Assembly (NCBI RefSeq): GCF_048403405.1
Contig: NZ_CP183129.1
Length of the DNA stretch: 64,000 bases
Reading direction: 5' to 3' (one strand)
From: Escherichia coli
GTDB lineage: Bacteria; Pseudomonadota; Gammaproteobacteria; Enterobacterales; Enterobacteriaceae
In this document: one piece after another, positions 1 to 64,000 of the stretch
Layout of the letters: each line of letters starts with the position of its first letter
Position numbering within the stretch: position 1 is the first letter of the stretch
Translations under genes and position numbers: made by a program
Notes under the pieces: generated by a model
What the model was told of the DNA's origin: nothing
Seen by the model: only the letters and a program-made list of their open reading frames with translations
Databases searched by the model: none

Positions 1-1134
1 ACAGGTGCATTTTCTCTTTTCTTATTAATTGTAAATAAAAAGCACAATTATAATAAAAATGTCATTATATTAATTCTTGGTTTACTTCTTTTGGGTGCAA
101 TGAACCTTATATGGTATGAATTTTATAAAACAGAAGATGTAGTATATAGAAATGCTTATCGAGGCTACCTTGAGTCTGGAAAACTATTAGTATTTAGCTC
201 GTTGACATTTTTATTACTAAGTAAAAATAAATTCAGGCAAAATGAAAAACTACATTTTATTTCAGCTATCTTAGTTCAAATAATCATGCTATGTAGAGCA
301 TATTATCAAGGGATATATTTGCATGCAGACCGCATTCCCCTCTCCGCCATGAATGGGAATATTGGTCAGATGGGGGCAGCGACTATTGCGGCTTATGTGA
401 TTACATTTACAACTTTATATTCTTCAATTGTATTCATAAAAATGCAATCGAAATATAAATGGTTTCTATTTTATGCTAACTTTGCTTTAAGCTTTGCAGC
501 AGTAATGATGACAGGAACGCGTGCGGCAATTTTCACATTCCCACTTATGATTATGGTCATATTATTTCTTCAGCATCGTGATCAAAAAGTGTTTTTATTT
601 AAAGGATTGAGTGGTGTTTTTATATTGCTACTTGCTTGTGGTTTGATATTTAATAAGGAAATTGATAGGCGAATTAATTCATTAAAAGCTGATGTTATTT
701 CATATGCTACAAAAAATAACAGTCAATCCTCGGTCGGAGCACGTTTTGCAATGGTTAATGCAGGAATTAAAGGAAGTCCTGATGGTTTTAATTGGCAATC
801 TCTTGAGCAGCGTGCTGAAAAGATAAAAGCATTAAGTGCAGAAAATAATATTTATAGTGGAGCTTTATTATTCCTTGATGTACATATGCATAACGAAATT
901 GTGGAATCTCTTTCCACGAAAGGAAAAATTGGTCTTCTTGTTCTTATTATGTTCTATGTTGCAATGATCTATTACTGTATACGAGAGAAAAAATATATAC
1001 TCTTGGTTTTCCCTGCTTCTATTATGTTATTTGGCATTAGTGATGTCATTACACATGCTAAACCAATACCGGCATCGTGGATTGTGTGCCTCTTCCTGTC
1101 TATATCGTTTTTGAGTAAAAATGAACCACAATAA
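1..1134 (+). CDS. waaL: O-antigen ligase WaaL, 5' end truncated by window edge
   Basis: Frame is open from base 1 with no stop before the listed TTG at 91; polytopic hydrophobic product; AT-rich; sits beside waaC where the ligase gene lies in waa clusters. Convergent with waaC, unlike K-12. Confidence 0.7.
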   Translation, partial: TGAFSLFLLIVNKKHNYNKNVIILILGLLLLGAMNLIWYEFYKTEDVVYRNAYRGYLESGKLLVFSSLTFLLLSKNKFRQNEKLHFISAILVQIIMLCRAYYQGIYLHADRIPLSAMNGNIGQMGAATIAAYVITFTTLYSSIVFIKMQSKYKWFLFYANFALSFAAVMMTGTRAAIFTFPLMIMVILFLQHRDQKVFLFKGLSGVFILLLACGLIFNKEIDRRINSLKADVISYATKNNSQSSVGARFAMVNAGIKGSPDGFNWQSLEQRAEKIKALSAENNIYSGALLFLDVHMHNEIVESLSTKGKIGLLVLIMFYVAMIYYCIREKKYILLVFPASIMLFGISDVITHAKPIPASWIVCLFLSISFLSKNEPQ

Positions 1135-1181
1135 TAAAAGCGTTGACTAAGTAAGTGGGTATAATGCCCACTTACTATTTA

Positions 1182-2141
1182 TTAAATTAATGTGATTTTT
1201 TTATAAACAGCCGCTGCTTCTAAATTATTTAAATTCATTAGCGGAGCCCTACAAACCACCTGATTCTTCCCATATCCGCCAATTAATCCCGGATCGGTTG
1301 GTCCATAAACCGTGATATTCGGTCTATCCAGTGCCGCCGTTAAATGGCTTAACCCCGTATCCACCGACACTACAAATTTAGCCCCGGCCAGTACGCGGGC
1401 AACGCCTTCCAGACTCATCTTCGGCAATACTTCAACATAAGCAAATCCTTCCGCCAGTCGTTTCGCCCGTTCTTCCTCATGCGGCGCGCCCCACGGAAGT
1501 TTAATCCGTATTCCTGAATCAGCCAGTAAACCAATCAATTCTCGCCAGTGTTCTTCCGGCCAGTGTTTATCATCACGGGTCGTCGCATGAAGAAATACGG
1601 CATATTCGCCAGCATCTGTAGGCAGGTTCGTCAGGAAATGTTGTGCGATAGCATAATCACCCTGGGTTTGCGGTTTGCTATAGCCCAAACTTTTGGCAAA
1701 CAGTTCGCGGGTGCGTTCTACGGCGTGCTGCTGTTTTGCAATATGATGCTTACGATTGTAAAACAGGCTGGCTAACGGTTCTCGAACGGTTTGCCAGTCC
1801 ATGCCATGCTTTACGCCATGCGCCAGACGCGTCACCAGCGCCGCGCTTTTTACCAGCCCCTGAGCGTCGATAACTGCGTCATAGTTCTCTGCTTGTAGCG
1901 CTTCACGAAACGCTTTGCGTTCAGCTTTTATGGGGGCCGAGAACCAGGCTTTACGCCAGCGACGTATTGCCACAGGAATAACTCGCTCAACGGCGGCGTG
2001 CCAGGAAGGAATCTGTGCGAACCCTTCTTCCACCACCCAGTCAAACTTAATCCCTGGGATTGCCTGCTGGGCATCAGTGAGTGCGGGCAGCGTATGGAGA
2101 ACATCGCCCATCGACGATGTTTTAACGATCATAACCCGCAT
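1182..2141 (-). CDS. waaC: ADP-heptose:LPS heptosyltransferase I
   Basis: 319 aa, family-9 heptosyltransferase; position in hldD-waaF-waaC operon. Confidence 0.95.
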   Translation of the reverse strand: MRVMIVKTSSMGDVLHTLPALTDAQQAIPGIKFDWVVEEGFAQIPSWHAAVERVIPVAIRRWRKAWFSAPIKAERKAFREALQAENYDAVIDAQGLVKSAALVTRLAHGVKHGMDWQTVREPLASLFYNRKHHIAKQQHAVERTRELFAKSLGYSKPQTQGDYAIAQHFLTNLPTDAGEYAVFLHATTRDDKHWPEEHWRELIGLLADSGIRIKLPWGAPHEEERAKRLAEGFAYVEVLPKMSLEGVARVLAGAKFVVSVDTGLSHLTAALDRPNITVYGPTDPGLIGGYGKNQVVCRAPLMNLNNLEAAAVYKKITLI

Positions 2142-2144
2142 CCG

Positions 2145-3191
2145 TCAGGCTTCCTCTTGTAACAATAGCGTGTTGAGTTCTTCCAGTACGCGCTGGGGAG
2201 TAATGTCGATCAAGCTCTGGTGATAACCCTCCGCAGCGTCACCTTTACGCACTTTGTGATAGCCGGTAATCAGACGGATCACGCGCGCTTTATGGGATAG
2301 CGGTGGTGTGAAGTCCGGGCTACTCGGACCATACAGGGCAACCAGCGGACGATTGAGCGCCGCCGCAACGTGCATCAGACCAGAATCGTTAGTGACAATG
2401 GCTTTACAGGCTGCAATCAGGATAACCGCTTGATCAAGCTGTGTTTCCCCCGCCAGGTTCCGGCACCATGCCTGCTGCTCGGTATTCAAAGCGGCAAGAA
2501 TCTCATTGCCCGCCTCATGATCTTTCGCCGAGCCAAACAGAACCACCTGATAACCTTCATCAATCAGCTGCTTTGCCAGTTCCGCATAGTGGTAGTGTGG
2601 CCAGCGTTTTGCCGGACCAAACTCCGCTCCGGGGCAAAAGCCAATCATCGGACGTTCTGATGAAAGCGAAAATTGATTACAGGTATATGATTTTTCACCT
2701 TCGCTCACCTGCAACTGCGGCCATAACAATGGTTGCGGCAGATCTTGTGCTGTGCGCATAACGCCTTTGTCATAGGCCAGCGCGACATAGCGTTCCACCA
2801 TTAGCGGCCAGGCTTCTTTATCGAGCACGCGTACATCGTTGAGTAAACCGTAGCGCATCTCGCCGCGCCAGCCGGTGCGATGAGGAATACCCGCGAAGAA
2901 AGGCACTAATGCGGACTTGAAGGAGTTGGGTAAGACGTAGGCGCGGTCGTAGCGCTTTTCACGCAGACTATGACCCAGTTTGCGGCGTTCGCCGATTTCC
3001 AGCGCTCCGTGACCGAGAGGCATAGGAATAGCTTCGTTAACTTCCGGCATCCGCGATAATAATGGACGGCACCATGCCGGTGCCATCACGTCGATTATCG
3101 CCTGGGGATAGCGCGCCTGGAGCGTGCGATAGAGACTTTGCGACATCATCATGTCGCCAACCCAAGACGGGCCGATCACCAGTATTTTCAT
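2145..3191 (-). CDS. waaF: ADP-heptose:LPS heptosyltransferase II
   Basis: 348 aa; starts MKILVIGPSWVGDMMM; 3 bp upstream of waaC. Confidence 0.95.
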   Translation of the reverse strand: MKILVIGPSWVGDMMMSQSLYRTLQARYPQAIIDVMAPAWCRPLLSRMPEVNEAIPMPLGHGALEIGERRKLGHSLREKRYDRAYVLPNSFKSALVPFFAGIPHRTGWRGEMRYGLLNDVRVLDKEAWPLMVERYVALAYDKGVMRTAQDLPQPLLWPQLQVSEGEKSYTCNQFSLSSERPMIGFCPGAEFGPAKRWPHYHYAELAKQLIDEGYQVVLFGSAKDHEAGNEILAALNTEQQAWCRNLAGETQLDQAVILIAACKAIVTNDSGLMHVAAALNRPLVALYGPSSPDFTPPLSHKARVIRLITGYHKVRKGDAAEGYHQSLIDITPQRVLEELNTLLLQEEA

Positions 3192-3200
3192 GCAGAGCTC

Positions 3201-4133
3201 TTATGCGTCGCGATTCAGCCAGGCCATGTATTCCGTTACACCTTCAGCAACGGTTTTGAACGGTTTATCGTAACCCGCCGCGCGCAGATTCGTCAGATCT
3301 GCCTGAGTGAACGCCTGATAGCGGCCTTTCAGTTTATCCGGGAACGGAATGTATTCGATCTGGCCTTTCTTGTGATAAGCAAGCGTTGCATCGGCTACAG
3401 CCTGGAAGGATTCCGCACGACCGGTGCCGAGGTTGAAGATGCCGGAAACGCCATTTTCCAGGAACCACAGGTTTACATCTGCCACGTCGCCCACATAGAC
3501 GAAGTCACGTTTGAAGTTCTCGCTACCTTCGAACAGCTTCGGTGATTCACCGTTATTAAGCTGGGTGTTGAGATGGAAAGCGACGCTCGCCATGCTGCCT
3601 TTATGGCCTTCACGCGGTCCATAAACGTTGAAATAGCGGAAGCCAACAATCTGCGAGTTCGCTTCTGGCAGGATTTGACGAACATATTCATCAAACAGGA
3701 ATTTTGAGTAACCGTAGACGTTCAACGGTTTTTCGTACTCGCGGGATTCAATAAAGTCGGAGGTGCGTCCGCCGTAAGTGGCTGCGGAAGAAGCGTACAG
3801 GAACGGGATTTCGCGCTCCAGACAGTAGTGCAGCAGCTCTTTGGAGTATTGATAGTTGTTATCCATCATATACTTGCCATCCCACTCGGTGGTGGAAGAG
3901 CACGCGCCTTCGTGGAAAATCGCTTCGACATCGCCGAACTCTTCGCCAGCCATAATCTGGATCAGGAAGTCTTCCTTATCCATATAGTCCGCGATATCCA
4001 GATCCACCAGGTTCACAAACTTGGTGCCGTCTTTCAGGTTGTCCACCACCAGAATATCGGTGATGCCTTTATCATTCAGGGCCTTAACGATGTTGCTGCC
4101 GATAAAGCCCGCGCCGCCGGTAACGATGATCAT
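3201..4133 (-). CDS. hldD: ADP-L-glycero-D-manno-heptose 6-epimerase
   Basis: 310 aa; N-terminal GGAGFIGSN Rossmann motif; first gene of the operon. Confidence 0.95.
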
Positions 4134-4346
4134 AACTGTAACCTTCGAATTATGGAGTCAGAGACAATCTCAGACACGAATGCTTCTATCATATCACTAC
4201 ACGGCGTTGGCTTCAGCCATTCGCCAAAAGTGAGATTGATGGACGTTATTTATCCTGAATTTTGCAGAAGTGTTAACGCGTCATCTCGTCGCGACCTATA
4301 AGTTTGGGTAATATGTGCTGGAATTTGCCCTGTCTGGAGAATCGCA

Positions 4347-5543
4347 ATGCGTGGAGAATTTTATCAGCAGTTAACCAACGATCTGGAAACCGCACGGGCG
4401 GAAGGGTTGTTTAAAGAAGAGCGCATTATTACGTCTGCGCAGCAAGCAGATATCACTGTGGCTGATGGAAGCCACGTCATTAACTTTTGTGCCAATAACT
4501 ATCTCGGACTGGCGAATCATCCGGATCTGATTGCGGCGGCAAAGGCGGGAATGGATTCTCACGGTTTCGGCATGGCTTCGGTGCGTTTTATTTGCGGCAC
4601 TCAGGACAGCCATAAAGAGCTTGAACAAAAACTGGCGGCCTTCCTGGGGATGGAAGATGCGATTCTCTACTCTTCCTGCTTTGATGCTAACGGTGGCCTG
4701 TTTGAAACGCTGTTGGGCGCGGAAGACGCCATTATCTCCGACGCACTGAACCACGCGTCTATTATTGATGGTGTGCGTCTGTGCAAAGCTAAACGCTATC
4801 GTTATGCCAACAACGATATGCAGGAGCTGGAAGCACGTCTGAAAGAAGCGCGTGAAGCCGGTGCGCGTCATGTGCTGATTGCCACCGATGGTGTGTTCTC
4901 AATGGACGGCGTGATTGCCAACCTGAAGGGCGTTTGCGATCTGGCAGATAAATACGATGCCCTGGTGATGGTAGACGACTCCCACGCGGTCGGTTTTGTC
5001 GGTGAAAATGGTCGTGGTTCCCATGAATACTGCGATGTGATGGGCCGGGTCGATATTATCACCGGTACGCTTGGTAAAGCGCTGGGCGGGGCTTCTGGTG
5101 GTTATACCGCGGCGCGCAAAGAAGTGGTTGAGTGGCTGCGCCAGCGTTCTCGTCCGTACCTGTTCTCCAACTCGCTGGCACCGGCCATTGTTGCCGCTTC
5201 CATCAAAGTGCTGGAGATGGTTGAAGCGGGTAGCGAGCTGCGTGACCGTCTGTGGGCGAACGCGCGTCAGTTCCGTGAGCAAATGTCGGCGGCGGGCTTT
5301 ACCCTGGCGGGAGCCGATCACGCCATTATTCCGGTCATGCTTGGCGATGCGGTAGTAGCGCAGAAATTTGCTCGTGAGCTGCAAAAAGAGGGGATTTACG
5401 TCACCGGTTTCTTCTATCCGGTCGTTCCGAAAGGTCAGGCGCGTATTCGTACCCAGATGTCTGCGGCGCATACCCCTGAGCAAATTACGCGTGCAGTAGA
5501 AGCATTCACGCGTATTGGTAAACAACTGGGCGTTATCGCCTGA
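4347..5543 (+). CDS. kbl: 2-amino-3-ketobutyrate CoA ligase
   Basis: 398 aa PLP-dependent acyltransferase; divergent from hldD; followed by tdh. Confidence 0.95.
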
Positions 5544-5552
5544 GGATGTGAG

Positions 5553-6578
5553 ATGAAAGCGTTATCCAAACTGAAAGCGGAAGAGGGCATCTGGATGACC
5601 GACGTTCCTGTACCGGAACTCGGGCATAACGATCTGCTGATTAAAATCCGTAAAACAGCCATCTGCGGGACTGACGTTCACATCTATAACTGGGATGAGT
5701 GGTCGCAAAAAACCATCCCGGTACCGATGGTCGTGGGCCATGAATATGTCGGTGAAGTGGTAGGTATTGGTCAGGAAGTGAAAGGCTTCAAGATTGGCGA
5801 TCGCGTTTCTGGCGAAGGCCATATCACCTGCGGTCACTGTCGCAACTGTCGTGGCGGTCGTACCCATCTGTGCCGCAACACGATCGGCGTCGGCGTTAAC
5901 CGTCCGGGCTGCTTCGCCGAGTATCTGGTGATTCCGGCGTTCAACGCTTTCAAAATCTCCGACAATATCTCCGATGATCTGGCTTCCATTTTTGATCCCT
6001 TCGGTAACGCCGTGCATACCGCGCTGTCGTTCGATCTGGTGGGTGAAGATGTGCTGGTCTCTGGTGCAGGCCCGATTGGTATTATGGCGGCGGCGGTGGC
6101 GAAACACGTTGGTGCACGTAACGTGGTGATTACTGATGTTAACGAATACCGCCTTGAGTTGGCGCGTAAAATGGGTATCACCCGTGCGGTTAACGTCGCT
6201 AAAGAGAACCTCAATGATGTGATGGCAGAACTGGGCATGACCGAAGGCTTTGATGTCGGTCTGGAAATGTCCGGTGCGCCGCCAGCGTTTCGTACCATGC
6301 TCGACACCATGAACCACGGCGGTCGTATTGCGATGCTGGGTATTCCACCGTCTGATATGTCTATCGACTGGACCAAAGTGATCTTTAAAGGATTGTTCAT
6401 TAAAGGTATTTACGGTCGTGAGATGTTTGAAACCTGGTACAAGATGGCGGCGCTGATTCAGTCTGGCCTCGATCTTTCGCCGATCATTACCCATCGTTTC
6501 TCTATCGATGATTTCCAGAAGGGCTTTGACGCCATGCGTTCGGGCCAGTCCGGGAAAGTTATCCTGAGCTGGGATTAA
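5553..6578 (+). CDS. tdh: L-threonine 3-dehydrogenase
   Basis: 341 aa Zn-dependent MDR dehydrogenase; kbl-tdh operon. Confidence 0.95.
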
Positions 6579-6587
6579 CACAAACAA

Positions 6588-6610
6588 GGGCTGGTATTCC
6601 AGCCCTTTTT
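6588..6610 (+). terminator. Rho-independent terminator of kbl-tdh
   Basis: Stem GGGCTGG/CCAGCCC with TATT loop, followed by TTTTT, 10 bp after the tdh stop. Confidence 0.75.
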
Positions 6611-6816
6611 CCTGAGGATAATCTGTTAAATATGTAAAATGCTGTCAGTAAAATAAAGAATGGGTAATTGCGCTGATCTCTTATATAGCTGTTCTCATTA
6701 TCTCTCTACCCTGAAGTGACTCTCTCACCTGTAAAAATAATATCTCACAGGCTTAATAGTTTCTTAATACAAAGCCTGTAAAACGTCAGGATAACTTCAG
6801 AGGTCGTCGGTAATTT

Positions 6817-7851
6817 ATGATGAACAGCACCAATAAACTTAGTGTTATTATTCCGTTATATAATGCAGGCGATGATTTCCGCACTTGTATGGAATCTTTA
6901 ATTACGCAAACCTGGACTGCTCTGGAAATCATTATTATTAACGATGGTTCAACGGATAATTCTGTTGAAATAGCAAAGCATTACGCAGAAAACTATCCGC
7001 ACGTTCGTTTGTTGCATCAGGCGAATGCTGGCGCATCGGTGGCGCGTAATCGTGGGATCGAGGTGGCGACGGGCAAATATGTCGCTTTTGTCGATGCTGA
7101 CGATGAGGTGTATCCCACCATGTACGAAACGCTGATGACCATGGCGTTAGAGGACGACCTCGACGTGGCGCAGTGCAACGCTGACTGGTGTTTTCGTGAA
7201 ACGGGAGAAACCTGGCAATCCATCCCCACCGATCGCCTTCGCTCAACCGGCGTATTAACCGGCCCGGATTGGTTGCGGATGGGGCTTTCTTCCCGCCGTT
7301 GGACTCACGTTGTCTGGATGGGGGTTTATCGCCGCGATGTTATTGTTAAAAATAACATTAAATTTATTGCCGGATTACATCATCAGGATATTGTCTGGAC
7401 AACAGAATTTATGTTTAATGCGCTGCGTGCGCGATATACCGAGCAATCGTTATATAAATATTATCTGCATAATACGTCAGTGAGTCGGTTGAATAGACAA
7501 GGGAATAAAAACCTTAATTATCAACGTCACTATATTAAGATTACCCGACTGTTGGAAAAGTTAAATCGCGATTACGCAGACAGAATAGTGATTTACCCGG
7601 AATTTCATCAACAAATAACTTACGAAGCATTGCGTGTTTGCCATGCGGTGCGCAAAGAGCCGGATATTCTTACCCGCCAACGGATGATTGCCGAGATATT
7701 TACTTCCGGTATGTATAAGCGCCTGATTACTAATGTGCGCAGCGTGAAGGTGGGTTACCAGGCGTTACTGTGGTCTTTCCGCTTATGGCAATGGCGCGAC
7801 AAAACGCGGTCGCACCATCGCATTACGCGTAGCGCCTTTAATTTGCGCTAG
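6817..7851 (+). CDS. waaH: LPS core glycosyltransferase, family 2
   Basis: 344 aa; GT-A type motifs (IINDGSTDNS, DADD); K-12 waaH/yibD position. Confidence 0.85.
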   Translation: MMNSTNKLSVIIPLYNAGDDFRTCMESLITQTWTALEIIIINDGSTDNSVEIAKHYAENYPHVRLLHQANAGASVARNRGIEVATGKYVAFVDADDEVYPTMYETLMTMALEDDLDVAQCNADWCFRETGETWQSIPTDRLRSTGVLTGPDWLRMGLSSRRWTHVVWMGVYRRDVIVKNNIKFIAGLHHQDIVWTTEFMFNALRARYTEQSLYKYYLHNTSVSRLNRQGNKNLNYQRHYIKITRLLEKLNRDYADRIVIYPEFHQQITYEALRVCHAVRKEPDILTRQRMIAEIFTSGMYKRLITNVRSVKVGYQALLWSFRLWQWRDKTRSHHRITRSAFNLR

Positions 7852-8797
7852 CGTTAAGTTTTGCCGCTTCGGGCTGTTTGCCCCAGCCTTGCCACTGATG
7901 TTGGAAGTAAACGATCAGCGTGCTCTGGCTGATGCTTTCGCTTAATACTTCAAAGAAGCGATTAGCATAAACAGGTTCCAGCGGTTTCTTCGGTTTGCAC
8001 AGCTTCACGCCACGGAACGGATTACGCGGTGTGTCGGGCACAGTGTTTTTCGGCGGTGTAGACGTATCAACCTGCGGTTCATTCAGCAAGCTGCTGGCTT
8101 TCACCAGCGTAATGTCTGGCGGCAGGTTATAAACCATCTGTTGTAGCACGCGTACCGTTGAAGGGTGAGGATGCCCAATGGCAATGGTTGAACCGTTGCG
8201 ACGCGCCAGATCAATTGCGCGATTAAATTGCACACGGATGTCCGCTTCATTTTGCGAATCGTCGAGGAACACTTTCCGTTTGATCACCTTCACGCCAGTG
8301 CCTTGCGCTGCGCGCATCGCCTGGGTATTACCGATGGTTACGCTGTCGAGGAAGTAAAGATTGTAACGCTCCAGCGCCTGCATCACTTTCTGCATACCAA
8401 ACAGGTTAGAGGTCATCTTGCTGCCCATGTGGTTGTTGATCCCCACGGCATAGGGCACGTTATTGACCGCACTACGAATAATGCGCTCAATTTCGTCGCT
8501 GCTCATCTCCGGGCGTAGCGTATTTTTCTCCAGTGGCTGTTTACTCAGTGGTGCCATCGGTAGATGAATCAACACTTCGTGACCGCTGTTATGCGCTTTG
8601 GTCGCCATCTCTCTGGCGTGCGGTGAATCGGGTAATACAGCGACGGAGATAGCGGAAGGCATCGCCAGCACCTGGTTTTCGTTGTGCGGGCGATACCCAA
8701 AATCATCAATGACGATGGCAAGTTTGCCAGCAATTACGGGGGAGGAGAGCGCCAACAGAGCGGCAAATGCAAGAACGTTACGACGAAATGGAAACAA
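7838..8797 (-). CDS. yibQ: Divergent polysaccharide deacetylase family protein
   Basis: 319 aa with N-terminal signal peptide; last gene of gpmM-envC-yibQ; 3' end overlaps waaH by 14 bp. Confidence 0.85.
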   Translation of the reverse strand: MFPFRRNVLAFAALLALSSPVIAGKLAIVIDDFGYRPHNENQVLAMPSAISVAVLPDSPHAREMATKAHNSGHEVLIHLPMAPLSKQPLEKNTLRPEMSSDEIERIIRSAVNNVPYAVGINNHMGSKMTSNLFGMQKVMQALERYNLYFLDSVTIGNTQAMRAAQGTGVKVIKRKVFLDDSQNEADIRVQFNRAIDLARRNGSTIAIGHPHPSTVRVLQQMVYNLPPDITLVKASSLLNEPQVDTSTPPKNTVPDTPRNPFRGVKLCKPKKPLEPVYANRFFEVLSESISQSTLIVYFQHQWQGWGKQPEAAKLNASAN

Positions 8798-8800
8798 AAC

Positions 8801-10060
8801 TTATCTTCCCAACCACGGCTGTGGATTGACCGCCTGACCCTGGCGGCGAATTTCGAAATAGAGTGAAGGCCGACCCTGACCGCCACTGCTGCCCACCAGT
8901 GCAATCGGCTGGCCCGCGCGAACCTGCGAACCAACGCTCACCAGTGCGCTCTGATTATAGCCGTAAAGACTCATGTCGCCTTTACCATGCTCAACCACCA
9001 CCACCAGACCGTAGCCTTGCAGCCAGTCAGCCAGAATCACCCGACCGTCGGCAATTGCTTTAACTTCAGTACCTTCAGAGGCACCGATAACCATTCCTTT
9101 CCAGCGTAATTCACCCTGTAGCTGCTCGCCATAGCGATGCAGCGTCGGCCCGCGAACTGGCCAGAATGCCTGACCACGCGGCGCACCCAGGCCACCAGTT
9201 CGGGACATCAGCGATTTTTCGCTTTCGGTCGGTTTGTAGGTGGTGCCTTTGCGCGTCGCTTCTTTCTGGCGGTCGCGAACCGCCTGGGCCTCACGCGCTT
9301 CTCGTTCAGCACGCGCTTTCGCCGCGGCTTCCGCACGGGCAATGCTGTTACGCAGACGGGATTCGTTGGCGCGCAGCTCGCTCAACTGTTGCTGACCTTG
9401 CTGGATGGAAGACTCCAGCCCTGCCAGCGTCTTTTTACGCTCGTTCAGCGCCTGGGTCAGCTTCGCCTGTTGGGCGCGCTGCTCATACAACAGCGTTTGT
9501 TGCTCGCTCTGTTTCTCTTCCAGCTCGGCGCGTTGCATAGCGACTTCTTCACGCGTTTGTTTCAACTGAGCAATGGTTTCTTGTCGCGCCTGGTTGAGAT
9601 AGCCGAAATAAGCCTGTAAACGCTGACCACGCTGGCTTTCTTCACCGCTAAGAATGAGCTGAATACCGGTATGTTCACCCTGACGAAACGCGGCATCCAG
9701 TTGTGCGGCGAGGCTGCGCTCCTGGGCGGCTTTTTGCTGCTCCAGTTTGGCAATCGACGCGTTCATCTCATCAATCTGTTTATTCAGTTGATTGAGTGTG
9801 TTTTGCGTTTCGCGCAGTTTGCGAGTGGCTTCCGAGATCGCTTCTTCCTGCTTTTTCAATTGAGCAAGCAGGCTGGAGCGTTGTTGTTGCTTTTGGCGTA
9901 CCGCCCGCTCTTTCGCGGCGATATCGGCCTGAATAGATTTGAGTTGGTCACGCTCATCCGCGTGGGCGGAAAAGGCGCACAACAATACGCCAGCGCTAAG
10001 AACGCTGGCGTAGATGATGGGCCTGATTGCAAACCTGCGCGGTTTCACGGCCCGTGTCAT
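8801..10060 (-). CDS. envC: Murein hydrolase activator EnvC
   Basis: Signal peptide, long Q/A/E-rich coiled coil, C-terminal LytM/M23-like domain. Start trimmed to MTRAVKPRR; ORF track begins 8 codons earlier. Confidence 0.9.
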   Translation of the reverse strand: MTRAVKPRRFAIRPIIYASVLSAGVLLCAFSAHADERDQLKSIQADIAAKERAVRQKQQQRSSLLAQLKKQEEAISEATRKLRETQNTLNQLNKQIDEMNASIAKLEQQKAAQERSLAAQLDAAFRQGEHTGIQLILSGEESQRGQRLQAYFGYLNQARQETIAQLKQTREEVAMQRAELEEKQSEQQTLLYEQRAQQAKLTQALNERKKTLAGLESSIQQGQQQLSELRANESRLRNSIARAEAAAKARAEREAREAQAVRDRQKEATRKGTTYKPTESEKSLMSRTGGLGAPRGQAFWPVRGPTLHRYGEQLQGELRWKGMVIGASEGTEVKAIADGRVILADWLQGYGLVVVVEHGKGDMSLYGYNQSALVSVGSQVRAGQPIALVGSSGGQGRPSLYFEIRRQGQAVNPQPWLGR

Positions 10061-10093
10061 GGTATTAATCGCCTTTCCCCTCATGGGGAGGGA

Positions 10094-11638
10094 TTATTCC
10101 ACGATGAACAGCGGCTTACCAGTCATCTCTTGCGGGATTTCCATACCCATCAGCGACAACATGGTCGGCGCGATGTCAGAAAGTTTGCCGCCTTCAACCG
10201 CTTTCACGTTCTTATCACCAACGTAAATCAGCGGAACTGGCAGGTTGGTGTGTGCCGTGTGTGCCTGACCCGTTGCCGGATCGCGCATCTGTTCAGCGTT
10301 ACCGTGGTCAGCGGTGATCAGCAGTTGTCCACCCACGGACTCAACCGCTTTCGCGACTTCTTCCACGCAGTGATCCAGCGCTTCAACCGCTTTAACCGCC
10401 GCTTCCATCACCCCGGTGTGACCTACCATGTCGCCGTTCGGATAGTTACAGATAATGGTGTCGTATTTGCCACTCTTGATTGCCGCAACCAGTTTTTCGG
10501 TCAGCTCTGCGGAGCTCATTTCCGGTTGCAGATCGTAGGTAGCCACTTTCGGTGAGTTGATCAGAATGCGATCTTCGCCTTTGAACGACTCTTCTACGCC
10601 ACCGTTGAAGAAGAAAGTAACGTGGGCATATTTTTCGGTTTCGGAAATACGCAACTGAGTTTTGTCGTTTTTCGCCATCCACTCGCCGAAGGTGTTAACC
10701 AGGGACGCTGGTGGGTAAGCAACCGCAGTTTTGATGTCAGCGGCGTATTCGGTCAGCATCACGAAATCGACGTTAACCACTTTCTTGCGCGCGAAGCCAT
10801 CGAAATCAGCGTTCACGAATGCACGAGTGATTTCACGCGCGCGGTCAGCACGGAAGTTCATGAAAATCAGCGCATCGCCGTCTTCCATTGCCGCGTCTGG
10901 CTGACCTTCTGCACGGATAACGGTCGCTTTCACGAATTCGTCGTTTTCGTCGCGAGCATAAGCAGCCTGCAAACCAGCAACGGCGGTATCGGCCTGGAAC
11001 TCACCCTGCACCAGAGTCAGCAGGTCATAAGCTTTTTCAACGCGATCCCAGCGGTTATCGCGGTCCATGGCGTAGTAACGACCAATGATGGACGCTACGC
11101 GGCCTTTACCCAGCGCGGCAAATTTCTCTTCGAATTTTTTCAGCGAGGATTCAGCACTGCGCGGCGGAGTGTCGCGACCGTCAAGGAATGCGTGCAGGTA
11201 GATTTTTTCTGCGCCGCGTTCAGCGGCCAGTTCTACCATCGCCATGATGTGATCTTCGTGGCTGTGTACGCCGCCTGCGGAGAGCAGACCCATAATGTGA
11301 ACTGCTTTGCCTGCGTTTTTCGCTTTATCTACCGCGCCAGTCAGTACCGGGTTAGCGAAGAAAGCGCGATCTTTGATTTCAACGTCCAGACGAGTCAGGT
11401 CCTGATACACGATGCGGCCGGCACCCAGGTTAACGTGACCTACTTCGGAGTTACCCATCTGACGGTCAGGCAGACCGACTTCCAGACCGGAAGCGTCGAT
11501 CAGGGTATGCGGACGATTGGCCCACAGTGCATCCATTACCGGGGTTTTAGCACTAAAAATGGCGTTATCCTGCTGTTCTTCACGATAGCCATAGCCATCC
11601 AGAATCACCAGTACCATAGGTTTTTTAGAAACCGACAT
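10094..11638 (-). CDS. gpmM: 2,3-bisphosphoglycerate-independent phosphoglycerate mutase
   Basis: Start trimmed to [19 protein letters not shown] (~514 aa); ORF-track N-extension rejected. Confidence 0.9.
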
Positions 11639-11881
11639 TGCGACAACCTCATACTCAAGAGTCAAAATTTGCGTAATTTTACTACAGCTGAATCGATAAA
11701 ATAGCCTCTGAAGATCAAAATATACGACCGCTCGCAGCAAGCCGATGCCAGATTTGCGCTTTTTTTTCGTCGCGCCCCGCAAAATTGCATTCCAGTTAAC
11801 GCGCTGGCTGTATTTGCCGCACCGCGCAGGTATACTCCTTTCCTGGTTTTTTTAATCACTACGTCGGGAGTTGTTACCCCC

Positions 11882-24874: not shown

Positions 24875-24917
24875 TATTGATGCTCTCTATTCCTTGATAT
24901 AAGCGCAGAAGCTGCAT

Positions 24918-25601
24918 TTATTTTTTGTTTTTTCGCTGCCGAGTTTCAGCAGGTTGAACAGTGTCGAACTGGAGATTGGCCATATTGATGGACAACTTCA
25001 GATACTTCAGGTTATTAGGCGAAACGCCTTTTAATGTCAGATTAATGTCTTGCCATTGACCAGGCATTAATTGCAGAGTGGAATTCAGGGTGGTGTTGAA
25101 AAGTAATTGTTGCCACTTTGCCAGAGCTTTGGCATCGGCGGGTCTTTCATTGCCCCATGTCGCATGAAAGCCAATATTTGATACGGGAACGCTTAAAAGA
25201 TTAACCAGCGAAATACGAATAACACTGCCATTTTCCACCGCATCAATAGCCAGCACCCGGCCTGCCAAACCGACCGATCCGTTATTTATAATGAAGTATT
25301 GTGTTTGTGCTGGGTTAAATTCTGTAAAGACAAATTCGTCCTGCTTGTCTTTAACCGCTTTCACCACGCCAGCGAGCGTCTTGGTACTATTTATGACAGT
25401 AGTTTGTTGTTTTTCAAAATGTTCTATCTTGCGCTTATCGAGTTCCTGCTGTTTCTCAAGCGCCTCAATTTTGCTTTTTTGCAACTCTTGCTGTGTAACG
25501 AGTTCGTCGACCTTACTCGCTTTTTCAATATAGTCACACCCTGCCAATAAGCAGAGAGGCACTATTATTAACACGCTTAACAGTGTTTTCTTTAGGTTCA
25601 T
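24918..25601 (-). CDS. SadB-like lipoprotein, putative autotransporter biogenesis helper
   Basis: 227 aa; signal peptide with lipobox LLAGC; coiled-coil-prone N-terminal region; stop 43 bp upstream of the autotransporter start, same strand. Confidence 0.65.
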   Translation of the reverse strand: MNLKKTLLSVLIIVPLCLLAGCDYIEKASKVDELVTQQELQKSKIEALEKQQELDKRKIEHFEKQQTTVINSTKTLAGVVKAVKDKQDEFVFTEFNPAQTQYFIINNGSVGLAGRVLAIDAVENGSVIRISLVNLLSVPVSNIGFHATWGNERPADAKALAKWQQLLFNTTLNSTLQLMPGQWQDINLTLKGVSPNNLKYLKLSINMANLQFDTVQPAETRQRKNKK

Positions 25602-26161
25602 AGGATGAATTCCTTTTCATAATCCCGATACGTTGATAATTACAGTACAATCATTTTTTTTATGAATGATTAGAGTGGGGCATATCCGCCAAATAAATTT
25701 GTTAGAGAATTTTTGTATTAATGGGTTGTGCGAATATGTTTTTAAGTGTCAAACAATTTTAGTTTGTAGCCAATAAATAAATTGATCGCGCGGATTTTAA
25801 TGATCGGTGTCAATCAATGTCAAATGTTTCACCGGATAAAGGCCCGGGGCAGGGAAAGATAAATATTCAGTTGAGTGATGTTTTATTGCGAATTTTGCGA
25901 TGCTGATAGAAAAATTTAAATAATTAATTATGTTTCAAGCATTGATATGCGGCAATTCATTGTTAATATTGATACATCATTCTTTAATTTGTACCTGATT
26001 TTCAGAATTTAGCCTGCTCCGGGCGCTCAGAAGTGTAGGTGGAGTTAAATATATAATGTTAAGAACGTTATAAATATTCGATCTCTACAACAGGCTCCTG
26101 CATGTGCCAGCAGGAGCGAGTAAATCGTGAGTGGCTGTAATTACAGCGACGAGAAAGGAAC
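25602..26161. promoter_or_regulatory. AT-rich upstream region of the lipoprotein-autotransporter operon
   Basis: ~560 bp non-coding, strongly AT-rich with A/T tracts, immediately upstream of the lipoprotein gene; nucleoid-protein-bound regions look like this. Confidence 0.45.
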
Positions 26162-26524
26162 TTAAAACGCAGTCTTAGAGAACCCTGTCATCTCTTGTAG
26201 GCCCATTTCGCGGCCCAGCGCGGTCATTGGGTGCACAACGACCAGTCCGCGAACGCTCTTCTTCAGTTTGCCCATATCAGCTTGCTCTTTTTTAGTAATC
26301 GCGCGCTGGAACGGCATCTTCATCAGCTTCTGTGCTTCCTTACTGAGTTTCTGGCTGTGAACTTCGCGCAGGCGAGCAATTTCTGCTTCCAGAGTGGCTT
26401 TCTCTTTTTCCAGTTCAGCATATTTGTCTGCGGCTTCAACCAGCGACAGATCGGCCTGCTGGTGGCGGATGGCGTCCAGGCGATCGCTGAGACGTTTGAT
26501 TTCGTTTTTTTCGACTTCTTTCAT
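26162..26524 (-). CDS. yibL: YibL, small ribosome-associated protein
   Basis: 120 aa; charged coiled-coil N-terminal half; K-12 yibL position. Confidence 0.85.
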
Positions 26525-26807
26525 GTGATGGCTTCTGATAAAGATAAATTTATAGCCCCTAGTATGCGCGACCAGGTGCTTTGTTCACAACTGATGACAT
26601 TGCAATAGTTCTATAACGTAAACATTAACATGCTTAAAAACTACGCAATTTATTGATTAATTAAGAAATTTAAAGAAAAAAGATAGTTAATAGAAACGGA
26701 TGATTATTGAGGATTGAGCACGTTTTCCTTAATGTCATTTATACCGGGATCTAAACTAAAATTGGCGGCCGCGCATTCCCGGCGCGGGGTAATACGGAGA
26801 TATCATC

Positions 26808-27017
26808 ATGGGCAAATTAGGTGAAAACGTTCCGCTTCTTATCGATAAAGCCGTAGATTTCATGGCATCGAGCCAGGCGTTCCGGGAGTATCTGAAAAAA
26901 CTACCTCCCCGTAACGCGATTCCGTCCGGAATACCTGATGAAAGCGTGCCGTTATATCTACAACGTCTGGAGTATTATCGTCGGCTTTATCGGCCGAAGC
27001 AGGTAGAGGGGCAGTAA
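26808..27017 (+). CDS. yibT: Small protein YibT
   Basis: 69 aa; K-12 yibT position between yibL and mtlR. Confidence 0.8.
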
Positions 27018-27038
27018 GCAGGCGTTGCTTACTTTTGG
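27014..27038 (+). terminator. Hairpin plus T-run at yibT stop
   Basis: Stem GTAAGCA/TGCTTAC, loop GGCGT, then TTTTGG; overlaps the convergent mtlR stop. Confidence 0.45.
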
Positions 27039-27616
27039 AAGGCTTTTTTTAAGCTGATTTTGGAAATCAGCTCTGTCAGTGAAAGGACCATTGTTGATCG
27101 CACAGCCTGTTGGTAACGCTGAATTTGCATTGCATACAAACTGGAGTCTGCAGGTTCAAACTGTGGCGGCGGTGGTAACGCCGCCACGCAATGCAGTTCA
27201 CCAAAGGGTCCAAGGATTTCGTCGTCGGTAAACGCGTACTCGTTGCCGTCGTGATTTAGCTCTTCACGCAATGCCATCAGCAGTTCCGCATCTTCGTATT
27301 CCTGGCGGTTAATGACACCCAACCCGTAAATGAGTTTTAAACGCACAGAAAGATCGCCCAGCGGACCGTCGCCGTCGAGTAACGGTTCTACAGCATACTT
27401 CACCGCGTAATCGTCTTTGCGGAATACCTGAAGCACCAGAAGATTTACCGCCTCGGTCAAAAGCTCGACGGCGGTGATCAGAAAGCTTCGCACGGTTTTG
27501 CCAGCATTCAGACGCTCAAGCACACGGTTTTCAAAGGCCTGGGTTTGTTCCATTGTTGCCTGCATATCTGACAATCTGTTATTCGGGCGCAGGGTATCCT
27601 GCGCCTGGTCCACCAT
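27029..27616 (-). CDS. mtlR: Mannitol operon repressor
   Basis: 195 aa; last gene of mtlADR. Confidence 0.9.
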   Translation of the reverse strand: MVDQAQDTLRPNNRLSDMQATMEQTQAFENRVLERLNAGKTVRSFLITAVELLTEAVNLLVLQVFRKDDYAVKYAVEPLLDGDGPLGDLSVRLKLIYGLGVINRQEYEDAELLMALREELNHDGNEYAFTDDEILGPFGELHCVAALPPPPQFEPADSSLYAMQIQRYQQAVRSTMVLSLTELISKISLKKAFQK

Positions 27617-28764
27617 TATTGCATTGCTTTATAAGCGGTTACTGCCTCGGATACAACCTCGCTGTTGGCATCAAGACCGGAAATCTGTGCCAGCGCGGCT
27701 TGTGGGCCTTTGTCGGCAATCAGCGCTGCCAGTTCCTGAGCCTGCGGATCATCTTCACTGCGGAAGTGCATTGCAGCGGCAATACCTTCAATCAGGTTTT
27801 TATGTGGCAGACCATATTCCAGCGTTCCGAGCAGTGGCTTGATCAGACGGTCGCCAGCACTCAGTTTACGCAGCGGCTGACGGCCTACGCGCTCTACATC
27901 ATCTTTCAGATACGGGTTCTCGAAACGACCGAGGATTTTCTGGATGTACGCCGCATGTTTGTCCGCGTCAAAGCCGTAGCGCTTGATCAGTACCGCACCG
28001 CTTTCTTCCATCGCACCTTTTACCACCGCGCGGATTTTCTCGTCGAGAATCGCATCACGAATGGTCTGATGACCGGCCAGTTTTCCGAGGTACGCGGTTA
28101 TAGCATGACCCGTGTTCAGGGTGAAGAGTTTACGTTCGACAAATGCCATTAGGTTGTCGGTTAACTCCATGCCTGGGATGTTCGGCAGCGCGCCTTTGAA
28201 CTGCGTTTTATCAACAATCCATTCGCTGAATGTTTCTACCGTCACTTCCAGCGGATCGTTGGTTGCAGAAGCCGAAGGCGGCACGATGCGGTCAACGGCG
28301 GAATCGACAAAGCCAACGTGTTCTTCTACCCACGCTTTGGCATCTTCCGGCAGGGCGTTCATCACATGGCCTTTCAGCTGCGTGGTGCCGCGTACCATGT
28401 TTTCACAAGCGATGATGTTCAGCGGGGATTCATTACCTTGTTCTTTACGTTTCACCAGCCCTTTGGCGATAGCCGGAGCAATACGTTCCAGCACAACCGG
28501 GCCAACGGCGGTAGTGACTAAATCGACCTGAGCAATCAGATCAACGACATCATCACCAATGCTGCTGACAGCATTGACGCCGGAAACGGTATCTACCTGC
28601 TCGGTTTCACCGACCACATGAACCTGATAGCTATGACGGGCATTCAGGGCATCAAGTACCACCTGATTGACATCGGCAAACGTCAGTTGGATACCCGCGT
28701 CTGCCAGCAGTTTACCGATAAAGCCACGACCGATATTACCTGCGCCAAAATGTAATGCTTTCAT
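27616..28764 (-). CDS. mtlD: Mannitol-1-phosphate 5-dehydrogenase
   Basis: Start trimmed to [17 protein letters not shown] (382 aa); the 443-aa ORF-track entry reads through the intergenic hairpins. Confidence 0.95.
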
Positions 28765-28803
28765 AGTATTAACCTTCATCAATGTTTTTACCCGAGAGGG
28801 CTG

Positions 28804-28848
28804 GGGTGAGGCTTTTCCCTCACCCAAACCCTCTCCGTGAGGAGAGGG
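28804..28848. repeat. Two intercistronic stem-loops between mtlA and mtlD
   Basis: GGGTGAGG-CTTTTC-CCTCACCC at 28804-28825 and CCCTCTCC-GTGA-GGAGAGGG at 28829-28848; 8-bp perfect stems. Confidence 0.8.
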
Positions 28849-28858
28849 TAGGATTGGA

Positions 28859-30772
28859 TTACTTACGACCTGCCAGCAGTTCCAGCACTTCATCCACGCT
28901 GGTGGTGTGTGCCAGACGTTCGATGACGGATTCATCATCCAGTGCATTGGTCAGGCTGGTGATAACCTGAATGTGCTCGTTGTTACGGGCAGCAATACCA
29001 ATCACCAGACGGGCAATGTCATCTTCTTCTTCACCGAAGCGCACGCCTTCCGGGTACTGGCAGAACACCACGCCCGTTTTGAGTACGCGATCTTTCGCTT
29101 CAACCGTACCGTGTGGCACCGCGATAGACTCCCCCAGATAAGTCGGGGTCAGTTTTTCACGATCCAGCATCGCCTGAACATATTCCGGCTCAACGTAACC
29201 GCCTTTCACCAGCTGCTCGCCAGCAAAACGAATCGCTTCTTCTTTGGTGGCCGCTTTGCGACCGAGGAAGATGTTCTCCGCGCCTAGCTTGAACAGGTTA
29301 GCACTGGAATCGTCAAAGCTGTCTTTCAGACTGTCTTTCACTTTCACTTCGTTTTCAGTATGGCGCTGAGCAGCAACCAGACGTTCGGTCAGGCTGGTGT
29401 ACAGGCCGCTGTCGAGGAAGTTGGTCAGCGAAATATGCTGTGCCTGCGGAACCTGGCGCATAGCGCGTTCGGTCAGGTCACGGTGAGTGATGACCAGGTC
29501 CACATCTGGCGGCAGGTTGTTGATCGCGCTGTTAGTAACAGAAATCTGCGACAGACCTGCATCCTGAATTTTCTTACGCAGCACGCCTGCGCCCATTGCA
29601 CTGGAACCCATACCGGCATCACAGGCAACGATGATTTTACGTACGTGGCTCAGGTCGTTAGTCACATCGCCCGCAGACAGCGGAGACGCACCTTTAGACT
29701 CAGCTTTCATGTCCTGCATACGACGAGTTGCTGCTTCAATATCATCTTCTTCTTTCACTTTGCTGGTTTTCAGCAAAATAGCAGAGACAACGAAGGAGAC
29801 AGCCATCGCCGCACACACACCCGCGATGTTAGCGAAATAAGCACCTTTTGGTGTCATCGCCAGTACCGCAAGGATAGAACCCGGAGATGCCGGAGAAACC
29901 AGACCACCGCCCAGGATAGTCAGCGTGAACACGCCAGTCATACCACCGAGGATAACGGCCAGAATCAGACGCGGATTCATCAGCACATACGGGAAGTAGA
30001 TTTCGTGGATACCGCCCAGGAAGTGGATGATTGCCGCACCGCCCGCAGACTGTTTAGCGCTACCACGACCAAAGAACATGTACGCCAGCAGCACGCCCAT
30101 ACCCGGACCTGGGTTAGCTTCAATCAGGAAGAAGATGGATTTACCCAGTTCATGGGACTGCTGAATACCCAGCGGCGAGAAGATACCGTGGTTAATGGCG
30201 TTGTTGAGGAACAGGATTTTCGCCGGTTCAACAAAGATAGACGCCAGCGGCAGCATGTCATGGACAACCATGAAGTTAACGCCCGCAGCCAGCATTTTGG
30301 ACAGGGCTTCAACAATCGGGCCAATGCCGAGGAATGCCAGAATAGCGAGGATCATCCCGATGATGCCTGCGGAGAAGTTATTCACCAGCATCTCAAAACC
30401 GGATTTGATCTTACCGTCTACCCAGCGGTCGAAGTGCTTAATGCACCAGCCGCCCAGCGGACCTGCAATCATAGAGCCGAGGAACATCGGCATGTCTGCG
30501 CCGACGATAACGCCCATGGTGGTAATGGCACCGACTACGCCGCCACGTTCGCCGCCTACCAGCTTACCACCGGTATAACCGATCAGCAGCGGCAGGAGAT
30601 AAGTGATCATCGGCCCGACCAGCTTCGCCAGCGTTTCGTTCGGTAACCACCCTGTTGGAATAAATAACGCGGTGATGATACCCCACGCGATAAACGCGCC
30701 GATATTTGGCATCACCATGTTGCTGAGGAAACGACCAAAGCTTTGCACTTTGATCTTAATATCGGATGACAT
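28859..30772 (-). CDS. mtlA: PTS mannitol-specific EIICBA
   Basis: 637 aa; polytopic IIC domain followed by IIB and IIA domains. Confidence 0.95.
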
Positions 30773-30915
30773 AAAAACACCCCTTCTTATGTTTGCTGTC
30801 GCGCAGGCTGGAAGCCCGAGGTTTTTTGTTAATGTGGCGGCAGAGGTAGCCGGACCTTGTAGATACTGCGAAATCTGGCACTGAATCGGTTAACTGTCCA
30901 GTCGACGGCCTTTTG

Positions 30916-30931
30916 TGTGATATCAGTCACA
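30916..30931. promoter_or_regulatory. CRP site, perfect half-sites
   Basis: TGTGA-TATCAG-TCACA, 144 bp upstream of the mtlA start. Confidence 0.75.
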
Positions 30932-30959
30932 TAAATATAGGGGGTAGAGAGGTAATTGA

Positions 30960-30975
30960 CGTGATGCTCATCACA
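30960..30975. promoter_or_regulatory. CRP-like site, one mismatch
   Basis: cGTGA-TGCTCA-TCACA. Confidence 0.5.
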
Positions 30976-31032
30976 AAACTCTTGTGTAAAAAAGCAACAA
31001 GGCGGCGATTTTCGCTAAAAATGGCATTTAAA

Positions 31033-31048
31033 TGTGAGTGATGTCACA
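31033..31048. promoter_or_regulatory. CRP site, perfect half-sites
   Basis: TGTGA-GTGATG-TCACA. Confidence 0.75.
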
Positions 31049-31076
31049 TTTTTGTTTTGATGGTTTGTTGAATTTT

Positions 31077-31092
31077 TGTGATCTGAATCACA
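31077..31092. promoter_or_regulatory. CRP site, perfect half-sites
   Basis: TGTGA-TCTGAA-TCACA. Confidence 0.75.
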
Positions 31093-31308
31093 AGATATTT
31101 TCTTACGGCGTTCACCTGATGTGATCTACAGCATGTTATGCCTTCGTCATGAAATCGTTATGTAACTAAGCAACTCATCACCTCTTAAAATTATTCTTTG
31201 GTGTTATGGCGAGAATCGCGAACCCGGATTATTGTCAAAATATCAGCCTGACTCCCTTCTGGCTGCCAGCCAAAAAACAACACCGATAAACGTGAATCCG
31301 AGGCAGAT

Positions 31309-31671
31309 ATGTTTCTAAACTATTTCGCGTTGGGAGTGCTGATCTTCGTCTTTCTGGTGATTTTTTATGGAATCATCGCGATACATGACATCCCTTATCT
31401 GATTGCCAAAAAGCGCAACCATCCCCATGCCGACGCTATTCATACGGCGGGCTGGGTGAGCCTGTTTACTCTACATGTTATCTGGCCGTTCCTGTGGATC
31501 TGGGCGACGCTCTATCAACCGGAGCGCGGCTGGGGCATGCAGTCACATGTTGCGTCGCAAGAGAAAGCGACTGACCCGGAAATCGCCGCACTTTCTGACC
31601 GAATTTCCCGGCTGGAGCATCAACTCGCCGCCGAGAAAAAGACTGACTATTCCACGTTCCCGGAGATCTAA
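31309..31671 (+). CDS. yibI: Small inner-membrane protein (DUF3302-like)
   Basis: 120 aa, two TM helices; paralogue of the yiaW product in this window. Confidence 0.85.
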
Positions 31672-31673
31672 AT

Positions 31674-32810
31674 ATGGATCTATTGATTGTTTTAACTTAC
31701 GTGGCGCTGGCGTGGGCGGTCTTTAAAATCTTCCGCATTCCGGTGAATCAGTGGACGCTGGCGACGGCGGCGCTGGGAGGCGTGTTTCTGGTGAGTGGTT
31801 TGATTTTGTTGATGAACTACAACCACCCTTACACTTTTACCGCGCAAAAGGCAGTGATAGCGATCCCCATCACGCCACAGGTGACGGGAATTGTTACTGA
31901 AGTCACTGACAAGAATAATCAGCTTATTCAAAAGGGCGAGGTGCTTTTTAAACTCGACCCGGTTCGTTACCAGGCGCGAGTTGACAGACTTCAGGCTGAC
32001 CTGATGACGGCGACGCATAATATAAAGACGCTGCGCGCGCAGCTCTCTGAAGCGCAGGCCAACACCACCCAGGTTTCAGCGGAGCGCGACCGTCTGTTTA
32101 AAAATTATCAACGTTATCTGAAAGGCAGCCAGGCGGCGGTGAATCCGTTCTCGGAACGTGACATCGACGATGCGCGGCAAAACTTCCTCGCGCAGGACGC
32201 GCTGGTGAAAGGCTCGGTGGCGGAGCAGGCGCAGATCCAGAGCCAGCTCGACAGTATGGTTAACGGCGAGCAATCGCAGATTGTGAGCTTAAGAGCGCAA
32301 CTTACTGAAGCAAAATATAACCTTGAGCAGACTGTCATTCGCGCGCCGAGCAATGGCTACGTTACTCAGGTACTGATCCGCCCAGGTACATACGCAGCTG
32401 CCTTGCCGTTGCGTCCGGTGATGGTTTTCATCCCCGAGCAAAAACGGCAAATTGTCGCCCAATTTCGGCAAAACTCGCTGTTACGTCTGAAACCCGGCGA
32501 TGATGCGGAAGTGGTGTTTAACGCGCTACCTGGGCAGGTGTTCCACGGCAAACTGACTAGCATTTTACCTGTCGTGCCAGGCGGTTCTTATCAGGCGCAG
32601 GGGGTATTGCAATCATTAACGGTCGTGCCCGGCACGGACGGTGTGCTGGGAACCATTGAACTGGACCCTAACGATGATATCGATGCCTTACCCGACGGCA
32701 TCTACGCCCAGGTGGCGGTTTACTCCGACCATTTCAGCCATGTTTCGGTGATGCGGAAAGTGCTGCTAAGAATGACCAGCTGGATGCATTATCTTTATTT
32801 GGATCATTGA
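31674..32810 (+). CDS. yibH: HlyD-family membrane-fusion-like protein
   Basis: 378 aa; N-terminal TM helix, coiled coil, beta-barrel region; 3 bp after yibI; paralogue of yiaV. Confidence 0.85.
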
Positions 32811-33267
32811 GGGGGGCGGGGGAGATTATGGAACTTTGCTCCCTGCAAGGACTAATTATTTTTGCATATTATTTCATCGGCTGTGATGATTTTTCGTTAA
32901 TATCCATTATGTTAAGAAGTTCGGGATGAGTGTGAACTCATTGGATTTTTTATCCGTCTTGATCTGCCGAAGGATCAGACTATACATTGTCGAGATCGCA
33001 ATGATGATATGAGTTGTTCCTCTGCCACGGCTCTAATCAAAAAAGAGCAGGAGTGCTTTTCCATCTATTGCGATGATGGCTTTATTATCTGAAGGATGAC
33101 AGTCACATTTAAAAATATTTAATTTATAGATCACAATGTAGGTTCATGTAATATATGTATACAACTATTTTTCTCTTCACTTTTAATTATCGTATTCATT
33201 ATAACACTAAGTTAAAAAAACTCCTGGAGAGTGAGTTATTAATATGTTTTTAAATATAATTAAGTTA

Positions 33268-33789
33268 TTATTCATCGATGCATTTTATAGAATCATCAAT
33301 GGCTACAATAGTACTATTAACTCTCCAATTTATATTTTTATTATCATTGCAAATATTAACTGAATCTATATCAATGATTTTTTTATTTTTATCTTTTATT
33401 TTGTTTACAGTTTCAATGCAATCAGCGACAAGTTGGTGTGGATTTAGATTCTTCAGATATGGTCTTATGATCTTTCCCTTGCTTAATAAATAGCATGTAT
33501 AGGATTCGGAAAGTCCAGCATCTATTTTGTACATCATTATTCTAGATAAGGATGTGAGAAATGCCTTGTTATCATTAGCAGCCATATATGCCAGTCCGAG
33601 TTCAGCCTCTGCGGCTTTACATGAAAAATAGCTAAGTGAACACGCTTTTCGTCCCTCTTGGGTACTGGCTGATATTAGTGCCCATAATATTGCCTTGTCT
33701 GCCAAATCCAACTCTCTCTGAAATTGGTTTACAGTAACTGCATTCGCAGAAATAGAGAAGAAAAGCACAATTGTTAATAACCTTGTCAT
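33268..33789 (-). CDS. Exported Cys-containing protein of unknown function (candidate orphan immunity protein)
   Basis: 173 aa; signal peptide with likely cleavage after ANA; 7 Cys; very AT-rich gene between the Rhs module and yibH. Confidence 0.5.
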   Translation of the reverse strand: MTRLLTIVLFFSISANAVTVNQFQRELDLADKAILWALISASTQEGRKACSLSYFSCKAAEAELGLAYMAANDNKAFLTSLSRIMMYKIDAGLSESYTCYLLSKGKIIRPYLKNLNPHQLVADCIETVNKIKDKNKKIIDIDSVNICNDNKNINWRVNSTIVAIDDSIKCIDE

Positions 33790-34157
33790 ATTTCTAGTCC
33801 GTCACTGTTAATGTGCTATCTGGCTCTGAAAATATTAGCTCATTTAATTTTTGCATGTCATTAGATGAACCAGTTATACAACCCTCGGAACAGAATCGAG
33901 GTCCTAAAGATGGACCAAAAGCGTTTAAACAACTATGTGTTAAAAATCCATCACGATTATACGTTTCTGTATTTGCTGACGGTACTAAACGTATACCATT
34001 AGGTTTTCTATTGGTTGCTCCAGGACTGTTAAGCAAGCCTCGTCCGGTTTGCTTCATTGAGTTCTCCACTTTAGACTATTGGACTATCTTTCAACATGGC
34101 ATCGCCTTAGTATACCGCTGGTTTTCCGCTCATTGTTAATTTTCTCTTTCGTTCATT

Positions 34158-34568
34158 TCACTTAATTTTCAGTTTTTTCCAAAAGTCAATATTCCCTTCT
34201 AATAAAATTTTTTCTATGGAATCTTCATTAATTTTATTATTAGAGCATATGACATTATCTTGAACGCCATATGACACCACCCCGTTTTTATCAATATAAT
34301 ATCTGTCTTTACCATCAATAATATAAATCCTAACATTTTTATCATCAAAATGGTAACACTCATTACTAGACCTGTTCAGTAACATTAATAACTTCTCACG
34401 ATTTATCTGTAATAATTTTTGTGCACCATCTTTTATTGCAAAATTTTCAATTTTACTTTTAGTGACAGGGGAATATGTTTGGATGCGAAAAGGCATCCTA
34501 TAATGGAAAACATCAGCTATACAGCAAGATGAAAAAAATACGGAAATAAAATACAGACATACTTTCAT
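34158..34568 (-). CDS. Putative exported immunity protein cognate to the Rhs C-terminal toxin
   Basis: 136 aa; hydrophobic N-terminus MKVCLYFISVFFSSCC; starts 57 bp after the rhs stop, same strand, with GGAG RBS; AT-rich like the rhs tip. Confidence 0.55.
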   Translation of the reverse strand: MKVCLYFISVFFSSCCIADVFHYRMPFRIQTYSPVTKSKIENFAIKDGAQKLLQINREKLLMLLNRSSNECYHFDDKNVRIYIIDGKDRYYIDKNGVVSYGVQDNVICSNNKINEDSIEKILLEGNIDFWKKLKIK

Positions 34569-34625
34569 ACCATCTCCTAAACTGGTGATATATTAAAAAC
34601 ATACCCAAAAGCAATATAAAAATGT

Positions 34626-37600
34626 TTAATATTTCATTCTTGCTGGCAAGCCCAACTCTTTACGAAATGGGTTTTCATATTTATCAACATTAGCCATCGA
34701 GTCAGTTCCATCGTCTTTCATTCCCTTTGCATGCCCCATTTCATGCGCAAGAACCACACTCAACAGAGTGGGTTTCATGGCACATGCTTTGTTTTTTCCT
34801 TGATATACACATGAGCTATGGTCGTTATCAATATCAATGTAAAAACTATATTCAGTATCATCGTAGCATGTTTGGTTTATGCCTTTTCTTAATCCTCTAA
34901 ATATATATTCATGCTCTGATGACTCTAATTCTTCTGTTATTTTATGTCCAAACTTTGTTTCTGCTACAGCTTTATATGCTTCTTTTAAAGTTTTTTGTGT
35001 ACTTTCATCTCCCTGAAAAGACACTTTTAACCCTAATGGATCGAAACCAGATACCGGATTCAACGGATACTGATAAAAATTCCATCCCCCCTTAAGCCCA
35101 ATCGGATCCTGAGTGATATACCGCCCCTGCAGCGGGTCATAATAGCGGTGGCGGTTGTAATAGAGGCCGGACTCCTCATCATACTGCTGACCCGGCAGGC
35201 GGATGAGCTGCTGCAGCTGGTGCGGGTTCTCTTCATTCAGCAGGTTGCCCCATTCATCGTATTCTGCGCACCATTCTGTTGCCCCTTCCGTGCTGACAAG
35301 CGCCAGCGGCAGGCCGCGATGGTCGCAGTGGTACAGGTGGATTTTTCGCGCCGGCGTGTACACCGGGTCCATCTGGTTTTGTATCTGCTCCACCGTCAGG
35401 CCGCACGATGCCAGCCAGCGGCGGCTTTCCTCACTCACCCGGTCAGCCAGGATTTCACTTTCCAGCCGGTCGAGCATCTGCACCAGCACCGGCGGGAACA
35501 CCACACTGCCACCGTCTTCACCGCCGGACTGCTGAAGCGCATCCGCCAGGCTGCGGCGCTGCGTTTTCGCCAGCTCACCGGTGGCAGTTTCAACTCTGAT
35601 GAGTGGCGTGAAGCTCCCCGGCTGATAAACCGTCTGGATGCGGGTTCTGTCGTTCTGTATTGTGGTCAGCCGGTCGCCGTCCCAGCCGTACCAGGTCACT
35701 TCCGGTTTCCGTGACAGCGACATCCAGCCCGTCAGGTCCCGTTCACGCCGCCACACCCGTTTTGCCACCCTGCGGCCCAGCGGGTCGTAAAGATAGCGAC
35801 TTTCGACCAGCGGCTCTGCATATTGTGTCCGCGTGTAGTGCACCAGCCGGTGCCGGCTGTCGTAATGGTACCGGTGAGTCCGCTCATCATCCGTACGGAT
35901 AACCCCTTCCGGGATGAGGTCGGTTTTCTCCGTCAGCCTGCCGTGACGGTCATACCGGTAAAGATAGTGCGCGTCACGGGCGATACGGTTATCCGGCCAC
36001 ATGCTGAGGGTGCTGTCCGGGTGCAGCTCCGGGTCGGGCAGGCGGTTACCTGCCGGGTCCGTGGCATACGGGATGCGGATATCCAGATTCGCTGCGGTGG
36101 TGTGGACGCCGGTCAGCCTGCCGGTGTCGCTGTAGCTGTAACTCCGGGTCTGGCGCGGGCTGCTGATGCGGATGAGTTCGCCGTTGTCGTTCCAGGTGTA
36201 ATCGCGGTCATACTGCAGGCTGTTCAGGTGCTGGCTCTGTAACTGCCCGGCAGAGGTGTAAGCGGTGGTGAGTTCATAACGGCCGAAGCTGCGCAGCGTT
36301 TCCCGGTGCAGGCGGTCGCGGGTGAAATCCACCAGCGGTGTGTCGCCGAGTTTCATGCCTGACAGCCAGCCGCTGCCGTAGGTCAGCCATTCCACGGCGG
36401 GCAGGCTGTCCGGTATACAGCGGTTCGCCAGTCCCTGCGCGTTGTACGCATGTCTGGTTTCATGCTGCCAGAGCAGTGCTTCCGTCTGCGGGTGATGCAC
36501 CGTCTGGCGCTCACCGGTCAGGCGGCCTTTCTCATCATACCCGTAATGCACCGTCACCCGGTGGCCTTCGCTGAGATGGCTGATGCCTGTCAGCCAGCCG
36601 CGTTCGTCATACTGCCACTGCTCTGCAGGTTCACCCTTCACGGTGCGGTGAGTGAGGCGGTCTGCTTCGTCATAGTGCCAGTGGGTGACCAGCCCCTCAT
36701 CCTCGCTGCGGATAAGTTTACCGGTCAGGTCGTGGTGATAACGCTGTGTGCGGCCGTCAAAGCCGGTTTCCTGTATCAGCCGGTCAAGTACATCGTAACG
36801 GAAGGTGGTGTGGCTGCCGTTTTCACTGGTCAGGCGGATGACCCGCCCGGCAGCATCGTATTCCATACTGCGCGTCAGACCGCCCTGCGTGGTACGAACG
36901 GGCTTTCCCCACGCATCGTACTGTGTCCCGTTTCTGCTGCCGTCCGGGGCAATGACGGCGGTCAGGTCACCGGCGGCGTTGTATTCATACCGCGTTTCAT
37001 GGCCCTGCGTGTCTTTCACCGCAATTAACTGTCCACGGCTGTCGTATGCGCGGTACTGACTCAGCCCTTCCTCGCGGTGCACCGCCGTCACCTGACCAAA
37101 ACGGTCATGGTCATAACGGGTTACATAACCGGAACAGTCAGTGACGGTCAGCAACTGACCGTAACGGCTCCATGTCATGGTTTTCCGGCTGCCGGTGGCA
37201 TCTTCCGTTGCGCAGGGTAAGTCACTGTGTGGATTATCATAACGGTAGCGGGTGATATCGCCGTTGTGTGCGGTTTCCTGAATCAGACGGCCGGATTCAT
37301 CATATTTGCGGCGCAACTCCAGCCCGTCAGTCCCGGTGGCTGACGTTAACTGGTTGTGGTGGTTATAGTAAAATGCCGATGCCCTGCCATCCGGTGTGGT
37401 GATGCGCGTGATGAGTCCCGTCACCACATCCGGGCTGTACTCAGTCGTCCGGCCTGCGGCATCCGTCTGTGCCTTAAGCCCGCCCACCGCGTCAAACTGA
37501 CTCTGCGTGACGCTGCCGTCCGCGTGTTCCTTTTTCACCACCCGCTTCAGCCCGCCTTCGCCCTGCGTGTGCAGCACTTCACGGCGGTCCAGACTGTCGG

Positions 37601-38756
37601 TGATGGTGATGCGGTCTTTCTCATACTGATACGTGTAGCTTAAGCCTGCCGGGTTTAGCTGTTCTGTCACCCGCCCGTCGCTGTCGTAACGGTAACGGAT
37701 ATCCGGCCGGCCCGTGTGACGGTGCGCCACCATCCGGCCCCGGTATTTATCATCGTAAGTAAAGCTGCGCACCTGTGTATTGCTGCGGTCATACACCGCC
37801 GCCAGTTCGCCGCGTGGCGTCCAGCCATAGCGCACCAGCGGCGCGGCAGGTAAATTCTCCGGGTATTCCGGGTCGTGCGTCAGCCACACGGCAGACAGAC
37901 GGATGCCGTTGTCCCGGCCATATTCGGTGTAACCCGGCAGGGTATCAGGAAAAACGGACGGTTCCGCCCCGCCGGAAGAGGCCTGCTGCCGGGCTTCTTC
38001 TGCCCGCTGCGCCTGCGTGGTCAGTACCAGCCGGAAGTGACGCCCGGCACCATCCGTCACGCCGGTGATTTCGCCGCCAGCCTCACGGTGGAACGTCTGT
38101 GTGCGCCCGAAGCGGTCCACCAGCCCGGTCAGTACCCGGTACGGCGGCAGCGGCGCGGGCAGCACCTCATCCGCCTCCGGCACCTGCTCACACCAGCCGA
38201 GTACCCACCACGGCCCCTGCGGACTGTTTGTCGCCAGATAACGATGCGGACTCAGGCGGAGTTCTTCCGGCAGCGCCTGCCAGAGTGCGGCCAGCCGGTG
38301 ACCTTCATCCAGTTTCAGGACACCGCCACGCACCAGCCAGAGTGATTCGCTGCGGCTGTAACCGTCCTCACCGGGAAACAGGTGCTCAAAATACAGGCTC
38401 CTGCCGCCGTTATCACTGAGTATCAGTGTGTTATCGCGCAGCTGTAGGCGGATATCCGCAGGCATTTTCCAGCCGGGGCCGAGGCTCCCCACCGGCGCGG
38501 GCGTTTTTGTCCGGTAACTGCTGTAGGTGCGGGAGAGGATGAACGGCAGCGGGCCGGGCAGGGCAAGGTCGGTTTCGCCGGGAAGGACCTTCGCACCGAG
38601 CAGCGGATTGACCGGATGGCCGGACGTCACCCCGCCGGGGCACACCGAACAGGCCACGCCGGTGGGGGCACCAATACGTACCCCGGCAGAACCCTGAACA
38701 ATGCTACCGCCATACTGCGTCATGTCGCCCTGACGCGCCGCCGGTTTTCCGCTCAT
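34626..38756 (-). CDS. Rhs-family polymorphic toxin with PAAR-like N-terminus and HExxH metallopeptidase-like C-terminal tip
   Basis: 1376 aa; Gly-rich PAAR-like N-terminal region; many YD repeats; core ends ...DPIGL...DPLGL; 133-aa tail contains [20 protein letters not shown] (HEMGH coded at 34728-34745); GC-rich core switches to AT-rich coding at ~35030. Confidence 0.85.
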
Positions 38757-38984
38757 CTGCTCATCCTTGTATTATCGGGTTATTTGTCTGCTGACAGGCG
38801 AAACCCTACAGATTTATAAGAAAGCCTTAAGTGAGATATCTGTCAGATAAGAACAATTAGGAAAATATTTATATCACCATGATAAATATGTGATTTATTG
38901 GGAAGTAACAAACCATCAACATTTTCTGCCCTTTTTCCCATCACCAGGCCATACTGATATTTTTCCTCGCACAAAGGACTCGGC

Positions 38985-39593
38985 ATGAAACTCGTCGGTA
39001 GCTACACCAGCCCGTTTGTACGCAAACTTTCTATTCTGTTGTTAGAAAAGGGCATAACTTTCGAATTTATTAATGAACTGCCCTATAACGCGGACAACGG
39101 CGTGGCGCAATTTAACCCGTTAGGGAAAGTGCCGGTGCTGGTGACCGAAGAGGGCGAATGCTGGTTTGATTCGCCGATCATCGCTGAATATATTGAATTA
39201 ATGAATGTCGCTCCGGCGATGTTGCCGGGCGATCCGCTGGAGTCGTTGCGGGTGCGCAAAATTGAGGCACTGGCGGATGGCATTATGGATGCCGGGCTGG
39301 TATCGGTGCGTGAACAGGCGCGTCCAGCGGCGCAGCAGTCTGAAGATGAATTGTTACGCCAGCGGGAGAAAATCAACCGCAGTCTGGATGTGCTGGAAGG
39401 ATATCTGGTCGATGGCACACTCAAAACCGATACGGTCAATCTGGCGACTATCGCCATTGCCTGTGCCGTCGGATATCTCAATTTCCGCCGCGTTGCGCCA
39501 GGTTGGTGTGTCGACCGCCCACACTTAGTCAAACTGGTCGAAAACCTGTTTAGCCGCGAAAGTTTTGCTCGCACCGAACCGCCAAAGGCTTGA
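38985..39593 (+). CDS. yibF: Glutathione S-transferase-like protein
   Basis: 202 aa GST fold; divergent from rhs as in K-12. Confidence 0.85.
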
Positions 39594-39690
39594 TGCGCGA
39601 TATGTCCTCCTGACCCATCTCACGTTACAATCCGTGGTTATGTTAAACGCCCTTCTCCGTGTGAGAGGGCCTTGATCAGCCAGGTTTCCT

Positions 39691-41082
39691 ATGACAACCG
39701 AAACGCGTTCCCTCTATAGTCAACTTCCGGCTATTGATCGCTTATTGCGCGATAGCTCCTTCCTTTCTTTGCGTGATACTTATGGTCACACCCGCGTGGT
39801 GGAATTGCTGCGTCAGATGCTTGACGAAGCGCGAGAAGTGATTCGTGACAGCCAGACGCTGCCCGCATGGTGTGAAAACTGGGCGCAAGAAGTCGATGCC
39901 CGACTGACGAAGGAGGCGCAGAGCGCGCTGCGTCCGGTGATCAACCTGACGGGAACCGTGCTGCATACCAATCTTGGGCGAGCTTTACAGGCGGAAGCCG
40001 CAGTGGAAGCCGTTGCGCAGGCTATGCGTTCGCCAGTGACCCTCGAGTACGATCTGGACGACGCCGGACGCGGACATCGCGATCGGGCGCTGGCGCAGCT
40101 GCTGTGCCGCATTACGGGAGCGGAAGATGCCTGTATCGTTAATAACAATGCGGCGGCGGTGTTATTGATGTTGGCGGCCACTGCCAGCGGGAAAGAGGTG
40201 GTGGTATCTCGCGGCGAACTGGTGGAGATTGGCGGCGCGTTTCGTATTCCTGATGTCATGCGTCAGGCAGGCTGCACCCTACACGAAGTGGGGACCACCA
40301 ACCGCACGCACGCTAATGATTATCGTCAGGCGGTGAATGAAAATACCGCGCTGTTGATGAAAGTACATACCAGTAACTACAGCATTCAGGGATTCACCAA
40401 AGCGATAGATGAAGCGGAACTGGTGGCGCTCGGCAAAGAGCTGGATGTTCCCGTAGTGACTGATTTAGGCAGTGGCTCGCTGGTTGATCTTAGCCAGTAC
40501 GGTTTGCCGAAAGAGCCAATGCCGCAGGAGTTGATTGCGGCGGGTGTCAGTCTGGTGAGCTTCTCCGGCGACAAGTTGTTAGGCGGGCCGCAGGCAGGAA
40601 TTATTGTTGGTAAAAAAGAGATGATCGCCCGCCTGCAAAGCCACCCGCTGAAGCGTGCATTACGCGCGGATAAAATGACCCTCGCGGCGCTGGAAGCCAC
40701 GTTGCGTCTTTATTTACACCCTGAAGCACTGAGTGAAAAATTACCGACCCTGCGCCTGCTTACCCGCAGCGCAGAGGTCATTCAAATCCAGGCACAACGT
40801 TTACAGGCCCCCCTTGCCGCACATTACGGCGCGGAGTTTGCGGTACAGGTTATGCCATGTCTTTCGCAGATTGGCAGTGGTTCGCTGCCGGTTGATCGCC
40901 TGCCGAGCGCGGCATTAACGTTTACACCCCATGATGGACGCGGTAGCCACCTTGAGTCATTAGCCGCCCGCTGGCGTGAATTGCCAGTGCCGGTGATTGG
41001 TCGTATTTATGACGGACGATTGTGGCTGGATTTACGCTGCCTTGAAAATGAGCAACGGTTTTTGGAGATGTTGTTGAAATGA
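39691..41082 (+). CDS. selA: L-seryl-tRNA(Sec) selenium transferase
   Basis: 463 aa; 4-bp overlap with selB (ATGA). Confidence 0.95.
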
Positions 41083-42923
41083 TTATTGCGACTGCCGGAC
41101 ACGTTGACCACGGCAAAACAACCTTATTGCAGGCGATTACTGGCGTAAATGCCGACCGTCTGCCGGAAGAAAAAAAGCGCGGCATGACCATCGATCTCGG
41201 TTATGCCTACTGGCCGCAGCCGGATGGTCGCGTGCCTGGTTTTATCGACGTACCCGGTCATGAAAAGTTTCTTTCCAACATGCTGGCGGGCGTTGGTGGT
41301 ATCGATCACGCGCTGTTGGTGGTGGCGTGCGATGACGGCGTGATGGCTCAGACTCGTGAGCATCTGGCGATTTTGCAGCTGACCGGTAACCCGATGCTGA
41401 CAGTGGCGCTGACCAAAGCCGATCGCGTGGACGAAGCGCGTGTTGATGAGGTTGAACGCCAGGTAAAGGAGGTGCTGCGGGAATACGGTTTTGCTGAGGC
41501 AAAACTGTTTATCACCGCAGCAACCGAAGGTCGGGGAATTGATGCCCTGCGCGAGCATTTGCTTCAGTTACCAGAACGTGAACACGCCAGCCAACATAGT
41601 TTCCGCCTCGCGATCGACCGTGCATTTACCGTAAAAGGTGCCGGGCTGGTCGTCACCGGTACGGCGTTAAGCGGGGAAGTGAAGGTAGGCGATTCACTCT
41701 GGCTGACTGGTGTAAATAAACCGATGCGTGTACGTGCGCTGCATGCACAAAACCAGCCAACAGAAACCGCCCATGCCGGGCAGCGTATCGCGCTTAACAT
41801 CGCGGGTGATGCGGAAAAAGAGCAGATTAACCGTGGCGACTGGCTGCTTACCGATGCGCCGCCGGAGCCGTTCACACGGGTGATTGTCGAGCTTCAAACC
41901 CATACACCGCTGACCCAGTGGCAGCCGCTGCATATTCACCACGCCGCCAGCCACGTCACGGGACGCGTTTCGCTGCTGGAAGATAACCTTGCCGAGCTGG
42001 TATTCGACACGCCGCTGTGGCTGGCGGATAACGATCGCTTAGTGCTGCGCGATATCTCGGCCCGCAACACGCTGGCGGGGGCGCGTGTGGTGATGCTTAA
42101 CCCGCCGCGTCGCGGTAAGCGTAAGCCGGAATATCTGCAATGGCTGGCGTCTCTTGCACGAGCGCAGAGCGATGCCGATGCGTTATCTGTTCATCTGGAA
42201 CGCGGAGCGGTTAACCTTGCAGATTTCGCCTGGGCACGGCAGCTCAACGGCGAAGGGATGCGCGAACTGCTGCAACAGCCTGGCTATATTCAGGCTGGTT
42301 ATAGCTTGTTGAATGCGCCGGTTGCCGCCCGCTGGCAGCGGAAAATTCTCGACACATTAGCGACTTATCATGAGCAACATCGCGATGAACCTGGTCCTGG
42401 GCGCGAACGTCTGCGACGTATGGCGTTGCCAATGGAAGATGAAGCGCTGGTACTGTTGCTGATTGAAAAGATGCGCGAAAGCGGCGACATCCTCAGTCAT
42501 CACGGTTGGCTGCATCTGCCGGATCATAAAGCGGGCTTCAGCGAAGAGCAGCAGGTCATCTGGCAAAAAGCAGAGCCGCTGTTTGGTGACGAACCGTGGT
42601 GGGTGCGTGACCTGGCAAAAGAGACGGGAACCGACGAGCAGGCAATGCGCCTGACGCTACGCCAGGCGGCGCAGCAGGGGATAATTACCGCGATCGTTAA
42701 AGATCGTTATTACCGTAACGATCGGATTGTCGAGTTTGCCAATATGATCCGCGATCTCGATCAGGAGTGTGGTTCAACCTGCGCGGCGGATTTCCGCGAT
42801 CGCTTAGGTGTAGGCCGAAAGCTGGCAATTCAGATTTTGGAATATTTTGACCGCATTGGCTTTACGCGTCGTCGTGGAAATGATCATTTATTGCGCGACG
42901 CATTATTATTTCCGGAAAAATAA
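41079..42923 (+). CDS. selB: Selenocysteine-specific elongation factor
   Basis: 614 aa; N-terminal GTPase motif [11 protein letters not shown] and winged-helix C-terminal extension. Confidence 0.95.
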
Positions 42924-42982
42924 GGAAATGATTAATTAAGTTTTAAAATAAATTAATACAAAATTCTTATGAATTTAAAAAA

Positions 42983-43018
42983 AGCACATTGTTTAATGAA
43001 TACAATGTGCTTTTTATT
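42983..43018 (+). terminator. Rho-independent terminator after selAB
   Basis: Stem AGCACATTGT/ACAATGTGCT (10 bp), loop TTAATGAAT, then TTTTATT. Confidence 0.7.
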
Positions 43019-43112
43019 AGATTAATTTTGATAATCAATAATACTGATCATATTTTCAAATGAAAATCCTCAGTAAGCTGCCCGCCCTTTTTTACACTTT
43101 CAGGAGTGTGTT

Positions 43113-44264
43113 ATGGCAGCTTCAACCTTTTTTATTCCTTCCGTGAATGTTATTGGTGCTGATTCATTGAATGATGCAATGAATATGATGGCAGATTATG
43201 GATTTACCCGTACCTTAATTGTCACTGACAATATGTTAACGAAATTGGGTATGGCGGGTGATGTGCAAAAAGCACTGGAAGAACGCAATATTTTTAGTGT
43301 TATTTATGATGGCACCCAACCTAACCCCACCACGGAAAACGTCGCTGCAGGTTTGAAATTACTTAAAGAAAATAATTGCGATAGCGTGATTTCCTTAGGC
43401 GGTGGTTCTCCACACGACTGCGCAAAAGGTATTGCGCTGGTGGCAGCCAATGGTGGCGATATTCGCGATTATGAAGGCGTTGACCGCTCTGCAAAACCGC
43501 AGCTGCCGATGATCGCCATCAACACCACGGCGGGTACGGCCTCTGAAATGACCCGTTTCTGCATCATCACTGACGAAGCGCGTCACATCAAAATGGCGAT
43601 TGTGGATAAACATGTAACTCCGCTGCTTTCTGTCAATGACTCCTCTCTGATGATTGGTATGCCGAAGTCACTGACCGCCGCAACGGGTATGGATGCCTTA
43701 ACGCACGCTATCGAAGCGTATGTTTCTATTGCCGCCACGCCGATCACTGACGCTTGTGCACTGAAAGCCGTGACCATGATTGCCGAAAACCTGCCGTTAG
43801 CCGTTGAAGATGGCAGTAATGCGAAAGCGCGTGAAGCAATGGCTTATGCCCAGTTCCTCGCCGGTATGGCGTTCAATAATGCTTCTCTGGGTTATGTTCA
43901 TGCGATGGCGCACCAGCTGGGCGGTTTCTACAATCTGCCGCACGGTGTATGTAACGCCGTTCTGCTGCCACACGTTCAGGTGTTCAACAGCAAAGTCGCT
44001 GCTGCGCGTCTGCGTGACTGTGCTGCTGCCATGGGCGTTAACGTGACAGGCAAAAATGACGCGGAAGGCGCAGAAGCCTGCATTAACGCCATCCGTGAAC
44101 TGGCGAAGAAAGTGGATATCCCGGCAGGCCTGCGTGACCTGAACGTGAAAGAAGAGGATTTCGCGGTACTGGCCACCAATGCCCTGAAAGATGCGTGTGG
44201 GTTTACTAACCCGATTCAGGCAACTCACGAAGAGATTGTGGCAATTTATCGCGCTGCGATGTAA
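43113..44264 (+). CDS. yiaY: Iron-containing alcohol dehydrogenase
   Basis: 383 aa group-III Fe-ADH. Confidence 0.9.
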
Positions 44265-44277
44265 TCATCATTCCCCC

Positions 44278-44306
44278 AATGGCTGGCTAATTGTCAGCCA
44301 TTTTTT
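44278..44306 (+). terminator. Rho-independent terminator after yiaY
   Basis: Stem AATGGCTG/CAGCCATT followed by TTTTTT. Confidence 0.65.
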
Positions 44307-44464
44307 AAACTATCTCAAAATTTGCGATTTTTGAGAGAGTTTTAGTTATCTCTGTAACCCTTGCCCGTAAATTCGTGATAGCCGTCGTAAAGCTGTTACC
44401 GACTGGCGAATATTTCGCCAGCCACGTCTACCCTTGTTATACCTCACACCGCAAGGAGACGATC

Positions 44465-46003
44465 ATGACCAATAATCCCCCTTCAGCACAGATTAAGCCC
44501 GGCGAGTATGGTTTTCCTCTTAAGTTAAAAGCCCGTTATGACAACTTTATCGGCGGCGAGTGGGTAGCCCCTGCCGACGGCGAGTATTACCAGAACCTGA
44601 CGCCGGTGACCGGGCAGCTGCTGTGCGAAGTGGCGTCTTCGGGCAAACGAGACATCGATCTGGCGCTGGATGCTGCGCACAAAGTGAAAGATAAATGGGC
44701 GCATACTTCGGTGCAGGATCGTGCGGCGATTCTGTTTAAGATTGCCGATCGAATGGAACAAAACCTTGAACTGTTAGCGACGGCTGAAACCTGGGATAAC
44801 GGCAAACCCATTCGCGAAACCAGTGCTGCTGATGTACCGCTGGCGATTGACCATTTCCGCTATTTCGCCTCGTGTATTCGGGCGCAGGAAGGCGGGATCA
44901 GTGAAGTTGATAGCGAAACCGTGGCCTATCATTTCCATGAACCGTTAGGCGTGGTGGGGCAGATTATCCCGTGGAACTTCCCGCTGCTGATGGCGAGCTG
45001 GAAAATGGCTCCCGCGCTGGCGGCGGGCAACTGTGTGGTGCTGAAACCCGCACGTCTTACCCCGCTTTCTGTACTGCTGCTAATGGAAATCGTCGGTGAT
45101 TTACTGCCGCCGGGCGTGGTGAACGTGGTTAACGGCGCTGGTGGGGAAATTGGCGAATATCTGGCGACCTCGAAACGCATCGCCAAAGTGGCGTTTACCG
45201 GCTCAACGGAAGTGGGCCAACAAATTATGCAGTACGCCACGCAAAATATTATTCCGGTAACCCTGGAACTGGGCGGCAAGTCGCCAAATATCTTCTTTGC
45301 TGATGTGATGGATGAAGAAGATGCCTTTTTCGATAAAGTGCTGGAAGGCTTTGCACTGTTTGCCTTTAACCAGGGCGAAGTTTGCACCTGTCCAAGCCGT
45401 GCTTTAGTGCAGGAGTCTATCTACGAACGCTTCATGGAACGCGCCATCCGCCGTGTTGAAAGTATTCGTAGCGGTAACCCGCTCGACAGCGTGACGCAAA
45501 TGGGCGCGCAGGTATCTCACGGGCAACTGGAAACCATCCTCAATTACATTGATATCGGCAAAAAAGAGGGCGCAGACGTGCTCACCGGCGGGCGGCGCAA
45601 GCTGCTGGAAGGCGAACTGAAAGACGGCTACTACCTCGAACCGACTATTTTGTTTGGTCAGAACAATATGCGGGTGTTCCAGGAGGAGATATTTGGCCCG
45701 GTGCTGGCGGTGACCACCTTCAAAACGATGGAAGAAGCGCTGGAGCTGGCGAACGATACGCAATATGGCCTGGGCGCGGGTGTCTGGAGCCGCAACGGTA
45801 ATCTGGCCTATAAGATGGGGCGCGGCATTCAGGCTGGGCGCGTGTGGACCAACTGTTATCACGCTTACCCGGCACATGCGGCGTTTGGCGGCTACAAACA
45901 GTCGGGCATCGGACGCGAAACCCATAAGATGATGCTTGAGCATTACCAGCAAACCAAGTGCCTGCTGGTGAGCTATTCGGATAAACCGTTGGGGCTGTTC
46001 TGA
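44465..46003 (+). CDS. aldB: Aldehyde dehydrogenase B
   Basis: Start trimmed to [15 protein letters not shown] (512 aa); ALDH-family fold. Confidence 0.95.
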
Positions 46004-46034
46004 TATAAGAAGCTGGTCGCATTGGGTATTCATT

Positions 46035-46102
46035 GCCTGATGCGACGCTTACGCGTTTTATCATGCCTACGGGGACCTGACCGTAGGCCGGATAAGGCGT
46101 AC
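46035..46102. repeat. REP/BIME palindromic units, the second split by IS insertion
   Basis: GCCTGATGCGACGCTTACGCG...ATGCCTAC, then GTAGGCCGGATAAGGCGT whose partner half ACACGCCGCATCCGGC resumes at 47537. Confidence 0.8.
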
Positions 46103-46144
46103 TGAACTGCACCCCAAATGTTGGACATAATCTGACATCTGAAG

Positions 46145-46675
46145 GTGCAGTTTATGAAACATTCATTTGAAGTAAAAATTGCCGCTGTAAATCATTACCT
46201 GGCCGGTCATGCAGGCATCATTTCTACGGCAAAACTCTTTCAACTTTCTCACACCAGCCTCTCACACTGGATTAATCTTTTTCTTCTTCACGGTCCTCGG
46301 GCACTGGATTGCAGACACAGGCGTAGCTATTCTCCTGAAGATAAACTTTGCGTGGTTCTTTATGCTCTCGGGCATTCTGAGTCTCTACCCCGGGTAGCTG
46401 CCCGGTTTAACATTCCCAGCCACAACACGGTTAAAAACTGGATAAAAGGCTACCGCAAATCTGGTAATGAGGCCTTTATCAGGCGCAGGAAGGAGAAAAG
46501 CATGACCCGTTCTGATGATACCCATGAAAACGAAGCAAACATGACGCCGGAAGAGATGAAGAATGAGCTGCGTTATCTTCGCGCAGAAAATGCATATCTG
46601 AAAGCCATGCAGGAGCATCTCCTGGAAAAAAAGCGCCAGGAGCTGGAGAAAAAACGAAAGTCATCCGGAGCCTGA
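46145..46675 (+). CDS. IS transposase OrfA (HTH)
   Basis: 176 aa; helix-turn-helix N-terminus and leucine-zipper-like C-terminus typical of IS3-family OrfA. Confidence 0.85.
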   Translation: MQFMKHSFEVKIAAVNHYLAGHAGIISTAKLFQLSHTSLSHWINLFLLHGPRALDCRHRRSYSPEDKLCVVLYALGHSESLPRVAARFNIPSHNTVKNWIKGYRKSGNEAFIRRRKEKSMTRSDDTHENEANMTPEEMKNELRYLRAENAYLKAMQEHLLEKKRQELEKKRKSSGA

Positions 46676-46779
46676 GGTGCGGACACTGCCAGTCTGACCT
46701 GTTAAAGGCTGCAGGGCTGGCCAGAAGCACGCTGTACTACCAGCTGTCACTGCAGAAGGCTAAGGACAAGTATGCTGAT

Positions 46780-47535
<756 letters not shown>

Positions 47536-47664
47536 ACACGCCGCATCCGGCATAAACAAAGCGCACGTTGTTACAATTTACGTTTTAAACCTACGTGCGC
47601 AATAACCCAATAACCCAGACTACGCCAACAGAAGTGCGTTTCTGGGGCGTGTTTTGCCAGGAGT

Positions 47665-47877
47665 TTAATCTCGCGTTTCGATGGTGAGCGGGCGAACCAG
47701 ACCATAAATCACCATTGGCGTTCCGAGGCCAATCAGCAATAAACGGTAGATAATTGAAGGTTTAATACGCTTAATCTGTACTGTGGATGTTTTACTGGAG
47801 TTATTCATTAGTTTGGCCAATAGTTCCATTATTTCAATATGATAAGCCTCGCACTGTTGAAAAGCCAGGCTGCACAT
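47665..47877 (-). CDS. Hypothetical small protein, possibly spurious
   Basis: 70-aa ORF with hydrophobic C-terminal half between IS copy A and yiaW; no recognisable family. Confidence 0.2.
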   Translation of the reverse strand: MCSLAFQQCEAYHIEIMELLAKLMNNSSKTSTVQIKRIKPSIIYRLLLIGLGTPMVIYGLVRPLTIETRD

Positions 47878-47990
47878 TTCAGAAAGTATATAAAAAACAA
47901 TATGTCGTTATATAAATAAGGAAATTGCACCGCATTATGGTATTTCATAATATGCGTTAATTGTTCTTTTCTATATTCTCTGAGGGAAAT

Positions 47991-48314
47991 ATGTTCCTGG
48001 ATTATTTTGCATTGGGAGTGCTTATTTTTGTATTTCTGGTGATATTCTATGGGATTATTATTTTACATGATGTTCCCTACCTGATTGCTAAAAAACGTAA
48101 TCATCCACATGCCGACGCCATTCATGTTGCTGGTTGGGTAAGTCTTTTTACGTTACATGTTATCTGGCCATTTTTGTGGATTTGGGCCACGCTTTACCGC
48201 CCGGAGCGGGGATGGGGAATGCAAAACCATGACTCCTCCGTTGTGCAACTACAACAGCGTATTGCCGGGCTGGAGAAACAGCTCGCCGACATCAAATCCT
48301 CTTCTGCCGAGTAA
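47991..48314 (+). CDS. yiaW: Small inner-membrane protein (DUF3302-like)
   Basis: Start trimmed to [13 protein letters not shown] (107 aa) with GAGGG RBS; paralogue of yibI. Confidence 0.85.
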
Positions 48315-48319
48315 TACTT

Positions 48320-49456
48320 ATGGATTTACTGATTATTTTAACCTATGTGGCTTTCGCATGGGCAATGTTTAAGATCTTCAAAATTCCTGTAAATAAATGG
48401 ACCATTCCCACAGCGGCCCTGGGTGGCATATTTATTGTCAGCGGTTTAATTCTGTTAATGAACTATAACCATCCGTATACCTTTAAAGCGCAAAAAGCGG
48501 TTATTTCTATTCCTGTTGTCCCACAGGTGACAGGCGTGGTGATCGAAGTGACGGACAAGAAAAATACGCTGATTAAAAAAGGTGAGGTGCTATTTCGACT
48601 GGACCCGACGCGTTATCAGGCGCGGGTGGATCGGCTGATGGCGGATATCGTTACCGCAGAACATAAACAGCGGGCGTTGGGCGCAGAGTTAGATGAGATG
48701 GCGGCGAATACTCAGCAGGCAAAGGCCACGCGGGATAAATTCGCTAAAGAGTATCAGCGTTACGCACGCGGCAGTCAGGCGAAAGTAAACCCGTTTTCAG
48801 AACGTGATATCGATGTGGCGCGGCAAAATTATCTGGCACAGGAAGCCTCCGTAAAATCAGCGGCGGCGGAACAAAAACAGATCCTGAGCCAGCTGGATAG
48901 CCTGGTGTTGGGTGAACATTCTCAAATCGCCAGCCTGAAAGCACAGCTCGCGGAAGCAAAATATAACCTTGAGCAGACGATAGTGCGTGCGCCGAGCGAT
49001 GGTTATGTGACCCAGGTACTGATTCGTCCGGGTACCTATGCCGCGTCGCTGCCGCTACGTCCGGTGATGGTGTTTATACCCGATCAGAAACGACAAATCG
49101 TGGCGCAGTTCCGTCAGAACTCCTTGCTGCGACTGGCTCCTGGCGACGATGCGGAAGTGGTGTTTAATGCTCTGCCAGGTAAGGTATTCAGCGGTAAGCT
49201 GGCAGCCATTAGTCCAGCCGTTCCCGGCGGAGCTTATCAGTCGACCGGCACCTTACAGACGTTAAACACAGCGCCGGGTTCAGATGGCGTTATCGCGACC
49301 ATTGAACTGGATGAGCATACTGATTTGAGCGCATTACCAGACGGTATTTACGCCCAGGTGGCGGTCTACTCTGATCATTTCAGCCATGTCTCGGTGATGC
49401 GCAAAGTACTGTTACGCATGACCAGCTGGGTGCATTACCTTTATCTCGATCATTAA
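48320..49456 (+). CDS. yiaV: HlyD-family membrane-fusion-like protein
   Basis: 378 aa; collinear paralogue of yibH with identical N- and C-terminal stretches. Confidence 0.85.
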
Positions 49457-50427
49457 TCTTCGCTTTCCGCCGTTTGTTCAGGCCGCAGTTGCTGCGACTG
49501 AGCAAGCTGGTGGCGAATTTCACGCAGCATTTCATCCAGCACATACTGGACCCGCCAGGGCTGGTATTCCCGTTTACGGAAGATAGCCACCAGATCCAGC
49601 CACCATTCATACGGGTGCTGAAAGCAGGGCACCAGCGTGCCGTCTTGCAGGTCGCTCTGCACACTTTTGTCTGGCGCAAACACAATCCCCAGGTGATTTC
49701 GTGCCAGCTCCAGCGCAGATTGCGTGTTGTCGCAAACGTAATTTCCCTTCACGCGATAATCCCGCACCTCTTTACTCCCGGCGACGTTGAAGCGCCAGAT
49801 ATTCGCGTCGTCGATCATCATCGAGTCGATCAAAATACAGGAGCGATGTTCGAGTTCGTCAGGACGGCTAATGGGATGTTTCTCAAGATAGCGCTGGCTG
49901 GCATAAGCGGTTACGGCATATTGGGTAATAAAACTGGCAACCAGCGATTCATCTTTTGGTTGGGCGTAGCTGATTAAAACATCACAATCATCGGGAAATT
50001 CGACGCCTTCATAAAAGGCATTACGCTCAAGATTGCAGGTTTTTAGCGATAAGGTGATATCACCGATATCTTTAATTTTATCGATTACATGTTTGGATAA
50101 ATAGGTAATTATGCCGGTTGGTGCATAGATAGTGACCCGACCACGTTTCTCATGCTTATAATCTGCAATAAAATTATTAAGCTGCTCGTTTCTGTCCAGC
50201 ATGTCGTTGATGTACGGTAACAGCACGGTGCCAAAAGGTGTGAGCATCAGCTGTCGGGTGGTTCGGTCAAAGACTTTTAAACCCACTTTTGATTCAAAAT
50301 CAGCAAGATATTTGCTGACGTTGGCCTGTGCGATGCCAAGTACAGTCGCGGCATGGCTGATATTTTCACTGGCAGCGATTACCGAGATAATTTTTAACTC
50401 CCGGTACTTAAGTTGTAATTTTGTCAT
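49453..50427 (-). CDS. yiaU: LysR-family transcriptional regulator
   Basis: 324 aa; N-terminal HTH plus LysR substrate-binding domain. Confidence 0.85.
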
Positions 50428-50550
50428 CGCAACAGCCCAATTATATATAATTTTATATATTACTATATAAATATGAATCTTGCACCGGATAAATTGTAAG
50501 CATTACTATGCCGACTCTTTTTTATCTTATTTTAAAATGGAATACCGGAC

Positions 50551-51291
50551 ATGTTAATTAACCGCAATATTGTGGCGTTATTTGCGTTGCCTTTTATGGC
50601 AAGCGCAACTGCTTCTGAATTATCCATTGGTGCTGGTGCGGCTTATAATGAATCGCCTTATCGCGGTTATAATGAAAATACAAAGGCAATTCCGCTGATT
50701 AGTTATGAAGGTGATACTTTTTATGTTCGTCAGACCACGTTAGGTTTTATTCTGTCGCAAAGTGAAAAAAATGAACTTAGCCTGACCGCATCCTGGATGC
50801 CGCTGGAATTTGACCCTGCCGATAATGACGATTATGCCATGCAACAGCTTGATAAGCGTGATAGTACGGCTATGGCGGGGGTTGCCTGGTATCACCACGA
50901 GCGTTGGGGAACCGTGAAAGCCTCTGCGGCTGCGGACGTTCTGGATAACAGCAACGGCTGGGTGGGGGAGCTATCGGTATTCCACAAAATGCAGATAGGT
51001 CGCCTGTCGCTGACACCTGCGCTGGGCGTTCTCTATTATGACGAGAATTTCAGTGACTATTACTATGGCATTTCAGAGAGTGAGTCCCGTCGTAGCGGTC
51101 TGGCAAGTTATTCCGCGCAGGATGCCTGGGTGCCCTATGTCAGCCTGACGGCAAAATACCCGATAGGAGAGCACGTCGTATTGATGGCGAGCGCAGGATA
51201 CAGCGAGCTGCCGGAAGAGATTACCGACAGCCCGATGGTTGATCGTAATGAGAGTTTTACCTTTGTCACTGGCGTGAGCTGGCGTTTTTAA
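50551..51291 (+). CDS. yiaT: Outer-membrane protein, MipA/OmpV family
   Basis: 246 aa; signal peptide; beta-strand-rich with aromatic C-terminal end ...VSWRF. Confidence 0.8.
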   Translation: MLINRNIVALFALPFMASATASELSIGAGAAYNESPYRGYNENTKAIPLISYEGDTFYVRQTTLGFILSQSEKNELSLTASWMPLEFDPADNDDYAMQQLDKRDSTAMAGVAWYHHERWGTVKASAAADVLDNSNGWVGELSVFHKMQIGRLSLTPALGVLYYDENFSDYYYGISESESRRSGLASYSAQDAWVPYVSLTAKYPIGEHVVLMASAGYSELPEEITDSPMVDRNESFTFVTGVSWRF

Positions 51292-51339
51292 TTCACCGGT
51301 GGATGTCGGTGCGGCTGGCCTACGCTCTCGCACCGACTT

Positions 51340-52116
<777 letters not shown>

Positions 52117-52220
52117 ATCAGCATACTTGTCCTTAGCCTTCTGCAGTGACAGCTGGTAGTACAGCGTGCTTCTGGCCAGCCCTGCAGCCTTTAACAGGTC
52201 AGACTGGCAGTGTCCGCACC

Positions 52221-52751
52221 TCAGGCTCCGGATGACTTTCGTTTTTTCTCCAGCTCCTGGCGCTTTTTTTCCAGGAGATGCTCCTGCATGGCTTTCAGAT
52301 ATGCATTTTCTGCGCGAAGATAACGCAGCTCATTCTTCATCTCTTCCGGCGTCATGTTTGCTTCGTTTTCATGGGTATCATCAGAACGGGTCATGCTTTT
52401 CTCCTTCCTGCGCCTGATAAAGGCCTCATTACCAGATTTGCGGTAGCCTTTTATCCAGTTTTTAACCGTGTTGTGGCTGGGAATGTTAAACCGGGCAGCT
52501 ACCCGGGGTAGAGACTCAGAATGCCCGAGAGCATAAAGAACCACGCAAAGTTTATCTTCAGGAGAATAGCTACGCCTGTGTCTGCAATCCAGTGCCCGAG
52601 GACCGTGAAGAAGAAAAAGATTAATCCAGTGTGAGAGGCTGGTGTGAGAAAGTTGAAAGAGTTTTGCCGTAGAAATGATGCCTGCATGACCGGCCAGGTA
52701 ATGATTTACAGCGGCAATTTTTACTTCAAATGAATGTTTCATAAACTGCAC
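52221..52751 (-). CDS. IS transposase OrfA, copy B
   Basis: Identical 176-aa product to copy A. Confidence 0.85.
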   Translation of the reverse strand: MQFMKHSFEVKIAAVNHYLAGHAGIISTAKLFQLSHTSLSHWINLFLLHGPRALDCRHRRSYSPEDKLCVVLYALGHSESLPRVAARFNIPSHNTVKNWIKGYRKSGNEAFIRRRKEKSMTRSDDTHENEANMTPEEMKNELRYLRAENAYLKAMQEHLLEKKRQELEKKRKSSGA

Positions 52752-52793
52752 CTTCAGATGTCAGATTATGTCCAACATTTGGGGTGCAGTTCA

Positions 52794-52865
52794 GTTAAGC
52801 GTCGCATCAGGCAATGTGCACCCTACGGTGGATGCGGCGCGAGTGCCTTATCCAACCTACGGATG
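52794..52865. repeat. REP/BIME palindromic units flanking IS copy B
   Basis: AGCGTCGCATCAGGC ... GGATGCGGCGCGAGTGCCTTATCCAACCTACGG; overlaps the 3' end of the glycoside hydrolase gene. Confidence 0.7.
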
Positions 52866-54827
52866 GCAATGCTTTTCCTCATTCACCCAGATCCGCATTT
52901 CGCCTTCACCCCGGTTGGCCCAGCTAAACCACGGGATAAACGTTAGAGTTTGCGGCTGGCGTTTGGCTGGCGCGCTGTCGTAATGCCACAGCGGTTGCTG
53001 CTCTGGATTGCTCTGTTCATACCGGTAACCCGGAGCCTGGATTAAGATCTTATGGCGGAACAATCCCTTGCCTTCAAATGTCGTAAATGGCGCATCGGCG
53101 GGCAGCCACAGGTTATGCAGTGACTCGCCGTTGTCGGCCTGTTCCAGGCAATACACCAGCGGGCCGCGCTGAATCGCCACTTTTCCGGCGACGTGACGCA
53201 CCTGAGGGTTACCGTAAACGCGGCGTACCGGCATCGGCAAAGTCAGATTCAGCGTATCGCCCTCCTGCCATTCGCGGGTAATGTGCAAATACCCTTTACG
53301 AATATCCTGCCCGACCTCTTCCCCATTCAATATGATCTGCGGCTGTGTGCACCAGTCCGGCAGACGTAAAGCCAGCGTATGACGCACCGGCTGGGGCGAT
53401 TCAACCGCAATCGTCACCTGCTCCTGCCACGGATAGTTTCCGCTAACCCGCAGACGCAGCGTGCCATTTTCTACCGGCACTTCCATGCTGTTTCCTGCGT
53501 AGATGTTGATATACAACGCATCTTCACGCGGCGTGTAGAGATAATGACCAATCGAGGTTAGCACGCGGGCGATATTTGGCGGACAACAAGCGCAACCAAA
53601 CCAACGCTGGCGGATCGGCTTAACGTGATCGTAGATATGGTTGAATTTTAACGTTTTTGGATGCACTTCCAGCGGATTCACATAGAAGAAATGTTTGCCA
53701 TCCAGCGCCATGCCGCCGAGCACGGTGTTGTACAGTGCGCGCTCCATCACATCGGCATATTGACTGTCGCCTTCCATTTCCAGCATTCGCCGGGCGAACA
53801 TCATCAGGCCGATGGAAGCACAGCTTTCGGCGTATACCGTGTCATTCGGCAGATCGTAATCGCTGCTGAACGCTTCGCCGCTGCTTTGTGAGCCAATGCC
53901 GCCGGTAATATATAACTGACGCTGGGCCATATTGTTCCACAGCCGCAGGCAATCCTGACGCTTGCTTTCATCGTGACTTAAACGCGCCAGATGTGCGACG
54001 CCAGTCATCAGATATACAAAGCGTACTGCATGTCCGATGGCGGTTTGTTGCTGTGCGATGGGTAAATGCGCCTGGCTGTAGGCTTTATCTTTCACCATCC
54101 ACGCCGGGCCGTAGGTGTGCCAGTGCGAGGTCTGCCCGCGCTTTTCATATTCCTGGTCGTAATAGTGCGGTTGCGCACCACGCTGTTCGACAAAATAGTT
54201 CGCCAGCGCCAGGTAGCGCGGCTCTTCGGTCACTTCATACAGGCGCATTAGTGCCAGTTCAATTTCCGGGTGACCAGGATAACCGTGTAACTTACTTTCA
54301 CCTGGACCAAATACGCTGTCGATATGATCGGCCAGACGGCAAACCACTTCCAGCAAGCGCCGCTTGCCCGTGGCCTGGAAGAAGGCGACTCCGGCTTCAA
54401 TCAGATGACCGGCGCAGTAAAGTTCATGACACTCCGCCAGATTGCTCCAGCGTTCTTCGGGCGCTTTTACCGTAAAGTAAGTATTGAGATAGCCATCTTC
54501 GCACTGGGCGGAAGCGACCAGTTCGATTACCTCGTCAGCAGTTTTTTCCAGTTCGGCATCCGGCTTCTGGCACAGCGACCAGGCTACCGCTTCCAGCCAT
54601 TTGGCGACGTCGCTGTCCTGAAACACCATCCCGTAAAATTCACCGTCTTGCAGTCCTGCGGCAATGCGAAAGTTTTCAATCGCATGGCTGGGTTCCGCTT
54701 CTGGGATACGATCGTTCAAGGCATCCCACTGATAAGGAATCACCACGTCGCGGACCAGTTGTTGGTACTGACCGAGGAACGGATCGCTGACCGTCAGTTT
54801 ATGCAGATCGACTTCCGAAATGTTCAT
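52857..54827 (-). CDS. Glycoside hydrolase family 127 (DUF1680, beta-L-arabinofuranosidase-like)
   Basis: Start trimmed to MNISEVDLHKL (656 aa) with GGAG RBS 10 bp after the transporter stop; conserved Cys-rich segment WFGCACCPPN of the family as I recall it. Confidence 0.7.
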   Translation of the reverse strand: MNISEVDLHKLTVSDPFLGQYQQLVRDVVIPYQWDALNDRIPEAEPSHAIENFRIAAGLQDGEFYGMVFQDSDVAKWLEAVAWSLCQKPDAELEKTADEVIELVASAQCEDGYLNTYFTVKAPEERWSNLAECHELYCAGHLIEAGVAFFQATGKRRLLEVVCRLADHIDSVFGPGESKLHGYPGHPEIELALMRLYEVTEEPRYLALANYFVEQRGAQPHYYDQEYEKRGQTSHWHTYGPAWMVKDKAYSQAHLPIAQQQTAIGHAVRFVYLMTGVAHLARLSHDESKRQDCLRLWNNMAQRQLYITGGIGSQSSGEAFSSDYDLPNDTVYAESCASIGLMMFARRMLEMEGDSQYADVMERALYNTVLGGMALDGKHFFYVNPLEVHPKTLKFNHIYDHVKPIRQRWFGCACCPPNIARVLTSIGHYLYTPREDALYINIYAGNSMEVPVENGTLRLRVSGNYPWQEQVTIAVESPQPVRHTLALRLPDWCTQPQIILNGEEVGQDIRKGYLHITREWQEGDTLNLTLPMPVRRVYGNPQVRHVAGKVAIQRGPLVYCLEQADNGESLHNLWLPADAPFTTFEGKGLFRHKILIQAPGYRYEQSNPEQQPLWHYDSAPAKRQPQTLTFIPWFSWANRGEGEMRIWVNEEKHCHP

Positions 54828-54837
54828 CTTGTGCTCC

Positions 54838-56238
54838 TTAAGGCTGTACATGACGCTGACGCAGGTCGCTAGCAATGCGTGACATCATAGGGTTATTGAG
54901 TTTGCAAAAGCGGATCGCCCCTGCCAGCAGCAGGTGGAATAGCGCAGGCAGCAATGTTTCCATCGCCGTGATCCCGCCAAGCGAACTGGTGGTCTGGTTT
55001 TCCACGCCTGGCTGGTAGGCGACAAAAATAAACAGCAGGCTGATGATCCCGGCGCTGGAGGCCCAGGCCAGCTTGATGAAAAACAGATTGAAGGCGAAGT
55101 TCATGCCGGAAGAACGTACGCGGGTTTTCCACTCGCCGTAGTCATCGGCAAAGGCCATCAATGAGAAGTGCAGTGGCAATGTGAAGCCAAGAATCACGCC
55201 ATTACCGAGGATCACCGCCAGCCACAGCGTTTGATAAGCCGGGCCGGAGGGCAGGAACCACATCAACACCGCCAGCGCAGCGAGGAGCAGGTTGGTGTAG
55301 TAATAAATTTTGACGGTATCGAAACGCCGCGTTAACGGGCTGACAATCACCGAGCCGATAATGGAGGCGAAGGTGACCATGGTGAAGAACAGCGACGTGT
55401 AGCCCGTACTGCCTTGTAAGACGTAGGTAATGAAGTACATATACCCACCGCCGCGAATGTTAAAGACGTTAATCAGCAGGAAAGACATGACCAGCATCAG
55501 CAGTAGTTGGTCGTTGTTTCGCAGCCCGGCAAGATGTTCGCGCAGGGTAAATTTCCCCATTGTGGAGAGTGGCACCCGTTCACGAACCCAGAAGAAACAG
55601 CACAGGAACATCACCACAGCGATGGCGCACAGCACGCCGACGCCCAGTTGATAGCCGCGCGCGGCATTACCCTGACCGAAGAGATCTACCATCCACGGTA
55701 AGCCTACCGAAACCAGAAATCCCGCTACGCCGCAGAGAACGAATCGCCAGGACTGGCAGGAGATCACTTCATTGTGGCGGGTGGTCATGGTGTTGATCAG
55801 CGCGCAGTACGGCACGTTGATGGCGGTATAACCGACTGAAAGGAGCAGGTAAGTGCCGAACGCCCAGGCGATTTTTACTCCCATGCTGGCATCTGGCACG
55901 GTGAACGTCAGGATGCCGATAATGCCGATGGGAATGGCAATCCATAACTGCCACGGACGAAAGCGCCCCCAGCGACTTTGCGTCCGGTCGGCAATGACGC
56001 CCATCACCGGGTCGGAGATGGCATCAAACACGCGCAGTGCAATAAACAGCGTGCCGACCAGCGCCGGAGTTAAGCCAAAAACGTCGGTGTAGAAAAAGGT
56101 GAGAAAGTTCATGATCAGGCAAGTTATTACGGTGCCGCCTGCGTCACCCAGGCCGTAGCCTATTTTTTCCCGTACAGATAACGCATCGTCAATTTTACCT
56201 TTAGCGATATCAGCGGCAGTAATCGGTGTAGAGGTCAT
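54838..56238 (-). CDS. GPH-family glycoside/pentoside/hexuronide:cation symporter
   Basis: 466 aa; 12-TM MFS-like protein with MelB/YicJ-type N-terminal motif; immediately upstream of the hydrolase gene. Confidence 0.8.
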
Positions 56239-56463
56239 AGATATTCCTCGTGAATAGGGAGCAATTTTTAGTTTTATTGCAATGACCTGATTAATTCTGC
56301 CGTGAACGGGAATATCAACAAGGCGAGAAAAGAGTAAAAAAAGGTGACGATTCCGACCTGAATTTAAAAGTGTGAAATGGATCAGGTGAATTTAATGTTT
56401 TTGATTAATAATCAAAAGGTAATGTGTTTAATCATTAATGAATAAGCGGGAAATTACATATCA

Positions 56464-57279
56464 ATGCTCGAATTATCCATGACGTTACCGATTAAAGTGC
56501 AAAATGGTGGATTATTTATTTCCCGTGGCGTAGGGAGGCATCCGGCAAGGCGGCTGGAGTCATGGGAAATTATCTTTGTCGAAAAAGGTCGATTAACGAT
56601 TCAGGAAGAAGAGCGGATATTTCTGGTCGATGCGGGAGAGAGTTTATTACTCTGGCCGAACCGACAGCATGTTGGGGTAGAGGATTTTCCCGCCGATCTC
56701 AAATTTTACTGGCTGCATTTTGAGGTTAAAGCGCCGGATAGCGACCCGCGCTGGCTCACTCATCTTAGCGTGCCGCAACAAACGAAGGTTGCCGATCCGC
56801 AGGCGCTGGTGGCCCTGTTTCGCCAGTTCTTAAGCGAACAGGAAAAGCATCAACGCACTCCGGCGCTGGAGTTTATTGTGCTGCTGATTTTGCAGCAGCT
56901 CACCCGTGACGCGCGTCTTGATGAACAGGCCGATGCCGCAGGTACCACGCTTGCCTGGAAAGCGCAGAAACTGATCCGCACGCAATATCATCGCCCGCTT
57001 TCTACGGCGCTTTTAGCCCGCGAGCTGTACTGCAATGCCGATTATCTTGGGCGTGTCTATCGGCGGGTGTTTCATCTGACGTTAACAGAAGCAATTCATC
57101 GCCAGCGAGTGCGCGAAGCCGAAAAGCTGTTAATTAGCGAAGCGCGATCGCTCACTGAAGTGGCGGCGTTGTGCGGGTTTAATGACGTTGGCTATTTCCG
57201 GCAGATTTTTCGCAAACACACCGGTTTAACGCCAGCTGCGTGGAAGCGACGTTACAGCAAGGAACATATCAATTCGTAG
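56464..57279 (+). CDS. AraC/XylS-family transcriptional regulator
   Basis: 271 aa; cupin-like N-terminal domain, C-terminal dual HTH; divergent from the transporter-hydrolase pair. Confidence 0.8.
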   Translation: MLELSMTLPIKVQNGGLFISRGVGRHPARRLESWEIIFVEKGRLTIQEEERIFLVDAGESLLLWPNRQHVGVEDFPADLKFYWLHFEVKAPDSDPRWLTHLSVPQQTKVADPQALVALFRQFLSEQEKHQRTPALEFIVLLILQQLTRDARLDEQADAAGTTLAWKAQKLIRTQYHRPLSTALLARELYCNADYLGRVYRRVFHLTLTEAIHRQRVREAEKLLISEARSLTEVAALCGFNDVGYFRQIFRKHTGLTPAAWKRRYSKEHINS

Positions 57280-57280
57280 T

Positions 57281-57302
57281 GCCGGGGCAATGAAGCCCCG
57301 GC
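57281..57302. terminator. GC-rich hairpin between convergent AraC-like gene and sgbE
   Basis: GCCGGGGC-AATGAA-GCCCCGGC fills the 31-bp gap; no T-run, so factor-independent termination is uncertain. Confidence 0.5.
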
Positions 57303-57310
57303 GTGAGGGA

Positions 57311-58006
57311 TTACTGCCCGTAATAGGCATTGGCCCCATGCTTACGCAGGTAGTGCTTATCCAGCAGTTCGTTTTGCATCGCAGGGAGCTGCGGCGCAAG
57401 CTGGCGCGAGAACAGGCCCATATAGGCGCACTCTTCCAGCACTACGGCATTATGCACCGCATCGGCGGCATTTTTTCCCCAGGCGAACGGGCCGTGAGAA
57501 TGCACCAGCACCGCCGGGATTTGTGCCGGACTCCTGCCGCGTTCTTCGAAAGTTTCAATGATCACTTCGCCGGTCTGATATTCATATTCGCCGTTAATCT
57601 CCTCTGCGGTCATCTGTCGCGTGCAGGGGATTGCGCCATAGAAATAATCAGCGTGCGTGGTGCCCCAGGCGGGGAGATCCAGCCCGGCCTGTGACCAGAT
57701 GGTCGCGTGGCGCGAGTGGGTATGCACAATGCCACCGATTTCGGCATAGCGACGGTAGAGCGCCAGATGCGTTGGCGTGTCGGACGAGGGCTTTTTGCTA
57801 CCTTCCACCACCTTGCCGCTGGCTATCTCAACCACCACCATATCGTCGGCGGTCATCACGTCGTACTCGACGCCGGAAGGTTTGATTACCATCCATTGCC
57901 GCGTTTCGTCTACCGCGCTGACATTGCCCCAGGTGAACGTCACCAGATGGTGAGCGGGAAGCGCCAGATTCGCCGCCAGCACGTCGGCTTTCAGTTGCTC
58001 TAACAT
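57311..58006 (-). CDS. sgbE: L-ribulose-5-phosphate 4-epimerase
   Basis: 231 aa class II aldolase/AraD family; last gene of the yiaK-sgb operon. Confidence 0.9.
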
Positions 58007-58860
58007 ATAAAACCTGCCTCCTGCATACGCGCTTCAATCCAGCGCCGCGCCTGAATAATCTCCAGCACCGGCTCTTTGGCTTTTTCGGTCCACATCTCAA
58101 TCAGGAAAGAACCGCGATAGTTCAGTTCATGCAGCGTTTTGAAGATGCCAACGAAATCGACGCAGCCTTCGCCAAACGGCACGTCGCGGAACTGTCCGGG
58201 GCTTTGCCCGGTGACTGGCAGGGTGTCTTTCAGGTGGATCGCGGCGATACGATCAATGCCCAGTTTCAGTTCGGCGGGAACATCATTGCCCCAGGCGCTG
58301 AGGTTGCCGACGTCCGGGTAGACGGTGAACCACGGCGAGGCGAGCATCTCGTCCCATTTTTTCCATTTGCTGATGGAGTTCATAAACGCGGTGTCCATAA
58401 TCTCCACCGCCAGCATTACTTGTGATGCCGCCGCCTGTTCGACCGCCCACGCCAGCCCTTCAGCAAAACGTTGCCGGGTGCCTTCGTCGTGGTCTTCGTA
58501 ATAGACGTCGTAGCCCGCCAGCTGGATGGTGCGAATGCCGAGATCGCGCGCCAGGCGAATCGCTTTACTCATGATTTCCCGCGCCCGTTCGCGCACCGCC
58601 TCGTCCCGGCTGCCAAAGGGAAAGCGACGATGTGCGGACAGGCACATTGACGGAATGGCAACACCCGTTTCGATCATCGCGGCAACCAGCGAAGTCCTTT
58701 GTGCGGCGCTCCAGTCAAGACGTGAGAGCCGTTCGTCGGTTTCATCCACCGACATTTCGACAAAATCAAAACCGCAGCTTTTTGCCAGCACCAGCCGTTC
58801 CGGCCAGGAGAGATCTTTCGCCAGCGCTTTTTCATAAATACCTAACGGATGATTACGCAC
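58000..58860 (-). CDS. sgbU: L-xylulose-5-phosphate 3-epimerase
   Basis: Start trimmed to GTG-initiated (M)[12 protein letters not shown] (286 aa); TIM-barrel sugar epimerase. Confidence 0.85.
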
Positions 58861-59515
58861 GCGCGCCTCCCCAGATAGCATCAATTTGCGCATGGAAATC
58901 TGCAGCCACCTGTGCCGGATTTGCCGCGCCTGCCAGTGCTCGCCCGGCAATAAACGCTTTCACGCGGATATCTTTAAACAGCGGCAGGTCAGCAGGGGTA
59001 ATCCCGCCGGTAATGGAAAGCTCAAGGCCGATATCGGAAAGTGCCTTCATGCGTGCCAGATCGGCTTCGCCCCACTGTTGCCCGCTGGCCTGTGCATCAC
59101 GACCACGATGATAAATGGCCTGCCGCACGCCAATACGATGCCAGTCGCAGGCGTCGTCCAGCGTCCAGTTACCGAACAGCTCGATCTGAATTTCACCACC
59201 GCAGCGTTGCGCCATGGCGTGGCCTTTTTCCACCGTCGCGAGCGGCGCGGCGCAGATGATGGTCATCCAGTTGGCACCCGCGCCAAACGCCTGTTGCGCG
59301 AGCGTTTCACCCGCGTCGGCGACCTTCCAGTCGGCAACGATGATTTTGTCCGGGCACTGTTCGCGCAAGGCTTTCACCGCGCCAAGCCCTTCGTTTAAAC
59401 AGAGAATGGTGCCCGCTTCGACGATATCGACGCTGTCTTTTAACAGCGTCACGTCGCGCTGCGCGGCTTCAAGTGATGAATGGTCGAGGGCCAGTTGCAG
59501 AAGTGGTCGGCTCAT
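58853..59515 (-). CDS. sgbH: 3-keto-L-gulonate-6-phosphate decarboxylase
   Basis: 220 aa OMP-decarboxylase-like. Confidence 0.9.
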
Positions 59516-61008
59516 AATGTGTGCTCCTTAACGCGGGCGTGAAAGCCCTGAAGTGCGGCAATCAGATGCTGATAGCGTTGGTATTTTTGTTGGTAAAGCT
59601 GATGGGCAGTCATATCCGGCAGCAGGGTGCGCACCGGGTGCTGTTGATCGCGCTGGGCTTCGCTGAAGTTGTGATAAACCCCGGTGCCGACGCGGGCGGC
59701 AAGCGCCGCGCCAAAACAGCCGGTTTCTTCCACCTGCGGCAGCTCGATACGCAGTCCGCTGACGTCCGCCAGCATTTGCATCCAGACATCGGAGTGCGCC
59801 GGGCCGCCAGTGACGCGCAGGGTGTGCACATCAGTAAAACGTTCGCGCATCCGGTTGAGATGGGTCATATGGCTGAACACCACGCCTTCATAAATGGCCT
59901 GCAACAGGTGCGCGCGGGTGTGAATGGCCTGCATCCCGTAGAAACCGCTGGTCATCTCGAGTCCGGCGTTGCTGCCGTACAGGAACGGCAGGAAAAAGAG
60001 ATCGCCACCGGCTTTCGGCAAGCTGGCAACGGCCTGGTTGATCTCATCAAACGAGATTTCTCCCCACTGTGCGGTAAACCATTCGAGGTTGCCGGAAGAG
60101 GTGGGGCTGGCTTCATGAACGATAAATTCACCGTCGTTAACGTAGCGACCATAGACATACGGATGCGCTTCACCGTCACGCAAACCGCAGGTTATGCCGC
60201 TGGTCACCGCCCAGGTGCCCATTACCGCATTGAGGGTAAATTCGTCTTCGATCCCGGCGCAGAGTGCGGTGGAAACCACATCAAACAGGCCGCCGACAAC
60301 GGGCGTACCCGCTTTCAGACCGGTCAGTACGGCTGTCTGAGCGGTGATCTCCCCGCAGATTTCGGCAGATCCGACAACAGGCGGCAGGGCGTGGTTGATT
60401 TCAGCGATCCCAAGCCAGTCGGTGAGGCACGGGTCATATTCCCCAAGACTCATGTTGTAGAGATTGGACTCGGAAATATTGCTCTCTTCGCAGCCTTTGA
60501 CGCCGGTTAAACACCAGCGCAGATAGTCGTGCGTCATCATTACGCAGCCAATTTGCGCGTAGCGTTCCGGTTCGTGCTCTTTCAGCCAGCGTAACAGCGA
60601 CACCGGATGCCCGGTCCACAAGGTTTGTCGGGTCAGCGGGTAGAGTTTTTCCGGGATGCCATCTTCTTGCCAGCGACGAACGATTTCCATCGCCCGGCGA
60701 TCCGAGGACAAAATGGCGTTACCGAGCGGCTTGTCGTTTTTATCCAGCAAAAACAAGCCCTTTCCCTGTGCGGAGATACCGATACCGACAATTTGTTCCC
60801 CGCTAACACCAGAATGAGTAAGCAGGGCGCGAATGACAGCCATGCAGCATTGCCACAGTTCTGCCATATCGCGCTCTGCCCAGCCTGGCTGCGGGCTTAA
60901 TGCGCACAGCGGCAGGCGCTGCACGCCTGCCTCCCGGCCTTCGCGGTCATACAGCCCGGCTTTCAGCCAGCTACCGCCACAATCTAACCCCAGCCAGTAT
61001 TGCGTCAT
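59512..61008 (-). CDS. lyxK: L-xylulose / 3-keto-L-gulonate kinase
   Basis: 498 aa FGGY-family carbohydrate kinase. Confidence 0.9.
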   Translation of the reverse strand: MTQYWLGLDCGGSWLKAGLYDREGREAGVQRLPLCALSPQPGWAERDMAELWQCCMAVIRALLTHSGVSGEQIVGIGISAQGKGLFLLDKNDKPLGNAILSSDRRAMEIVRRWQEDGIPEKLYPLTRQTLWTGHPVSLLRWLKEHEPERYAQIGCVMMTHDYLRWCLTGVKGCEESNISESNLYNMSLGEYDPCLTDWLGIAEINHALPPVVGSAEICGEITAQTAVLTGLKAGTPVVGGLFDVVSTALCAGIEDEFTLNAVMGTWAVTSGITCGLRDGEAHPYVYGRYVNDGEFIVHEASPTSSGNLEWFTAQWGEISFDEINQAVASLPKAGGDLFFLPFLYGSNAGLEMTSGFYGMQAIHTRAHLLQAIYEGVVFSHMTHLNRMRERFTDVHTLRVTGGPAHSDVWMQMLADVSGLRIELPQVEETGCFGAALAARVGTGVYHNFSEAQRDQQHPVRTLLPDMTAHQLYQQKYQRYQHLIAALQGFHARVKEHTL

Positions 61009-61011
61009 GGT

Positions 61012-61998
61012 TTATTGCACCTCATCCACGGCTTTCAGCAGATCAGCACCCTGCGGAACATCTTTAATAAACATGTCGCGAACCTGATTCCCCAGTGCGT
61101 CGCTAAAGGCTTTGCGGTCGAGATCGGTGATGACTTCCACGCCCGCTTCTTTCATGCCATCGATGATTTTTTGCTGATCTTCAGCAACCAGTTTGCGCTG
61201 GTAGTTACCCGCTTCCTGCGCAGATGAGATCAGCGCCTGCTGGAATTCCGGGCTTAAGCCATCAAACTTCGCTTTGTTGATCACCACCAGAAGCGGGGAG
61301 TAGGCGTGGTGCGTCAGAGAAAGGTACTTCTGTACTTCGAAAAATTTTGCTGACCAGACGACGTTGATCGGGTGTTCCTGAGCGTCGATAGTGCGCGTTT
61401 CCAGCCCGGTATAGACTTCGGCAAACGGCATCGGGATCGGGTTAGCGCCAAAGACTTTGAATGCGGCGATATTCATCGGGCTATTGTTGGTGCGAATTTT
61501 CAGCCCTTTCAGGTCGGCGGGGGTTTTAACCGGTGCGCGCGAGTTGGTGACATCGCGCCAGCCGTTTTCCCAGTAGGCCAGTACTTTCAGTCCCTTACCT
61601 TCAAGGGAGACTTTCAGGTCATCACCGACTTTGCCGTCGAGCGTTTTATGCGCGTGAGCGGTATCGCGGAACAGGAAAGGGACGTCGAGCAGGTTGATGA
61701 CGGGCGAGAGTCCCGTAAAGTTATTGGAGCCGGACATCTCCATATCAATAGTGCCGCCACGCACGCCGCTGATCATCGCCTGTGCATTACCGAGGGTGCT
61801 ATCCAGAAACAATTTTAATTTCAGTTCGCCTTTGGTTTTTTCCTGTAATAATTCATTGAATTTTTTCGCTGCAATATGTTGCGAGTCGGTTTGCGATGTT
61901 TCATAACCGAAACGTAATGATTGTGCCGCCAGAGAAGATGTGCTGAACGTCGCCACTCCGGCAATTAATAATGCGTAGGTTACAGAGCGTAATTTCAT
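61012..61998 (-). CDS. yiaO: TRAP transporter substrate-binding protein
   Basis: 328 aa DctP-like with signal peptide. Confidence 0.9.
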   Translation of the reverse strand: MKLRSVTYALLIAGVATFSTSSLAAQSLRFGYETSQTDSQHIAAKKFNELLQEKTKGELKLKLFLDSTLGNAQAMISGVRGGTIDMEMSGSNNFTGLSPVINLLDVPFLFRDTAHAHKTLDGKVGDDLKVSLEGKGLKVLAYWENGWRDVTNSRAPVKTPADLKGLKIRTNNSPMNIAAFKVFGANPIPMPFAEVYTGLETRTIDAQEHPINVVWSAKFFEVQKYLSLTHHAYSPLLVVINKAKFDGLSPEFQQALISSAQEAGNYQRKLVAEDQQKIIDGMKEAGVEVITDLDRKAFSDALGNQVRDMFIKDVPQGADLLKAVDEVQ

Positions 61999-62010
61999 AA
62001 TATTTTCCTT

Positions 62011-63288
62011 TTAGTTAATCCATTTCAGAGGAGCGGTGATGAGTTCCGGAATAAATATAAAAACAACCAATAGTGAATATAAAACCAGTACGTAAGGGAA
62101 AACGCCTCTTACCGCATCATCAAATTTCAGTTTCGCCACACCGGAAATAACATTAAGGACATTGCCGATGGGCGGTGTAATTAAGCCGATTGAGCAGTTA
62201 ATGATAAACATGACACCGAAATAAATCGGATCGATTCCTGCCTCTTTAACTAAAGGCATTAATACCGGGGTAAGAATTAATACCGTCGGCGTTAAATCCA
62301 TGACCATGCCGACAATCAGGATAGCCACCATAATGACGATAAACAGCAGACGCGGTGAATCGACCAGCGGTTGCAGTAAATCAGAAACCATCATCGGCAG
62401 TTCAGCAATGGTGATCAGCCAGGCGGAAACTTGTGCCGAGGCCACCAGAAACATCACCACTGAGGTCGTTTTCGCTGCGCCAATGAGCACATGCCAAAGT
62501 GTGGCGAAGGTCATTTCACGGTAAATAACTGTGGCGACAAACAGCGCATAGAAAGCAGCAACGGCCCCGGCTTCGGTAGGGGTAAACAGACCGGAGCGAA
62601 ACCCGCCAATAATGATGACTGGAAGAAACAGCGCCCAGATACCGGAGACAAAAGAGTGCCAGATTTCCTGCATCGTTGCTTTTTGCTGGCGGGGTAAATT
62701 AAGGCGACTGGCCTGCCACCACCAGGTAAGCATCAGCGTTGCGCCCATCATCATGCCAGGGGCAATGCCCGCCATAAACAGCTTACTGATGGATAATCCG
62801 CTGGAAACGCCGAAAATAATAAACGGAATGGAAGGGGGAATAATTGGCGCGATAATCCCGCCAGAGGCAATCAACCCCGCAGCCCGGTTGACCGGGTAGT
62901 TAGCGCTGCGCATCATCGGCACCAGTAACGCGGCAACGGCGGCGGTATCTGCAACAGCAGAACCAGAAAGGCTCGCCATAATCATAGCCGCCAGCACGCC
63001 GACGTAGCCCAGCCCGCCAGGTTTATGCCCCACCAGTTTCATCGGCAGGTCAACAATGCGTTTCGACAAGCCGCCCGCATTCATGATTTCACCCGCCAGC
63101 ACAAAGAACGGTATCGCCAGCAGGGAGAAACTGTCGGCTCCGTTCACCAGCGTTTGTGCCATGATCTGGACATCAAACATCTCCAGCCAGAACATTAACG
63201 CTGCGCCACATAACAACAGTGCCCAGGCAATAGGCAAACCGATAGCAATACCACCCAACAGACAGCCCAGAAAAATCAGCACAGCCAT
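62011..63288 (-). CDS. yiaN: TRAP transporter large permease
   Basis: 425 aa DctM-like polytopic protein. Confidence 0.9.
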   Translation of the reverse strand: MAVLIFLGCLLGGIAIGLPIAWALLLCGAALMFWLEMFDVQIMAQTLVNGADSFSLLAIPFFVLAGEIMNAGGLSKRIVDLPMKLVGHKPGGLGYVGVLAAMIMASLSGSAVADTAAVAALLVPMMRSANYPVNRAAGLIASGGIIAPIIPPSIPFIIFGVSSGLSISKLFMAGIAPGMMMGATLMLTWWWQASRLNLPRQQKATMQEIWHSFVSGIWALFLPVIIIGGFRSGLFTPTEAGAVAAFYALFVATVIYREMTFATLWHVLIGAAKTTSVVMFLVASAQVSAWLITIAELPMMVSDLLQPLVDSPRLLFIVIMVAILIVGMVMDLTPTVLILTPVLMPLVKEAGIDPIYFGVMFIINCSIGLITPPIGNVLNVISGVAKLKFDDAVRGVFPYVLVLYSLLVVFIFIPELITAPLKWIN

Positions 63289-63290
63289 GA

Positions 63291-63764
63291 TTAAGCTCCT
63301 TGCGGTGGCGACGTTAGAGAATTGCTACGCGTGATGAGTTGATATAAATGACGCAGTTCAAAGAATGCGATAACGAGGCTGGTGGGCAGACAAGCGGCAT
63401 ACATCAGGCCGATGGGCAAACCGAGGATCGGTGAATAATCGCTCCAGTCCTGAATTGTTTTTAGCGTTGCGCCCCAGGCCAGTGCGCCACAAATAAATAA
63501 GATTAAGGAATGGGTAACCAGAGCGACTCGTCGCTGCCATGCGGGGGAGAGTTTCTCCACCAGAAAGGTGACCTGAACGTGGGCGTTATCCATAAAAGCC
63601 ACAATCGCGCCAATAAATGTTAACCAGACAAATAAATAACGTGACAATTCATCTACAGATAAAATGCTTGTCTGAAAACCATATCTTAAAATAATGTTTA
63701 TAAACACAATACAGGAAAGTACGGCGAGATTAATCGCCAGTATTGCTTCAAGTATTTTTTTCAT
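63291..63764 (-). CDS. yiaM: TRAP transporter small permease
   Basis: 157 aa DctQ-like; AGGAA RBS upstream. Confidence 0.9.
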
Positions 63765-63884
63765 AGCTATTCCTTGAGGCTATGTTTGACATAATTCAAG
63801 TTGCATGTGCAGCAACCTAAATTATTAATATAGTTAGAGCAATAACATTACCCAGGCGTTCTGGCGTAGACGATTATTCGATTA

Positions 63885-63998
<114 letters not shown>

Positions 63999-64000
63999 TA

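Follow-up and report, generated by a model that had tools for sequence, protein, structure and literature searches.

The window, i.e., the whole stretch of 64,000 nucleotides of Escherichia coli DNA that was analysed, very probably begins part-way through the gene that closes the central (waaQ) operon of an R4-type lipopolysaccharide (LPS) core locus. The basis for this assignment is the ligase allele together with near-identical genomes, the diagnostic outer-core genes lying outside the window. The window start is organized as follows:

1–1134, plus strand: 3' part of waaL (codons 41–417 and the stop codon; last 1134 nt of a 1254-nt gene)
1182–2141, minus strand: waaC/rfaC, heptosyltransferase I, from ORF and annotation; last gene of the hldD–waaF–waaC operon
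2145–3191, minus strand: waaF/rfaF, heptosyltransferase II, from ORF and annotation
3201–4133, minus strand: hldD/rfaD, ADP-L-glycero-D-manno-heptose 6-epimerase, from ORF and annotation; first gene of the minus-strand operon
4134–4346, no strand assigned: divergent hldD–kbl intergenic region of 213 nt, from gene calls and annotation

Frame 1 is open from base 1 for 377 codons and ends in a TAA stop at 1132–1134, the first 120 nt of waaL being located upstream of the window start. The strands and this open frame agree with the earlier note, which had placed hldD–waaF–waaC on the minus strand and a ligase gene on the plus strand, entering from upstream. The waaL and waaC stop codons face each other across a spacer of 47 nt (1135–1181), and nothing is disrupted inside the window. 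The convergent waaL/waaC layout is a fact of gene order rather than a statistical pattern. It departs genuinely from K-12 MG1655, where rfaD–waaF–waaC–waaL share one strand; the statement in the same note that K-12 waaL ends an hldD–waaF–waaC–waaL operon was correct. At the other end of the minus-strand operon, htrL/yibB is missing from the hldD–kbl gap of the window; the gene is present there in K-12 and O157 Sakai, and DNA comparison places a break in K-12 homology at window 4183–4242, within the hldD–kbl region.

Many E. coli genomes contain a gene annotated as 'O-antigen ligase family protein', the 3' part of which is matched by the DNA of window 1–1134 with 100% identity, and the window waaL is 100% identical to waaL of genomes typing as R4. 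The source name of the protein is 'Lipid A-core surface polymer ligase WaaL'. Its amino acid sequence is 29–31% identical to K-12 WaaL (BLASTP E=3e-42, 31% identity over 353 residues) and 34% identical to R1 WaaL, and a profile of four E. coli WaaL proteins, the window allele included, matches the solved WaaL structure 7TPG with E=6.5e-18. Pfam Wzy_C (PF04932) scores 31.6 bits against a gathering cutoff of 31.7 (E=1.7e-7), or 31.5 bits with the full-length protein, and no NCBIfam model matched the ligase or the GT25 protein encoded by the adjoining gene. The ligase was named by direct comparison with K-12 WaaL and PDB 7TPG, Wzy_C being 0.1 bit short, and these two matches uphold the proposal that the plus-strand ORF is ligase-like and can be aligned to reference WaaL proteins. 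The GC content of waaL is 27–36%. Three of its codons fall in invariant alignment columns:

520–522, plus strand: codon of WaaL Arg214, aligned with K-12 Arg215; column invariant in the R4, R4b, R1, and K-12 ligases
742–744, plus strand: codon of WaaL Arg288, aligned with K-12 Arg288; column invariant
889–891, plus strand: codon of WaaL His337, aligned with K-12 His338, in a conserved HxHN motif; column invariant

Arg214, Arg288, and His337 are all seen in the window translation and are invariant in the four-ligase alignment, and His337 aligns with an 'H-A-H-N-D' stretch of 7TPG. In K-12 WaaL, the periplasmic residues Arg215, Arg288, and His338 are said to be essential, a result ascribed to Perez et al. 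in 2008.

The genes upstream of the window were read from near-identical genomes. Across 64 kb, 3 mismatches separate the window from E. coli strain 4621, the only genome compared across its whole length, and GN02461, MS 69-1, and TUM1226 are identical to it over the first 6 kb. In these four genomes and in SLK172, the upstream row is waaQ-G-P-O-T-Y-W-waaX(GT25)-waaL on the plus strand, and the full locus in the near-identical genomes consists of waaA–coaD on the minus strand, waaQ-...-waaL on the plus strand, and hldD–waaF–waaC on the minus strand. As suggested earlier, the ligase gene is the last of an opposing central operon, and the expectation of a non-K-12 core is borne out both by this upstream gene set, which differs from that of K-12, and by the divergence of the ligase from K-12 WaaL. 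The primer pair R4-F/R1R4-R, applied by in silico PCR, amplifies the R4 product at exactly 380 bp from each of the five genomes. The typing of the upstream waa cluster against R1–R4 and K-12 that the earlier note had called for, here run on the near-identical genomes, consequently returned R4; the primers are those of the LPSTyper set (PMC13293308), and the controls were typed correctly (MG1655 as K-12, LY180 as R1, Sakai as R3, and GPEC1292 as R2). The GT25 protein adjoining waaL is identical to Q9ZIS2_ECOLX, the UniRef name of which is beta-1,4-galactosyltransferase. Published sources conflict with respect to the WaaX linkage, which is beta-1,3 on GlcII according to PMC3526765 and beta-1,4, as in the UniRef name, according to PMC13293308.

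There is next to no chance that the locus is instead an R1-type core cluster, the other type with a convergent waaL. The two types have the same layout, and the genes from waaQ to most of waaW are about 97% identical, but the window ligase is too distant from R1 WaaL (34% identity), and no R1 genome matches the DNA of window 1–1134, the lone exception being a 62-nt match in a genome without an assigned core type. The R1-F primer, which yields an 842-bp product in the R1 control LY180, has no site within 3 mismatches in strain 4621, and this strain carries a GT25 gene in place of the GT2 gene of R1. On these grounds, i.e., DNA matches, R1 primer, and WaaL identity, an R1 identity of the locus was rejected.

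Of 5426 complete E. coli genomes, 691 carry the window waaL, at a single location and colinear with waaC–waaF–hldD–kbl in every case (691/691), which agrees with a published R4 share of 13.0% (PMC8715443). The waaW gene, marking R1 and R4, was found in 2536 of the 5426 genomes, corresponding to a convergent layout in ~47%. A hybrid or rearranged waa locus, in which the ligase allele would not be predictive of the remaining cluster, is scarcely credible in view of this regularity. The upstream genes are outside the window, and an R1/R4 double-ligase hybrid is known for ECOR46 (PMC13293308), but the waaL of the window is confined to one place next to a colinear waaC in all genomes that carry it; furthermore, 691 genomes cover waaW, waaX, and the start of waaL, and the canonical order was observed in 5/5 inspected R4 genomes.

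A locus that is R4 by gene content could still be non-functional in the source strain, if an IS1 element upstream truncates the outer core and leaves the ligase without its acceptor, making the strain rough. Such a truncated core is possible because IS1 splits the GT8 gene waaT in strain 4621, the closest genome, and IS1 is also found in other R4 genomes, in waaW (strain 405, H61) and in waaL (strain 98222, H21). However, waaT is intact in GN02461, MS 69-1, and TUM1226, the three genomes that match the first 6 kb of the window exactly; in addition, the window and strain 4621 are not fully identical, and the window itself is undisrupted. We therefore consider a disrupted outer core rather unlikely.

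The backbone of the R4 core oligosaccharide is Gal-Gal-Glc-Glc and carries a beta-Gal side branch; the GT25 enzyme WaaX attaches this beta-galactose, which the literature assumes to be the R4 acceptor. WaaL is the inner-membrane enzyme that ligates undecaprenyl-pyrophosphate-linked O-antigen onto the completed lipid A-core. Given its position as the 3'-terminal gene of the waaQ operon, waaL is probably expressed from the waaQ leader, which contains ops, whereas K-12 waaL is transcribed from the hldD promoters; in strain 4621, the ops core GGCGGTAG is found 54 nt upstream of the waaQ start. Both converging transcripts probably end at a hairpin between the two stop codons:

1150–1176, no strand assigned: perfect 12-bp hairpin in the 47-nt waaL/waaC spacer; candidate terminator, mainly for the waaQ...waaL transcript

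The terminator-like scan detects this hairpin on the plus strand with a ATTTATTAAA tail, and the calculated RNA fold is −18.4 kcal/mol (z=−4.8) for the plus strand and −15.7 kcal/mol (z=−2.9) for the minus strand. The hairpin is the sole noteworthy feature of the promoter/terminator scan of 1–4500, in which neither class was enriched relative to shuffled sequences (promoter-like 6 vs 7.7, terminator-like 6 vs 5.0). Searches with Rfam at gathering thresholds and with ARAGORN gave no matches over the whole 64-kb window.

Beyond the spacer, waaC ends in ~20 codons (window 1182–~1241) that are core-type-specific. DNA homology to K-12, R1, and R3 begins only at window 1242–1261, the waaC alignments break after '...CRAP', and GC rises abruptly in this region, from about 33% to about 50%. 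Since the waaC tail is specific to each core type, a recombination junction is marked there. The AT-rich outer-core and ligase block is best read as a swappable cassette, the right-hand recombination junction of which lies within the last ~60 nt of waaC.

The ligase gene is itself mosaic:

481–900, plus strand: waaL mosaic segment (residues ~201–340) that separates two R4 waaL alleles of E. coli

Over this segment of ~420 nt, the window allele and the SLK172 allele have 73–82% nucleotide identity (about 78% overall), whereas the flanking parts of waaL are 95–100% identical, mostly at least 98%. The two encoded proteins share 93% identity, and their differences are concentrated in the residues of the segment. 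The window allele is the commoner of the two (~615 genomes, compared with 77 for the SLK172-type allele). The segment matches the region of 7TPG bearing the conserved Arg/Arg/His positions, and based on the K-12 topology together with the 7TPG alignment, we take it to encode the periplasmic loop in which the catalytic Arg and His residues are located. Should the swapped segment alter donor or acceptor preference, 'R4' would comprise two functionally distinct ligase sub-types, a distinctly improbable outcome.

The autotransporter island of the window had been taken as non-K-12 and as a pointer to an extraintestinal lineage. The former holds, the autotransporter gene being absent from K-12, but not the latter. 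Because the enterohaemorrhagic strain O157 Sakai has an adhesin-annotated gene, together with a small upstream gene, at the same yibL–lldP site, the autotransporter alone is no extraintestinal marker and was rejected as non-diagnostic. An extraintestinal lineage is better supported by the fact that two of the near-identical genomes are from blood isolates, and by published data (PMC13293308) that link R4 to ST38, ST405, ST648, and ST117 and show it to be enriched in phylogroups D, F, and G as well as among ExPEC clones, including ST38 and ST405.

The convergent R4 layout is real, ordinary, common, and already known. Textbook knowledge since 1998–2000 includes all five E. coli core types with their gene orders, and in silico typers already call them; the layout therefore has little value as a discovery. 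The practical value is one of annotation, in that the strain can be labelled as R4 core type, a label that bears on phage-receptor prediction, on core-directed antibodies and vaccines, and on O-antigen ligation compatibility. Furthermore, core typing is feasible from a partial ligase sequence combined with gene orientation.

The layout had been attributed to R1, R3, and R4 alike, which is right for R1 and R4, but wrong for R3. O157:H7 Sakai, which is R3 by in silico PCR, has hldD–waaF–waaC–waaL on one strand, with waaL on the strand of waaC, and a convergent R3 layout was rejected because of this K-12-like order. As for MG1655, the same genes are on one strand in GPEC1292 (R2). Among the reference loci typed, only R1 and R4 are convergent, and K-12, R2, and R3 have the same-strand arrangement.

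The R4 reference strain is F2513 (Heinrichs et al. 1998, J Biol Chem 273:29497; Amor et al. 2000). Between the R4 core locus and the window locus there is no substantive difference: the ligase allele is the same, waaX is Q9ZIS2 (strain 4621), and the convergent waaQ-...-X-L order and the 380-bp amplicon are shared. R1, as represented by LY180, a derivative of E. coli W, also has a convergent waaL–waaC pair and likewise lacks htrL beside hldD, and it shares waaQ through most of waaW with R4 at the identity given above. Unlike R4, R1 has the GT2 gene waaV where R4 has the GT25 gene waaX, its WaaL is just 34% identical, and its WaaC has a different tail, with 323 aa compared with 319 aa in the window. 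K-12 (MG1655) shares the three-operon plan, and hldD, waaF, and most of waaC are about 98% identical, but waaL follows waaC on the same strand and encodes a ligase that is 29–31% identical, htrL is located between kbl and hldD, and the outer-core genes are different (waaS, waaB, waaJ, waaZ, and waaU). The WaaL of Cupriavidus metallidurans (PDB 7TPG/7TPJ) is a distant relative from another genus, of which only ~170 residues are alignable by sequence, but it is a homologous ligase, and the match spans the segment with the conserved Arg and His positions.

At the start of the window, a plus-strand O-antigen ligase gene faces three minus-strand genes (these three named from the RefSeq annotation of identical DNA):

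1-1134, plus strand: 3' part of waaL, O-antigen ligase; frame 1 open from base 1, TAA stop at 1132-1134
1182-2141, minus strand: rfaC (waaC)
2145-3191, minus strand: rfaF (waaF)
3201-4133, minus strand: rfaD (hldD)

The minus-strand trio is tightly packed, and the stop codons of waaL and waaC are opposed, with 47 nt between them. The convergence described in the earlier note is therefore present, and differs from K-12 MG1655, where rfaD, waaF, waaC and waaL all lie on one strand. Over 64 kb the window differs by 3 mismatches from strain 4621, an E. coli blood isolate (Houston), and its first 6 kb are 100% identical to GN02461, MS 69-1, TUM1226 and other genomes. Since the ligase gene measures 1254 nt in these near-identical genomes, the window lacks the first 120 nt of waaL. 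The diagnostic outer-core genes are located outside the window and were read in the near-identical genomes, where a plus-strand row comprises waaQ, waaG, waaP, waaO, waaT (GT8), waaY, waaW, a GT25 gene (257 aa product) and waaL, with intergenic gaps of at most 34 nt, or overlaps, and with the divergent waaA-coaD pair upstream. As the last gene of the waaQ row, the ligase does belong to the opposing central operon, as had been proposed.

RefSeq names the product of the plus-strand ORF "O-antigen ligase family protein" in identical DNA, and its source name is "Lipid A-core surface polymer ligase WaaL". The Pfam Wzy_C match (E=1.7e-7, 31.6 bits) falls 0.1 bit below the curated cutoff; the partial (window 1-1131) and full-length R4 proteins are 0.1–0.2 bit under this gathering threshold, and no NCBIfam model matches R4 WaaL, such that strict threshold-based annotation would leave the protein unnamed. 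Direct sequence comparison settles its identification as a WaaL ligase. The 377-residue fragment is 31% identical to K-12 WaaL over 353 residues (E=3e-42), and a profile built from four E. coli ligases, including that of the window, matches 7TPG, the solved WaaL structure from Cupriavidus metallidurans (E=6.5e-18). Arg215, Arg288 and His338 are essential in K-12 WaaL, and the corresponding columns are invariant in the ligase alignment, which places the following codons (numbering of the full-length protein):

520-522, plus strand: Arg214 (K-12 Arg215)
742-744, plus strand: Arg288 (K-12 Arg288)
889-891, plus strand: His337 (K-12 His338)

The locus is of the R4 core type. In silico PCR with the five LPSTyper primer pairs (PMC13293308, Table 2) gives the R4 product, exactly 380 bp, for strain 4621 and for four other genomes with the window's ligase, and the R1-specific primer has no site in strain 4621 with up to 3 mismatches allowed. 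Control amplicons from the same script all have the expected sizes (MG1655, K-12, 1442 bp; LY180, R1, 842 bp; GPEC1292, R2, 610 bp; O157 Sakai, R3, 1021 bp), and the procedure therefore separates the core types. The GT25 protein, WaaX, is identical in sequence to UniRef Q9ZIS2_ECOLX, named beta-1,4-galactosyltransferase.

In strain 4621, waaT is interrupted by IS1, and a truncated core would be expected; waaT is intact in three further genomes that match the window fully across 6 kb. R4 strains repeatedly show IS1 in their AT-rich outer-core genes, namely in waaT (strain 4621; 12325-13022 of its locus L001, upstream of the window), waaW (strain 405, H61) and waaL (strain 98222, H21), and each insertion would be expected to produce rough LPS.

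Of 5426 complete E. coli genomes, 691 (12.7%) carry R4 waaL, always as a single copy colinear with waaC-waaF-hldD-kbl. Two alleles are present: ~615 genomes match the window at 97.6% identity or more, and 77 at ~90.9%. They are 95–100% identical, mostly at least 98%, outside gene positions 601–1020 (window 481-900), and 73–82%, about 78% overall, within this block. The proteins are 93% identical with changes clustered at residues ~209–330, and by alignment to 7TPG the divergent block is the loop in which the conserved Arg and His residues lie. The neighbouring waaX (99% identical) and the WaaC tail are shared by both alleles. The variation is a recombinational mosaic.

GC content is 27–36% in the ligase DNA versus 48–58% in waaC-waaF-hldD, with a step at ~1200-1250. 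DNA homology to K-12, R1 and R3 starts only at 1242-1261, within waaC, and the last ~20 residues of WaaC, past "...CRAP" (window 1182-1241, minus strand), are therefore type-specific in all five core types (WaaC length range 318–330 aa). On the left side, R1–R4 homology stops ~70 nt before the waaW stop. Because of the GC step and these homology breaks, core-type switching appears to replace an AT-rich block via recombination in conserved flanks, with one junction inside the waaC coding sequence.

The inner-core heptoses are supplied and attached via hldD, waaF and waaC, the outer core is built and decorated by the waaQ operon, and WaaL, acting on the periplasmic side of the inner membrane, joins Und-PP-linked O-antigen to the finished core. 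As waaL closes the waaQ row, 34 nt past waaX, co-transcription with the outer-core genes is probable. In strain 4621 the ops core GGCGGTAG precedes the waaQ start codon by 54 nt, and the waaL transcript would start with this leader; expression of the ligase would then depend on RfaH, rather than on the hldD promoters as in K-12. A candidate terminator is located in the spacer between the converging genes:

1150-1176: perfect 12-bp hairpin with a T-rich tail on the plus strand

Its predicted fold (plus strand −18.4 kcal/mol, z=−4.8; minus strand −15.7 kcal/mol, z=−2.9) makes it plausible for the waaQ transcript and weaker for the hldD transcript. That the beta-Gal side branch added by WaaX serves as the R4 acceptor is an unproven assumption (PMC7504096). 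On its linkage the sources differ: beta-1,3 to GlcII in PMC3526765, beta-1,4 in PMC13293308 and in the UniRef name.

Further features of the window are the following:

6817-7851, plus strand: waaH, UDP-glucuronate:LPS(HepIII) glycosyltransferase
19646-24874, minus strand: YadA-like trimeric autotransporter, 1742 aa, between lldP and yibL
24918-25601, minus strand: SadB/YajI-family lipoprotein, between lldP and yibL
33268-33789, minus strand: Imm57-family immunity gene, downstream of the RHS gene, with a hypothetical gene
34626-38756, minus strand: RHS element core protein
~46101-47540 and ~51355-52795: two inverted IS1397 copies, 99.9% identical
52857-57279: glycoside hydrolase family 127, MFS transporter and AraC-family regulator genes

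The waaH gene is a further core-modifying gene outside the waa cluster, past kbl-tdh. The segment 4134-4346 is without htrL/yibB, as in the R1 (LY180) and R2 (GPEC1292) examples; that gene separates kbl from hldD in K-12 and O157 Sakai (R3). The autotransporter and lipoprotein genes (19646-25601) are missing from K-12, whose yibL and lldP genes are direct neighbours; repeats with an offset of ~234 nt occur at about 22304-23489. This island does fit a non-K-12 lineage, but, contrary to the earlier suggestion, it does not mark an extraintestinal one, since the corresponding position in O157 Sakai is occupied by an adhesin-annotated gene and a small gene upstream of it. The RHS region (33268-38756) sits between yibH and yibF, presumably the K-12 rhsA site. 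The IS1397 copies flank yiaW-yiaV-yiaU-yiaT in a composite-transposon-like layout that might support inversion. The 52857-57279 genes are bounded by the second copy and by araD (annotated name of the L-ribulose-5-phosphate 4-epimerase gene); no such genes are known at this site in K-12.

Strain 98224 (H60) matches only the final 62 nt of R4 waaL (window 1073-1134; NZ_CP173472.1 2678253-2678314; 98.4% identity), in an unannotated stretch that may be an R4 cassette remnant.

R4 accounts for 13.0% of 269 non-clonal genomes (PMC8715443), predominates in phylogroups D (60.9%), F (51.4%) and G (84.9%), and is associated with ST38, ST117, ST405 and ST648 (PMC13293308). Among the 5426 complete genomes, 2536 (46.7%) carry waaW, common to R1 and R4, and 1032 the K-12-type waaL-waaU-waaZ block. 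The convergent R4 layout is ordinary and already known. Among typed references, waaL ends the central operon and converges on waaC in R4 (4621, SLK172 and others) and R1 (LY180), while hldD-waaF-waaC-waaL is same-strand in K-12, R2 (GPEC1292) and R3 (Sakai). The earlier interpretation was essentially right; of the R1/R3/R4 types listed as sharing the layout, R3 is excluded by Sakai, and the type is narrowed to R4. R1 differs in having a 327-aa GT2 gene where R4 has the GT25 gene, and its WaaL is only 34% identical to the window's ligase.

Follow-up and report, generated by a model that had tools for sequence, protein, structure and literature searches.

The AT-rich yibL-sadB spacer of Escherichia coli as a probable regulatory region of an H-NS-silenced adhesin operon

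Introduction

What is contained in the long AT-rich stretch that separates yibL from a trimeric autotransporter adhesin operon in Escherichia coli, and how might it keep such an operon quiet? Aggregation, biofilm formation and binding to the matrix are all promoted by adhesins of the UpaG/EhaG/SadA type, which are nevertheless silent in culture. This silence has been described for sadBA, for which the native inducing conditions are not known (Grin et al., PMC3953254). The initial annotation of the locus, made from the sequence, viewed the stretch as a long leader with the character of an H-NS silencing region and proposed that a hairpin at its yibL-proximal end terminates yibL.

The locus, the structure of the operon and its control by H-NS have already been published, so that the finding in its essence is already known. 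The gap is a known kind of H-NS-silenced adhesin promoter, and the accepted picture is unchanged. Added here are a comparative placement of promoter and leader, evidence of selection on the hairpin, and one conserved motif (25998-26009) that falls outside the explanations tested. The promoter, the leader of about 187 nt, the yibL hairpin and the conserved box provide concrete targets for reporter and mutagenesis work.

The locus and its boundaries

In the window (the whole stretch of 64,000 nucleotides that was analysed, to which all positions refer), the minus strand carries mtlA, mtlD, mtlR (27029-27616), yibL, a gene for a lipoprotein of 227 aa and a gene for an adhesin of 1742 aa, in this order, with yibT (26808-27017) on the plus strand. 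According to the open reading frame list, a Pfam match (PF10928, E=6e-32) and the RefSeq annotation of an identical locus, yibL (26162-26524, minus strand) encodes a ribosome-associated protein with a DUF2810 domain. It is the upstream neighbour of the gap, lies on the same strand as the adhesin operon and has a GC content of 0.51. The lipoprotein gene (24918-25601, minus strand, GC 0.42) encodes a DUF3251 protein of the SadB type, an inner-membrane lipoprotein that corresponds to c4423 in CFT073. Its product matches the structure of Salmonella SadB (PDB 4C47, E = 1.5e-70), and its signal peptide ends in an LAGC lipobox with D at +2. The adhesin gene (19646-24874, minus strand, GC 0.53) follows after a spacer of 43 nt and belongs to the UpaG/EhaG/SadA family of trimeric autotransporters, with the Pfam domains ESPR, YadA_head, YadA_stalk and YadA_anchor.

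The position of the locus between the mtl and lld operons is the one described for sadBA and upaG. In RefSeq records with an identical spacer, the genes between yibL and lldP are annotated as encoding one DUF3251 and one YadA-like protein, and in CFT073 the same position holds the DUF3251 gene C_RS20890 (old tag c4423) adjoining upaG. With the SadB structural match, the YadA-type domains and the mtl-lld position, the gene identities proposed at the outset proved right. The cassette is a member of the sadBA operon type, as a SadB orthologue immediately precedes the YadA-type adhesin gene at the mtl-lld position. In Salmonella, sadB and sadA likewise form an operon between mtl and lld, with a 44-bp spacer compared to the 43 nt found here (Grin et al. 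2014, PMC3953254).

The gap itself had been estimated at about 560 bp, and this is exact: positions 25602-26161 are the 560 bp between the stop codon of yibL and the start codon of the lipoprotein gene. Its GC content is 0.35 (0.32 without the yibL flank) against 0.51 for yibL and 0.514 for the 64-kb window, so that it is indeed far more AT-rich than the flanking core genes; no more than 3.9% of the 560-bp windows across the 64 kb are equally AT-rich. Other spacers in the window reach the same level, for example the yibL-yibT gap at 0.31-0.35. The composition is uneven, and three parts can be distinguished: a yibL 3' flank of 72 bp (26090-26161, GC 0.53), AT-rich upstream DNA of 266 bp (25824-26089, GC 0.335), which is a proposed upstream H-NS binding region, and the promoter together with its leader, of which the leader covers 186 bp (25602-25787, GC 0.29). 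Beyond the gap, the AT-rich patch extends into sadB. The description of the gap as full of A/T tracts holds weakly. Mixed A/T runs of at least 8 or at least 10 are mildly enriched (p about 0.02-0.04), whereas homopolymer A or T runs (at least 4, 5 or 6) do not exceed the level of mononucleotide shuffles (p = 0.27-0.57).

A recognisable allele of the spacer was found in 1880 of 5426 complete E. coli genomes, with allele classes at ≥99%, 95-99%, 90-95% and about 68-70% identity; the junction of the K-12 type is present in 1261 genomes. Between allele classes, identity amounts to 94% for yibL and 86-89% for sadB, and to 66-68% for the spacer after the hairpin, including the AT-rich upstream DNA (25824-26089). 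For comparison beyond the species, a profile search of genome contigs with a SadB alignment returned 10 loci and missed Salmonella; the Salmonella and E. fergusonii loci were added by exact-protein look-up. The relatives added in total were E. fergusonii, S. enterica, Pseudocitrobacter, C. youngae and Enterobacter wuhouensis. Long AT-rich DNA of 284-560 bp with a GC content of 0.29-0.36 separates yibL from sadB in Escherichia, Salmonella, Pseudocitrobacter, Citrobacter and Enterobacter.

The closest described relative is the upaG/ehaG region of CFT073 (c4423-c4424), also known from EHEC (Totsika et al. 2012), which shares the locus and the gene order. Its leader of 558 bp is 92.9% identical to the one analysed here and contains the same hairpin and the same TTGACA-18-TAAAAT block. 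The cassette is nevertheless another allele, with amino acid identities of 86.8% for SadB and 77.6% for the adhesin compared to UpaG. A second close system is Salmonella sadBA. It has the SadB orthologue, the mtl-lld position and a long AT-rich spacer (526 bp, GC 0.31) in common with the E. coli locus, and a TTGACA-17-TAGCAT promoter lies at the aligned position. However, its spacer can be aligned only at the promoter hexamers, the AATCTGAAAA motif and the ribosome-binding site, and its yibL-proximal hairpin has a different sequence.

A conserved predicted promoter and its leader

A consensus scan predicted a sigma-70 promoter at 25794-25823 on the minus strand, with the -35 hexamer TTGACA (25823-25818), a spacer of 18 nt and the -10 hexamer TAAAAT (25799-25794). 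The hexamers match 11 of the 12 consensus positions, a quality reached in 4.5% of dinucleotide shuffles of the gap. The comparison between lineages points in the same direction. None of 8 divergent lineages deviates from TTGACA, which ranks first among the conserved hexamers of the spacer; TCTGAA, TCATTA (which overlaps the -10), AAAGGA (at the ribosome-binding site) and the hairpin stem come next, in this order. Among E. coli alleles, E. fergusonii, S. enterica and Pseudocitrobacter, the -10 reads TAAAAT, TAGAAT or TAGCAT and the spacing is kept at 17-18 nt, with varying sequence in between. Hexamers and spacing that are kept while the sequence around them drifts are the footprint expected of a promoter.

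Transcription from this promoter would start near 25787 and give rise to a 5'UTR of about 187 nt. No experimental transcription start of sadBA was found in the literature surveyed. The predicted 5'UTR (25602-25787, minus strand) is the most AT-rich part of the gap and is proposed as a downstream H-NS binding region. The term long leader, as originally applied to the whole stretch, thus fits in part: about 187 nt are probably transcribed, and the rest consists of upstream regulatory DNA and the yibL 3' flank. At the end of the leader lies the Shine-Dalgarno sequence AAGGA of sadB (25611-25615, minus strand), whose AGG is invariant in 13 of 13 aligned sequences; the surrounding AAAGGA is the fourth most conserved hexamer. 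An inverted repeat, AATCATT-CATAAAAAA-AATGATT (25649-25671, minus strand), also lies in the 5'UTR, and folds as an A/U stem of 7-8 bp; most E. coli alleles keep it, and Pseudocitrobacter keeps part of it.

Two other modes of control were considered for this region and rejected. An RfaH-dependent long operon would carry an ops element in its leader, and none (GGCGGTAGnnTG at up to 2 mismatches) occurs on either strand of 25602-26161. A phase-variable promoter does not fit either, since tandem repeats are absent from the gap and neither the A8 run in the 5'UTR nor the Dam sites (GATC) by the -10 are conserved between alleles.

The yibL-proximal hairpin and possible read-through

The yibL 3' flank contains a conserved G+C-rich hairpin, GCUCCUGC-UGGCACAU-GCAGGAGC on the yibL sense strand (26094-26117, minus strand), which lies 44 nt after the yibL stop codon. 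As RNA it folds into a stem of 8 bp, 6 of them G:C pairs, with a loop of 8 nt, and the 106-nt segment that holds it is more stable than shuffles (z = -2.8). The CTCCTGC/GCAGGAG hairpin reported initially at about 26100-26122 is real, although the arms as written occupy 26095-26116, about 5 nt away.

The alleles provide evidence that the hairpin is under selection. Within E. coli it is 96-100% identical among alleles whose flanks are 60-68% identical, and the O145-type allele keeps it though the preceding 44 nt are only 60% identical. Among other genera, clear homology is restricted to Pseudocitrobacter, where the hairpin carries one compensatory C:G to U:A change and is followed by a UUUUGUG tail. 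In C. youngae and Enterobacter this position is occupied by different hairpins with U-rich tails, whereas those of Salmonella and E. coli E69 are G+C-rich and lack such a tail.

Compared to Rho-independent terminators, the E. coli element shares the G+C-rich 8-bp stem, the 8-nt loop, the location 44 nt past a stop codon and the conservation, and both its Pseudocitrobacter homologue and its counterparts in Citrobacter and Enterobacter look canonical. It differs in the tail, CUGUUGUA, where 4 of the 8 nt that follow the stem are U, and for this reason it was not called by a terminator scan. A further difference is that yibL of K-12 has another, canonical terminator. This second element is found in the present locus after the adhesin gene (19587-19622, minus strand), as indicated by alignment with the yibL-lldP spacer of K-12 and by the fold of the K-12 copy, which sits directly after yibL. 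The proposal that the hairpin terminates yibL is consequently supported by its position, its conservation and its U-tailed positional counterparts, and weakened by the lack of a U-tract in E. coli. It is probably either a non-canonical yibL terminator, that is one without a U-tract, or a stabiliser of the 3' end. It is best read as a weak or factor-assisted terminator or as such a stabiliser.

Since the hairpin has no U-tract, transcription of yibL may read into the gap. Carried further, this leads to an alternative in which the hairpin does not terminate at all, yibL, sadB and the adhesin gene are co-transcribed, the 560 nt form a true leader, and H-NS together with Rho acts on elongation instead of initiation. 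The three genes do lie on one strand, the terminator scan passed over the hairpin, and the only canonical terminator on this strand follows the adhesin gene and is the one found at the end of yibL in K-12. Against such an arrangement stand the near-consensus promoter inside the gap, which is conserved across genera, and the U-rich tails that the corresponding hairpins carry in Pseudocitrobacter, Citrobacter and Enterobacter. In addition, sadBA is silent in culture whereas yibL, annotated as encoding a ribosome-associated protein, is presumably expressed. Full co-transcription with yibL is for these reasons considered unlikely.

Probable silencing by H-NS and StpA

The initial annotation stated that UpaG/EhaG expression is repressed by H-NS, and this is borne out by secondary citations of Totsika 2012. 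Two papers cite that study for the repression of UpaG by H-NS, and one of them for the derepression of upaG upon deletion of hns. Occupancy data exist for the orthologous locus of strain CFT073 in a table by Hustmyer et al. 2022, whose values are given per gene (here c4423). According to this table, the sadB orthologue c4423 (684 nt) is among the H-NS-bound genes in ChIP-seq, with an H-NS occupancy of 0.51 in the wild type versus 0.07 in an hns stpA double mutant (Hustmyer et al. 2022). StpA occupancy of c4423 is listed as 0.48, and the gene is classified as StpA-bound (Hustmyer et al. 2022). upaG (c4424) is not among the H-NS-bound matches listed in that source (Hustmyer et al. 2022), which fits the GC content of 0.53 of the adhesin gene. 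Together with the AT-richness of the gap, the occupancy by H-NS and StpA and the derepression in hns mutants at the CFT073 locus support the view of an H-NS-type silencing region, and we infer that the contacts include the intergenic DNA. A possible means of relief is indicated by TosR, a regulator of the PapB family that is predicted to act against H-NS and to have AT-rich DNA as its target; upon its overproduction, c4423 (C_RS20890) increased by a log2FC of 5.1 (Luterbach et al. 2018).

Searches for more specific signatures of H-NS binding in the gap gave less. No site with up to 1 mismatch to TCGATAAATT, the motif for high-affinity nucleation of H-NS, was found there. Near-matches numbered 4 at up to 2 mismatches (1.3 expected, p = 0.054) and 22 at up to 3 mismatches (9.8 expected). 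The four best of them flank the promoter, two (25774 and 25780) by the predicted start and two (25891 and 25907) some 70-90 bp upstream of the -35. Curvature had been suggested as a check, and the outcome was negative: neither predicted curvature nor A-tract phasing was greater than in composition-matched shuffles. A wedge model returned a mean of 7.6 and a maximum of 20.3 degrees/turn for the gap against 8.0 and 20.1 for the shuffles, and AA/TT periodicity at 9.5-11.5 bp was likewise not above shuffled sequence. Curvature or phased A-tracts are frequent in H-NS-silenced promoter regions, though they are not obligatory. AT-richness is thus the only clear computational sign of an H-NS region here.

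Based on these observations, the gap can be regarded with good, if incomplete, confidence as the composite regulatory spacer of an H-NS/StpA-silenced sadBA adhesin operon of the upaG/ehaG type. In the proposed arrangement, the hairpin in the yibL-proximal 72 bp would most likely end or stabilise the yibL transcript. The remaining AT-rich DNA of about 490 bp would be built around a single sigma-70 promoter that produces the 5'UTR of about 187 nt and 29% GC before sadB. A filament of H-NS and StpA would coat the AT-rich patch on both sides of this promoter and continue into sadB, covering about 1.2 kb (24.9-26.1 kb), and such coating would keep sadBA silent under laboratory conditions. Expression would then depend on the removal or displacement of H-NS, which an AT-binding counter-silencer could bring about, for example.

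In this respect proU resembles sadBA as an H-NS-silenced promoter with regulatory elements both upstream and downstream. Like bgl and proU, the sadBA region places a good sigma-70 promoter within AT-rich DNA that extends to either side, has a long transcribed leader that is itself AT-rich, and is released from silence when H-NS is lost. In the bgl arrangement two H-NS sites are described (PMC9678765). sadBA differs from these systems in that its best motif matches have 2 mismatches, its predicted curvature stays at the level of its composition and its H-NS sites are proposed only.

Alternatively, the composition could be that of an ordinary intergenic or promoter region, with silence resulting from the lack of a specific activator and H-NS binding being incidental. 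The similarly AT-rich spacers elsewhere in the window, such as the yibL-yibT gap, and the lack of any excess in curvature or A-tracts would agree with this, and the conserved motif at 25998-26009 could be the site of the missing activator. Against it, deletion of hns alone derepresses upaG, as cited from Totsika 2012, and the ChIP signal of c4423 in the table of Hustmyer et al. is lost in the hns stpA double mutant. The gap of 560 bp is also unusually long, and both length and AT-richness are kept across genera. An incidental role of H-NS is consequently improbable, even more so than unbroken transcription from yibL.

A hidden gene or a foreign origin as unlikely alternatives

A long spacer may also conceal a gene of its own, be it a small protein, an sRNA or a cis-acting element such as a riboswitch or RNA thermometer. 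Seven open reading frames of 21-38 aa lie in the gap or overlap it, and strong conservation marks the 70 nt that precede the sadB start codon, among which an inverted repeat lies. In divergent alleles, however, these reading frames are interrupted by stops or frameshifts, and none stays open. The RNA side of this explanation fares similarly: the fold of the 5'UTR is no more stable than that of shuffles (z = -0.32), which leaves no case for a thermometer or riboswitch, and Rfam returned no match at the gathering threshold in six related loci and only chance-level matches (E above 2) to eukaryotic snoRNA and U4 at a permissive threshold on 24800-27100. Tandem repeats, which were looked for in the gap, are lacking as well. 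A hidden gene is therefore regarded as very unlikely.

Least probable of all is that the AT-rich DNA was left behind by a foreign island acquired recently. The segment is absent from K-12 and has a recognisable allele in a minority of the complete E. coli genomes (the 1880 mentioned above). However, the gene order recurs, together with a spacer that is just as AT-rich, in Salmonella, E. fergusonii, Pseudocitrobacter, Citrobacter and Enterobacter, which indicates an ancestral arrangement. K-12 carries a deletion at the sadBA locus (Grin et al., PMC3953254), and its terminator matches the one after the adhesin gene.

A conserved box upstream of the promoter

One element is not accommodated by any of these explanations. 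About 180 bp upstream of the -35, the motif AATTCTGAAAAT (25998-26009, minus strand) is conserved across genera, and its TCTGAA (26006-26001) ranks second in conservation (0.98) among the hexamers of the spacer when 8 divergent lineages are compared. It is covered by none of the explanations tested and has no place in the silencing model. When the conserved blocks were compared by eye with consensus sites, no convincing match was seen to those of CRP, FNR, IHF, Fis, Lrp and RcsAB, nor to those of OmpR, CpxR, PhoB, NagC/Mlc and sigma-54. A second promoter at this conserved box, AATCTGAAAAT, was considered and rejected: its TAAATT/CATAAT/TATAAT part resembles a -10, but by eye no -35 or TG extension accompanies it in any lineage.

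Perhaps the box binds an activator or counter-silencer that opens the H-NS-coated sadBA promoter when the natural inducing condition arises, with a possible contribution from incomplete termination at the U-poor hairpin of yibL. This is a speculative reading, to which only a small likelihood is assigned. If true, leakage through the hairpin would couple expression of the adhesin to transcription of yibL, the gene for a ribosome-associated protein.

A smaller palindrome, GCTGTAATTACAGC (26134-26147, minus strand; inverted repeat I4), with a stem of 5 bp, lies closer to yibL in its 3' flank. In allele L011 the same place is taken by GGCGUUGUAAUCACAACGUC, which forms a longer stem.

Allelic divergence of the sadBA cassette

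The sadBA cassette, which comprises the sadB lipoprotein gene (24918-25601) and the UpaG/EhaG/SadA-type adhesin gene (19646-24874), is a mosaic with very divergent alleles within E. coli, as seen when sadB and the AT-rich leader that separates it from yibL (together 24918-26161) are compared with loci L001, L004, L006 and L024 from other genomes. Leader identity between allele classes is 66-68%. L001 has a leader 100% identical to that of the window, yet its SadB is 98.2% identical, and in CFT073 a leader identity of 92.9% accompanies amino acid identities of 86.8% for SadB and 77.6% for the adhesin. The lowest SadB alleles (strain E69, Shigella type) share approximately 62-65% amino acid identity. 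The neighboring yibL (26162-26524) has a nucleotide identity of only ~94% to four other E. coli strains at 99-100% protein identity, a synonymous divergence that is high for a core gene.

Sequence elements of the leader

A box, AATTCTGAAAAT with the core AATCTGAAAA (25998-26009, minus strand), is conserved across genera upstream of the predicted promoter. It is kept in Escherichia, Salmonella, Pseudocitrobacter and partly in Citrobacter, within AT-rich DNA that is otherwise unalignable, and its hexamer ranks second in conservation in the spacer. The box is without a -35 partner, and no match to a known binding site was recognised. Between the -10 element and the predicted start lies a G+C-rich discriminator, CCGCGCG (25788-25794), which is common to most E. 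coli alleles examined and to Pseudocitrobacter. Discriminators of this type are typically seen in ppGpp/DksA-sensitive promoters.

A direct repeat, ATTG(A/T)TTGACAC, occurs twice on the sense strand, 61 bp apart, with one copy within the promoter spacer (25807-25818) and the other at about +35 in the 5'UTR (25746-25757). Together with the -35 element this makes three copies of TTGACA. The repeat pair could be a pair of repressor sites or could have arisen by chance.

Deletion in K-12 and an apparent rearrangement

A canonical terminator follows the adhesin gene (19587-19622, minus strand), and its K-12 counterpart lies directly 3' of yibL. The K-12 yibL terminator is the adhesin-gene terminator of the window (5125-5165 in comparison locus L003), and the K-12 loss extends from ~4 nt past the yibL stop codon through the 3' end of the adhesin gene. 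The K-12 DNA between yibL and the terminator resembles either a decayed vestige of the adhesin's C-terminal coding sequence or else a REP-like element.

In E. coli 24AR0376 (locus L009, 3288-4130) IS1 adjoins yibL, only window positions 26033-26086 of the leader remain, and sadBA is replaced by a fimbrial usher/chaperone cluster, an arrangement that looks like an IS1-mediated rearrangement within the leader. Contigs L012, L013 and L015, from metagenome-assembled genomes that carry the labels Oscillospiraceae, Collinsella and Bacillota, encode SadB with 68-98% amino acid identity to that of the window, and L012 and L013 additionally encode an identical YibL; all are most likely mis-binned Escherichia.

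Further strongly AT-rich patches lie within the window at 1-1380, 32711-35100 and 42751-43460. The patch at 33-35 kb, where GC content falls to 0.20, adjoins genes that the matching RefSeq record annotates as encoding an Imm57 immunity protein and an RHS core protein.

Follow-up and report, generated by a model that had tools for sequence, protein, structure and literature searches.

The twin hairpins that separate mtlA from mtlD in the 64-kb stretch of Escherichia coli DNA analysed here (the window) constitute, on the evidence of their block architecture, the E. coli orthologous copy of the BoxC repeat, built of 1.5 units in inverted orientation. BoxC is a dispersed enterobacterial repeat, for which the names PIT element and, as a motif for intrastrand triplexes, TMECO were subsequently introduced (Bachellier et al.; Hoyne & Maher; Holder et al. 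2015, PMC4666352). The repeat family itself is already known, and it is the conservation of this particular copy that may be the new part. As to its role, we would give a probability somewhat below one half (about 0.45) to the reading that it is a selected folded structure in the mtlADR mRNA, which would act as a barrier to decay, as an insulator of mtlD translation initiation, or as both.

The mtlA-mtlD spacer measures 94 nt from stop to start on the minus strand (28765-28858), as judged from the ORF map and from annotation; mtlA and mtlD are annotated in the RefSeq entry of TUM14771, which is 100% identical to the window over 1.1 kb. In mRNA sense the spacer reads UCCAAUCCUA-CCCUCUCC-UCAC-GGAGAGGG-UUU-GGGUGAGGG-AAAAG-CCUCACCC-CAG-CCCUCUC-GGG-UAAAAACAUUGAUGAAGGUUAAUACU, so that the element consists, in order, of Y1, R1, UUU, R2, a loop, Y2, CAG, Y3 and GGG (Table 1). 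An earlier note, made from the window alone, had described two perfect hairpins of 8 bp each without assigning them to BoxC; the coordinates it gave for the spacer are exact and both stems are confirmed, the first being extended to 9 bp by a flanking A-U pair. The accompanying statement that the hairpins fill most of the gap does not hold for the two hairpins alone (46 of 94 nt), and becomes correct once a third arm, Y3, is counted (56 nt). This arm had been overlooked, and with it an 18-nt imperfect palindrome (H2+H3) is obtained.

Table 1. Features of the mtlA-mtlD spacer in the window
Feature	Position	Strand	Basis or remark
mtlA stop TAA	28859..28861	minus	sequence, ORFs, RefSeq annotation of TUM14771
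Y1, CCCUCUCC: 5' arm of hairpin 1 (H1); also junction of the 135-bp deletion relative to K-12-type strains	28841..28848	minus	kept in 65 of 66 orthologous spacers
R1, GGAGAGGG: 3' arm of H1, or alternatively 5' arm of the long-hairpin extension H3	28829..28836	minus	
R2, GGGUGAGGG: 5' side of hairpin 2 (H2); could supply the third strand of an intrastrand DNA triplex (purine motif) on Y1:R1	28817..28825	minus	
Y2, CCUCACCC: 3' arm of H2	28804..28811	minus	compensatory changes with R2 in other genera
Y3, CCCUCUC: third arm; with R1 extends H2 into a long hairpin of 17-19 bp (H3)	28794..28800	minus	minimum-energy fold; 18-nt palindrome; 91.6% of cells paired over 66 species (best 80 of at least 580 loci)
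Conserved GGG after Y3	28791..28793	minus	pairs with CCC of Y1 in the minimum-energy fold
mtlD 5' leader: A-rich UAAAAACAUUGAU and Shine-Dalgarno GAAGG (28777-28773)	28765..28790	minus	fixed distance from the element
mtlD start ATG	28762..28764	minus	sequence and annotation
H1, perfect stem: CCCUCUCC, loop UCAC, GGAGAGGG	28848-28841, 28836-28829	minus	
H2, perfect stem: GGGUGAGG, 6-nt loop, CCUCACCC	28825-28818, 28811-28804	minus	

The spacer is also crossed by an ORF of 443 aa (27616-28947), which, as already supposed, is an over-extended form of mtlD, the true product having 382 aa. The mtlD frame is open for 61 codons 5' of the true ATG, so that it spans the spacer and reaches the 3' part of mtlA (28765-28947, minus), and for this reason ORF callers over-extend mtlD to 443 aa in strains with the short spacer, a point of relevance for annotation. 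An in-frame AUG, not preceded by a Shine-Dalgarno sequence, lies five codons 5' of the annotated mtlD start. A coding role of the spacer itself was ruled out, since its length varies by non-multiples of three and conservation tracks the repeat blocks and not the codons.

The TMECO consensus has been given as CCCTCNCCC N3-6 GGGNGAGGG N3 GGGNGAGGG (PMC4666352). In its strict form it has no match in the 64-kb window, because two arms of the mtl copy, Y1 and R1, are 8 and not 9 nt long (CCCTCTCC-T and C-GGAGAGGG); the R-R module departs from the consensus by one mismatch on the sense strand and by three on the other strand, in an inverted arrangement. The strict consensus is present in 24 of the 66 orthologous copies found in other genera (among the best 80 of at least 580 loci), and the E. 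coli copy can therefore be regarded as a slightly decayed homolog. The BoxC copies that were checked elsewhere share the same block architecture. Members of the family often occur as inverted pairs in which an A-type (TTA) unit faces a B-type (CCG/CTG) one. The canonical inverted pairs of MG1655 have the layout Y-R-R-spacer-Y-Y-R, one of them (TMECO 7+8) sharing TTA-like and CAG linkers, and the mtl layout Y-R-R-loop-Y-Y-(GGG), with TTT and CTG linkers, parallels pairs 1+2 and 7+8, except that the second unit is deprived of its last arm. The GGG after Y3 is probably the remnant of this lost arm of the inverted half.

The likeness to BoxC thus comprises the block order, the near-identical blocks CCCTCTCC, GGAGAGGG and GGGTGAGGG, the 3-nt linker, the intergenic location, a layout resembling the inverted pairing of an A-like (TTT) and a B-like (CTG) unit, a perfect purine-motif triad code and the rearrangements that adjoin the element. 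On the other hand, the mtl copy differs from the canonical ones by its 8-nt arms and TTT linker, by a second unit in which only GGG is left of the last purine arm, and by a central spacer shrunk to 5-6 nt. The element is the sole copy within the 64-kb window, 8-mers at 338 and 8163 having been rejected as isolated chance matches. By BLAST the 65-nt element is single-copy in E. coli genomes, as it has diverged from the canonical BoxC sequence, members of which are found at a median of 2-6 places per E. coli genome; it is therefore the block architecture that shows family membership. The mtl copy is not among the 23 TMECOs tabulated for MG1655, and neither mtlA nor mtlD is mentioned in the text of that paper or in the supplements searched (PMC4666352). 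An Rfam 15 scan of 27000-31500 at E <= 10 gave chance-level matches only (E = 3.7-7.7; 19 bits compared with a gathering score of 96).

To assess conservation, contigs from one genome per species were scanned with MtlD, and the comparison took in the best 80 of at least 580 loci. The element occurs in 66 of these 80 mtlA-mtlD spacers, and its orientation never differs; the genera include Escherichia, Citrobacter, Salmonella, Klebsiella, Enterobacter, Kosakonia, Lelliottia and Leclercia as well as Cedecea, Buttiauxella, Siccibacter, Franconibacter and Mangrovibacter. Y3 is separated from the mtlD ATG by 28-30 nt in 62 of the 64 species measured in this set (best 80 of at least 580 loci). Rates were obtained as parsimony counts on a simple neighbour-joining tree built from mtlD. 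R1 is the most conserved block, with a mean pairwise identity of 0.955 (95.5%) and 1.1 changes per site; the values are 0.914 and 2.0 for R2, 0.908 and 1.9 for Y3, and 0.859 and 4.0 for Y2, and the GGGU after Y3 shows 1.25 changes per site. In mtlD, four-fold degenerate sites have an identity of 0.554 with 13.1 changes per site, and codon positions 1+2 have 0.938 with 1.06, while the H2 loop (0.464; 10.4) and the sequence upstream of Y1 (0.347; 21.5) were scored in the same way. Since they undergo 1-4 changes per site as against 13 at the four-fold sites, the blocks change about as slowly as non-synonymous positions. We infer that the sampled Enterobacteriaceae inherited the element from a common ancestor that had it between mtlA and mtlD, and that purifying selection has kept it about 29 nt 5' of the mtlD start with its orientation unchanged.

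Other repeats, namely REP, ERIC and further hairpins, accumulate in the part of the spacer that lies between the mtlA stop and BoxC. Single REP-like hairpins lie 5' of BoxC in Citrobacter and Salmonella, and one or two BIMEs in E. coli (L001/L002/L005). What we take to be an ERIC/IRU-like element (…GTGAATCCCCAGGAGC…GACTGGGGTGAGCG…) is present in the spacers of Citrobacter werkmanii, C. youngae and Enterobacteriaceae RIT691 (L016, L018 and L055, respectively), again 5' of the BoxC element. In Cedecea neteri (L066) the same position is occupied by a second full BoxC.

Within E. coli, the spacer exists in at least three sizes: 94 nt (window, O157:H7), 229 nt (K-12) and 318 nt. In the longer spacers the mtlA stop is followed by an extra hairpin (CCCACCCTCTCC-ACAT-GGAGAAGGTGGG), then by a BIME and then by the invariant BoxC element. 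The spacer of the window is the product expected of a 135-bp deletion between two direct copies of CCCTCTCC (alignment A1). The short form is considered to be derived because E. albertii has the long one, and we infer that a 135-bp deletion from a spacer of the K-12/E. albertii type removed the extra hairpin together with the BIME. Of 5426 complete genomes searched, 862 have the short junction and 3022 the K-12-type junction, and in about 80% of E. coli genomes the spacer contains a BIME immediately 5' of the BoxC element. The 65-nt element itself is intact in 5404 of the 5426 complete genomes (99.6%), whereas the three canonical K-12 BoxC pairs are intact in 2715, 3266 and 2721 of them. Compared with canonical copies, which are present in 50-60% of E. 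coli genomes, the mtl copy is therefore unusually stable for its family; it differs from them also in being orthologous across the family of bacteria, at a fixed distance from a start codon.

Approximately 13 kb from the mtl element, the window offers an example of presence/absence polymorphism in the BoxC family. The lldD-trmL spacer (15683-15729, minus) is 47 nt long in the window and 197 nt long in MG1655, where it holds a canonical inverted pair (TMECO 17+18, PMC4666352) that is missing from the window and intact in 2715 of the 5426 genomes.

The spacer RNA is predicted to fold with -40.2 kcal/mol, as compared with -25.2 +/- 3.3 kcal/mol in 200 shuffled sequences, none of which reached this value (z = -4.59); folding of the minus-strand transcript, which had been named as a check, hence gives a stable predicted structure (z = -4.6). 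As DNA, the spacer folds with z = -4.6 for the sense strand and z = -5.0 for the other strand. R1 can pair upstream with Y1, giving H1 and thereby the twin hairpins, or downstream with Y3, giving H3, which stacks on H2 to form one long imperfect hairpin. The minimum-energy RNA fold is the long hairpin and the centroid is the twin hairpins, the predicted energies being almost equal. Across species, the two exclusive folds have mean energies of -41.4 and -41.0 kcal/mol, with H3 favoured in 26 of 65.

Both structures are retained in the comparison. H1, for which Y1 was aligned by pairing and not by MAFFT, is present in 65 of the 66 copies (best 80 of at least 580 loci), with 8-14 bp and loops of 3-11 nt, and in Mangrovibacter it contains a compensatory U-A pair. 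For H2+H3, 91.6% of cells are paired on the 66-species alignment (best 80 of at least 580 loci), as opposed to only 36-58% in slid controls; seven pairs are altered on both sides (20 cells), and none of 500 shuffles reaches the observed values. Examples of compensation are GGGUGAAAGG/CCUUUCACCC at one locus (L057) and GGGAAAGGG/CUUUCCC in Franconibacter. Covariation of the linkers closes the internal loop as CCA/UGG in Siccibacter and as UUC/GAA in Klebsiella oxytoca. On the sense strand, departures from Watson-Crick pairing in H2/H3 amount to 17 G.U versus 4 A.C parsimony events, within H2 alone to 13 G.U versus 0 A.C cells, and in H1 to 20 G.U versus 3 A.C. For H1 and H3, base composition alone would produce part of this skew, given that R1 is invariant and that C is abundant in the Y arms. 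Taken together, the skew points to selection on the folded sense strand, and it leaves RNA and non-template DNA undistinguished. Covariation in palindromes can alternatively arise by template switching in DNA, without selection on RNA.

One variant is explained by neither the hairpin nor the triplex model. In several Citrobacter species and in Salmonella enterica subsp. arizonae and diarizonae (L013, L015-L018, L020, L021 and L028; A3 columns 40/70), R2 reads GGUUGAGGG in place of GGGUGAGGG, and Y2 has no compensating change, which results in a U.C mismatch in hairpin 2 and in a non-canonical triad.

Spacers of Pantoea, Mixta and related Pantoea-type loci (L074, L076, L077, L079, L080 and L082-L090) do not contain BoxC. 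In the Erwiniaceae, unrelated GC-rich tandem hairpins with the same two-way folding are found at the same place. The Pantoea-type spacers carry a tandem duplicate of a GC-rich palindrome, GGGGCGGGCAAGCCCGUCCC and GGGGCGGAUUUGCCCGCCC, just 5' of position 1501, for which both twin hairpins and a single long hairpin are predicted (-43 kcal/mol, z about -4.5) and which is followed by a weak U-rich stretch, UUUCGUCAUUU. Mixta and a Cedecea-like isolate have a single hairpin at this place. By its position and its unrelated sequence, the Pantoea-type structure is to be seen as analogous. The idea of a Pantoea attenuator was rejected because the last arm is paired in both folds, so that the alternative fold cannot serve as antiterminator.

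A role of the mtl element in operon expression is plausible, given that it lies on the transcribed strand, has a very stable predicted structure and is under strong purifying selection at this position in 66 species (best 80 of at least 580 loci). The active form would be the sense strand, folded while single-stranded and most probably present as mtlADR RNA, in which it would adopt the form of two hairpins (H1 and H2) or of one long hairpin (H2 and H3). The structure could provide a nuclease-resistant boundary on the 3' side of mtlA, and it could insulate the unstructured, A-rich initiation region of mtlD from the variable spacer upstream; it would be neither an intrinsic terminator nor a promoter. 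The analogous hairpins at the same position in Erwiniaceae support a reading at the level of RNA structure. The intercistronic REP/BIME of malE-malF, reportedly described as a stabiliser by Newbury and colleagues in 1987, is the proposed model for how the mtl element may work. As in that case, and as in the protective 3' structures of Dar & Sorek, a stable repeat-derived hairpin is situated downstream of a transporter gene in a sugar-uptake operon. The mtl element differs from these structures in belonging to another repeat family, in having no recorded differential decay in the one dataset that covers mtlADR, and in the conservation of its primary sequence and not of its pairing alone.

Published transcript data bear on this reading to some extent. 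The earlier note had proposed an element of mRNA processing or stability. The stable predicted mRNA fold and the conserved position agree with that proposal, whereas mtlADR is not among the differentially decaying operons of Dar & Sorek (2018): in their K-12 data from LB, mtlA-mtlD-mtlR was analysed and does not appear in the differential-decay S3 table (PMC5927463). This absence speaks, though only weakly, against the element altering the mtlA:mtlD mRNA ratio strongly in K-12 in LB. As for mapped 3' ends, also named as a check, the Term-seq tables of Adams 2021 contain none in the spacer and only an antisense site in mtlD, which is again weak evidence, because the operon is poorly induced in the media used. 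SMRT-Cappable-seq and a Salmonella RNase E map have no entries for mtlA or mtlD, and a literature search on the mtlA-mtlD spacer returned nothing specific.

The primary sequence of the element, with a conservation of about 95%, exceeds the need of a simple protective hairpin, and this points to sequence-specific recognition or to a structure that depends on exact purine blocks, such as a triplex. Such near-invariance keeps alive a role at the level of DNA or of protein recognition. It is conceivable, with less confidence than for a folded mRNA structure, that the copy merely shares a generic function of BoxC in DNA, with nothing specific to the mtl transcript. Candidates would be intrastrand triplexes of the purine motif or hairpins, formed transiently by the non-template (sense) strand while the DNA is transcribed or replicated, or the binding of a putative sequence-specific protein. 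The family is dispersed, and its near-invariant purine blocks are common to many genera (PMC4666352). In the window, R2 is a perfect third strand for Y1:R1, with 8 of 8 canonical purine-motif triads (G·G:C, A·A:T, T·A:T), and the 66 orthologs (best 80 of at least 580 loci) score a mean of 8.4 of 9, as against 3.9-5.3 in shifted registers. Canonical TMECO oligonucleotides form triplexes in vitro according to CD and NMR (PMC4666352). Furthermore, rearrangements cluster on the upstream side of the element, with insertions of BIME, ERIC and REP and the 135-bp deletion, which fits the genome instability reported near TMECO sites.

Several observations argue against such a generic function. In vivo DMS footprinting detected no triplex, according to PMC4666352. 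A sense-strand triplex could do without Y2 and Y3, and yet both arms are conserved and show covariation with R2 and the linker. BoxC elements at other loci come and go freely, also among E. coli strains, and a role common to the whole family therefore cannot explain the fixed position, orientation and distance of the mtl copy. A triple helix in RNA was set aside: triplexes of the purine-motif type do not form in RNA, according to PMC4666352, and the topology of the chain disfavours the pyrimidine-motif type.

A selected RNA structure might also be one whose two exclusive helices, H1 (Y1:R1) and H3 (R1:Y3), are both functional, although we regard this as rather improbable. In one version, H2+H3 would be a substrate of the RNase III type, and the upstream product of cleavage would refold into a protective 3' H1; in another, switching between the folds would tune the expression of mtlD-mtlR. 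The maintenance of both helices in 65 of 66 species (best 80 of at least 580 loci) speaks for it, as do the linker covariation that closes the internal loop in Siccibacter (CCA/TGG) and in Klebsiella oxytoca (TTC/GAA), the length of the long helix (17-22 bp) and a putative RNase E consensus-like motif (AC↓AUU) in the conserved A-rich leader. The near-equal energies of the two folds, with H3 the more stable in some species, could be added; however, they are automatic, since Y1 and Y3 repeat each other. No ligand, protein or signal is known for such a switch, the datasets searched list neither gene, mtlA or mtlD, with a site of RNase III or RNase E, and the compensation seen in the palindrome can come from template switching in replication.

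A partial intrinsic terminator or attenuator that sets the mtlA:mtlD ratio, which had been put forward for the hairpins, is very improbable. The hairpins are GC-rich and lie within an operon, and the analogous hairpins of Erwiniaceae are followed by the weak U-rich UUUCGUCAUUU. In the window and in all 66 copies from Enterobacteriaceae (best 80 of at least 580 loci), however, the hairpins are followed by GGGUAAAAAC, and since this is not a U-tract the element is not an intrinsic terminator. A terminator scan of 28765-28858 found no site on either strand, and a scan of the spacer for internal promoters was likewise negative. Moreover, mtlA-mtlD-mtlR was retained among the operons without an internal terminator, internal start site or Rho site (Dar & Sorek 2018, PMC5927463). 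PIT/BoxC elements that were tested had neither promoter nor terminator activity and no effect on RNA polymerase, as summarised in PMC4666352.

The remaining possibility is a relationship with REP, for which a comparison with the consensus had been suggested and came out negative. REP consensus units are of the GCCGGATGCGGCG...CGCCTTATCCGGCCTAC type. REP-like units were found only in the inserts of K-12-type and FDAARGOS_1262-type strains, and the spacer of the window is free of REP. The BIME of K-12 shares the spacer with the mtl BoxC, and yet it is an unrelated sequence family (GCCGGATGCGGCG-type) that is variable and absent from the window, whereas the BoxC part is invariant. That the hairpins are a REP/BIME element, as the two or more REP units in spacers of K-12-type strains might suggest, or a chance palindrome can practically be dismissed, because those units lie wholly within a 135-bp or 224-bp insert missing from the window, and because the folding z-scores and the conservation in 66 species (best 80 of at least 580 loci) exclude chance. 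The strain differences in the adjacent BIME, with spacers of 94, 229 or 318 nt, could affect the expression of mtlD and mtlR. A shortage of MtlD would be expected to be toxic, given the accumulation of mannitol-1-phosphate described in PMC11784389.

BoxC/PIT/TMECO sequences have been known for about 30 years, with no function shown; in vivo tests for promoter, terminator and polymerase-blocking activity were negative. The only association reported for BoxC is with local genome instability, and the mtl copy behaves in the opposite manner. It could be imagined, though we hold this to be a tentative idea, that the mtl copy is an anciently domesticated BoxC, kept throughout the Enterobacteriaceae as a two-state RNA (H1+H2 versus H2+H3) that controls processing, stability or translation of mtlD-mtlR relative to mtlA. 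If so, the domesticated copy would be the first BoxC/PIT element with a host function, and it would open to experiment the question, posed since the 1990s, of what BoxC sequences are capable of. Being fixed in position and orientation across the Enterobacteriaceae and changing as slowly as protein-coding positions, the mtl copy is a natural test case, and a small series of deletions and substitutions in the well-understood, inducible mtl operon could show whether BoxC has a selectable role.

In passing, it can be mentioned that an ORF of 1742 aa (19646-24874, minus), flanked by lldP and by the ORFs that follow mtlR, codes for a trimeric autotransporter adhesin. Its Pfam domains comprise an ESPR signal peptide, YadA head repeats, 14 stretches of YadA stalk and a YadA anchor, and it is unrelated to the mtl element.

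Follow-up and report, generated by a model that had tools for sequence, protein, structure and literature searches.

The CRP-site cluster between mtlA and yibI of Escherichia coli is almost certainly the five-site operator of the mannitol operon

Few CRP targets of Escherichia coli are documented as well as the operator of the mannitol operon (mtlADR): its sites were mapped in 1995, they are curated in RegulonDB and the logic of their spacing was explained in 2026. The five CRP sites are credited to Ramseier & Saier (1995) in a paper that cites that work. Lee et al. (NAR, 2026; PMC13421365) place them at −58.5, −102.5, −175.5, −219.5 and −262.5 of the mtl promoter, with spacings of 44, 73, 44 and 43 bp, and report that CRP2 and CRP3 match at 10/10 conserved bases and CRP1 at 7/10. 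RegulonDB entries for all five sites, at the same positions, appear in Table S4 of Shimada (2011), a study in which the yibI/mtlA spacer was the second most abundant clone recovered by genomic SELEX with CRP. Two CRP peaks, 136 bp apart, have been observed in the region in vivo by ChIP-seq in ETEC (Haycocks, 2015), and mtlA, mtlD and mtlR all belong to the Crp-1 and Crp-2 i-modulons extracted from 278 RNA-seq conditions.

Transcription of mtl requires CRP; chromosomal mutation of CRP2, CRP4 or CRP5 abolishes mtl expression and growth on mannitol, mutation of CRP3 has only minor consequences, and CRP1, a poorly occupied site, is not needed (PMC13421365). MtlR, which has no DNA-binding domain, represses through two CRP dimers bound at sites 43–46 bp apart. 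In EMSA, the MtlR–CRP–DNA supershift is seen only at this spacing, and the 73 bp pair does not recruit MtlR (PMC13421365). In the resulting model, high cAMP would place CRP dimers on CRP5, CRP4, CRP3 and CRP2, as needed for transcription of mtlADR. The number of sites and their fixed 43–44 bp spacing would have a second role as a docking platform for MtlR, which would bring about repression by docking on the dimer pairs at CRP4/5, CRP2/3 or CRP1/2 (43–46 bp). This combination of an activation scaffold and a protein-anchoring platform is the published rationale for the unusual number and quality of the sites. A 1 bp insertion in the mtlA/yibI intergenic region is listed, for a 1,200-day stationary-phase evolution experiment with E. 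coli, among the mutations that became fixed; a 1 bp indel between CRP sites could be functionally significant, since MtlR recruitment needs a spacing of 43–46 bp.

The closest architectural parallel is the malE–malK divergent intergenic region, which likewise carries a multi-CRP array serving as an architectural and activating scaffold, there in a nucleoprotein complex with MalT. At malE–malK, control has been demonstrated for both divergent operons, at mtlA/yibI for the mtlA side only. The mal CRP2–CRP3 spacing is 34 bp and does not recruit MtlR, but lengthening it to 44 bp leads to MtlR binding (PMC13421365). The class I and class II promoters, such as lac (−61.5) and galP1 (−41.5), have the activator, the 16 bp core motif and cAMP dependence in common with mtl. 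The mtl system is more complex than these single-site promoters, with a proximal site at −58.5 and three more needed sites up to −219.5. The position of CRP5 at −58.5 fits neither class I (−61.5) nor class II (−41.5), and the activation geometry is not the textbook one.

The window, by which we mean the whole 64 kb stretch of E. coli DNA analysed here, contains the following genes around the intergenic region.

~27029-27616, minus strand: mtlR, downstream of mtlA
~27616-28764, minus strand: mtlD, downstream of mtlA
28859-30772, minus strand: mtlA, mannitol PTS enzyme IICBA, first gene of mtlADR (ORF and RefSeq annotation of a 100% identical genome)
30773-31308: mtlA/yibI intergenic region, 536 bp, E. 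coli
30865..30901, minus strand: mtlADR core promoter; −35 TGGACA at 30901..30896, −10 CAGATT at 30877..30872, start ~30865 (±1)
31309-31671, plus strand: yibI, DUF3302, divergent from mtlA (ORF and RefSeq annotation)
31674-32810, plus strand: yibH, HlyD-family membrane-fusion protein, after yibI (ORF and RefSeq annotation)

The intergenic region is 100% identical to that of E. coli O139:H1 chromosomes, and it was found as the upstream region of mtlA in 5404 of 5426 complete E. coli genomes. The RefSeq annotation of an identical genome places mtlR–mtlD–mtlA on one side and yibI and yibH on the other, and the flanking genes are as given in a preliminary description of the region. The mtl start was placed in the window sequence by counting back from the sites, whose published positions refer to a start mapped with S1; the position so obtained is a T on the coding strand and may be about 1 bp off. 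The mtl −10 and −35 blocks are invariant in an alignment of 12 genera and species. A generic σ70 scan returned no convincing promoter on either side, and it missed the known mtl promoter as well. An Rfam scan of 30400–31800 gave no match, and hence no known sRNA or leader. A 42-residue ORF at 30913–31041, which lies over the CRP sites, was rejected as spurious because it spans conserved operator sites and its codons are CRP half-sites.

Two further features were noted on either side of these genes. The 98 nt mtlA–mtlD spacer (28765–28862, minus strand) contains three GC-rich hairpins (−40.4 kcal/mol; z = −4.4 against shuffles) that look like REP-type or intra-operon stabiliser/attenuator elements. 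Just downstream of yibH, from 33268 to 34568 and beyond (minus strand), lie AT-rich genes whose annotated products are an immunity protein of the Imm57 family, a hypothetical protein and an RHS core protein. Given these Rhs genes, and given that a GST (yibF-like) gene or selA neighbours mtlA where yibIH is absent, yibIH may lie at the edge of a variable Rhs-associated region.

Five CRP sites were located in the intergenic region. They were scored with a position weight matrix (PWM) derived from 103 CRP sites in an independent ETEC ChIP-seq table, from which the mtl/yibI entries had been left out.

30916..30931: CRP5, TGTGATATCAGTCACA; perfect core; centre 30923.5, −58.5 of the mtl promoter; 17.3 bits; position and spacing of the published CRP5
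30960..30975: CRP4, CGTGATGCTCATCACA; one core mismatch; centre 30967.5, −102.5; 16.9 bits; 44 bp from CRP5, as published
31033..31048: CRP3, TGTGAGTGATGTCACA; perfect core; centre 31040.5, −175.5; 15.4 bits; 73 bp from CRP4, as published
31077..31092: CRP2, TGTGATCTGAATCACA; perfect core; centre 31084.5, −219.5; 20.0 bits, rank 1 in the window; 44 bp from CRP3
31120..31135: CRP1, TGTGATCTACAGCATG; weak, 7/10 core bases; centre 31127.5, −262.5; 10.3 bits, rank 12; 43 bp from CRP2

The four strong sites, spanning 177 bp (30916–31092), take ranks 1–4 among all PWM matches in the 64 kb window (20.0, 17.3, 16.9 and 15.4 bits), and CRP1 is found in the core scan when three mismatches are permitted. 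The centre spacings from CRP5 to CRP1 (44/73/44/43 bp) and the site positions equal those published for the mtl operator, and the pattern of core matches (10/10 for CRP2 and CRP3, 7/10 for CRP1) also agrees with the published one. The only exact TGTGA-N6-TCACA matches in the window are those at 30916, 31033 and 31077. The preliminary description had listed these three perfect sites and a one-mismatch site at 30960, all within about 180 bp, and had taken them for the multiple CRP sites of the mtl operon. Each of these statements is borne out, both by the scan with a CRP matrix and by the comparison with mapped mtl promoter sites that it had proposed: all five sites coincide with the published CRP5 to CRP1. 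Its list was right for four sites but overlooked the fifth, CRP1 at 31120. It had also called the perfect consensus striking; the three perfect cores are real, but they were already documented and have a published rationale.

Elsewhere in the window, the one-mismatch matches at 46779 and 52102 were considered as further regulation and set aside, as they are the same IS3-family sequence present in two copies and two orientations; the remaining one-mismatch matches form no cluster. The fifth-best PWM match in the window, AGCGATCCCCATCACG at 31859–31874, scores above CRP1 (12.2 bits) and lies inside the yibH coding sequence. This match may be due to chance; about a third of CRP targets found by ChIP-seq are intragenic (Haycocks, 2015).

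The two IS3-family copies are 1,436 bp long (46101–47536 and 51360–52795), inverted and 100% identical, and each contains an HTH transposase ORF and an rve integrase-core ORF. The 3.8 kb that they bracket contains an HlyD-family gene (48320–49456) that is a yibH paralogue, together with genes for a LysR regulator and a MipA-family protein, with an aldehyde dehydrogenase gene on one side and a GH127 gene on the other. An IS3 pair around a yiaV-like paralogue of the yibIH module resembles a composite transposon in its arrangement.

The cluster is almost certainly the operator–promoter of the mannitol operon mtlADR with its five cAMP–CRP sites, and none of the results obtained speaks against this identity. 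Site positions, strength, exact spacing and conservation with mtlA come from the present analysis, while CRP binding, site essentiality and MtlR bridging are taken from the literature. The site cluster, its attribution to mtl and the quality of its sites are already known, and this locus is that very operator of E. coli rather than a further member or variant of its kind. Relative to K-12, the genes, the five sites, the 43/44/73/44 bp spacing, the half-sites and the −10 and −35 elements are identical. The two intergenic regions share ~98% identity and differ only by strain-level SNPs that are concentrated in the central six bases (N6) of the sites: TATCAG in the window against TATCAA in K-12 at CRP5, TGCTCA against CGTTCA at CRP4, and GTGATG against GTAGTG at CRP3. 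As the half-sites and spacing are the same and only N6 bases differ, we infer that the strain represented by the window would behave like K-12.

This concentration of differences in the N6 cores extends to E. coli as a whole. Nine diverse E. coli genomes were aligned first, followed by an alignment of 117 sequences that included 108 metagenome contigs anchored on the mtl −10 and −35 elements. Nucleotide diversity per site was distributed as follows.

CRP half-sites: 0.001-0.002, with hardly any variation among the 117 sequences
Rest of the intergenic region: 0.014-0.019
N6 cores of all five sites: 0.115-0.129
N6 cores of CRP5, CRP4 and CRP3 only (30921-30926, 30965-30970, 31038-31043): 0.17
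Fourfold degenerate sites of mtlA, yibI and yibH, same contigs: 0.045-0.06

With synonymous sites as the reference, polymorphism within E. coli is therefore ~3–4 times higher at the N6 bases of CRP5, CRP4 and CRP3, and diversity in the rest of the intergenic region is ~4-fold lower. Counted by parsimony on a neighbour-joining tree of the flanks, there are 2.3 changes per site at the N6 positions of CRP5/4/3 versus 0.7 at fourfold degenerate sites (Mann–Whitney p about 9e-7). In the nine diverse genomes, columns 30965 and 30966, which are adjacent, carry all four combinations of alleles. Ten N6 variants of CRP4 occur among 73 sequences, in which CRP2 is nearly invariant over all 16 positions, and the joint operator haplotypes number 33. 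From these alignments, most of the intergenic region appears to be under purifying selection, and the central bases of CRP5, CRP4 and CRP3 appear to change faster than synonymous sites. The central bases of CRP sites are described as making no direct contact and contributing by indirect readout (PMC2504297).

Conservation across Gammaproteobacteria was assessed by scanning the 600 bp upstream of each mtlA, with one genome taken per species, in 58 gammaproteobacterial loci. The CRP5–CRP4–CRP3–CRP2 spacing is exactly 44/73/44 in 40 of these, from genera that include Escherichia, Citrobacter, Enterobacter, Klebsiella, Serratia and Yersinia as well as Pantoea, Erwinia, Pectobacterium, Hafnia, Rahnella and Budvicia. 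Near spacings were found in Providencia (44/72/44), Aeromonas (44/73/45), Tolumonas (43/74/45) and Photobacterium (43/73/45), and Budvicia has a near-identical variant besides the exact spacing. The divergent neighbour is yibI–yibH in only 12 of the 58 loci (Escherichia, Citrobacter, Leclercia, some Enterobacter, Pseudescherichia and Pseudocitrobacter). The exact array is present without yibIH in 28 loci, and in many of these the upstream gene points the same way as mtlA and a divergent promoter is lacking. The neighbours of mtlA where yibIH is absent belong to at least 16 unrelated families, among them a co-directional DUF3053 gene (nine genera), a divergent GST gene (yibF-like), flavodoxin-like genes, selA and PTS EIIC. 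Among genera with yibIH, the start codons of mtlA and yibI lie 433, 530–536 or 655–661 bp apart, the differences being due to a ~100 bp deletion or a ~130 bp insertion between CRP1 and yibI. Because of this variable distance, the positions of the sites relative to yibI, and with them the site-to-gene arrangement among genomes with yibIH, are not conserved. When these genera are aligned, the mtl leader, the −10, the −35 and all half-sites align cleanly, whereas conservation collapses past CRP1. The comparison of loci indicates that the array is a feature of mtlA and that its juxtaposition with yibIH is lineage-restricted.

A promoter in the yibI direction does exist. Its candidate elements lie in the DNA between CRP1 and yibI.

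31136..31308, plus strand: yibI-proximal DNA, 173 bp; no CRP-like site; two candidate −10 elements (inferred)
31150-31155, towards yibI: candidate −10, polymorphic; TGAAAT in the window (without the key A2), TACAAT in K-12 and the majority, TAAAAT in UTI89-like strains
31236-31241, towards yibI: candidate TG-extended −10 CAAAAT

SELEX with the RNAP holoenzyme yielded a TCTACA-19-TACAAT element in this spacer in the yibI direction (Shimada, 2014), the −35 of which overlaps CRP1. In UTI89, promoter-trap inserts at this spacer were enriched for urine-induced GFP (5.6-fold). They map to window positions 30979–31460, with CRP3, CRP2 and CRP1, and to 31164–31399, with no CRP site. The insert coordinates of this screen are perhaps read ends rather than insert ends, and the CRP-free insert is not taken as proof of a CRP-independent promoter. 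The nucleotide diversity of the yibI-proximal DNA within E. coli is 0.015, against 0.045–0.06 at fourfold degenerate sites, and deletion of yibI lowers the fitness of UPEC in urine. With a start at ~31162, as predicted from the −10 candidate at 31150–31155, CRP1 would be centred at −34.5, over the −35, and CRP2 at about −77.5. With a start at ~31248, as predicted from CAAAAT at 31236–31241, both sites would be more than 120 bp upstream. Neither candidate start gives a canonical activating CRP geometry.

Two alternatives to an operator serving mtl were weighed. That the sites are CRP-like words clustered by chance in AT-rich intergenic DNA and without function draws on nothing beyond the general fact that short palindromic motifs arise by chance, and its probability is negligible. 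In 100 dinucleotide shuffles, 0.03 perfect matches were expected per 64 kb, against three in 177 bp, and none of the shuffles reached three; within E. coli the bases around the half-sites vary but the half-sites do not; the spacing is kept to the base pair across gammaproteobacterial orders; and the literature holds direct binding and mutational evidence. Chance clustering is already refuted. The other alternative is that CRP1 and CRP2, and possibly CRP3, act in addition on the divergent yibIH promoter and place it under catabolite control and perhaps under MtlR/mannitol control. Here there is more to consider, as yibI is transcribed away from the array and divergent CRP sites often regulate both sides (Shimada, 2011). 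The −10-like hexamer at 31150–31155 would leave CRP2 within reach, and the longer UTI89 insert, with its three CRP sites, drives urine-induced GFP. Conservation across genera extends to the TGTGATC half-site of CRP1, although mtl does not need this site. The separate ETEC ChIP-seq peak over CRP2 and CRP1 carries the label yibI, although solely by the rule that the gene start is no more than 300 bp away (Haycocks, 2015); PhyloScan ranked the region first, likewise by proximity, and in Shimada (2011) the gene opposite mtlA has no more than the status of a 'predicted' CRP target.

The comparative data nevertheless argue against such bidirectional control, since the array stays with mtlA in the 28 loci of exact spacing that have no yibIH, and where yibIH is present the stretch that separates the array from the yibI ATG differs in length by more than 200 bp between genera, the sequence between CRP1 and yibI not being conserved. 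The 173 bp between CRP1 and yibI have no CRP-like site (best PWM score 2.0 bits). The start at ~31162 would put CRP1 on the −35 and CRP2 off the usual −61.5/−72/−82.5 phasing, the start at ~31248 is too distant from both for a canonical arrangement, and the CRP-free insert was recovered in the same urine-induction screen. No report of crp-dependent yibI expression was found in the literature searched. Both yibI and yibH are absent from the listed genes of the Crp-1 and Crp-2 i-modulons (the printed list lacks five Crp-1 genes), and yibI, yibH, b3598 and b3597 are absent from the supplements of Latif (2018), Kim (2012) and Sastry (2019; i-modulon supplements, 610 kb). Lee et al. (2026; PMC13421365) make no mention of yibI. 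On balance we consider bidirectional control unlikely, and we would expect a measurable direct effect of CRP on yibIH with similarly little confidence. The preliminary description had suggested that the sites could put yibI–yibH under catabolite control; this finds no support in the comparisons made here, as the array goes with mtlA and the distance from the sites to yibI is not conserved. That yibI is under CRP is an old, proximity-based conjecture, not an original one, and the comparative data weaken it rather than refute it.

With the mtl operator as the preferred reading, the hypervariability of the N6 cores may be a new observation. A speculative extension, which we hold only tentatively and think more doubtful than probable, is that the N6 cores are true hot spots of change and/or that yibIH is co-regulated by the distal CRP sites together with CRP-anchored MtlR. 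Hot spots may arise if CRP-bound, kinked DNA mutates or escapes repair more often, or recurrent selection may adjust CRP occupancy, and through it MtlR recruitment, in individual strains. Shared mtl control of yibIH would bear on a y-ome operon that affects the fitness of UPEC in urine and, if true, would connect mannitol and cAMP signalling with an uncharacterised envelope module of the DUF3302/HlyD type. N6 hypervariability, if general to CRP sites, would bear on mutation shaped by transcription-factor binding or on the tuning of operator strength in natural populations.

Follow-up and report, generated by a model that had tools for sequence, protein, structure and literature searches.

An orphan Imm57 immunity gene beside a truncated Tlde1 toxin remnant at the distal end of the rhsA locus of Escherichia coli

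Introduction

Poole et al. (2011, PLoS Genet, PMC3150448) described orphan rhs-CT/rhsI modules, which lie downstream of rhs genes and typically keep some Rhs core sequence and the DPxGL region. Salmonella Typhimurium encodes in SPI-6 a toxin–immunity pair, Tlde1/Tldi1 (originally Tae5/Tai5; Sibinelli-Sousa et al., 2020, bioRxiv 10.1101/2020.02.18.954545; Lorente Cobo et al., 2022, PMC9638812), whose toxin belongs to the DUF2778 superfamily. Tlde1 was shown to be toxic in the periplasm and fusions of Rhs to DUF2778 were reported in the same study (Sibinelli-Sousa et al., 2020). Rhs-fused members of the superfamily have been described mainly in the ‘Tae7’ family, with Imm57 mentioned as a linked family of immunity proteins, and a Rhs–Tlde1 toxin of Shigella sonnei (WP_052983304.1) is cited as well (Sibinelli-Sousa et al., 2020). 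Imm57 itself was described as a mostly α-helical family with conserved D, SE and C residues, and was linked to Tox-LD-peptidase toxins (Zhang et al., 2012, PMC3482391). The mentions of Imm57 in the literature searched are computational, the family having been defined by comparative genomics, and we found no experimental report on Imm57 proteins.

Here we analyze positions 32811-34157 of a stretch of 64,000 nucleotides from Escherichia coli (NZ_CP183129.1), which is called the window below. We consider it about 80% probable that this region forms the distal and oldest part of the rhsA locus and contains an orphan Rhs toxin/immunity module that has been displaced and in which the immunity half alone still functions.

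Results

The region lies in the rhsA locus of E. coli and adjoins two core genes of the plus strand, yibI and yibH (yibH at 31674-32810). All the features that we recognize in 32811-34157 are on the minus strand: an Imm57 gene, a Tlde1 remnant, a scrap of an rhs 5′ end and an ISAs1 fragment. Read along that strand, the order is an rhs gene (34626-38756), a 136-aa gene (34158-34568), the Tlde1 remnant and then the Imm57 gene. A first-pass annotation of this DNA had named yibH, a Rhs module and a putative immunity gene as the neighbours of the stretch and had described the DNA between the immunity gene and yibH as AT-rich, and both descriptions are borne out; the GC content of 32811-34157 is 35.0%, where the window as a whole has 51.4% and yibH 53.1%. 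The annotation had also marked a patch of higher GC. This patch is real (38.6% in 33790-34157, compared with 33.7% in the adjoining ORF and intergenic DNA), but the difference is modest and the patch remains far under the genome average. Overlapping ORFs that had been noted there on both strands do exist (33794-34069 on the minus strand and 33813-34139 on the plus strand), yet they had been called unassignable, and this part of the description fails: the minus-strand ORF is the Tlde1 remnant, and the plus-strand ORF is its antisense shadow.

CFSAN061763 is 100% identical to the window over the 2 kb from 32700 to 34700, and at least 80% of this segment is covered in 180 of 5426 complete E. coli genomes. 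Many strains part from the window right after the stop codon of yibH, and the DNA there is AT-rich accessory DNA. No Rfam family matched 32600-34700 at an E-value of up to 1. Promoter-like sites in the region number 10, with 9.9 expected in shuffled sequence, which is no excess, and no terminator was found between the modules, the counts of promoter and terminator motifs being equal to the shuffled expectation.

The gene at 33268-33789 (minus strand) is an intact orphan immunity gene of the Imm57 family, 173 aa long, as assigned by Pfam (PF15596) and by the PGAP name. The protein matches PF15596 with an E-value of 2e-44 (150 bits) over positions 2-100 of the 100 in the model, with its residues 30-127 aligned, and PGAP calls it ‘Imm57 family immunity protein’ (WP_000197506.1). 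The element is of a known kind and is rightly named by PGAP. Its N-terminus, MTRLLTIVLFFSISANA|VT, contains one Arg, a 10-residue window with a mean Kyte-Doolittle hydropathy of 2.87 and an A-x-A site; it looks like a Sec signal peptide, with predicted cleavage after A-N-A17. The protein had been described earlier as a 173-aa signal-peptide protein with seven cysteines, of which the coordinates and the signal-peptide-like N-terminus stand, but the cysteines are six, at positions 50, 57, 99, 124, 147 and 170.

Among 1.84 billion cluster representatives 177 relatives were recovered, and 81 diverse ones, with 21-48% identity, were aligned. The six cysteines and D90 are invariant or nearly so, each being present in 73-81 of the 81 homologues. 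D90 is invariant and C99 is found in 79 of the 81, within the consensus D-G-x-L-S-E-D-Y-x-C, and an N-terminal hydrophobic segment is also found in 79 of them. This pattern of conservation fits an exported protein with three disulfides, and we infer both export and disulfides from it. The structure prediction that had been proposed for the 173-aa protein gave an AlphaFold2 model of high confidence (pLDDT 94.4), which is all-α with eight helices and has no strands of three or more residues. The protein therefore shows the mostly α-helical fold and the conserved D, SE and C by which the family was described, and the model is in line with that description. When the model was compared with the PDB by Foldseek no significant match was found (best E = 0.23, TM-score at most 0.31), a sequence search of the PDB returned nothing relevant and no family of NCBIfam matches the protein.

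Upstream of the Imm57 gene, from 33794 to ~34033 on the minus strand, tblastn and DNA alignment reveal an orphan rhs-CT gene that has been truncated and that belongs to the Tlde1/DUF2778 L,D-peptidase toxin family. The first-pass annotation had advised that the patch be searched for remnants of Rhs C-terminal toxins, and such a remnant is what the search yielded. The reference is strain FDAARGOS_1285, in which an intact gene lies upstream of Imm57; it encodes a 135-aa ‘tlde1 domain-containing protein’ (WP_072020486.1) and has a Rhs core fragment before it. Residues 57-135 of this intact protein match 34033-33797 with 97.5% identity (tblastn, E = 2e-49), and the DNA alignment of the window to its gene begins only at ~34030, running downwards. 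Residues 57-135 of 135 are left, which makes the remnant the 3′ 58% of the gene. The first 56 residues, which include the N-terminal third of the domain, are gone, and the conserved N-terminal block VASGNNG / CKNNPxC / NRGPIPxGxW is missing. The intact E. coli relative matches the Pfam domain Tlde1_dom (PF10908) with an E-value of 2.2e-7 over residues 31-120; when 12 members of the family were scanned with PF10908, nine were found at E ≤ 0.001 and all 12, the remnant of the window included, at E ≤ 0.1. Since the complete domain is no longer present, 33794-34033 is a remnant of the Tlde1/DUF2778 family and not a functional member of it.

It had also been suggested that a DPxGL-encoding remnant might be found in the patch, and none survives in the window. 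Neither Rhs core nor DPxGL sequence is present between 34033 and 34157, and the toxin gene is cut inside the toxin domain. With the Rhs core, the DPxGL motif and the N-terminal block lost, the toxin cannot be delivered and very probably cannot fold. Other E. coli strains with the same module have 100-400 bp of Rhs core upstream of the toxin gene, and in homologues from Ralstonia, an Acidobacteriaceae genome and metagenomes the Tlde1 domain sits immediately behind the DPxGL end of Rhs proteins.

The remnant still has the residues H89, S90, C91, C104, G107 and C108, which are invariant in the family. Its His is encoded at 33935-33937 and the sequence S-E-G-C (S105-E106-G107-C108) at 33878-33889, at invariant or nearly invariant positions, and together they form the motif H-x15-SxGC, with 19 residues from His to Cys. 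This resembles the L,D-transpeptidase motif quoted by Sibinelli-Sousa et al. (2020), and on the basis of that published motif the His and Cys of the family may be catalytic. For the intact relative the structure model is poor (pLDDT 59.7). When it was searched by Foldseek, L,D-transpeptidases were the top four matches and five of the first seven, all of them non-significant (E = 0.77-4.7, TM-score at most 0.29). A PDB search with the intact protein and with the family profile gave nothing relevant, the profile matching only the DPxGL end of Rhs proteins, and no NCBIfam family matches the protein.

Like the Salmonella Tlde1/Tldi1 pair, the E. coli pair combines a PF10908 domain with an immunity protein of the periplasm that carries a Sec signal, which for Imm57 is a prediction. 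The two pairs differ in several respects. The E. coli rhs-CT version is so remote from Salmonella Tlde1a that neither phmmer nor a family profile arrives at the PDB entry of the latter, and the spacing between His and Cys is 19 in the E. coli rhs-CT, like that of classical YkuD enzymes, whereas it is 10 in Tlde1a (H121 to C131). The immunity protein is Imm57 in the window but a DUF2195-type Tldi1 in Salmonella, and the toxin of the window is truncated.

A Tlde1_dom gene, with an intact toxin in each case, is followed by an Imm57 gene within 0-4 nt in four independent settings: in E. coli (FDAARGOS_1285), in Ralstonia pseudosolanacearum, in an Acidobacteriaceae genome and in a metagenome contig in which the toxin is ~50% and the immunity protein 39% identical. 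This conserved adjacency supports Tlde1 and Imm57 as a cognate pair, and it matches the link that was drawn from comparative genomics (Zhang et al., 2012) and the Rhs fusions of DUF2778 noted by Sibinelli-Sousa et al. (2020). The window retains the same arrangement, as the stop codon of the remnant (TAG, 33794-33796) is 4 nt ahead of the Imm57 start codon, which places the immunity gene directly against an L,D-peptidase-domain toxin gene. The first-pass annotation had proposed that the stretch is made of a displaced Rhs C-terminal toxin fragment with a periplasmic immunity protein, and the match over the full length of the Imm57 model, together with the Tlde1 remnant directly upstream, upholds this. 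It had further suggested that the protein may be a second periplasmic immunity protein or inhibitor; the protein does belong to an immunity family, but it is the partner of a different and now dead toxin, not of the resident Rhs toxin.

From ~34027 to 34156, again on the minus strand, blastn and local alignment identify the decayed 5′ end of an rhs gene, with its leader and the first ~35 codons. The scrap has a leader of ~23 nt, a pseudo-start ATG at 34133 (MSGKPAVY*) and its first stop codon (TAA) at 34107-34109. By blastn it is 75% identical over 83 nt to the starts of genes for ‘RHS element core protein’ in 50 genomes (E = 2e-4 against 28 Gb); its local alignment score of 61 is reached by none of 1000 shuffles (mean 15.8, sd 2.3). 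A 28-mer taken from the scrap has no exact match in 100,044 species-representative genomes. This rhs 5′ end, in the upstream ~125 bp of the patch, had been missed in the earlier reading of the sequence.

The scrap and the Tlde1 remnant join at ~34020-34032 through a shared string, TTAAyrGTCCTGG, and so short a string suggests an illegitimate join. We also considered tandem rhs genes followed by an internal deletion as the origin of this junction. This is less likely, because the scrap is only ~75% identical to known E. coli rhs starts and contains stop codons, while the Tlde1 part is 97-99% identical to intact copies. Translation across the junction gives a chimeric ORF of 87 aa (MKQTGRGLLNSPGATN...; 33794-34057, minus strand), whose first ~8 codons come from the rhs-5′-like fragment and the remainder from the Tlde1 remnant. 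A GGAG is found 6 nt upstream of its ATG. Some depositors annotate the 87-aa product (P0205, 53 member sequences) and PGAP leaves the ORF unannotated; it is probably a non-functional by-product of the junction.

On the yibH side of the Imm57 gene, blastn and tblastn locate a decayed internal fragment of a transposase gene of the ISAs1 family (H-repeat / ISEc1-like) at 32899-33104 on the minus strand. The DNA is ~79% identical to ydcC/ISAs1 transposase genes, and in translation the identity is 57% over 65 aa (E = 3e-21), with an in-frame stop. The fragment covers approximately residues 96-160 of 378 and, with about 65 of the 378 codons and an internal stop, it is not an ISAs1 element in the sense of a transposase gene with element ends. 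PGAP annotates the fragment as an incomplete pseudogene in Z142-4, a strain that shares the gene order of the window at this locus and has identical yibH, Imm57 and immunity proteins. The transposase fragment in this intergenic DNA had been overlooked in the earlier analysis.

The resident rhs gene (34626-38756, minus strand) is full-length; its ORF encodes 1376 aa, with the NCBIfam domains RHS_core and Rhs_assc_core before the toxin region, and the N-terminal start of the product resembles that of a PAAR domain. The C-terminal toxin region is AT-rich, follows DPLGL and carries a HEMGH motif, with a weak match to Peptidase_M91 (E = 0.0023). Directly after it comes the 136-aa ORF (34158-34568, minus strand), whose position makes it the presumed cognate immunity partner of the HExxH toxin; the protein has no match in Pfam or NCBIfam. 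The 136-aa gene and the HExxH toxin region occur together in 180 of the 5426 genomes, in near-identical E. coli loci only, and the cassette looks like a recent single acquisition. A 67%-identical copy of the 136-aa gene is found in Escherichia albertii at the end of another Rhs array, after a gene for a 384-aa RHS-domain protein and a 149-aa gene. That locus shares only the 136-aa gene with the window and has no rhs 5′ scrap downstream.

The Imm57 gene is found in 3683 of the 5426 complete E. coli genomes (68%) and is absent from the other 1743 (32%). Most carriers (3367 genomes) have a K-12-like allele that is ~93% identical to the one in the window, and 275 genomes have the allele of the window (≥99% identical). 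The K-12-type copies are annotated as frameshifted in all seven of the carriers sampled, and the gene is a pseudogene in the K-12, B and C strains. Three K-12-type copies that were aligned share a 1-nt deletion at nt 25, and two other genomes have a 5-nt deletion (nt 384-388). The gene has therefore been pseudogenised by at least two independent events, the first being the deletion at nt 25, with or without an additional A at nt 405, and the second the 5-nt deletion. Such frameshifts in carriers indicate that E. coli often does without Imm57. The allele of the window is intact in all six copies examined, namely the window and five genomes. When the two E. coli alleles are compared with each other, dN/dS is 0.29-0.31, and among copies of the window's allele it is 0.13; values as low as these indicate that Imm57 was under purifying selection, and functional, for most of the history of the gene.

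The nearest counterpart is the end of the rhsA locus in K-12, which has the orthologous position by yibH, 93% identity over 32700-34025 and the same order of ISAs1 fragment, Imm57 and Tlde1. In K-12 the Imm57 gene has two frameshifts, and Tlde1 is full-length in extent with internal stops; in the window Imm57 is intact and Tlde1 has been truncated by a different event. We take the Imm57 part of the K-12 locus to be yibV and the H-repeat remnant downstream to be yibU. An alignment of the region to the K-12 genes yibA and yibG had been named as an outcome that would speak against a toxin–immunity module, and the K-12 DNA that does align is neither of these genes but a decayed Tlde1/Imm57 module.

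The window resembles the orphan modules of Poole et al. (2011) in that the module is distal to the main rhs/immunity pair, is AT-rich, consists of a toxin fragment and then a small immunity gene, and is common to strains whose main rhs toxins differ. Unlike those orphans, which keep the core and DPxGL, the module of the window is cut inside the toxin domain and fused to an rhs 5′ scrap. By this comparison the orphan of the window is a dead one.

A second comparison is offered by a 55%-identical Imm57 homologue whose neighbours are lone immunity-type genes as well, the array comprising two Imm57, Rap1a and MafI2. Such arrays of orphan immunity genes presumably correspond to islands of the ‘acquired interbacterial defence’ type. 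The window shares with them an immunity gene that is kept without its toxin, as seen for the Imm57 homologue with Rap1a and MafI2, but it differs from multi-immunity mobile islands in being a single orphan that was left in situ by toxin replacement.

Discussion

From these data the following course of events can be suggested. An ancestral rhs gene, or an rhs-CT fragment, would have ended in a Tlde1-type L,D-carboxypeptidase/transpeptidase domain with the Imm57 gene next to it, and toxins of this type would attack the stem peptides of peptidoglycan in the periplasm of the target cell. A newer cassette, composed of the HExxH toxin tip, the 136-aa immunity gene and a piece from the 5′ end of another rhs gene, may then have taken the expressed position, and an illegitimate junction at ~34020-34032 would have deleted the Rhs core together with residues 1-56 of Tlde1. 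The rhs 5′ scrap and the ISAs1 fragment we regard as inert debris of past rearrangements. What would be left is an orphan immunity gene that offers protection but no weapon. The protein it encodes probably leaves the cytoplasm by the Sec pathway and is probably held by three disulfides, and once exported it would act in the periplasm by binding and blocking Tlde1-type toxins that are injected by competing enterobacteria through type VI secretion systems.

Whether the intact gene does anything today is the point at which the readings separate. One option, which we put forward tentatively and without leaning on it, is that Imm57 is actively maintained and expressed in this lineage, either by read-through from the rhs gene or from the captured leader scrap, and protects against Tlde1-armed enterobacteria. 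The main rival is that the module, the intact Imm57 ORF included, is a fossil: unexpressed debris that has acquired no disabling mutation yet and that confers no protection. The decay seen elsewhere would agree with this, as the gene has been inactivated by at least two independent events and frameshifts disrupt it in every one of the seven carriers of the common allele that were sampled, and so would the dead state of the cognate toxin in the window, the lack of an excess of promoter-like sites and the lack of a terminator between the modules. However, a dN/dS of 0.13-0.3 speaks against debris, and the six copies of the window's allele are all intact despite an A-rich, slippage-prone tract at 33376-33390. 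The native 4-nt junction between the toxin stop and the immunity start is preserved as well, and lone Imm57 genes stand in the immunity-gene arrays of other bacteria. On this evidence we regard the fossil explanation as unlikely.

The Tlde1 remnant and Imm57 could also be thought of as a silent cassette, a kind of reserve ammunition that recombines into the resident rhs gene in order to switch its toxin. Orphan modules with an rhs core are thought to be reusable in this way (Poole et al., 2011), and other strains do retain their 100-400 bp of Rhs core upstream of the same toxin gene. In the window, however, there is neither Rhs core homology nor DPxGL upstream and the toxin is without its first 56 residues, invariant motifs included. 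Homologous recombination therefore cannot rebuild a working toxin, and for the window such a role is highly improbable and effectively refuted. The least probable explanation of all, that the 173-aa protein serves a conserved housekeeping function in the periplasm or is a general enzyme inhibitor, in either case unrelated to Rhs toxins, could draw on its signal peptide, its conserved cysteines and its position next to the core genes yibH and yibI, but it is rejected on the distribution of a gene that is absent from 1743 of 5426 complete genomes, decayed in K-12, B and C strains, always downstream of Tlde1-type rhs-CT genes or in immunity arrays, and placed in AT-rich accessory DNA where many strains diverge straight after yibH.

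The reading that we prefer, a displaced Tlde1/Imm57 module with only its immunity half working, explains the AT-rich stretch that seemed unassignable as the debris of successive toxin replacements at the rhsA locus. The Cys-rich protein with its predicted export signal does not represent a new protein class. The Tlde1/Imm57 pair is an old resident of the rhsA locus; 68% of complete E. coli genomes have it, for the most part in a decayed state. The coexistence of intact and frameshifted Imm57 alleles in E. coli provides a convenient system in which to ask if orphan immunity genes are kept by selection. Should Imm57 prove to be maintained and expressed, the locus would offer a natural test of ‘defence without offence’, and it would for the first time open to functional study the Imm57 family, for whose predicted fold there is no solved relative.

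In the window, the DNA between yibH and the Imm57 immunity gene contains an internal fragment of an ISAs1/H-repeat transposase (32899-33104, minus strand), which is 57% identical in amino acids to residues 96-160 of YdcC and is interrupted by a single internal stop. Many E. coli genomes cease to be homologous to the window at the stop codon of yibH, and therefore the DNA from yibH to Imm57 is part of the accessory Rhs island. Just 3' of the Imm57 stop, the minus strand also carries the promoter-like hexamers TTAACT ... GATAAT (33186-33215), which face the ISAs1 fragment and run antisense to yibH. They are the same hexamers as those given for an RpoD holoenzyme binding site that genomic SELEX placed between yibV and yibU in K-12 (PMC3946193). 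This promoter-like site is probably spurious and lies within AT-rich DNA.

The toxin tip of the resident Rhs protein, which follows the DPLGL motif (34626-35050, minus strand), carries an HEMGH motif and matches Peptidase_M91 only weakly (E=0.0023). It is followed by a gene for a 136-aa protein (34158-34568, minus strand), the presumed immunity protein, whose N-terminus is hydrophobic and contains a Cys (MKVCLYFISVFFSSCC) and for which no family was found in Pfam or NCBIfam. Of 5426 E. coli genomes, only 180 carry the cassette made of this toxin tip and the 136-aa gene, and in Escherichia albertii a copy of the 136-aa gene with 67% identity ends a different Rhs array. The 136-aa gene is followed immediately by a decayed rhs leader with the first ~35 codons (34027-34156, minus strand), a scrap that is joined to the Tlde1 remnant (the truncated orphan toxin gene). 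An exact 28-mer of this scrap has 0 occurrences in 100,044 species-representative genomes. One possible option is that the scrap was imported together with the HExxH cassette; alternatively, it may be the relic of a tandem rhs gene that was removed by deletion.

The indels that disable Imm57 in other strains concentrate in homopolymer or A-rich tracts, which in window coordinates lie at 33376-33390 (gene nt ~384-405) and 33765 (gene nt 25) on the minus strand. The K-12 gene has one additional A in an A5TA7 run, the O166:H15 and elppa4 genes have lost five nucleotides (AAACA), and the common K-12-type allele has lost one nucleotide beside a run of T within the codons for the signal peptide. These tracts look like slippage hot spots.

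Imm57-type genes are also seen in an enterobacterial-looking Logan contig (SRR31736489, 5268-13170), where ~10 small genes, all on one strand, include two of Imm57 type, one Rap1a-type, one DUF7668 and one MafI2-type gene. For none of these genes does the record list a toxin-type Pfam domain, and the array looks like a multi-immunity island.

In E. coli O166:H15 JNE21-009 and in elppa4 the decay state is the reverse of that in the window: about 400 bp of Rhs core precedes an intact tlde1 orphan ORF, and it is the Imm57 gene that carries a frameshift. An intact tlde1 beside a broken Imm57 can be tolerated only as long as the cell does not express the orphan toxin or does not export it.

What the first reader, a model, noticed from the sequence alone, without database searches (positions are those of the whole stretch)
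34158..38756. Rhs polymorphic toxin with a short HExxH metallopeptidase-like tip and an exported candidate immunity protein
The 1376-aa protein has a Gly-rich PAAR-like N-terminus, the YD-repeat shell and the ...DPIGL...DPLGL core boundary. Its 133-aa tail then carries [20 protein letters not shown], an HExxHxxG zincin-type signature with acidic residues positioned as a possible third ligand. The coding DNA switches from GC-rich core to AT-rich tip at the boundary, as expected for a swapped-in toxin domain. The next gene, 57 bp downstream with its own RBS, encodes a 136-aa protein with a hydrophobic signal-like N-terminus, which suggests the toxin acts in the target-cell periplasm, for example on peptidoglycan or an envelope protein. 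No vgrG or T6SS genes are adjacent (yibF is upstream), as for K-12 rhsA. I do not recognise this tip or immunity protein as a described Rhs toxin family.
Basis: partly seen in the sequence, partly recalled or inferred. Interest (0 to 1): 0.8.

Follow-up and report, generated by a model that had tools for sequence, protein, structure and literature searches.

The report
Rhs toxin with NleD-like protease tip
An E. coli Rhs "contact weapon" protein ends in a small zinc protease of the NleD/botulinum-toxin type and is followed by an exported antidote protein. The pair is a relative of one already tested in Salmonella, so it is an ordinary member of a known but poorly understood toxin class.

Summary
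A 1376-aa Rhs gene (34626-38756, minus strand) has a 133-aa AT-rich tip carrying HEMGH. A 136-aa gene with an RBS and a signal-like N-terminus follows 57 bp downstream, at the E. coli rhsA locus, with no T6SS genes nearby.

The claim that the tip is undescribed does not hold. The tip is a compact member of Peptidase_M91 / Tox-HopH1 (the NleD clade), which Zhang et al. defined as an RHS-linked toxin domain in 2012. Its confident model is most like botulinum-neurotoxin light chains and GtgA. It has the conserved set HExxH, E-N and RxxY.

The pair is homologous to Salmonella Dublin SED_RS06335/06340 (tip about 59% identical, partner about 49%). That module was shown in 2022 to contribute to interbacterial competition. 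An E. coli Rhs-M91 was noted in a 2024 preprint.

What I add:
- The downstream protein belongs to an unannotated family with no Pfam match and no PDB fold match.
- That family follows this toxin domain across distant phyla.
- All 15 partners examined carry export signals, which argues for action in the periplasm and against the recent "anti-eukaryotic" label.

The substrate, the third zinc ligand and the delivery route remain untested. Verdict: new member of a known kind, modest interest.

The parts
34626..38756 (-). rhs gene, 1376 aa (rhsA-locus allele)
   Evidence: ORF. NCBIfam RHS_core scores 2610 bits over residues 1-1243. Pfam finds DUF6531, 10 or more RHS_repeat matches and RHS.
38622..38756 (-). 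N-terminal Gly-rich segment (residues 1-45) with a literal PAAR at residues 5-8; a putative, truncated PAAR-like spike adaptor
   Evidence: Read directly from the sequence. There is no Pfam PAAR hit. The S. Dublin PAAR-RHS-M91 effector has the same [10 protein letters not shown] start.
38388..38621 (-). DUF6531 domain (residues 46-123)
   Evidence: Pfam PF20148, i-E 1.4e-17.
35028..35261 (-). Rhs-associated core (residues 1166-1243), ending in DPIGL...DPLGL; the predicted self-cleavage boundary that releases the tip
   Evidence: TIGR03696 matches model positions 1-76 of 76, E 1.4e-22. That this is a cleavage site is inferred from established Rhs biology and was not tested.
34629..35027 (-). 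Toxin tip, 133 aa (residues 1244-1376): compact M91/Tox-HopH1 (NleD-like) zinc metallopeptidase domain
34731..34745 (-). HEMGH (H1338, E1339, H1342): two zinc ligands and the catalytic base
   Evidence: Invariant columns H95, E96 and H99 in alignment A1. They lie on model helix 89-100.
34671..34676 (-). E1361-N1362 ('YEN'): the [DE]N motif of Tox-HopH1; the Glu is the likely third zinc ligand
   Evidence: N119 is invariant and E118 is conserved in at least 90% of sequences. The motif lies on helix 112-124. It aligns to SEN of NleD. M91/BoNT third-ligand Glu is described in PMC6367388.
34629..34640 (-). R1373-M-K-Y1376: RxxY active-site motif at the very C-terminus
   Evidence: R130 is invariant and Y133 is conserved in at least 90% of sequences. 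NleD has RRTSY at the matching place. BoNT R363-x-x-Y366 is described. 44 of 94 homologues end exactly at this Tyr.
34569..34625 (-). 57-nt spacer with RBS AGGAG (34574-34578)
   Evidence: Sequence read.
34158..34568 (-). Cognate immunity-type gene, 136 aa, exported; member of an unannotated family that follows this toxin domain in many lineages
   Evidence: Homologous partners follow the toxin domain in Salmonella, Citrobacter, Hafnia, Rahnella, Haliea, Methylobacter, Bdellovibrionaceae, Acidobacteria and Fimbriimonas. The search found 91 members, all 'hypothetical protein' with no Pfam domain. AF2 pLDDT 86. S. Dublin homologue SED_RS06340 protects in competition.
34515..34568 (-). Signal-type N-terminus of the immunity protein (MKVCLYFISVFFSSCCIA). 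Cleavage after CIA, or lipidation at Cys15, is undecided.
   Evidence: Hydropathy and lipobox-like FSSC. pLDDT is 56-67 for residues 1-20.
33794..34069 (-). Orphan toxin remnant (91-aa ORF) with an L,D-transpeptidase-type H...SxGC motif
   Evidence: Weak Pfam Tlde1_dom match, i-E 0.0013, model positions 66-107 of 120. Sequence read.
33268..33789 (-). Orphan Imm57-family immunity gene (173 aa, signal peptide), starting 4 nt after the remnant
   Evidence: RefSeq product name for the identical gene. Zhang et al. pair Imm57 with Tox-LD-peptidase.

Best explanation
This is an rhsA-locus allele of an Rhs polymorphic antibacterial toxin.

Proposed mechanism:
1. The YD-repeat shell (residues 1-1243) encloses a 133-aa C-terminal tip. 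The tip is released by self-cleavage at the DPLGL boundary (inferred from established Rhs biology).
2. The tip is a minimal Peptidase_M91 / Tox-HopH1 zinc endopeptidase, the same clade as the T3SS effector NleD, with a botulinum-light-chain-like zincin fold.
3. H1338 and H1342 bind zinc and E1339 is the catalytic base. E1361 of the YEN helix is the probable third ligand. R1373 and Y1376 (RxxY) are the probable transition-state stabilisers.
4. After contact-dependent delivery, most likely on a T6SS spike (inferred), the tip acts in the periplasm of a neighbouring Gram-negative cell. There it cuts an unidentified envelope protein. A specific protein, rather than peptidoglycan, is my guess, because its characterised structural relatives (BoNT light chains, NleD, GtgA, NleC) are site-specific protein endopeptidases.
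5. The producer is protected by the 136-aa product of the next gene. That protein is exported to the periplasm and is presumed to bind and block the protease.

Status of each step:
- Shown here: the gene anatomy, the family membership, the fold, the conserved catalytic set, the conserved toxin-partner synteny and the export signals.
- Shown by others for a homologue: a contribution to interbacterial competition, and protection by the partner.
- Inferred: zinc proteolysis, periplasmic site of action, T6SS delivery and the nature of the substrate.
For: Anatomy.

M91 membership:
- Pfam PF14891 hits the tip in two collinear pieces (model positions 6-113 and 155-176 of 176).
- 27 of 49 family members hit at E<=1e-3 and 43 of 49 at E<=0.1, best 1e-8.
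- The family HMM against NleD scores 22.7 bits in the same two pieces. hhalign gives 83% probability.
- NleD ends ...SENKFHEEIGMPRRTSY; the family consensus is NENPxRxELGxPxRTxY.
- NCBI names the Hafnia homologue 'M91 family zinc metallopeptidase'.
- Zhang et al. 2012 define Tox-HopH1 by 'HExxH, [DE]N' with RHS repeats.

Rhs-tip usage: 45 of 54 homologues with upstream sequence have a DPxGL-type boundary. AFDB neighbours are nearly all RHS-core proteins.

Cognate partner:
- Homologous small proteins directly follow the domain in Salmonella (49% identity), Citrobacter, Hafnia, Rahnella and a food metagenome.

Export: 15 of 15 downstream partners, including three unrelated families, have an N-terminal hydrophobic or lipobox segment and no other membrane-type segment.

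Experiment on a homologue: in S. Dublin, prey lacking both SED_RS06335 and SED_RS06340 was recovered 2.4-fold less against a wild-type attacker, while prey lacking only the effector was unaffected (PMC8867033). The primer arms show this is the same tip and partner family.

T6SS link elsewhere: a Salmonella tip cassette sits beside a tssM-like gene. Tox-HopH1 is among the most frequent Salmonella T6SS effectors.

Maintenance: the pair is intact and at least 99% identical in 180 of 5426 complete E. coli genomes.
Against: - No biochemical evidence exists for zinc binding, proteolysis or a substrate in any member of this Rhs-tip branch.
- The S. Dublin effect is small (2.4-fold), and secretion through a T6SS was not shown there.
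- Pfam finds no PAAR domain in this protein, and no vgrG or T6SS gene lies within the 64-kb neighbourhood. Delivery in this strain is therefore unproven.
- The tip's own Pfam score is marginal (i-E about 1e-3).
- Export signals were judged by hydropathy and motif only, because no dedicated predictor was available.
- The toxin domain has no conserved cysteine pair that would mark an oxidising compartment: 30 of 49 members have one Cys.
- A 2026 survey classes Tox-HopH1 T6SS effectors as anti-eukaryotic.
- D1348, in the HExxHxxGxxD register, remains an alternative third ligand.
Confidence: 0.68

Rival explanations
1. The tip is an anti-eukaryotic effector like NleD. It is injected into host or predator cells, where it cleaves a signalling protein such as a MAP kinase. 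The downstream gene is not an immunity gene.
For: - The tip is homologous to NleD, which cleaves JNK and p38 (PMC6367388).
- The 2026 Salmonella survey lists Tox-HopH1.st as 'Anti-eukaryotic' and associates it with the i1 T6SS subtype.
- Zhang et al. found no immunity family for Tox-HopH1.
Against: - A homologous exported partner follows the domain in free-living, non-host-associated lineages: Methylobacter, Haliea, Acidobacteria and Fimbriimonas.
- 15 of 15 partners carry export signals.
- The S. Dublin E/I deletion is sensitised to its wild-type sibling.
- The 'anti-eukaryotic' label appears to rest on homology, because no experiment is cited in the passages read.
- Dual (trans-kingdom) activity is not excluded.
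Confidence: 0.1
2. The protease acts in the cytoplasm of target bacteria. The partner is an inner-membrane-anchored protein that neutralises it at the membrane or before export.
For: - The S. Dublin partner was predicted as '1 TM' rather than as a signal peptide.
- Many Rhs tips are cytoplasmic nucleases.
- The toxin domain has no conserved disulfide pair.
Against: - With a short positively charged N-terminus followed by a single hydrophobic segment, the folded domain of the partner would face the periplasm whether or not it is cleaved.
- Several distant members have clear lipoboxes, such as IGGC and LSAC.
- Partners from three unrelated families are also exported.
- Enterobacterial partners keep a Cys pair in the mature part.
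Confidence: 0.1
3. In this strain the locus is a stored or silent cassette. The Rhs protein is not delivered, because there is no PAAR domain, no adjacent vgrG, and possibly no T6SS. What selection maintains is mainly the immunity gene, as protection against attackers that carry the same tip.
For: - No Pfam PAAR hit and no T6SS genes in the neighbourhood.
- From my own knowledge, K-12 rhsA sits at the same place in a strain without a T6SS.
- An orphan remnant plus an Imm57 gene lie just downstream, showing that the locus accumulates immunity modules.
- S. Enteritidis keeps such modules despite degraded T6SS clusters.
Against: - The full 4.1-kb ORF is intact, and the tip and partner are at least 99% identical in all 180 carrier genomes, with no truncated copies seen.
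- The S. Dublin effector, described as PAAR-RHS, has the same [10 protein letters not shown] start.
- This rival concerns activity in one strain. It does not change what the genes encode.
Confidence: 0.12

Closest known systems
[quoted passage not shown]
   Same: - Same architecture and the same [11 protein letters not shown]-terminus.
- The tip is of the same family. The published primer arm encodes MGIPPRMKY*** and is identical to the Salmonella and Citrobacter tips, which are 59-62% identical to this one.
- The partner is of the same family, 49% identical.
- That module contributes to interbacterial competition, and the partner protects.
   Different: - This locus is at rhsA (yibF-yibH) and not inside a T6SS island.
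- The tip and partner are diverged alleles, so cross-immunity is not assured.
- The S. Dublin partner is cut short to 110 aa by a stop codon.
- Nothing has been tested for the E. coli allele.
Peptidase_M91 / Tox-HopH1: NleD (EPEC/EHEC), HopH1, XopG
   Same: - HExxH plus [DE]N, and the C-terminal G-x-P-x-R-x-x-Y module.
- The N-terminal strand-helix 'T..G...LE.S' module.
- Matches to the Pfam and family HMMs.
- Zhang et al. already list RHS-linked versions.
   Different: - The domain is 133 aa, against about 190 aa in NleD. The segment between the HExxH helix and the EN helix is 18 residues here and about 45 in NleD.
- It is fused to an Rhs shell rather than being a free T3SS effector.
- It is paired with an exported partner, which NleD lacks.
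- The target is presumably bacterial, not host MAP kinases.
Clostridial neurotoxin light chains (M27) and the GtgA/NleC effector proteases
   Different: - Sequence identity is only 11-17%.
- The tip lacks the large BoNT insertions that grip SNARE substrates.
- There is no translocation or receptor domain.
- It works like these enzymes but is not a member of their families.
P. aeruginosa VgrG2b C-terminal metallopeptidase / PA0261 (PMC6899460)
   Same: Functional analogue: a T6SS-delivered zinc metallopeptidase that is toxic in the bacterial periplasm, is neutralised by a periplasmic partner encoded just downstream, and has an unknown substrate.
   Different: - It belongs to a different family, the DUF4157 thermolysin-like gluzincins.
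- It is carried on VgrG, not on Rhs.
- Its immunity protein is unrelated.
E. coli Rhs-MPTase4 (Tox-MPTase4) effectors and the STEC O22:H8 'Rhs-Peptidase M91' (bioRxiv 10.1101/2024.03.05.583533)
   Same: These are E. coli Rhs proteins with zincin tips. The preprint reports an RhsA with a C-terminal M91 domain, followed by a hypothetical protein it could not assign.
   Different: - MPTase4 is a separate zincin family. No Tox-MPTase family appeared among the Pfam hits of the tip or its relatives.
- The STEC copy lies next to vgrG and is split by a stop codon.
- I could not compare its sequence with this one.

Membership tests
Rhs / YD-repeat polymorphic toxin | YD/RHS repeats forming the shell | tested here: met
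   TIGR01643 matches 10 stretches, E 4e-38, and RHS_core scores 2610 bits. Pfam RHS_repeat matches 10 or more times.
Rhs / YD-repeat polymorphic toxin | Rhs-associated core ending in PxxxxDPxGL, followed by a variable tip with a compositional break | tested here: met
   TIGR03696 covers residues 1166-1243 in full. GC drops from 0.62 to 0.35 at the boundary. Only 180 of 5426 genomes share this tip, while 3877 share the adjacent core.
Rhs / YD-repeat polymorphic toxin | Cognate immunity gene directly downstream | tested here: met
   The partner family is conserved next to the toxin domain in at least 12 loci across phyla. Protection has been shown only for the S. Dublin homologue.
T6SS-delivered PAAR-Rhs effector | N-terminal PAAR domain | tested here: not met
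   No Pfam PAAR hit at E<=10. Only a 45-residue Gly-rich segment with one literal PAAR motif is present. The homologous S. Dublin protein with the same start is called PAAR-RHS by its authors, so a truncated PAAR below detection is possible.
T6SS-delivered PAAR-Rhs effector | Genetic linkage to vgrG, a chaperone or a T6SS cluster | tested here: not met
   None lies within the neighbourhood. Relatives in Salmonella are linked to such genes. Whether the genome has a T6SS elsewhere was not tested.
Peptidase_M91 / Tox-HopH1 | HExxH motif on the active-site helix | tested here: met
   HEMGH is present, and these positions are invariant in A1. They lie on helix 89-100 of the model.
Peptidase_M91 / Tox-HopH1 | Second signature [DE]N (Zhang et al. 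2012) | tested here: met
   E118-N119 ('YEN'): N is invariant and E is conserved in at least 90% of sequences. It aligns to SEN of NleD.
Peptidase_M91 / Tox-HopH1 | Significant match to the family profile (PF14891) | tested here: inconclusive
   For this sequence alone the match is marginal: i-E 9e-4 (20.0 bits) plus a second piece of 11.5 bits. At family level it is met: 27 of 49 members at E<=1e-3, best 1e-8. NCBI names the 61%-identical homologue M91. Pfam's gathering score was not available to me.
Peptidase_M91 / Tox-HopH1 | BoNT-like zincin fold with a third-ligand Glu and RxxY | tested here: met
Peptidase_M91 / Tox-HopH1 | Zinc-dependent endopeptidase activity | not testable with these tools
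   This needs biochemistry.
Metzincins (HExxHxxGxxH/D plus Met-turn) | Fixed HExxHxxGxx[HD] register and a metzincin fold | tested here: not met
VgrG2b-type DUF4157 metallopeptidase effectors | Match to DUF4157/eCIS_core and a thermolysin-like fold | tested here: not met
Known immunity families (Pfam Imm*, protease inhibitors) | Profile or fold match of the 136-aa protein | tested here: not met

The most novel reading that the evidence does not exclude
The NleD/botulinum-type (M91) protease fold, known from toxins that cut eukaryotic signalling or SNARE proteins, also exists as a widespread antibacterial toxin that acts in the periplasm. This Rhs-tip branch, found from Enterobacteriaceae to Acidobacteria, Bdellovibrionota and Armatimonadota, is everywhere paired with an exported immunity protein of a previously unnamed family with no solved-structure relative. 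It would attack an envelope protein conserved across diderm bacteria. That would overturn the current 'anti-eukaryotic' label for Tox-HopH1 T6SS effectors and could point to a new essential envelope target.
Probability: 0.5. Interest if true: 0.55.

Novelty: new member of a known kind. Interest (0 to 1): 0.3.

Why it matters
As a locus it is ordinary. It is one more rhsA allele carrying a toxin/immunity cassette of a class catalogued in 2012, tested genetically in Salmonella in 2022 and noted in E. coli in 2024.

What is worth keeping is the open biology of that class:
- Nobody has identified the substrate or the compartment of action for M91-type Rhs tips.
- The literature disagrees on the target: anti-eukaryotic, peptidoglycan hydrolase, or cytoplasmic.
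- No immunity family has been named.

The cross-phylum pairing with an exported partner family found here gives a concrete and inexpensive hypothesis to test: periplasmic action on a conserved envelope protein. The E. coli pair is a convenient model for that test. If it holds, a botulinum/NleD-like protease scaffold would join the list of envelope-targeting antibacterial effectors, and its substrate could reveal a vulnerable envelope component.

Tried and rejected
1. Metzincin or snapalysin reading (HExxHxxGxxD with D1348 as ligand). PDB sequence hits to adamalysins cover only the motif. The fold search prefers BoNT/GtgA, and the spacing is not conserved in the family. I kept this only as a minority possibility for the third ligand.
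2. Membership of the VgrG2b family, as one paper implies. Rejected, because VgrG2b is DUF4157 and thermolysin-like and does not match by profile or fold.
3. Single-sequence and word-index searches with the 136-aa protein found only E. coli and E. albertii, and Pfam, NCBIfam and PADLOC found nothing. The family became visible only by reading the genes downstream of toxin homologues.
4. The first attempt at a genome-wide locus scan failed because the 49-sequence alignment was too diverse. A 9-sequence subset worked.
5. Looking for a conserved disulfide pair in the toxin domain as a marker of periplasmic action was uninformative.
6. The fold search of the immunity model gave no informative match.
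7. PADLOC on the orphan remnant and Imm57 gave nothing.
8. hhalign against a single NleD sequence aligned only the N-terminal module. The HMM search recovered both ends.
9. I could not measure ligand geometry or model the toxin-immunity complex.

Full report
**1. The observation**

One runs 34626..38756 and encodes 1376 aa. The other runs 34158..34568 and encodes 136 aa. They are separated by 57 nt, and an AGGAG lies 5 nt before the second ATG.

NCBIfam's RHS_core model covers residues 1-1243 (2610 bits), and the Rhs-associated core model covers residues 1166-1243 completely. The conserved core therefore ends at ...DPIGL...DPLGL(1243), and the variable tip is residues 1244-1376 (window 34629..35027). 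GC content falls from about 0.62 to about 0.35 at that point.

The flanking genes are yibF, selA and selB on one side and yibH, yibI and mtlA on the other. This is the E. coli rhsA position. No vgrG or T6SS gene is annotated anywhere in the collinear reference stretch that corresponds to the window.

One detail is weaker than stated. Pfam finds DUF6531 (residues 46-123), many RHS repeats and the RHS domain, but no PAAR domain even at E<=10. The 'PAAR-like' N-terminus is a 45-residue Gly-rich segment with a literal PAAR at residues 5-8.

**2. What the tip is**

Pfam matches the 133-aa tail weakly to Peptidase_M91, the NleD 'effector protein' family, in two collinear pieces that span nearly the whole model: positions 6-113 and 155-176 of 176, with i-E about 1e-3.

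An exhaustive HMMER search of 1.8 billion representative proteins found 104 relatives at E<=1e-3. In a 49-sequence alignment, H95, E96, H99, N119 and R130 (tail numbering) are invariant. G27, G77, G98, D105, G107, E118, P120 and Y133 are conserved in at least 90% of sequences.

Scanned one by one, 27 of the 49 sequences hit PF14891 at E<=1e-3 and 43 at E<=0.1, with a best value of 1e-8. No other family comes close.

I fetched a genuine NleD from E. coli O157 Sakai. It ends ...HELLH...SENKFHEEIGMPRRTSY, against the family consensus HExGH...NENPxRxELGxPxRTxY. The family HMM matches NleD in the same two collinear modules at 22.7 bits, and hhalign gives 83% probability. NCBI names the 61%-identical Hafnia homologue 'M91 family zinc metallopeptidase'.

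Zhang et al. (2012) defined this toxin class as Tox-HopH1. Its signature is 'HExxH, [DE]N', it is associated with RHS repeats and several secretion systems, and no immunity family is listed for it. The tip meets both signature elements.

**3. Fold and active site**

With the 49-sequence alignment, AlphaFold2 gives a confident model: mean pLDDT 96.3 and pTM 0.89.

This fits published work that M91 is the peptidase family closest to BoNT light chains, and that both share HExxH, a third-ligand Glu, and an RxxY pair that refines the active site (PMC6367388).

In the tip, H1338 and H1342 lie on helix 89-100, E1361-N1362 lie on helix 112-124, and R1373-x-x-Y1376 form the C-terminus. 44 of 94 homologues end exactly at that Tyr.

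It corresponds to D1348, which is nearly invariant and sits in an HExxHxxGxxD register that weakly aligns to adamalysins. About half the family has one extra residue between the second His and that Asp, and the fold is not metzincin-like. I therefore favour E1361.

**4. The downstream protein**

On its own the 136-aa protein is opaque:
- It has no Pfam match at E<=10 and no NCBIfam match.
- A word-indexed search finds only E. coli and E. albertii relatives.

Reading the genes downstream of toxin-domain homologues changed the picture. Homologous proteins directly follow the domain in:
- a food metagenome, 43% identity
- Rahnella, 30% identity
- Citrobacter youngae and Hafnia alvei
- Salmonella enterica, 49% identity

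More distant but recognisable homologues follow it in Haliea, Methylobacter, a gammaproteobacterial MAG, Bdellovibrionaceae, Acidobacteria and Fimbriimonas.

An HMM built only from the six enterobacterial sequences recovers these at 4e-5 to 1.4, even with the database size set to one million. There were in fact only nine candidates.

All 12 family members examined start with a hydrophobic signal-type or lipobox N-terminus and have no later membrane-type segment. So do the three unrelated proteins that occupy the same position in other loci. No dedicated signal-peptide predictor was available, so this rests on hydropathy and motifs. Residues 1-19 of the window's protein are also the only low-confidence part of the model.

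**5. What is already known about this pair**

A 2022 paper on Salmonella Dublin describes SED_RS06335, a 'PAAR-RHS-Peptidase_M91' protein in the SPI-19 T6SS island, and the small gene SED_RS06340 after it. Prey lacking both genes were recovered 2.4-fold less when mixed with the wild type. Prey lacking only the effector were unaffected. The authors concluded that the two genes form an effector/immunity pair, but secretion through the T6SS was not shown (PMC8867033).

The paper's published recombineering arms let me place that pair:
- The effector's 5' arm encodes [10 protein letters not shown], the same start as the Rhs protein here.
- Its 3' arm encodes MGIPPRMKY*** and matches the Salmonella (L021) and Citrobacter (L006) tips 40/40. 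These tips are 59-62% identical to the window's tip.
- The immunity arm encodes RIYIYEDNH* and matches the Salmonella partner gene 39/40. The single difference creates a premature stop in S. Dublin.

Other publications bear on the same class:
- A 2026 survey lists Tox-HopH1 among the most frequent Salmonella T6SS effectors, but labels it 'anti-eukaryotic'.

**6. Mechanism and rivals**

The best-supported reading has four parts:
- It is an Rhs antibacterial toxin whose encapsulated M91-type zinc endopeptidase tip is released at the DPLGL boundary.
- It is delivered by cell contact, probably on a T6SS spike.
- It acts in the periplasm of the target.
- The exported 136-aa partner blocks it in the producer.

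My confidence differs by step:
- about 0.9 that the tip is an M91-clade zincin
- about 0.85 that the two genes are a cognate toxin/immunity pair
- about 0.65 that the site of action is the periplasm
- about 0.6 that delivery in this strain is by T6SS
- low for the kind of substrate

For the substrate I lean towards a specific envelope protein rather than peptidoglycan, because all characterised structural relatives are site-specific protein endopeptidases.

The rivals are:
- An NleD-like anti-eukaryotic role. It is weakened by the conserved exported partner in free-living lineages and by the Salmonella sibling-competition result.
- A cytoplasmic site of action. It is weakened by the topology that the partners' N-termini imply.
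- A silent, undeliverable cassette kept mainly for its immunity gene. This is possible for this strain, but the 4.1-kb ORF and the pair are intact and at least 99% identical in all 180 of 5426 complete E. coli genomes that carry them.

P. aeruginosa VgrG2b/PA0261 is the best-studied functional analogue. It is a T6SS metallopeptidase that is toxic in the periplasm, has a periplasmic immunity protein and has an unknown substrate. It belongs to a different family, DUF4157.

**7. Verdict**

The locus is a new member of a known kind.

The parts that appear not to be in the searchable literature are:
- the breadth and uniform export of the partner family
- the absence of any fold relative for that partner
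- the explicit HExxH / E-N / RxxY assignment for the Rhs-tip branch

Together these argue for periplasmic, antibacterial action and against the 'anti-eukaryotic' label. That is a useful, testable refinement rather than a surprise. Interest 0.3.

Noticed in passing
window 33794-34069 (-) and 33268-33789 (-): A 91-aa ORF with an L,D-transpeptidase-type H...SxGC motif (weak Pfam Tlde1_dom hit, i-E 0.0013) ends 4 nt before a signal-peptide gene that RefSeq names 'Imm57 family immunity protein'. This looks like an orphan Tlde1-like toxin remnant with its immunity gene, stacked downstream of the main rhs pair.
   Followed up: partly
window 46102-47535 and 51361-52794: Two copies of about 1.43 kb of one IS3-family element lie in opposite orientations, flanking the yiaW-yiaT region. 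Both are absent from the otherwise collinear reference CP042899, and each is inserted inside REP-like palindromes. From memory this resembles the behaviour of IS1397; I did not test that.
   Followed up: partly
L021 (Salmonella OX345625) 4540-4913; primer arms in PMC8867033: The S. Dublin immunity gene SED_RS06340 carries a premature stop (RIYIYEDNH*, TAA where relatives have GAA). The stop removes the conserved YFIDxxG strands, yet the paper reports protection. Either the N-terminal half is enough, or the modest 2.4-fold effect reflects partial immunity.
   Followed up: partly
literature (PMC8867033 versus PMC6899460): The S. Dublin paper calls the VgrG2b C-terminal domain an M91 peptidase. 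The original VgrG2b paper classes it as a DUF4157 thermolysin-like gluzincin, and it does not match this tip by profile or fold.
   Followed up: yes
L021 and H17 (OX345625.1, OX345181.1): Two Salmonella records of about 5 kb, filed as plasmids, carry a tssM/icmF-like gene next to an orphan rhs tip and its immunity gene. They are probably chromosomal T6SS-island fragments rather than plasmids.
   Followed up: partly
toxin-domain family (P0008-P0111): 44 of 94 homologues end exactly at the conserved Tyr of the RxxY motif, so the free C-terminus sits at the active site. Most of the rest carry 1-26 extra residues (one has 32 and one 139); the longer tails are often of the type ...VPxIxWVPGTK. The significance is unknown.
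   Followed up: no
window 34626-38756 versus RefSeq WP_072617383.1: The window's Rhs protein is 4 codons shorter (1376 against 1380 aa) than the RefSeq protein of the reference strain, although the tip DNA is 100% identical. There is a 12-nt indel somewhere in the core.
   Followed up: no
L002 (food metagenome contig) 399-4281: This is an array of orphan rhs tip cassettes: TseH with Imm58, two further core-end fragments with small downstream genes, and then the M91 tip with its partner. It illustrates how these tips are stored in tandem.
   Followed up: no
window about 19600-25200: A YadA-like trimeric autotransporter adhesin gene of about 5.5 kb has internal repeats (self-matches at 80-90% identity). 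The reference strain has an ISEc12 (IS21-family) insertion beside it that is missing from the window.
   Followed up: no

Follow-up and report, generated by a model that had tools for sequence, protein, structure and literature searches.

The three genes that lie between yiaT and sgbE in the window (a 64,000-nucleotide stretch of Escherichia coli DNA) are ancestral at this site and vertically inherited in E. coli and its relatives; they are not an insertion. Our preferred reading, to which we assign a probability of about 0.7, is that they form an inherited module for the uptake and hydrolysis of beta-L-arabinofuranosides, comprising an AraC/XylS-type activator, a glycoside-pentoside-hexuronide (GPH) symporter and a cytoplasmic GH127 enzyme, of which K-12 retains a scar. 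The unit is already annotated in RefSeq and was named in a 2024 AIEC paper.

The module and its surroundings are laid out in Table 1. The longest open reading frame for the hydrolase spans 52857..54875 on the minus strand, and the start used here, an ATG at 54827 that gives 656 amino acids, is that of the PGAP annotation in the 100%-identical strain 4621. An AAGGAG ribosome site, read directly from the sequence, overlaps the symporter stop codon ahead of the GH127 gene, and the regulator gene is divergent from this operon across a 225-bp spacer. Because the Pfam E-values are so low (GH127 domain PF07944, 7e-113; transporter, 7e-73; regulator HTH_18 domain, 4e-19), as is that of the best PDB match (2e-236), these open reading frames are not chance products. 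The preliminary description of this DNA had proposed a 656-residue GH127/DUF1680 hydrolase, a 10-nt gap, a GPH symporter and a divergent AraC-family regulator, all of which we recover at the positions it gave, and its family assignments are supported by Pfam, NCBIfam and PDB matches. The GC-rich hairpin between the regulator and sgbE genes is a probable bidirectional terminator, judging from its sequence, and is still present in the K-12 yiaT-sgbE spacer.

Table 1. Features of the yiaT-sgbE region, with positions numbered from the first base of the window.
Feature	Position	Strand	Remarks
Second IS1397	46103..47534	+	100% identical, inverted orientation; in REP loop, duplication TAC
yiaT	50551..51291	+	MipA/OmpV family outer-membrane protein; left flank
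IS1397 (IS3 family)	51362..52793	-	1432 bp; PGAP name in identical genome, NCBIfam IS3 300 bits
BIME remnant	52794..52856		GTTA duplication, right half of IS1397-split REP, second REP overlapping GH127 stop
GH127 gene	52857..54827	-	656 aa; three Pfam domains and PDB matches
Intercistronic spacer GGAGCACAAG	54828..54837	-	exactly 10 nt stop-to-start, symporter to GH127; read directly
GPH symporter gene	54838..56238	-	466 aa; first in two-gene operon; TIGR00792 and Pfam MFS_2
Divergent regulatory region	56239..56463		footprint across 72 enterobacterial spacers
SD GAGGAA	56249-56244	- (operon)	predicted
-10-like CAGAAT	56299-56294	- (operon)	predicted
Direct repeat TCGCCTTGTT	56326-56317	-	predicted; second repeat, over -35 position
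Direct repeat TCACCTTTTT	56347-56338	-	predicted; 21 bp from second repeat
CRP-like site CCTGA-N6-TCACA	56386-56371	- (operon)	predicted from conservation
AraC/XylS-family regulator gene	56464..57279	+	271 aa; Pfam AraC_binding and HTH_18
Hairpin GCCGGGGC-AATGAA-GCCCCGGC	57281..57302		GC-rich; between convergent regulator and sgbE genes; read directly
sgbE	57311..58006	-	L-ribulose-5-phosphate 4-epimerase; last gene of yiaK-sgbE operon; right flank

The order sgbE / AraC / GPH-GH127 / yiaT-yiaU recurs in Citrobacter, Enterobacter, Lelliottia, Huaxiibacter and Pseudocitrobacter, where the amino-acid identities (80-88% for GH127 and 88-91% for GPH) cover a range similar to that of the genes on either side. 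More widely, the trio is conserved across ~70 enterobacterial species and moves together through differing genomic contexts, in line with the earlier proposal of a self-contained unit for uptake and hydrolysis. As was also stated there, yiaT and sgbE are neighbors in K-12, with a spacer of only 346 bp. This spacer holds a 190-192 bp piece of the GH127 gene (aa 559-621), which is the pseudogene ysaD (b4649) and has drifted to 90.5% identity, and 102-104 bp of the regulator 3' end (aa 239-271), which is the pseudogene ysaC (b4648); both have been named at the yiaT-sgbE site (PMC12361893). Both are non-functional remnants of the module at the same locus, ysaD coming from within the 3' part of the GH127 gene and ysaC from the 3' end of the regulator gene, and the K-12 adjacency of yiaT and sgbE is a deletion scar common to phylogroup B1. 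The preliminary description would have given way had the same three genes been found at this site in K-12, and this turns out to be half the case, with remnants of two of the three (GH127 and the regulator) present.

Of the 5,426 complete E. coli genomes in our census, 2,313 carry the module at full length, 2,461 the K-12/IAI1-type scar and about 640 nothing, and no copy was found on a plasmid. IAI1 is one of the scarred strains and O157:H7 is intact, while CFT073 and LF82 have nothing; in such B2 strains the module and yiaWVUT were lost together. The IAI39 module is full length but has an internal stop at codon 574 of the GH127 gene, and PGAP annotates a frameshift in the module of strain Esc20. 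Loss or inactivation has occurred time and again, as the scar in A/B1, the deletion in B2, the stop in IAI39 and the frameshifted strain show, and the module is therefore dispensable in many niches. O157:H7 keeps it although the whole yiaK-sgbE operon has been lost, which weakens the tie to yia-sgb catabolism that had been implied.

The hydrolase has the three-domain GH127 architecture in Pfam, with a catalytic (alpha/alpha)6 domain (PF07944, residues 12-427), a middle domain (PF20736, 438-532) and a C-terminal domain (PF20737, 534-649), so that the profile-HMM assignment suggested earlier as a check returns GH127. In a PDB search, the protein matches the Geobacillus GH127 structure 4QJY at 54.9% identity (790 bits) and HypBA1 at 43.7% identity (E = 1e-152, 513 bits). 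GH127 structures score 319-790 bits, compared with 27-64 bits for 5OPJ and 8K7X/Y, chains that we take to represent GH146, the sister DUF1680 family; by sequence comparison the E. coli protein is thus placed closer to GH127 than to GH146. In the alignment, HypBA1 H142/H194/H270/E322/E338/C340/C415/C417/C418 correspond to H134/H186/H266/E318/E334/C336/C412/C414/C415, such that the nucleophile Cys417 and the acid/base Glu322 of HypBA1 align with Cys414 and Glu318. The putative zinc ligands Glu334, Cys336, Cys414 and Cys415 are likewise conserved, the HypBA1 Cys3-Glu ligands presumably being Glu338, Cys340, Cys417 and Cys418. This is the set of functions described for the GH127 mechanism, in which Cys417 is the nucleophile, Glu322 the acid/base, and zinc is held by a Cys3-Glu site (PMC8106489). 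The 656-residue protein has no signal peptide, and we predict it to be a cytoplasmic beta-L-arabinofuranosidase (EC 3.2.1.185). We found no experiments on the E. coli module proteins in the searchable literature.

The symporter scores 332.4 bits against TIGR00792 (gph; cutoff 231.35) over model positions 1-437 of 437, and Pfam MFS_2 covers it at full length (1-426 of 427), matches that place it in the GPH:cation family (TC 2.A.2). It falls below the cutoffs of the named carriers MelB (207 vs 456 bits) and the glucuronide transporter (191 vs 528 bits), as well as below those of its best named NCBIfam matches, PRK11462 ("glycoside-pentoside-hexuronide family transporter", 323 vs 836 bits) and the YagG subfamily (354 vs 610 bits). 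Since every equivalog and subfamily cutoff is missed, we consider it a distinct carrier. The regulator combines a cupin-type ligand domain (AraC_binding, 26-132, E = 2.5e-9) with a double helix-turn-helix (HTH_18, 184-263), the two domains that define a member of the AraC/XylS family. Its best NCBIfam match is AraC itself (NF007860), an identity we reject, as its 61.5 bits fall far short of the cutoff of 208. Structure matches in the PDB are confined to the HTH domain; the ligand domain is without a solved relative, and we found no characterised close relative for it.

A phylogenetic footprint of the divergent regulatory region reveals blocks conserved in 72 species, and a conserved palindrome, TTGATTATTAATCAA, lies close to the regulator gene. 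We looked for a consensus sigma-70 promoter in the divergent spacer and found none. The promoter, the CRP site (whose left half-site is weak, at 3/5) and the repeats are predicted from conservation, as are their putative roles, and the operon promoter appears to depend on the regulator at the two repeats and on CRP at the upstream site. The araBAD promoter offers an analogy, as the module likewise seems to have a divergent AraC-family gene, an activator-dependent promoter with no consensus -35, and two direct-repeat half-sites with a 21 bp period, of which the proximal covers the -35 position while a CRP-type site lies farther from the operon. Unlike araC-araBAD, however, the module is paired with a regulator that is not AraC and whose ligand domain has no solved counterpart.

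The likely function, which we infer from these assignments, is the activator- and CRP-dependent uptake of small beta-L-arabinofuranosides and their cytoplasmic cleavage to L-arabinose. A small beta-L-arabinofuranoside, for which the best candidate would be beta-1,2-L-arabinobiose or another short oligosaccharide of this kind, may be released by other microbes or plant enzymes from plant hydroxyproline-rich glycoproteins or arabinans, and would pass the outer membrane via porins before being imported by the symporter. The zinc- and cysteine-dependent GH127 enzyme would then cut it in the cytoplasm, and the L-arabinose would enter the araBAD pathway. Transport is assumed here to be inward and cation-coupled, and the putative inducer would act through the divergent AraC/XylS-type activator, which is envisaged to control the two-gene operon, at a promoter with no consensus -35/-10, from the pair of direct repeats (spaced at 21 bp, with the proximal one over -35), together with CRP bound upstream. 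To our knowledge, E. coli has no secreted enzyme that releases the proposed substrate, and the pathway would thus rely on cross-feeding.

A comparable route operates in Bifidobacterium longum, where extracellularly released beta-Ara2 is taken up and then cut by intracellular HypBA1 (PMC7263609). The module would resemble the system of B. longum JCM 1217 in importing a small beta-L-arabinofuranoside and having a GH127 enzyme inside the cell cleave it to L-arabinose in the cytoplasm; the Cys nucleophile, the Glu acid/base and the Cys3-Glu zinc site are conserved between the two enzymes. The module differs in the sequence of the enzyme (43.7% identity), in its importer (one GPH symporter in place of an ABC transporter with a beta-Ara2-specific binding protein), in its control by an AraC-type regulator, and in having no GH121/GH43 extracellular partners nearby, which means that its substrate must come from others. 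The best solved relative, Ara127N of Geobacillus stearothermophilus T6 (4QJY/4QK0), has the same three-domain architecture and aligns end to end (residues 11-650 vs 16-647), although its host is a Gram-positive thermophile. Within E. coli, the combination of one GPH carrier and one cytoplasmic glycosidase, transcribed together, is shared with yicJ-yicI (alpha-xyloside), yagG-yagH, uidA-uidB and melA-melB; in those pairs the partner enzyme belongs to GH31, GH43, GH2 or GH4, whereas here it belongs to GH127 and the carrier is distinct. We also observed yicJ-yicI annotated in LF82.

That the layout is right and the enzyme instead cleaves another furanoside, an unusual linkage or a non-plant glycoside is unlikely, in our view, even though GH127 is polyspecific, including a Bacteroides aceric-acid hydrolase and marine-bacterial 3,6-anhydro-D-galactosidases. 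The sole NCBIfam match of the enzyme is the aceric-acid hydrolase model NF049879, PDB entries 6EX6 and 5MQO also match, and the transporter is not orthologous to any characterised GPH carrier. The aceric-acid match, however, reaches only 451.7 bits where the cutoff is 950, two beta-L-arabinofuranosidases are by far the closest solved relatives (790 and 513 bits, compared with 392 for 6EX6), and every residue checked around the HypBA1 -1 arabinofuranose site is conserved. Still less probable is that the module is a decaying relic that has no present physiological role in E. coli and is kept by chance in some lineages. The losses and inactivations, of which at least four are independent (the A/B1 scar, the CFT073/LF82 deletion, the IAI39 stop and the Esc20 frameshift), point in that direction, but dN/dS is 0.03-0.07 for the GH127 gene, 0.05-0.09 for the GPH gene and 0.03-0.10 across all three genes, both within the species and between genera, and thus all three remain under purifying selection. 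The open reading frames here are also full length, as is the module in the 2,313 genomes above, its promoter-region blocks are conserved, and O157:H7 retained it while deleting the neighboring operon.

The preliminary description had instead presented the genes as an island that had entered the gap between yiaT and sgbE, which would make them a horizontal acquisition of this lineage and K-12 the original empty site. This reading, to which we give hardly any weight, draws on the short K-12 gap, on the IS at one flank in the present strain, on the absence of the module from more than half of the complete E. coli genomes, and on a GH127 protein of Bradyrhizobium that is 72% identical, such that the gene must have moved between phyla at some point. 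It is already refuted in practice by the decayed GH127 and regulator fragments in the K-12 spacer and by several other genera in which the genes lie at this site in identical order and have diverged to the same degree as their neighbors. The module looks inserted only on account of its deletion from K-12, which left two small pseudogene scraps behind; IAI1, too, carries remnants rather than a clean empty site, and related genera do not lack the module there. Its GC content (0.52-0.58) is like that of its neighbors, with no compositional anomaly, and we found no mobility genes of its own, integrase, tRNA or att features, or copies on mobile replicons. The IS is missing in most carriers: yiaT, the module and sgbE are contiguous without it in 830 genomes, while the IS-bearing arrangement is found at full coverage in the best match only, and just 9 records match it at >=99% identity.

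The element noted earlier on the yiaT side is IS1397, and the start given for the supposed island, 52794, is the first base past it. This copy shows the features of that element, namely an IS3-type transposase with a programmed frameshift, a length of ~1.43 kb, terminal inverted repeats (23/30 terminal bases match) and a position within the loop of a REP palindromic unit, flanked by a GTTA target duplication, as seen when the BIME/IS1397 junction is compared with the IS-free strain 10. IS1397 is known for its REP specificity (PMC1525189). It is a late, strain-specific addition in the downstream REP, outside the module, and it left the three genes intact. The two IS1397 copies in the window bracket yiaW-yiaV-yiaU-yiaT.

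The three genes between yiaT and sgbE form a divergent module (see the table below), in which an operon of a symporter gene and a GH127 hydrolase gene, lying 10 nt apart (GGAGCACAAG, with AAGGAG spanning the symporter stop codon), is separated by an AT-rich spacer of 225 bp from an AraC-type regulator gene. The gene content given in the preliminary description, which placed hydrolase, symporter and regulator at 52794–57310 with yiaT and sgbE as flanks and an IS alongside, is borne out, the start coordinate being the first base past IS1397 (which ends at 52793). The chromosome of strain 4621 is 100% identical to window 50400–58100, and the same GH127 CDS is annotated there by PGAP. The protein is 656 aa long vs 659 aa in the IS-free comparison strain 10, with a point change to TAG inside the downstream REP (52848–52859); in both, the C-terminal codons extend into the REP element. 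An Rfam scan of 45000–59000 returned no RNA families.

Coordinates of the module genes, their flanks, candidate regulatory elements and IS copies in the window
Feature	Position	Strand	Details
GH127 hydrolase gene	52857–54875 (longest ORF); first ATG 54827	−	656 aa from first ATG; ORF, and PGAP CDS in strain 4621
Symporter gene	54838–56238	−	466 aa; ORF
Regulator gene	56464–57279	+	271 aa; ORF; divergent from operon
yiaT	50551–51291		Flank
sgbE	57311–58006		Flank
Probable bidirectional terminator	57281–57302		GC-rich hairpin between convergent regulator and sgbE genes; from sequence
CRP-like site CCTGA-N6-TCACA	56386–56371	operon strand	Right half perfect, left half weak
Direct repeats TCACCTTTTT and TCGCCTTGTT	56347–56338 and 56326–56317	operon strand	In conserved block of ~45 bp
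-10-like CAGAAT	56299–56294	operon strand	Conserved
Ribosome site GAGGAA	56249–56244	operon strand	Conserved
IS1397	51362–52793		1432 bp; in REP loop; GTTA duplication
Second IS1397	46103–47534		100% identical, opposite orientation; in REP between aldB and yiaW; TAC duplication

The family assignments made earlier also stand: the hydrolase matches all three GH127 Pfam domains, the symporter scores 332 bits on TIGR00792, the curated model for GPH carriers (cutoff 231), and the regulator combines an AraC-type cupin domain with a double HTH. Among named-carrier models (YagG subfamily, PRK11462, MelB and the glucuronide transporter), the symporter falls below every cutoff. The best NCBIfam match of the regulator is AraC, far under cutoff, and in a PDB sequence search its HTH domain alone matches solved structures, such that these matches give no hint of the ligand.

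The same description had taken the trio for an island inserted between yiaT and sgbE. Our analysis reverses this evolutionary reading: K-12 and B1 represent the derived, deleted state, and the module is ancestral, stays conserved in the lineages that retain it, and has been lost repeatedly. We assign a probability of about 0.95 to the gene identities together with this deletion history. The yiaT–sgbE spacer of K-12 (346 bp) holds 190 bp of the GH127 gene (window 52965–53154, 90.5% identity, residues 559–621), as well as 135 bp corresponding to window 57176–57310, which include the 3′-terminal 104 bp of the regulator gene (residues 239–271 and the stop codon) and the terminator hairpin. The GH127 and regulator remnants are annotated in MG1655 as the pseudogenes ysaD (b4649) and ysaC (b4648), respectively, and the ysaC/ysaD site serves as a neutral integration site (PMC12361893). 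The scar comprises two deletions, one of ~4.0 kb (53155–57175) and a second, with GGCTGG microhomology at its junction, that took the BIME together with the final 108 bp of GH127. Outside E. coli, the order lyxK-sgbH-sgbU-sgbE, regulator, symporter-GH127, yiaT-yiaU is found as here in Citrobacter, Enterobacter, Lelliottia, Huaxiibacter and Pseudocitrobacter, with module amino-acid identities across these genera in the same range as those of the flanking genes; when a single genome of each species was scanned, the trio is intact in ~70 of the best 80 of 263 stretches with relatives, in Enterobacteriaceae and related families. The base composition of the module is unremarkable, its 4,788 matching places include no plasmid locus, and each of the three genes has a dN/dS of 0.03–0.10, whether compared within E. 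coli or with Citrobacter, Lelliottia and Salmonella. All of this argues against an insertion, and the lesson is that "absent from K-12" does not equate to "inserted".

Across 5,426 complete E. coli genomes, the module is full length in 2,313, a K-12-type scar with both junctions is present in 2,461, and ~640 have no trace of either. The interval from aldB to yiaJ occurs in at least five allelic states. The reference strains considered cover phylogroups A, B1, B2, E and F. MG1655 and J53 (A) and IAI1 (B1) carry the K-12-type scar; that A and B1 have its junctions in common suggests that one old deletion gave rise to it, and each of the other states arose independently. In CFT073 and LF82 (B2), aldB lies 46 bp after sgbE, the module and yiaWVUT both being missing with no detectable remnant (comparison loci L094 8258–8305 and L091 35955–36002, respectively). 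O157:H7 (E) keeps the module and yiaWVUT and has lost the whole yiaK-sgbE operon, leaving a yiaJ fragment, while IAI39 (F; L097 6178–8157) has the full arrangement, its GH127 gene being independently inactivated through an in-frame stop at codon 574. The locus clearly illustrates how a conserved catabolic module can be lost again and again in a single species. In O157:H7 strain TB21-1 (L086 11446–11586), yiaK-yiaO-lyxK-sgbHUE is gone and the C-terminal yiaJ (IclR) fragment adjoins the AraC-type gene. A toxin–antitoxin pair replaces yiaWVUT at one further locus (L084 6306–6918; aldB-hicA-hicB-GH127), and at another, without yiaWVUT, aldB adjoins a GH127 gene annotated as frameshifted by PGAP (L085 7058–9027). 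We also note an IS1-/ISEc1-associated rearrangement in strain VTB97420v (L088/L089), where new junctions connect the selB region with yibH and the rhsB region with yhhJ, and the whole aldB-yia region lies away from its usual place.

The adjacent IS1397 is not part of the module unit. REP palindromic units are the known insertion targets of this element (PMC1525189), which here occupies the loop of GCCTGATAAGACG-TGTTAA-GCGTCGCATCAGGC. Disruption of the operon by this copy can be rejected, as the insertion is 63 bp past the stop codon of GH127 and interrupts nothing but a REP, and all three module genes are intact. Contiguous yiaT-module-sgbE without an IS is found in 830 genomes, and only the best match shows the IS-bearing arrangement at full coverage. 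The two inverted copies bracket yiaW-yiaV-yiaU-yiaT, the block missing in several other E. coli lineages, and could allow inversion or composite-transposon-like behavior.

The hydrolase aligns end to end with its nearest homologue of solved structure, the GH127 β-L-arabinofuranosidase Ara127N of Geobacillus stearothermophilus (4QJY; E = 2e-236, 54.9% identity) and also matches HypBA1 of Bifidobacterium longum (E = 1e-152, 43.7% identity). Chains that we presume to belong to the sister family GH146 score only 27–64 bits, far below the GH127 structures. The sole NCBIfam match is the aceric-acid hydrolase equivalog, at 452 bits (cutoff 950), and we therefore reject this activity, the enzyme being a GH127 member but not an aceric-acid hydrolase. 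In HypBA1, the nucleophile is Cys417, the acid/base is Glu322, and there is a Cys3-Glu zinc site (PMC8106489). By alignment, the nucleophile, acid/base and zinc site correspond to Cys414, Glu318, Glu334, Cys336 and Cys415 of the E. coli hydrolase. Three HypBA1 histidines, which we take to line the sugar pocket, are conserved in this alignment as well. The hydrolase is predicted to be cytoplasmic, as inspection of its N-terminus found no signal-peptide features; HypBA1 is likewise intracellular.

A phylogenetic footprint of the divergent spacer, aligned from 72 genomes and read on the operon strand, contains four conserved blocks. The direct repeats TCACCTTTTT and TCGCCTTGTT lie exactly 21 bp apart, with the second overlying the -35 position. 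A consensus scan of 52700–57400 found no consensus sigma-70 promoter, which we read as activator dependence rather than as absence of a promoter. If transcription starts ~7 nt past CAGAAT, the CRP-like site would be centered near -91 and the repeats would span ~-72 to -30, an arrangement resembling the layout of the araBAD promoter. We consider the chances of this regulatory model, with its predicted CRP site, repeats and promoter, to be about even. In addition, a perfect 7-1-7 palindrome, TTGATTATTAATCAA (56399–56415, operon strand), conserved in most of the 72 enterobacterial spacers, lies near the regulator gene start; it was assigned no known motif and could be an autoregulation operator or another factor's site.

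The functional reading in the preliminary description, uptake and hydrolysis of a plant-derived glycoside, is a reasonable hypothesis. In the Bifidobacterium pathway, β-Ara2 is released extracellularly, imported, and split by intracellular HypBA1; by analogy, a small β-L-arabinofuranoside would be imported and then cleaved in the E. coli cytoplasm to L-arabinose. No extracellular partner enzyme is encoded near the module in E. coli, which would thus rely on products generated by other organisms or by plant enzymes. We somewhat favor a β-L-arabinofuranoside as the substrate. That lineages with an intact module, which include O157:H7 and many extraintestinal strains and not K-12, B1, CFT073 or LF82, take up and grow on β-L-arabinofuranosyl disaccharides or glycosides from bifidobacteria or plant tissue is a more tentative proposal, which we would put slightly below even odds. 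If true, it would contradict the published view, from a paper on how O157:H7 uses arabinose on plants, which leaves the GH127 gene unmentioned, that L-arabinofuranose is not directly accessible to E. coli (PMC8489885). It would also define a strain-variable cross-feeding niche relevant to gut or plant colonization, and possibly explain the result of a 2024 pangenome association study of IBD isolates, in which E. coli GH127, assigned β-1,2-arabinobiose hydrolysis by homology, is an accessory gene co-segregating with epithelial invasion (PMC11879602). The literature searched contained neither biochemical nor genetic work that tests the E. coli module proteins. RefSeq labels them "glycoside hydrolase family 127 protein", "MFS transporter" and "AraC family transcriptional regulator" in thousands of genomes; the module is real, ordinary and already catalogued, and its K-12 remnants are already named. 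The discovery value is small and the use corrective and practical, including a cheap, testable prediction of strain-dependent β-L-arabinofuranoside use.

Functional dependence on sgbE or the yia-sgb operon is unnecessary, because O157:H7 has the module and lacks that operon, Escherichia whittamii lacks sgbE, and the trio sits elsewhere than the yia-sgb site in many genera. In E. whittamii (L005 4508–4552; L004), sgbU is followed directly by a terminator and the AraC-type gene, with the module intact. The genes around the Pantoea ananatis trio are unrelated, and the neighborhoods examined there and around the GH127 gene of Bradyrhizobium spp. (L074–L079, L082) contain no arabinose-pathway partners. 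The Bradyrhizobium enzyme, 71–73% identical to that of E. coli and found without symporter or regulator, suggests that the enzyme gene was transferred between phyla; at L079, an S9 (oligopeptidase B-like) peptidase gene lies directly upstream, perhaps indicating a glycopeptide context. An assembly titled "Chryseobacterium sp. 18061" (L028) shows the typical enterobacterial regulator-symporter-GH127 arrangement, with GH127 85% identical to that of E. coli, and is probably mislabeled or contaminated.

Elsewhere, the window contains two known variable regions (19646–25601 and 33268–38756), a 5.2-kb gene for a YadA-like trimeric autotransporter (UpaG-type) with a SadB/YajI lipoprotein gene, and a gene for an Rhs core protein with an Imm57-family immunity gene after it.
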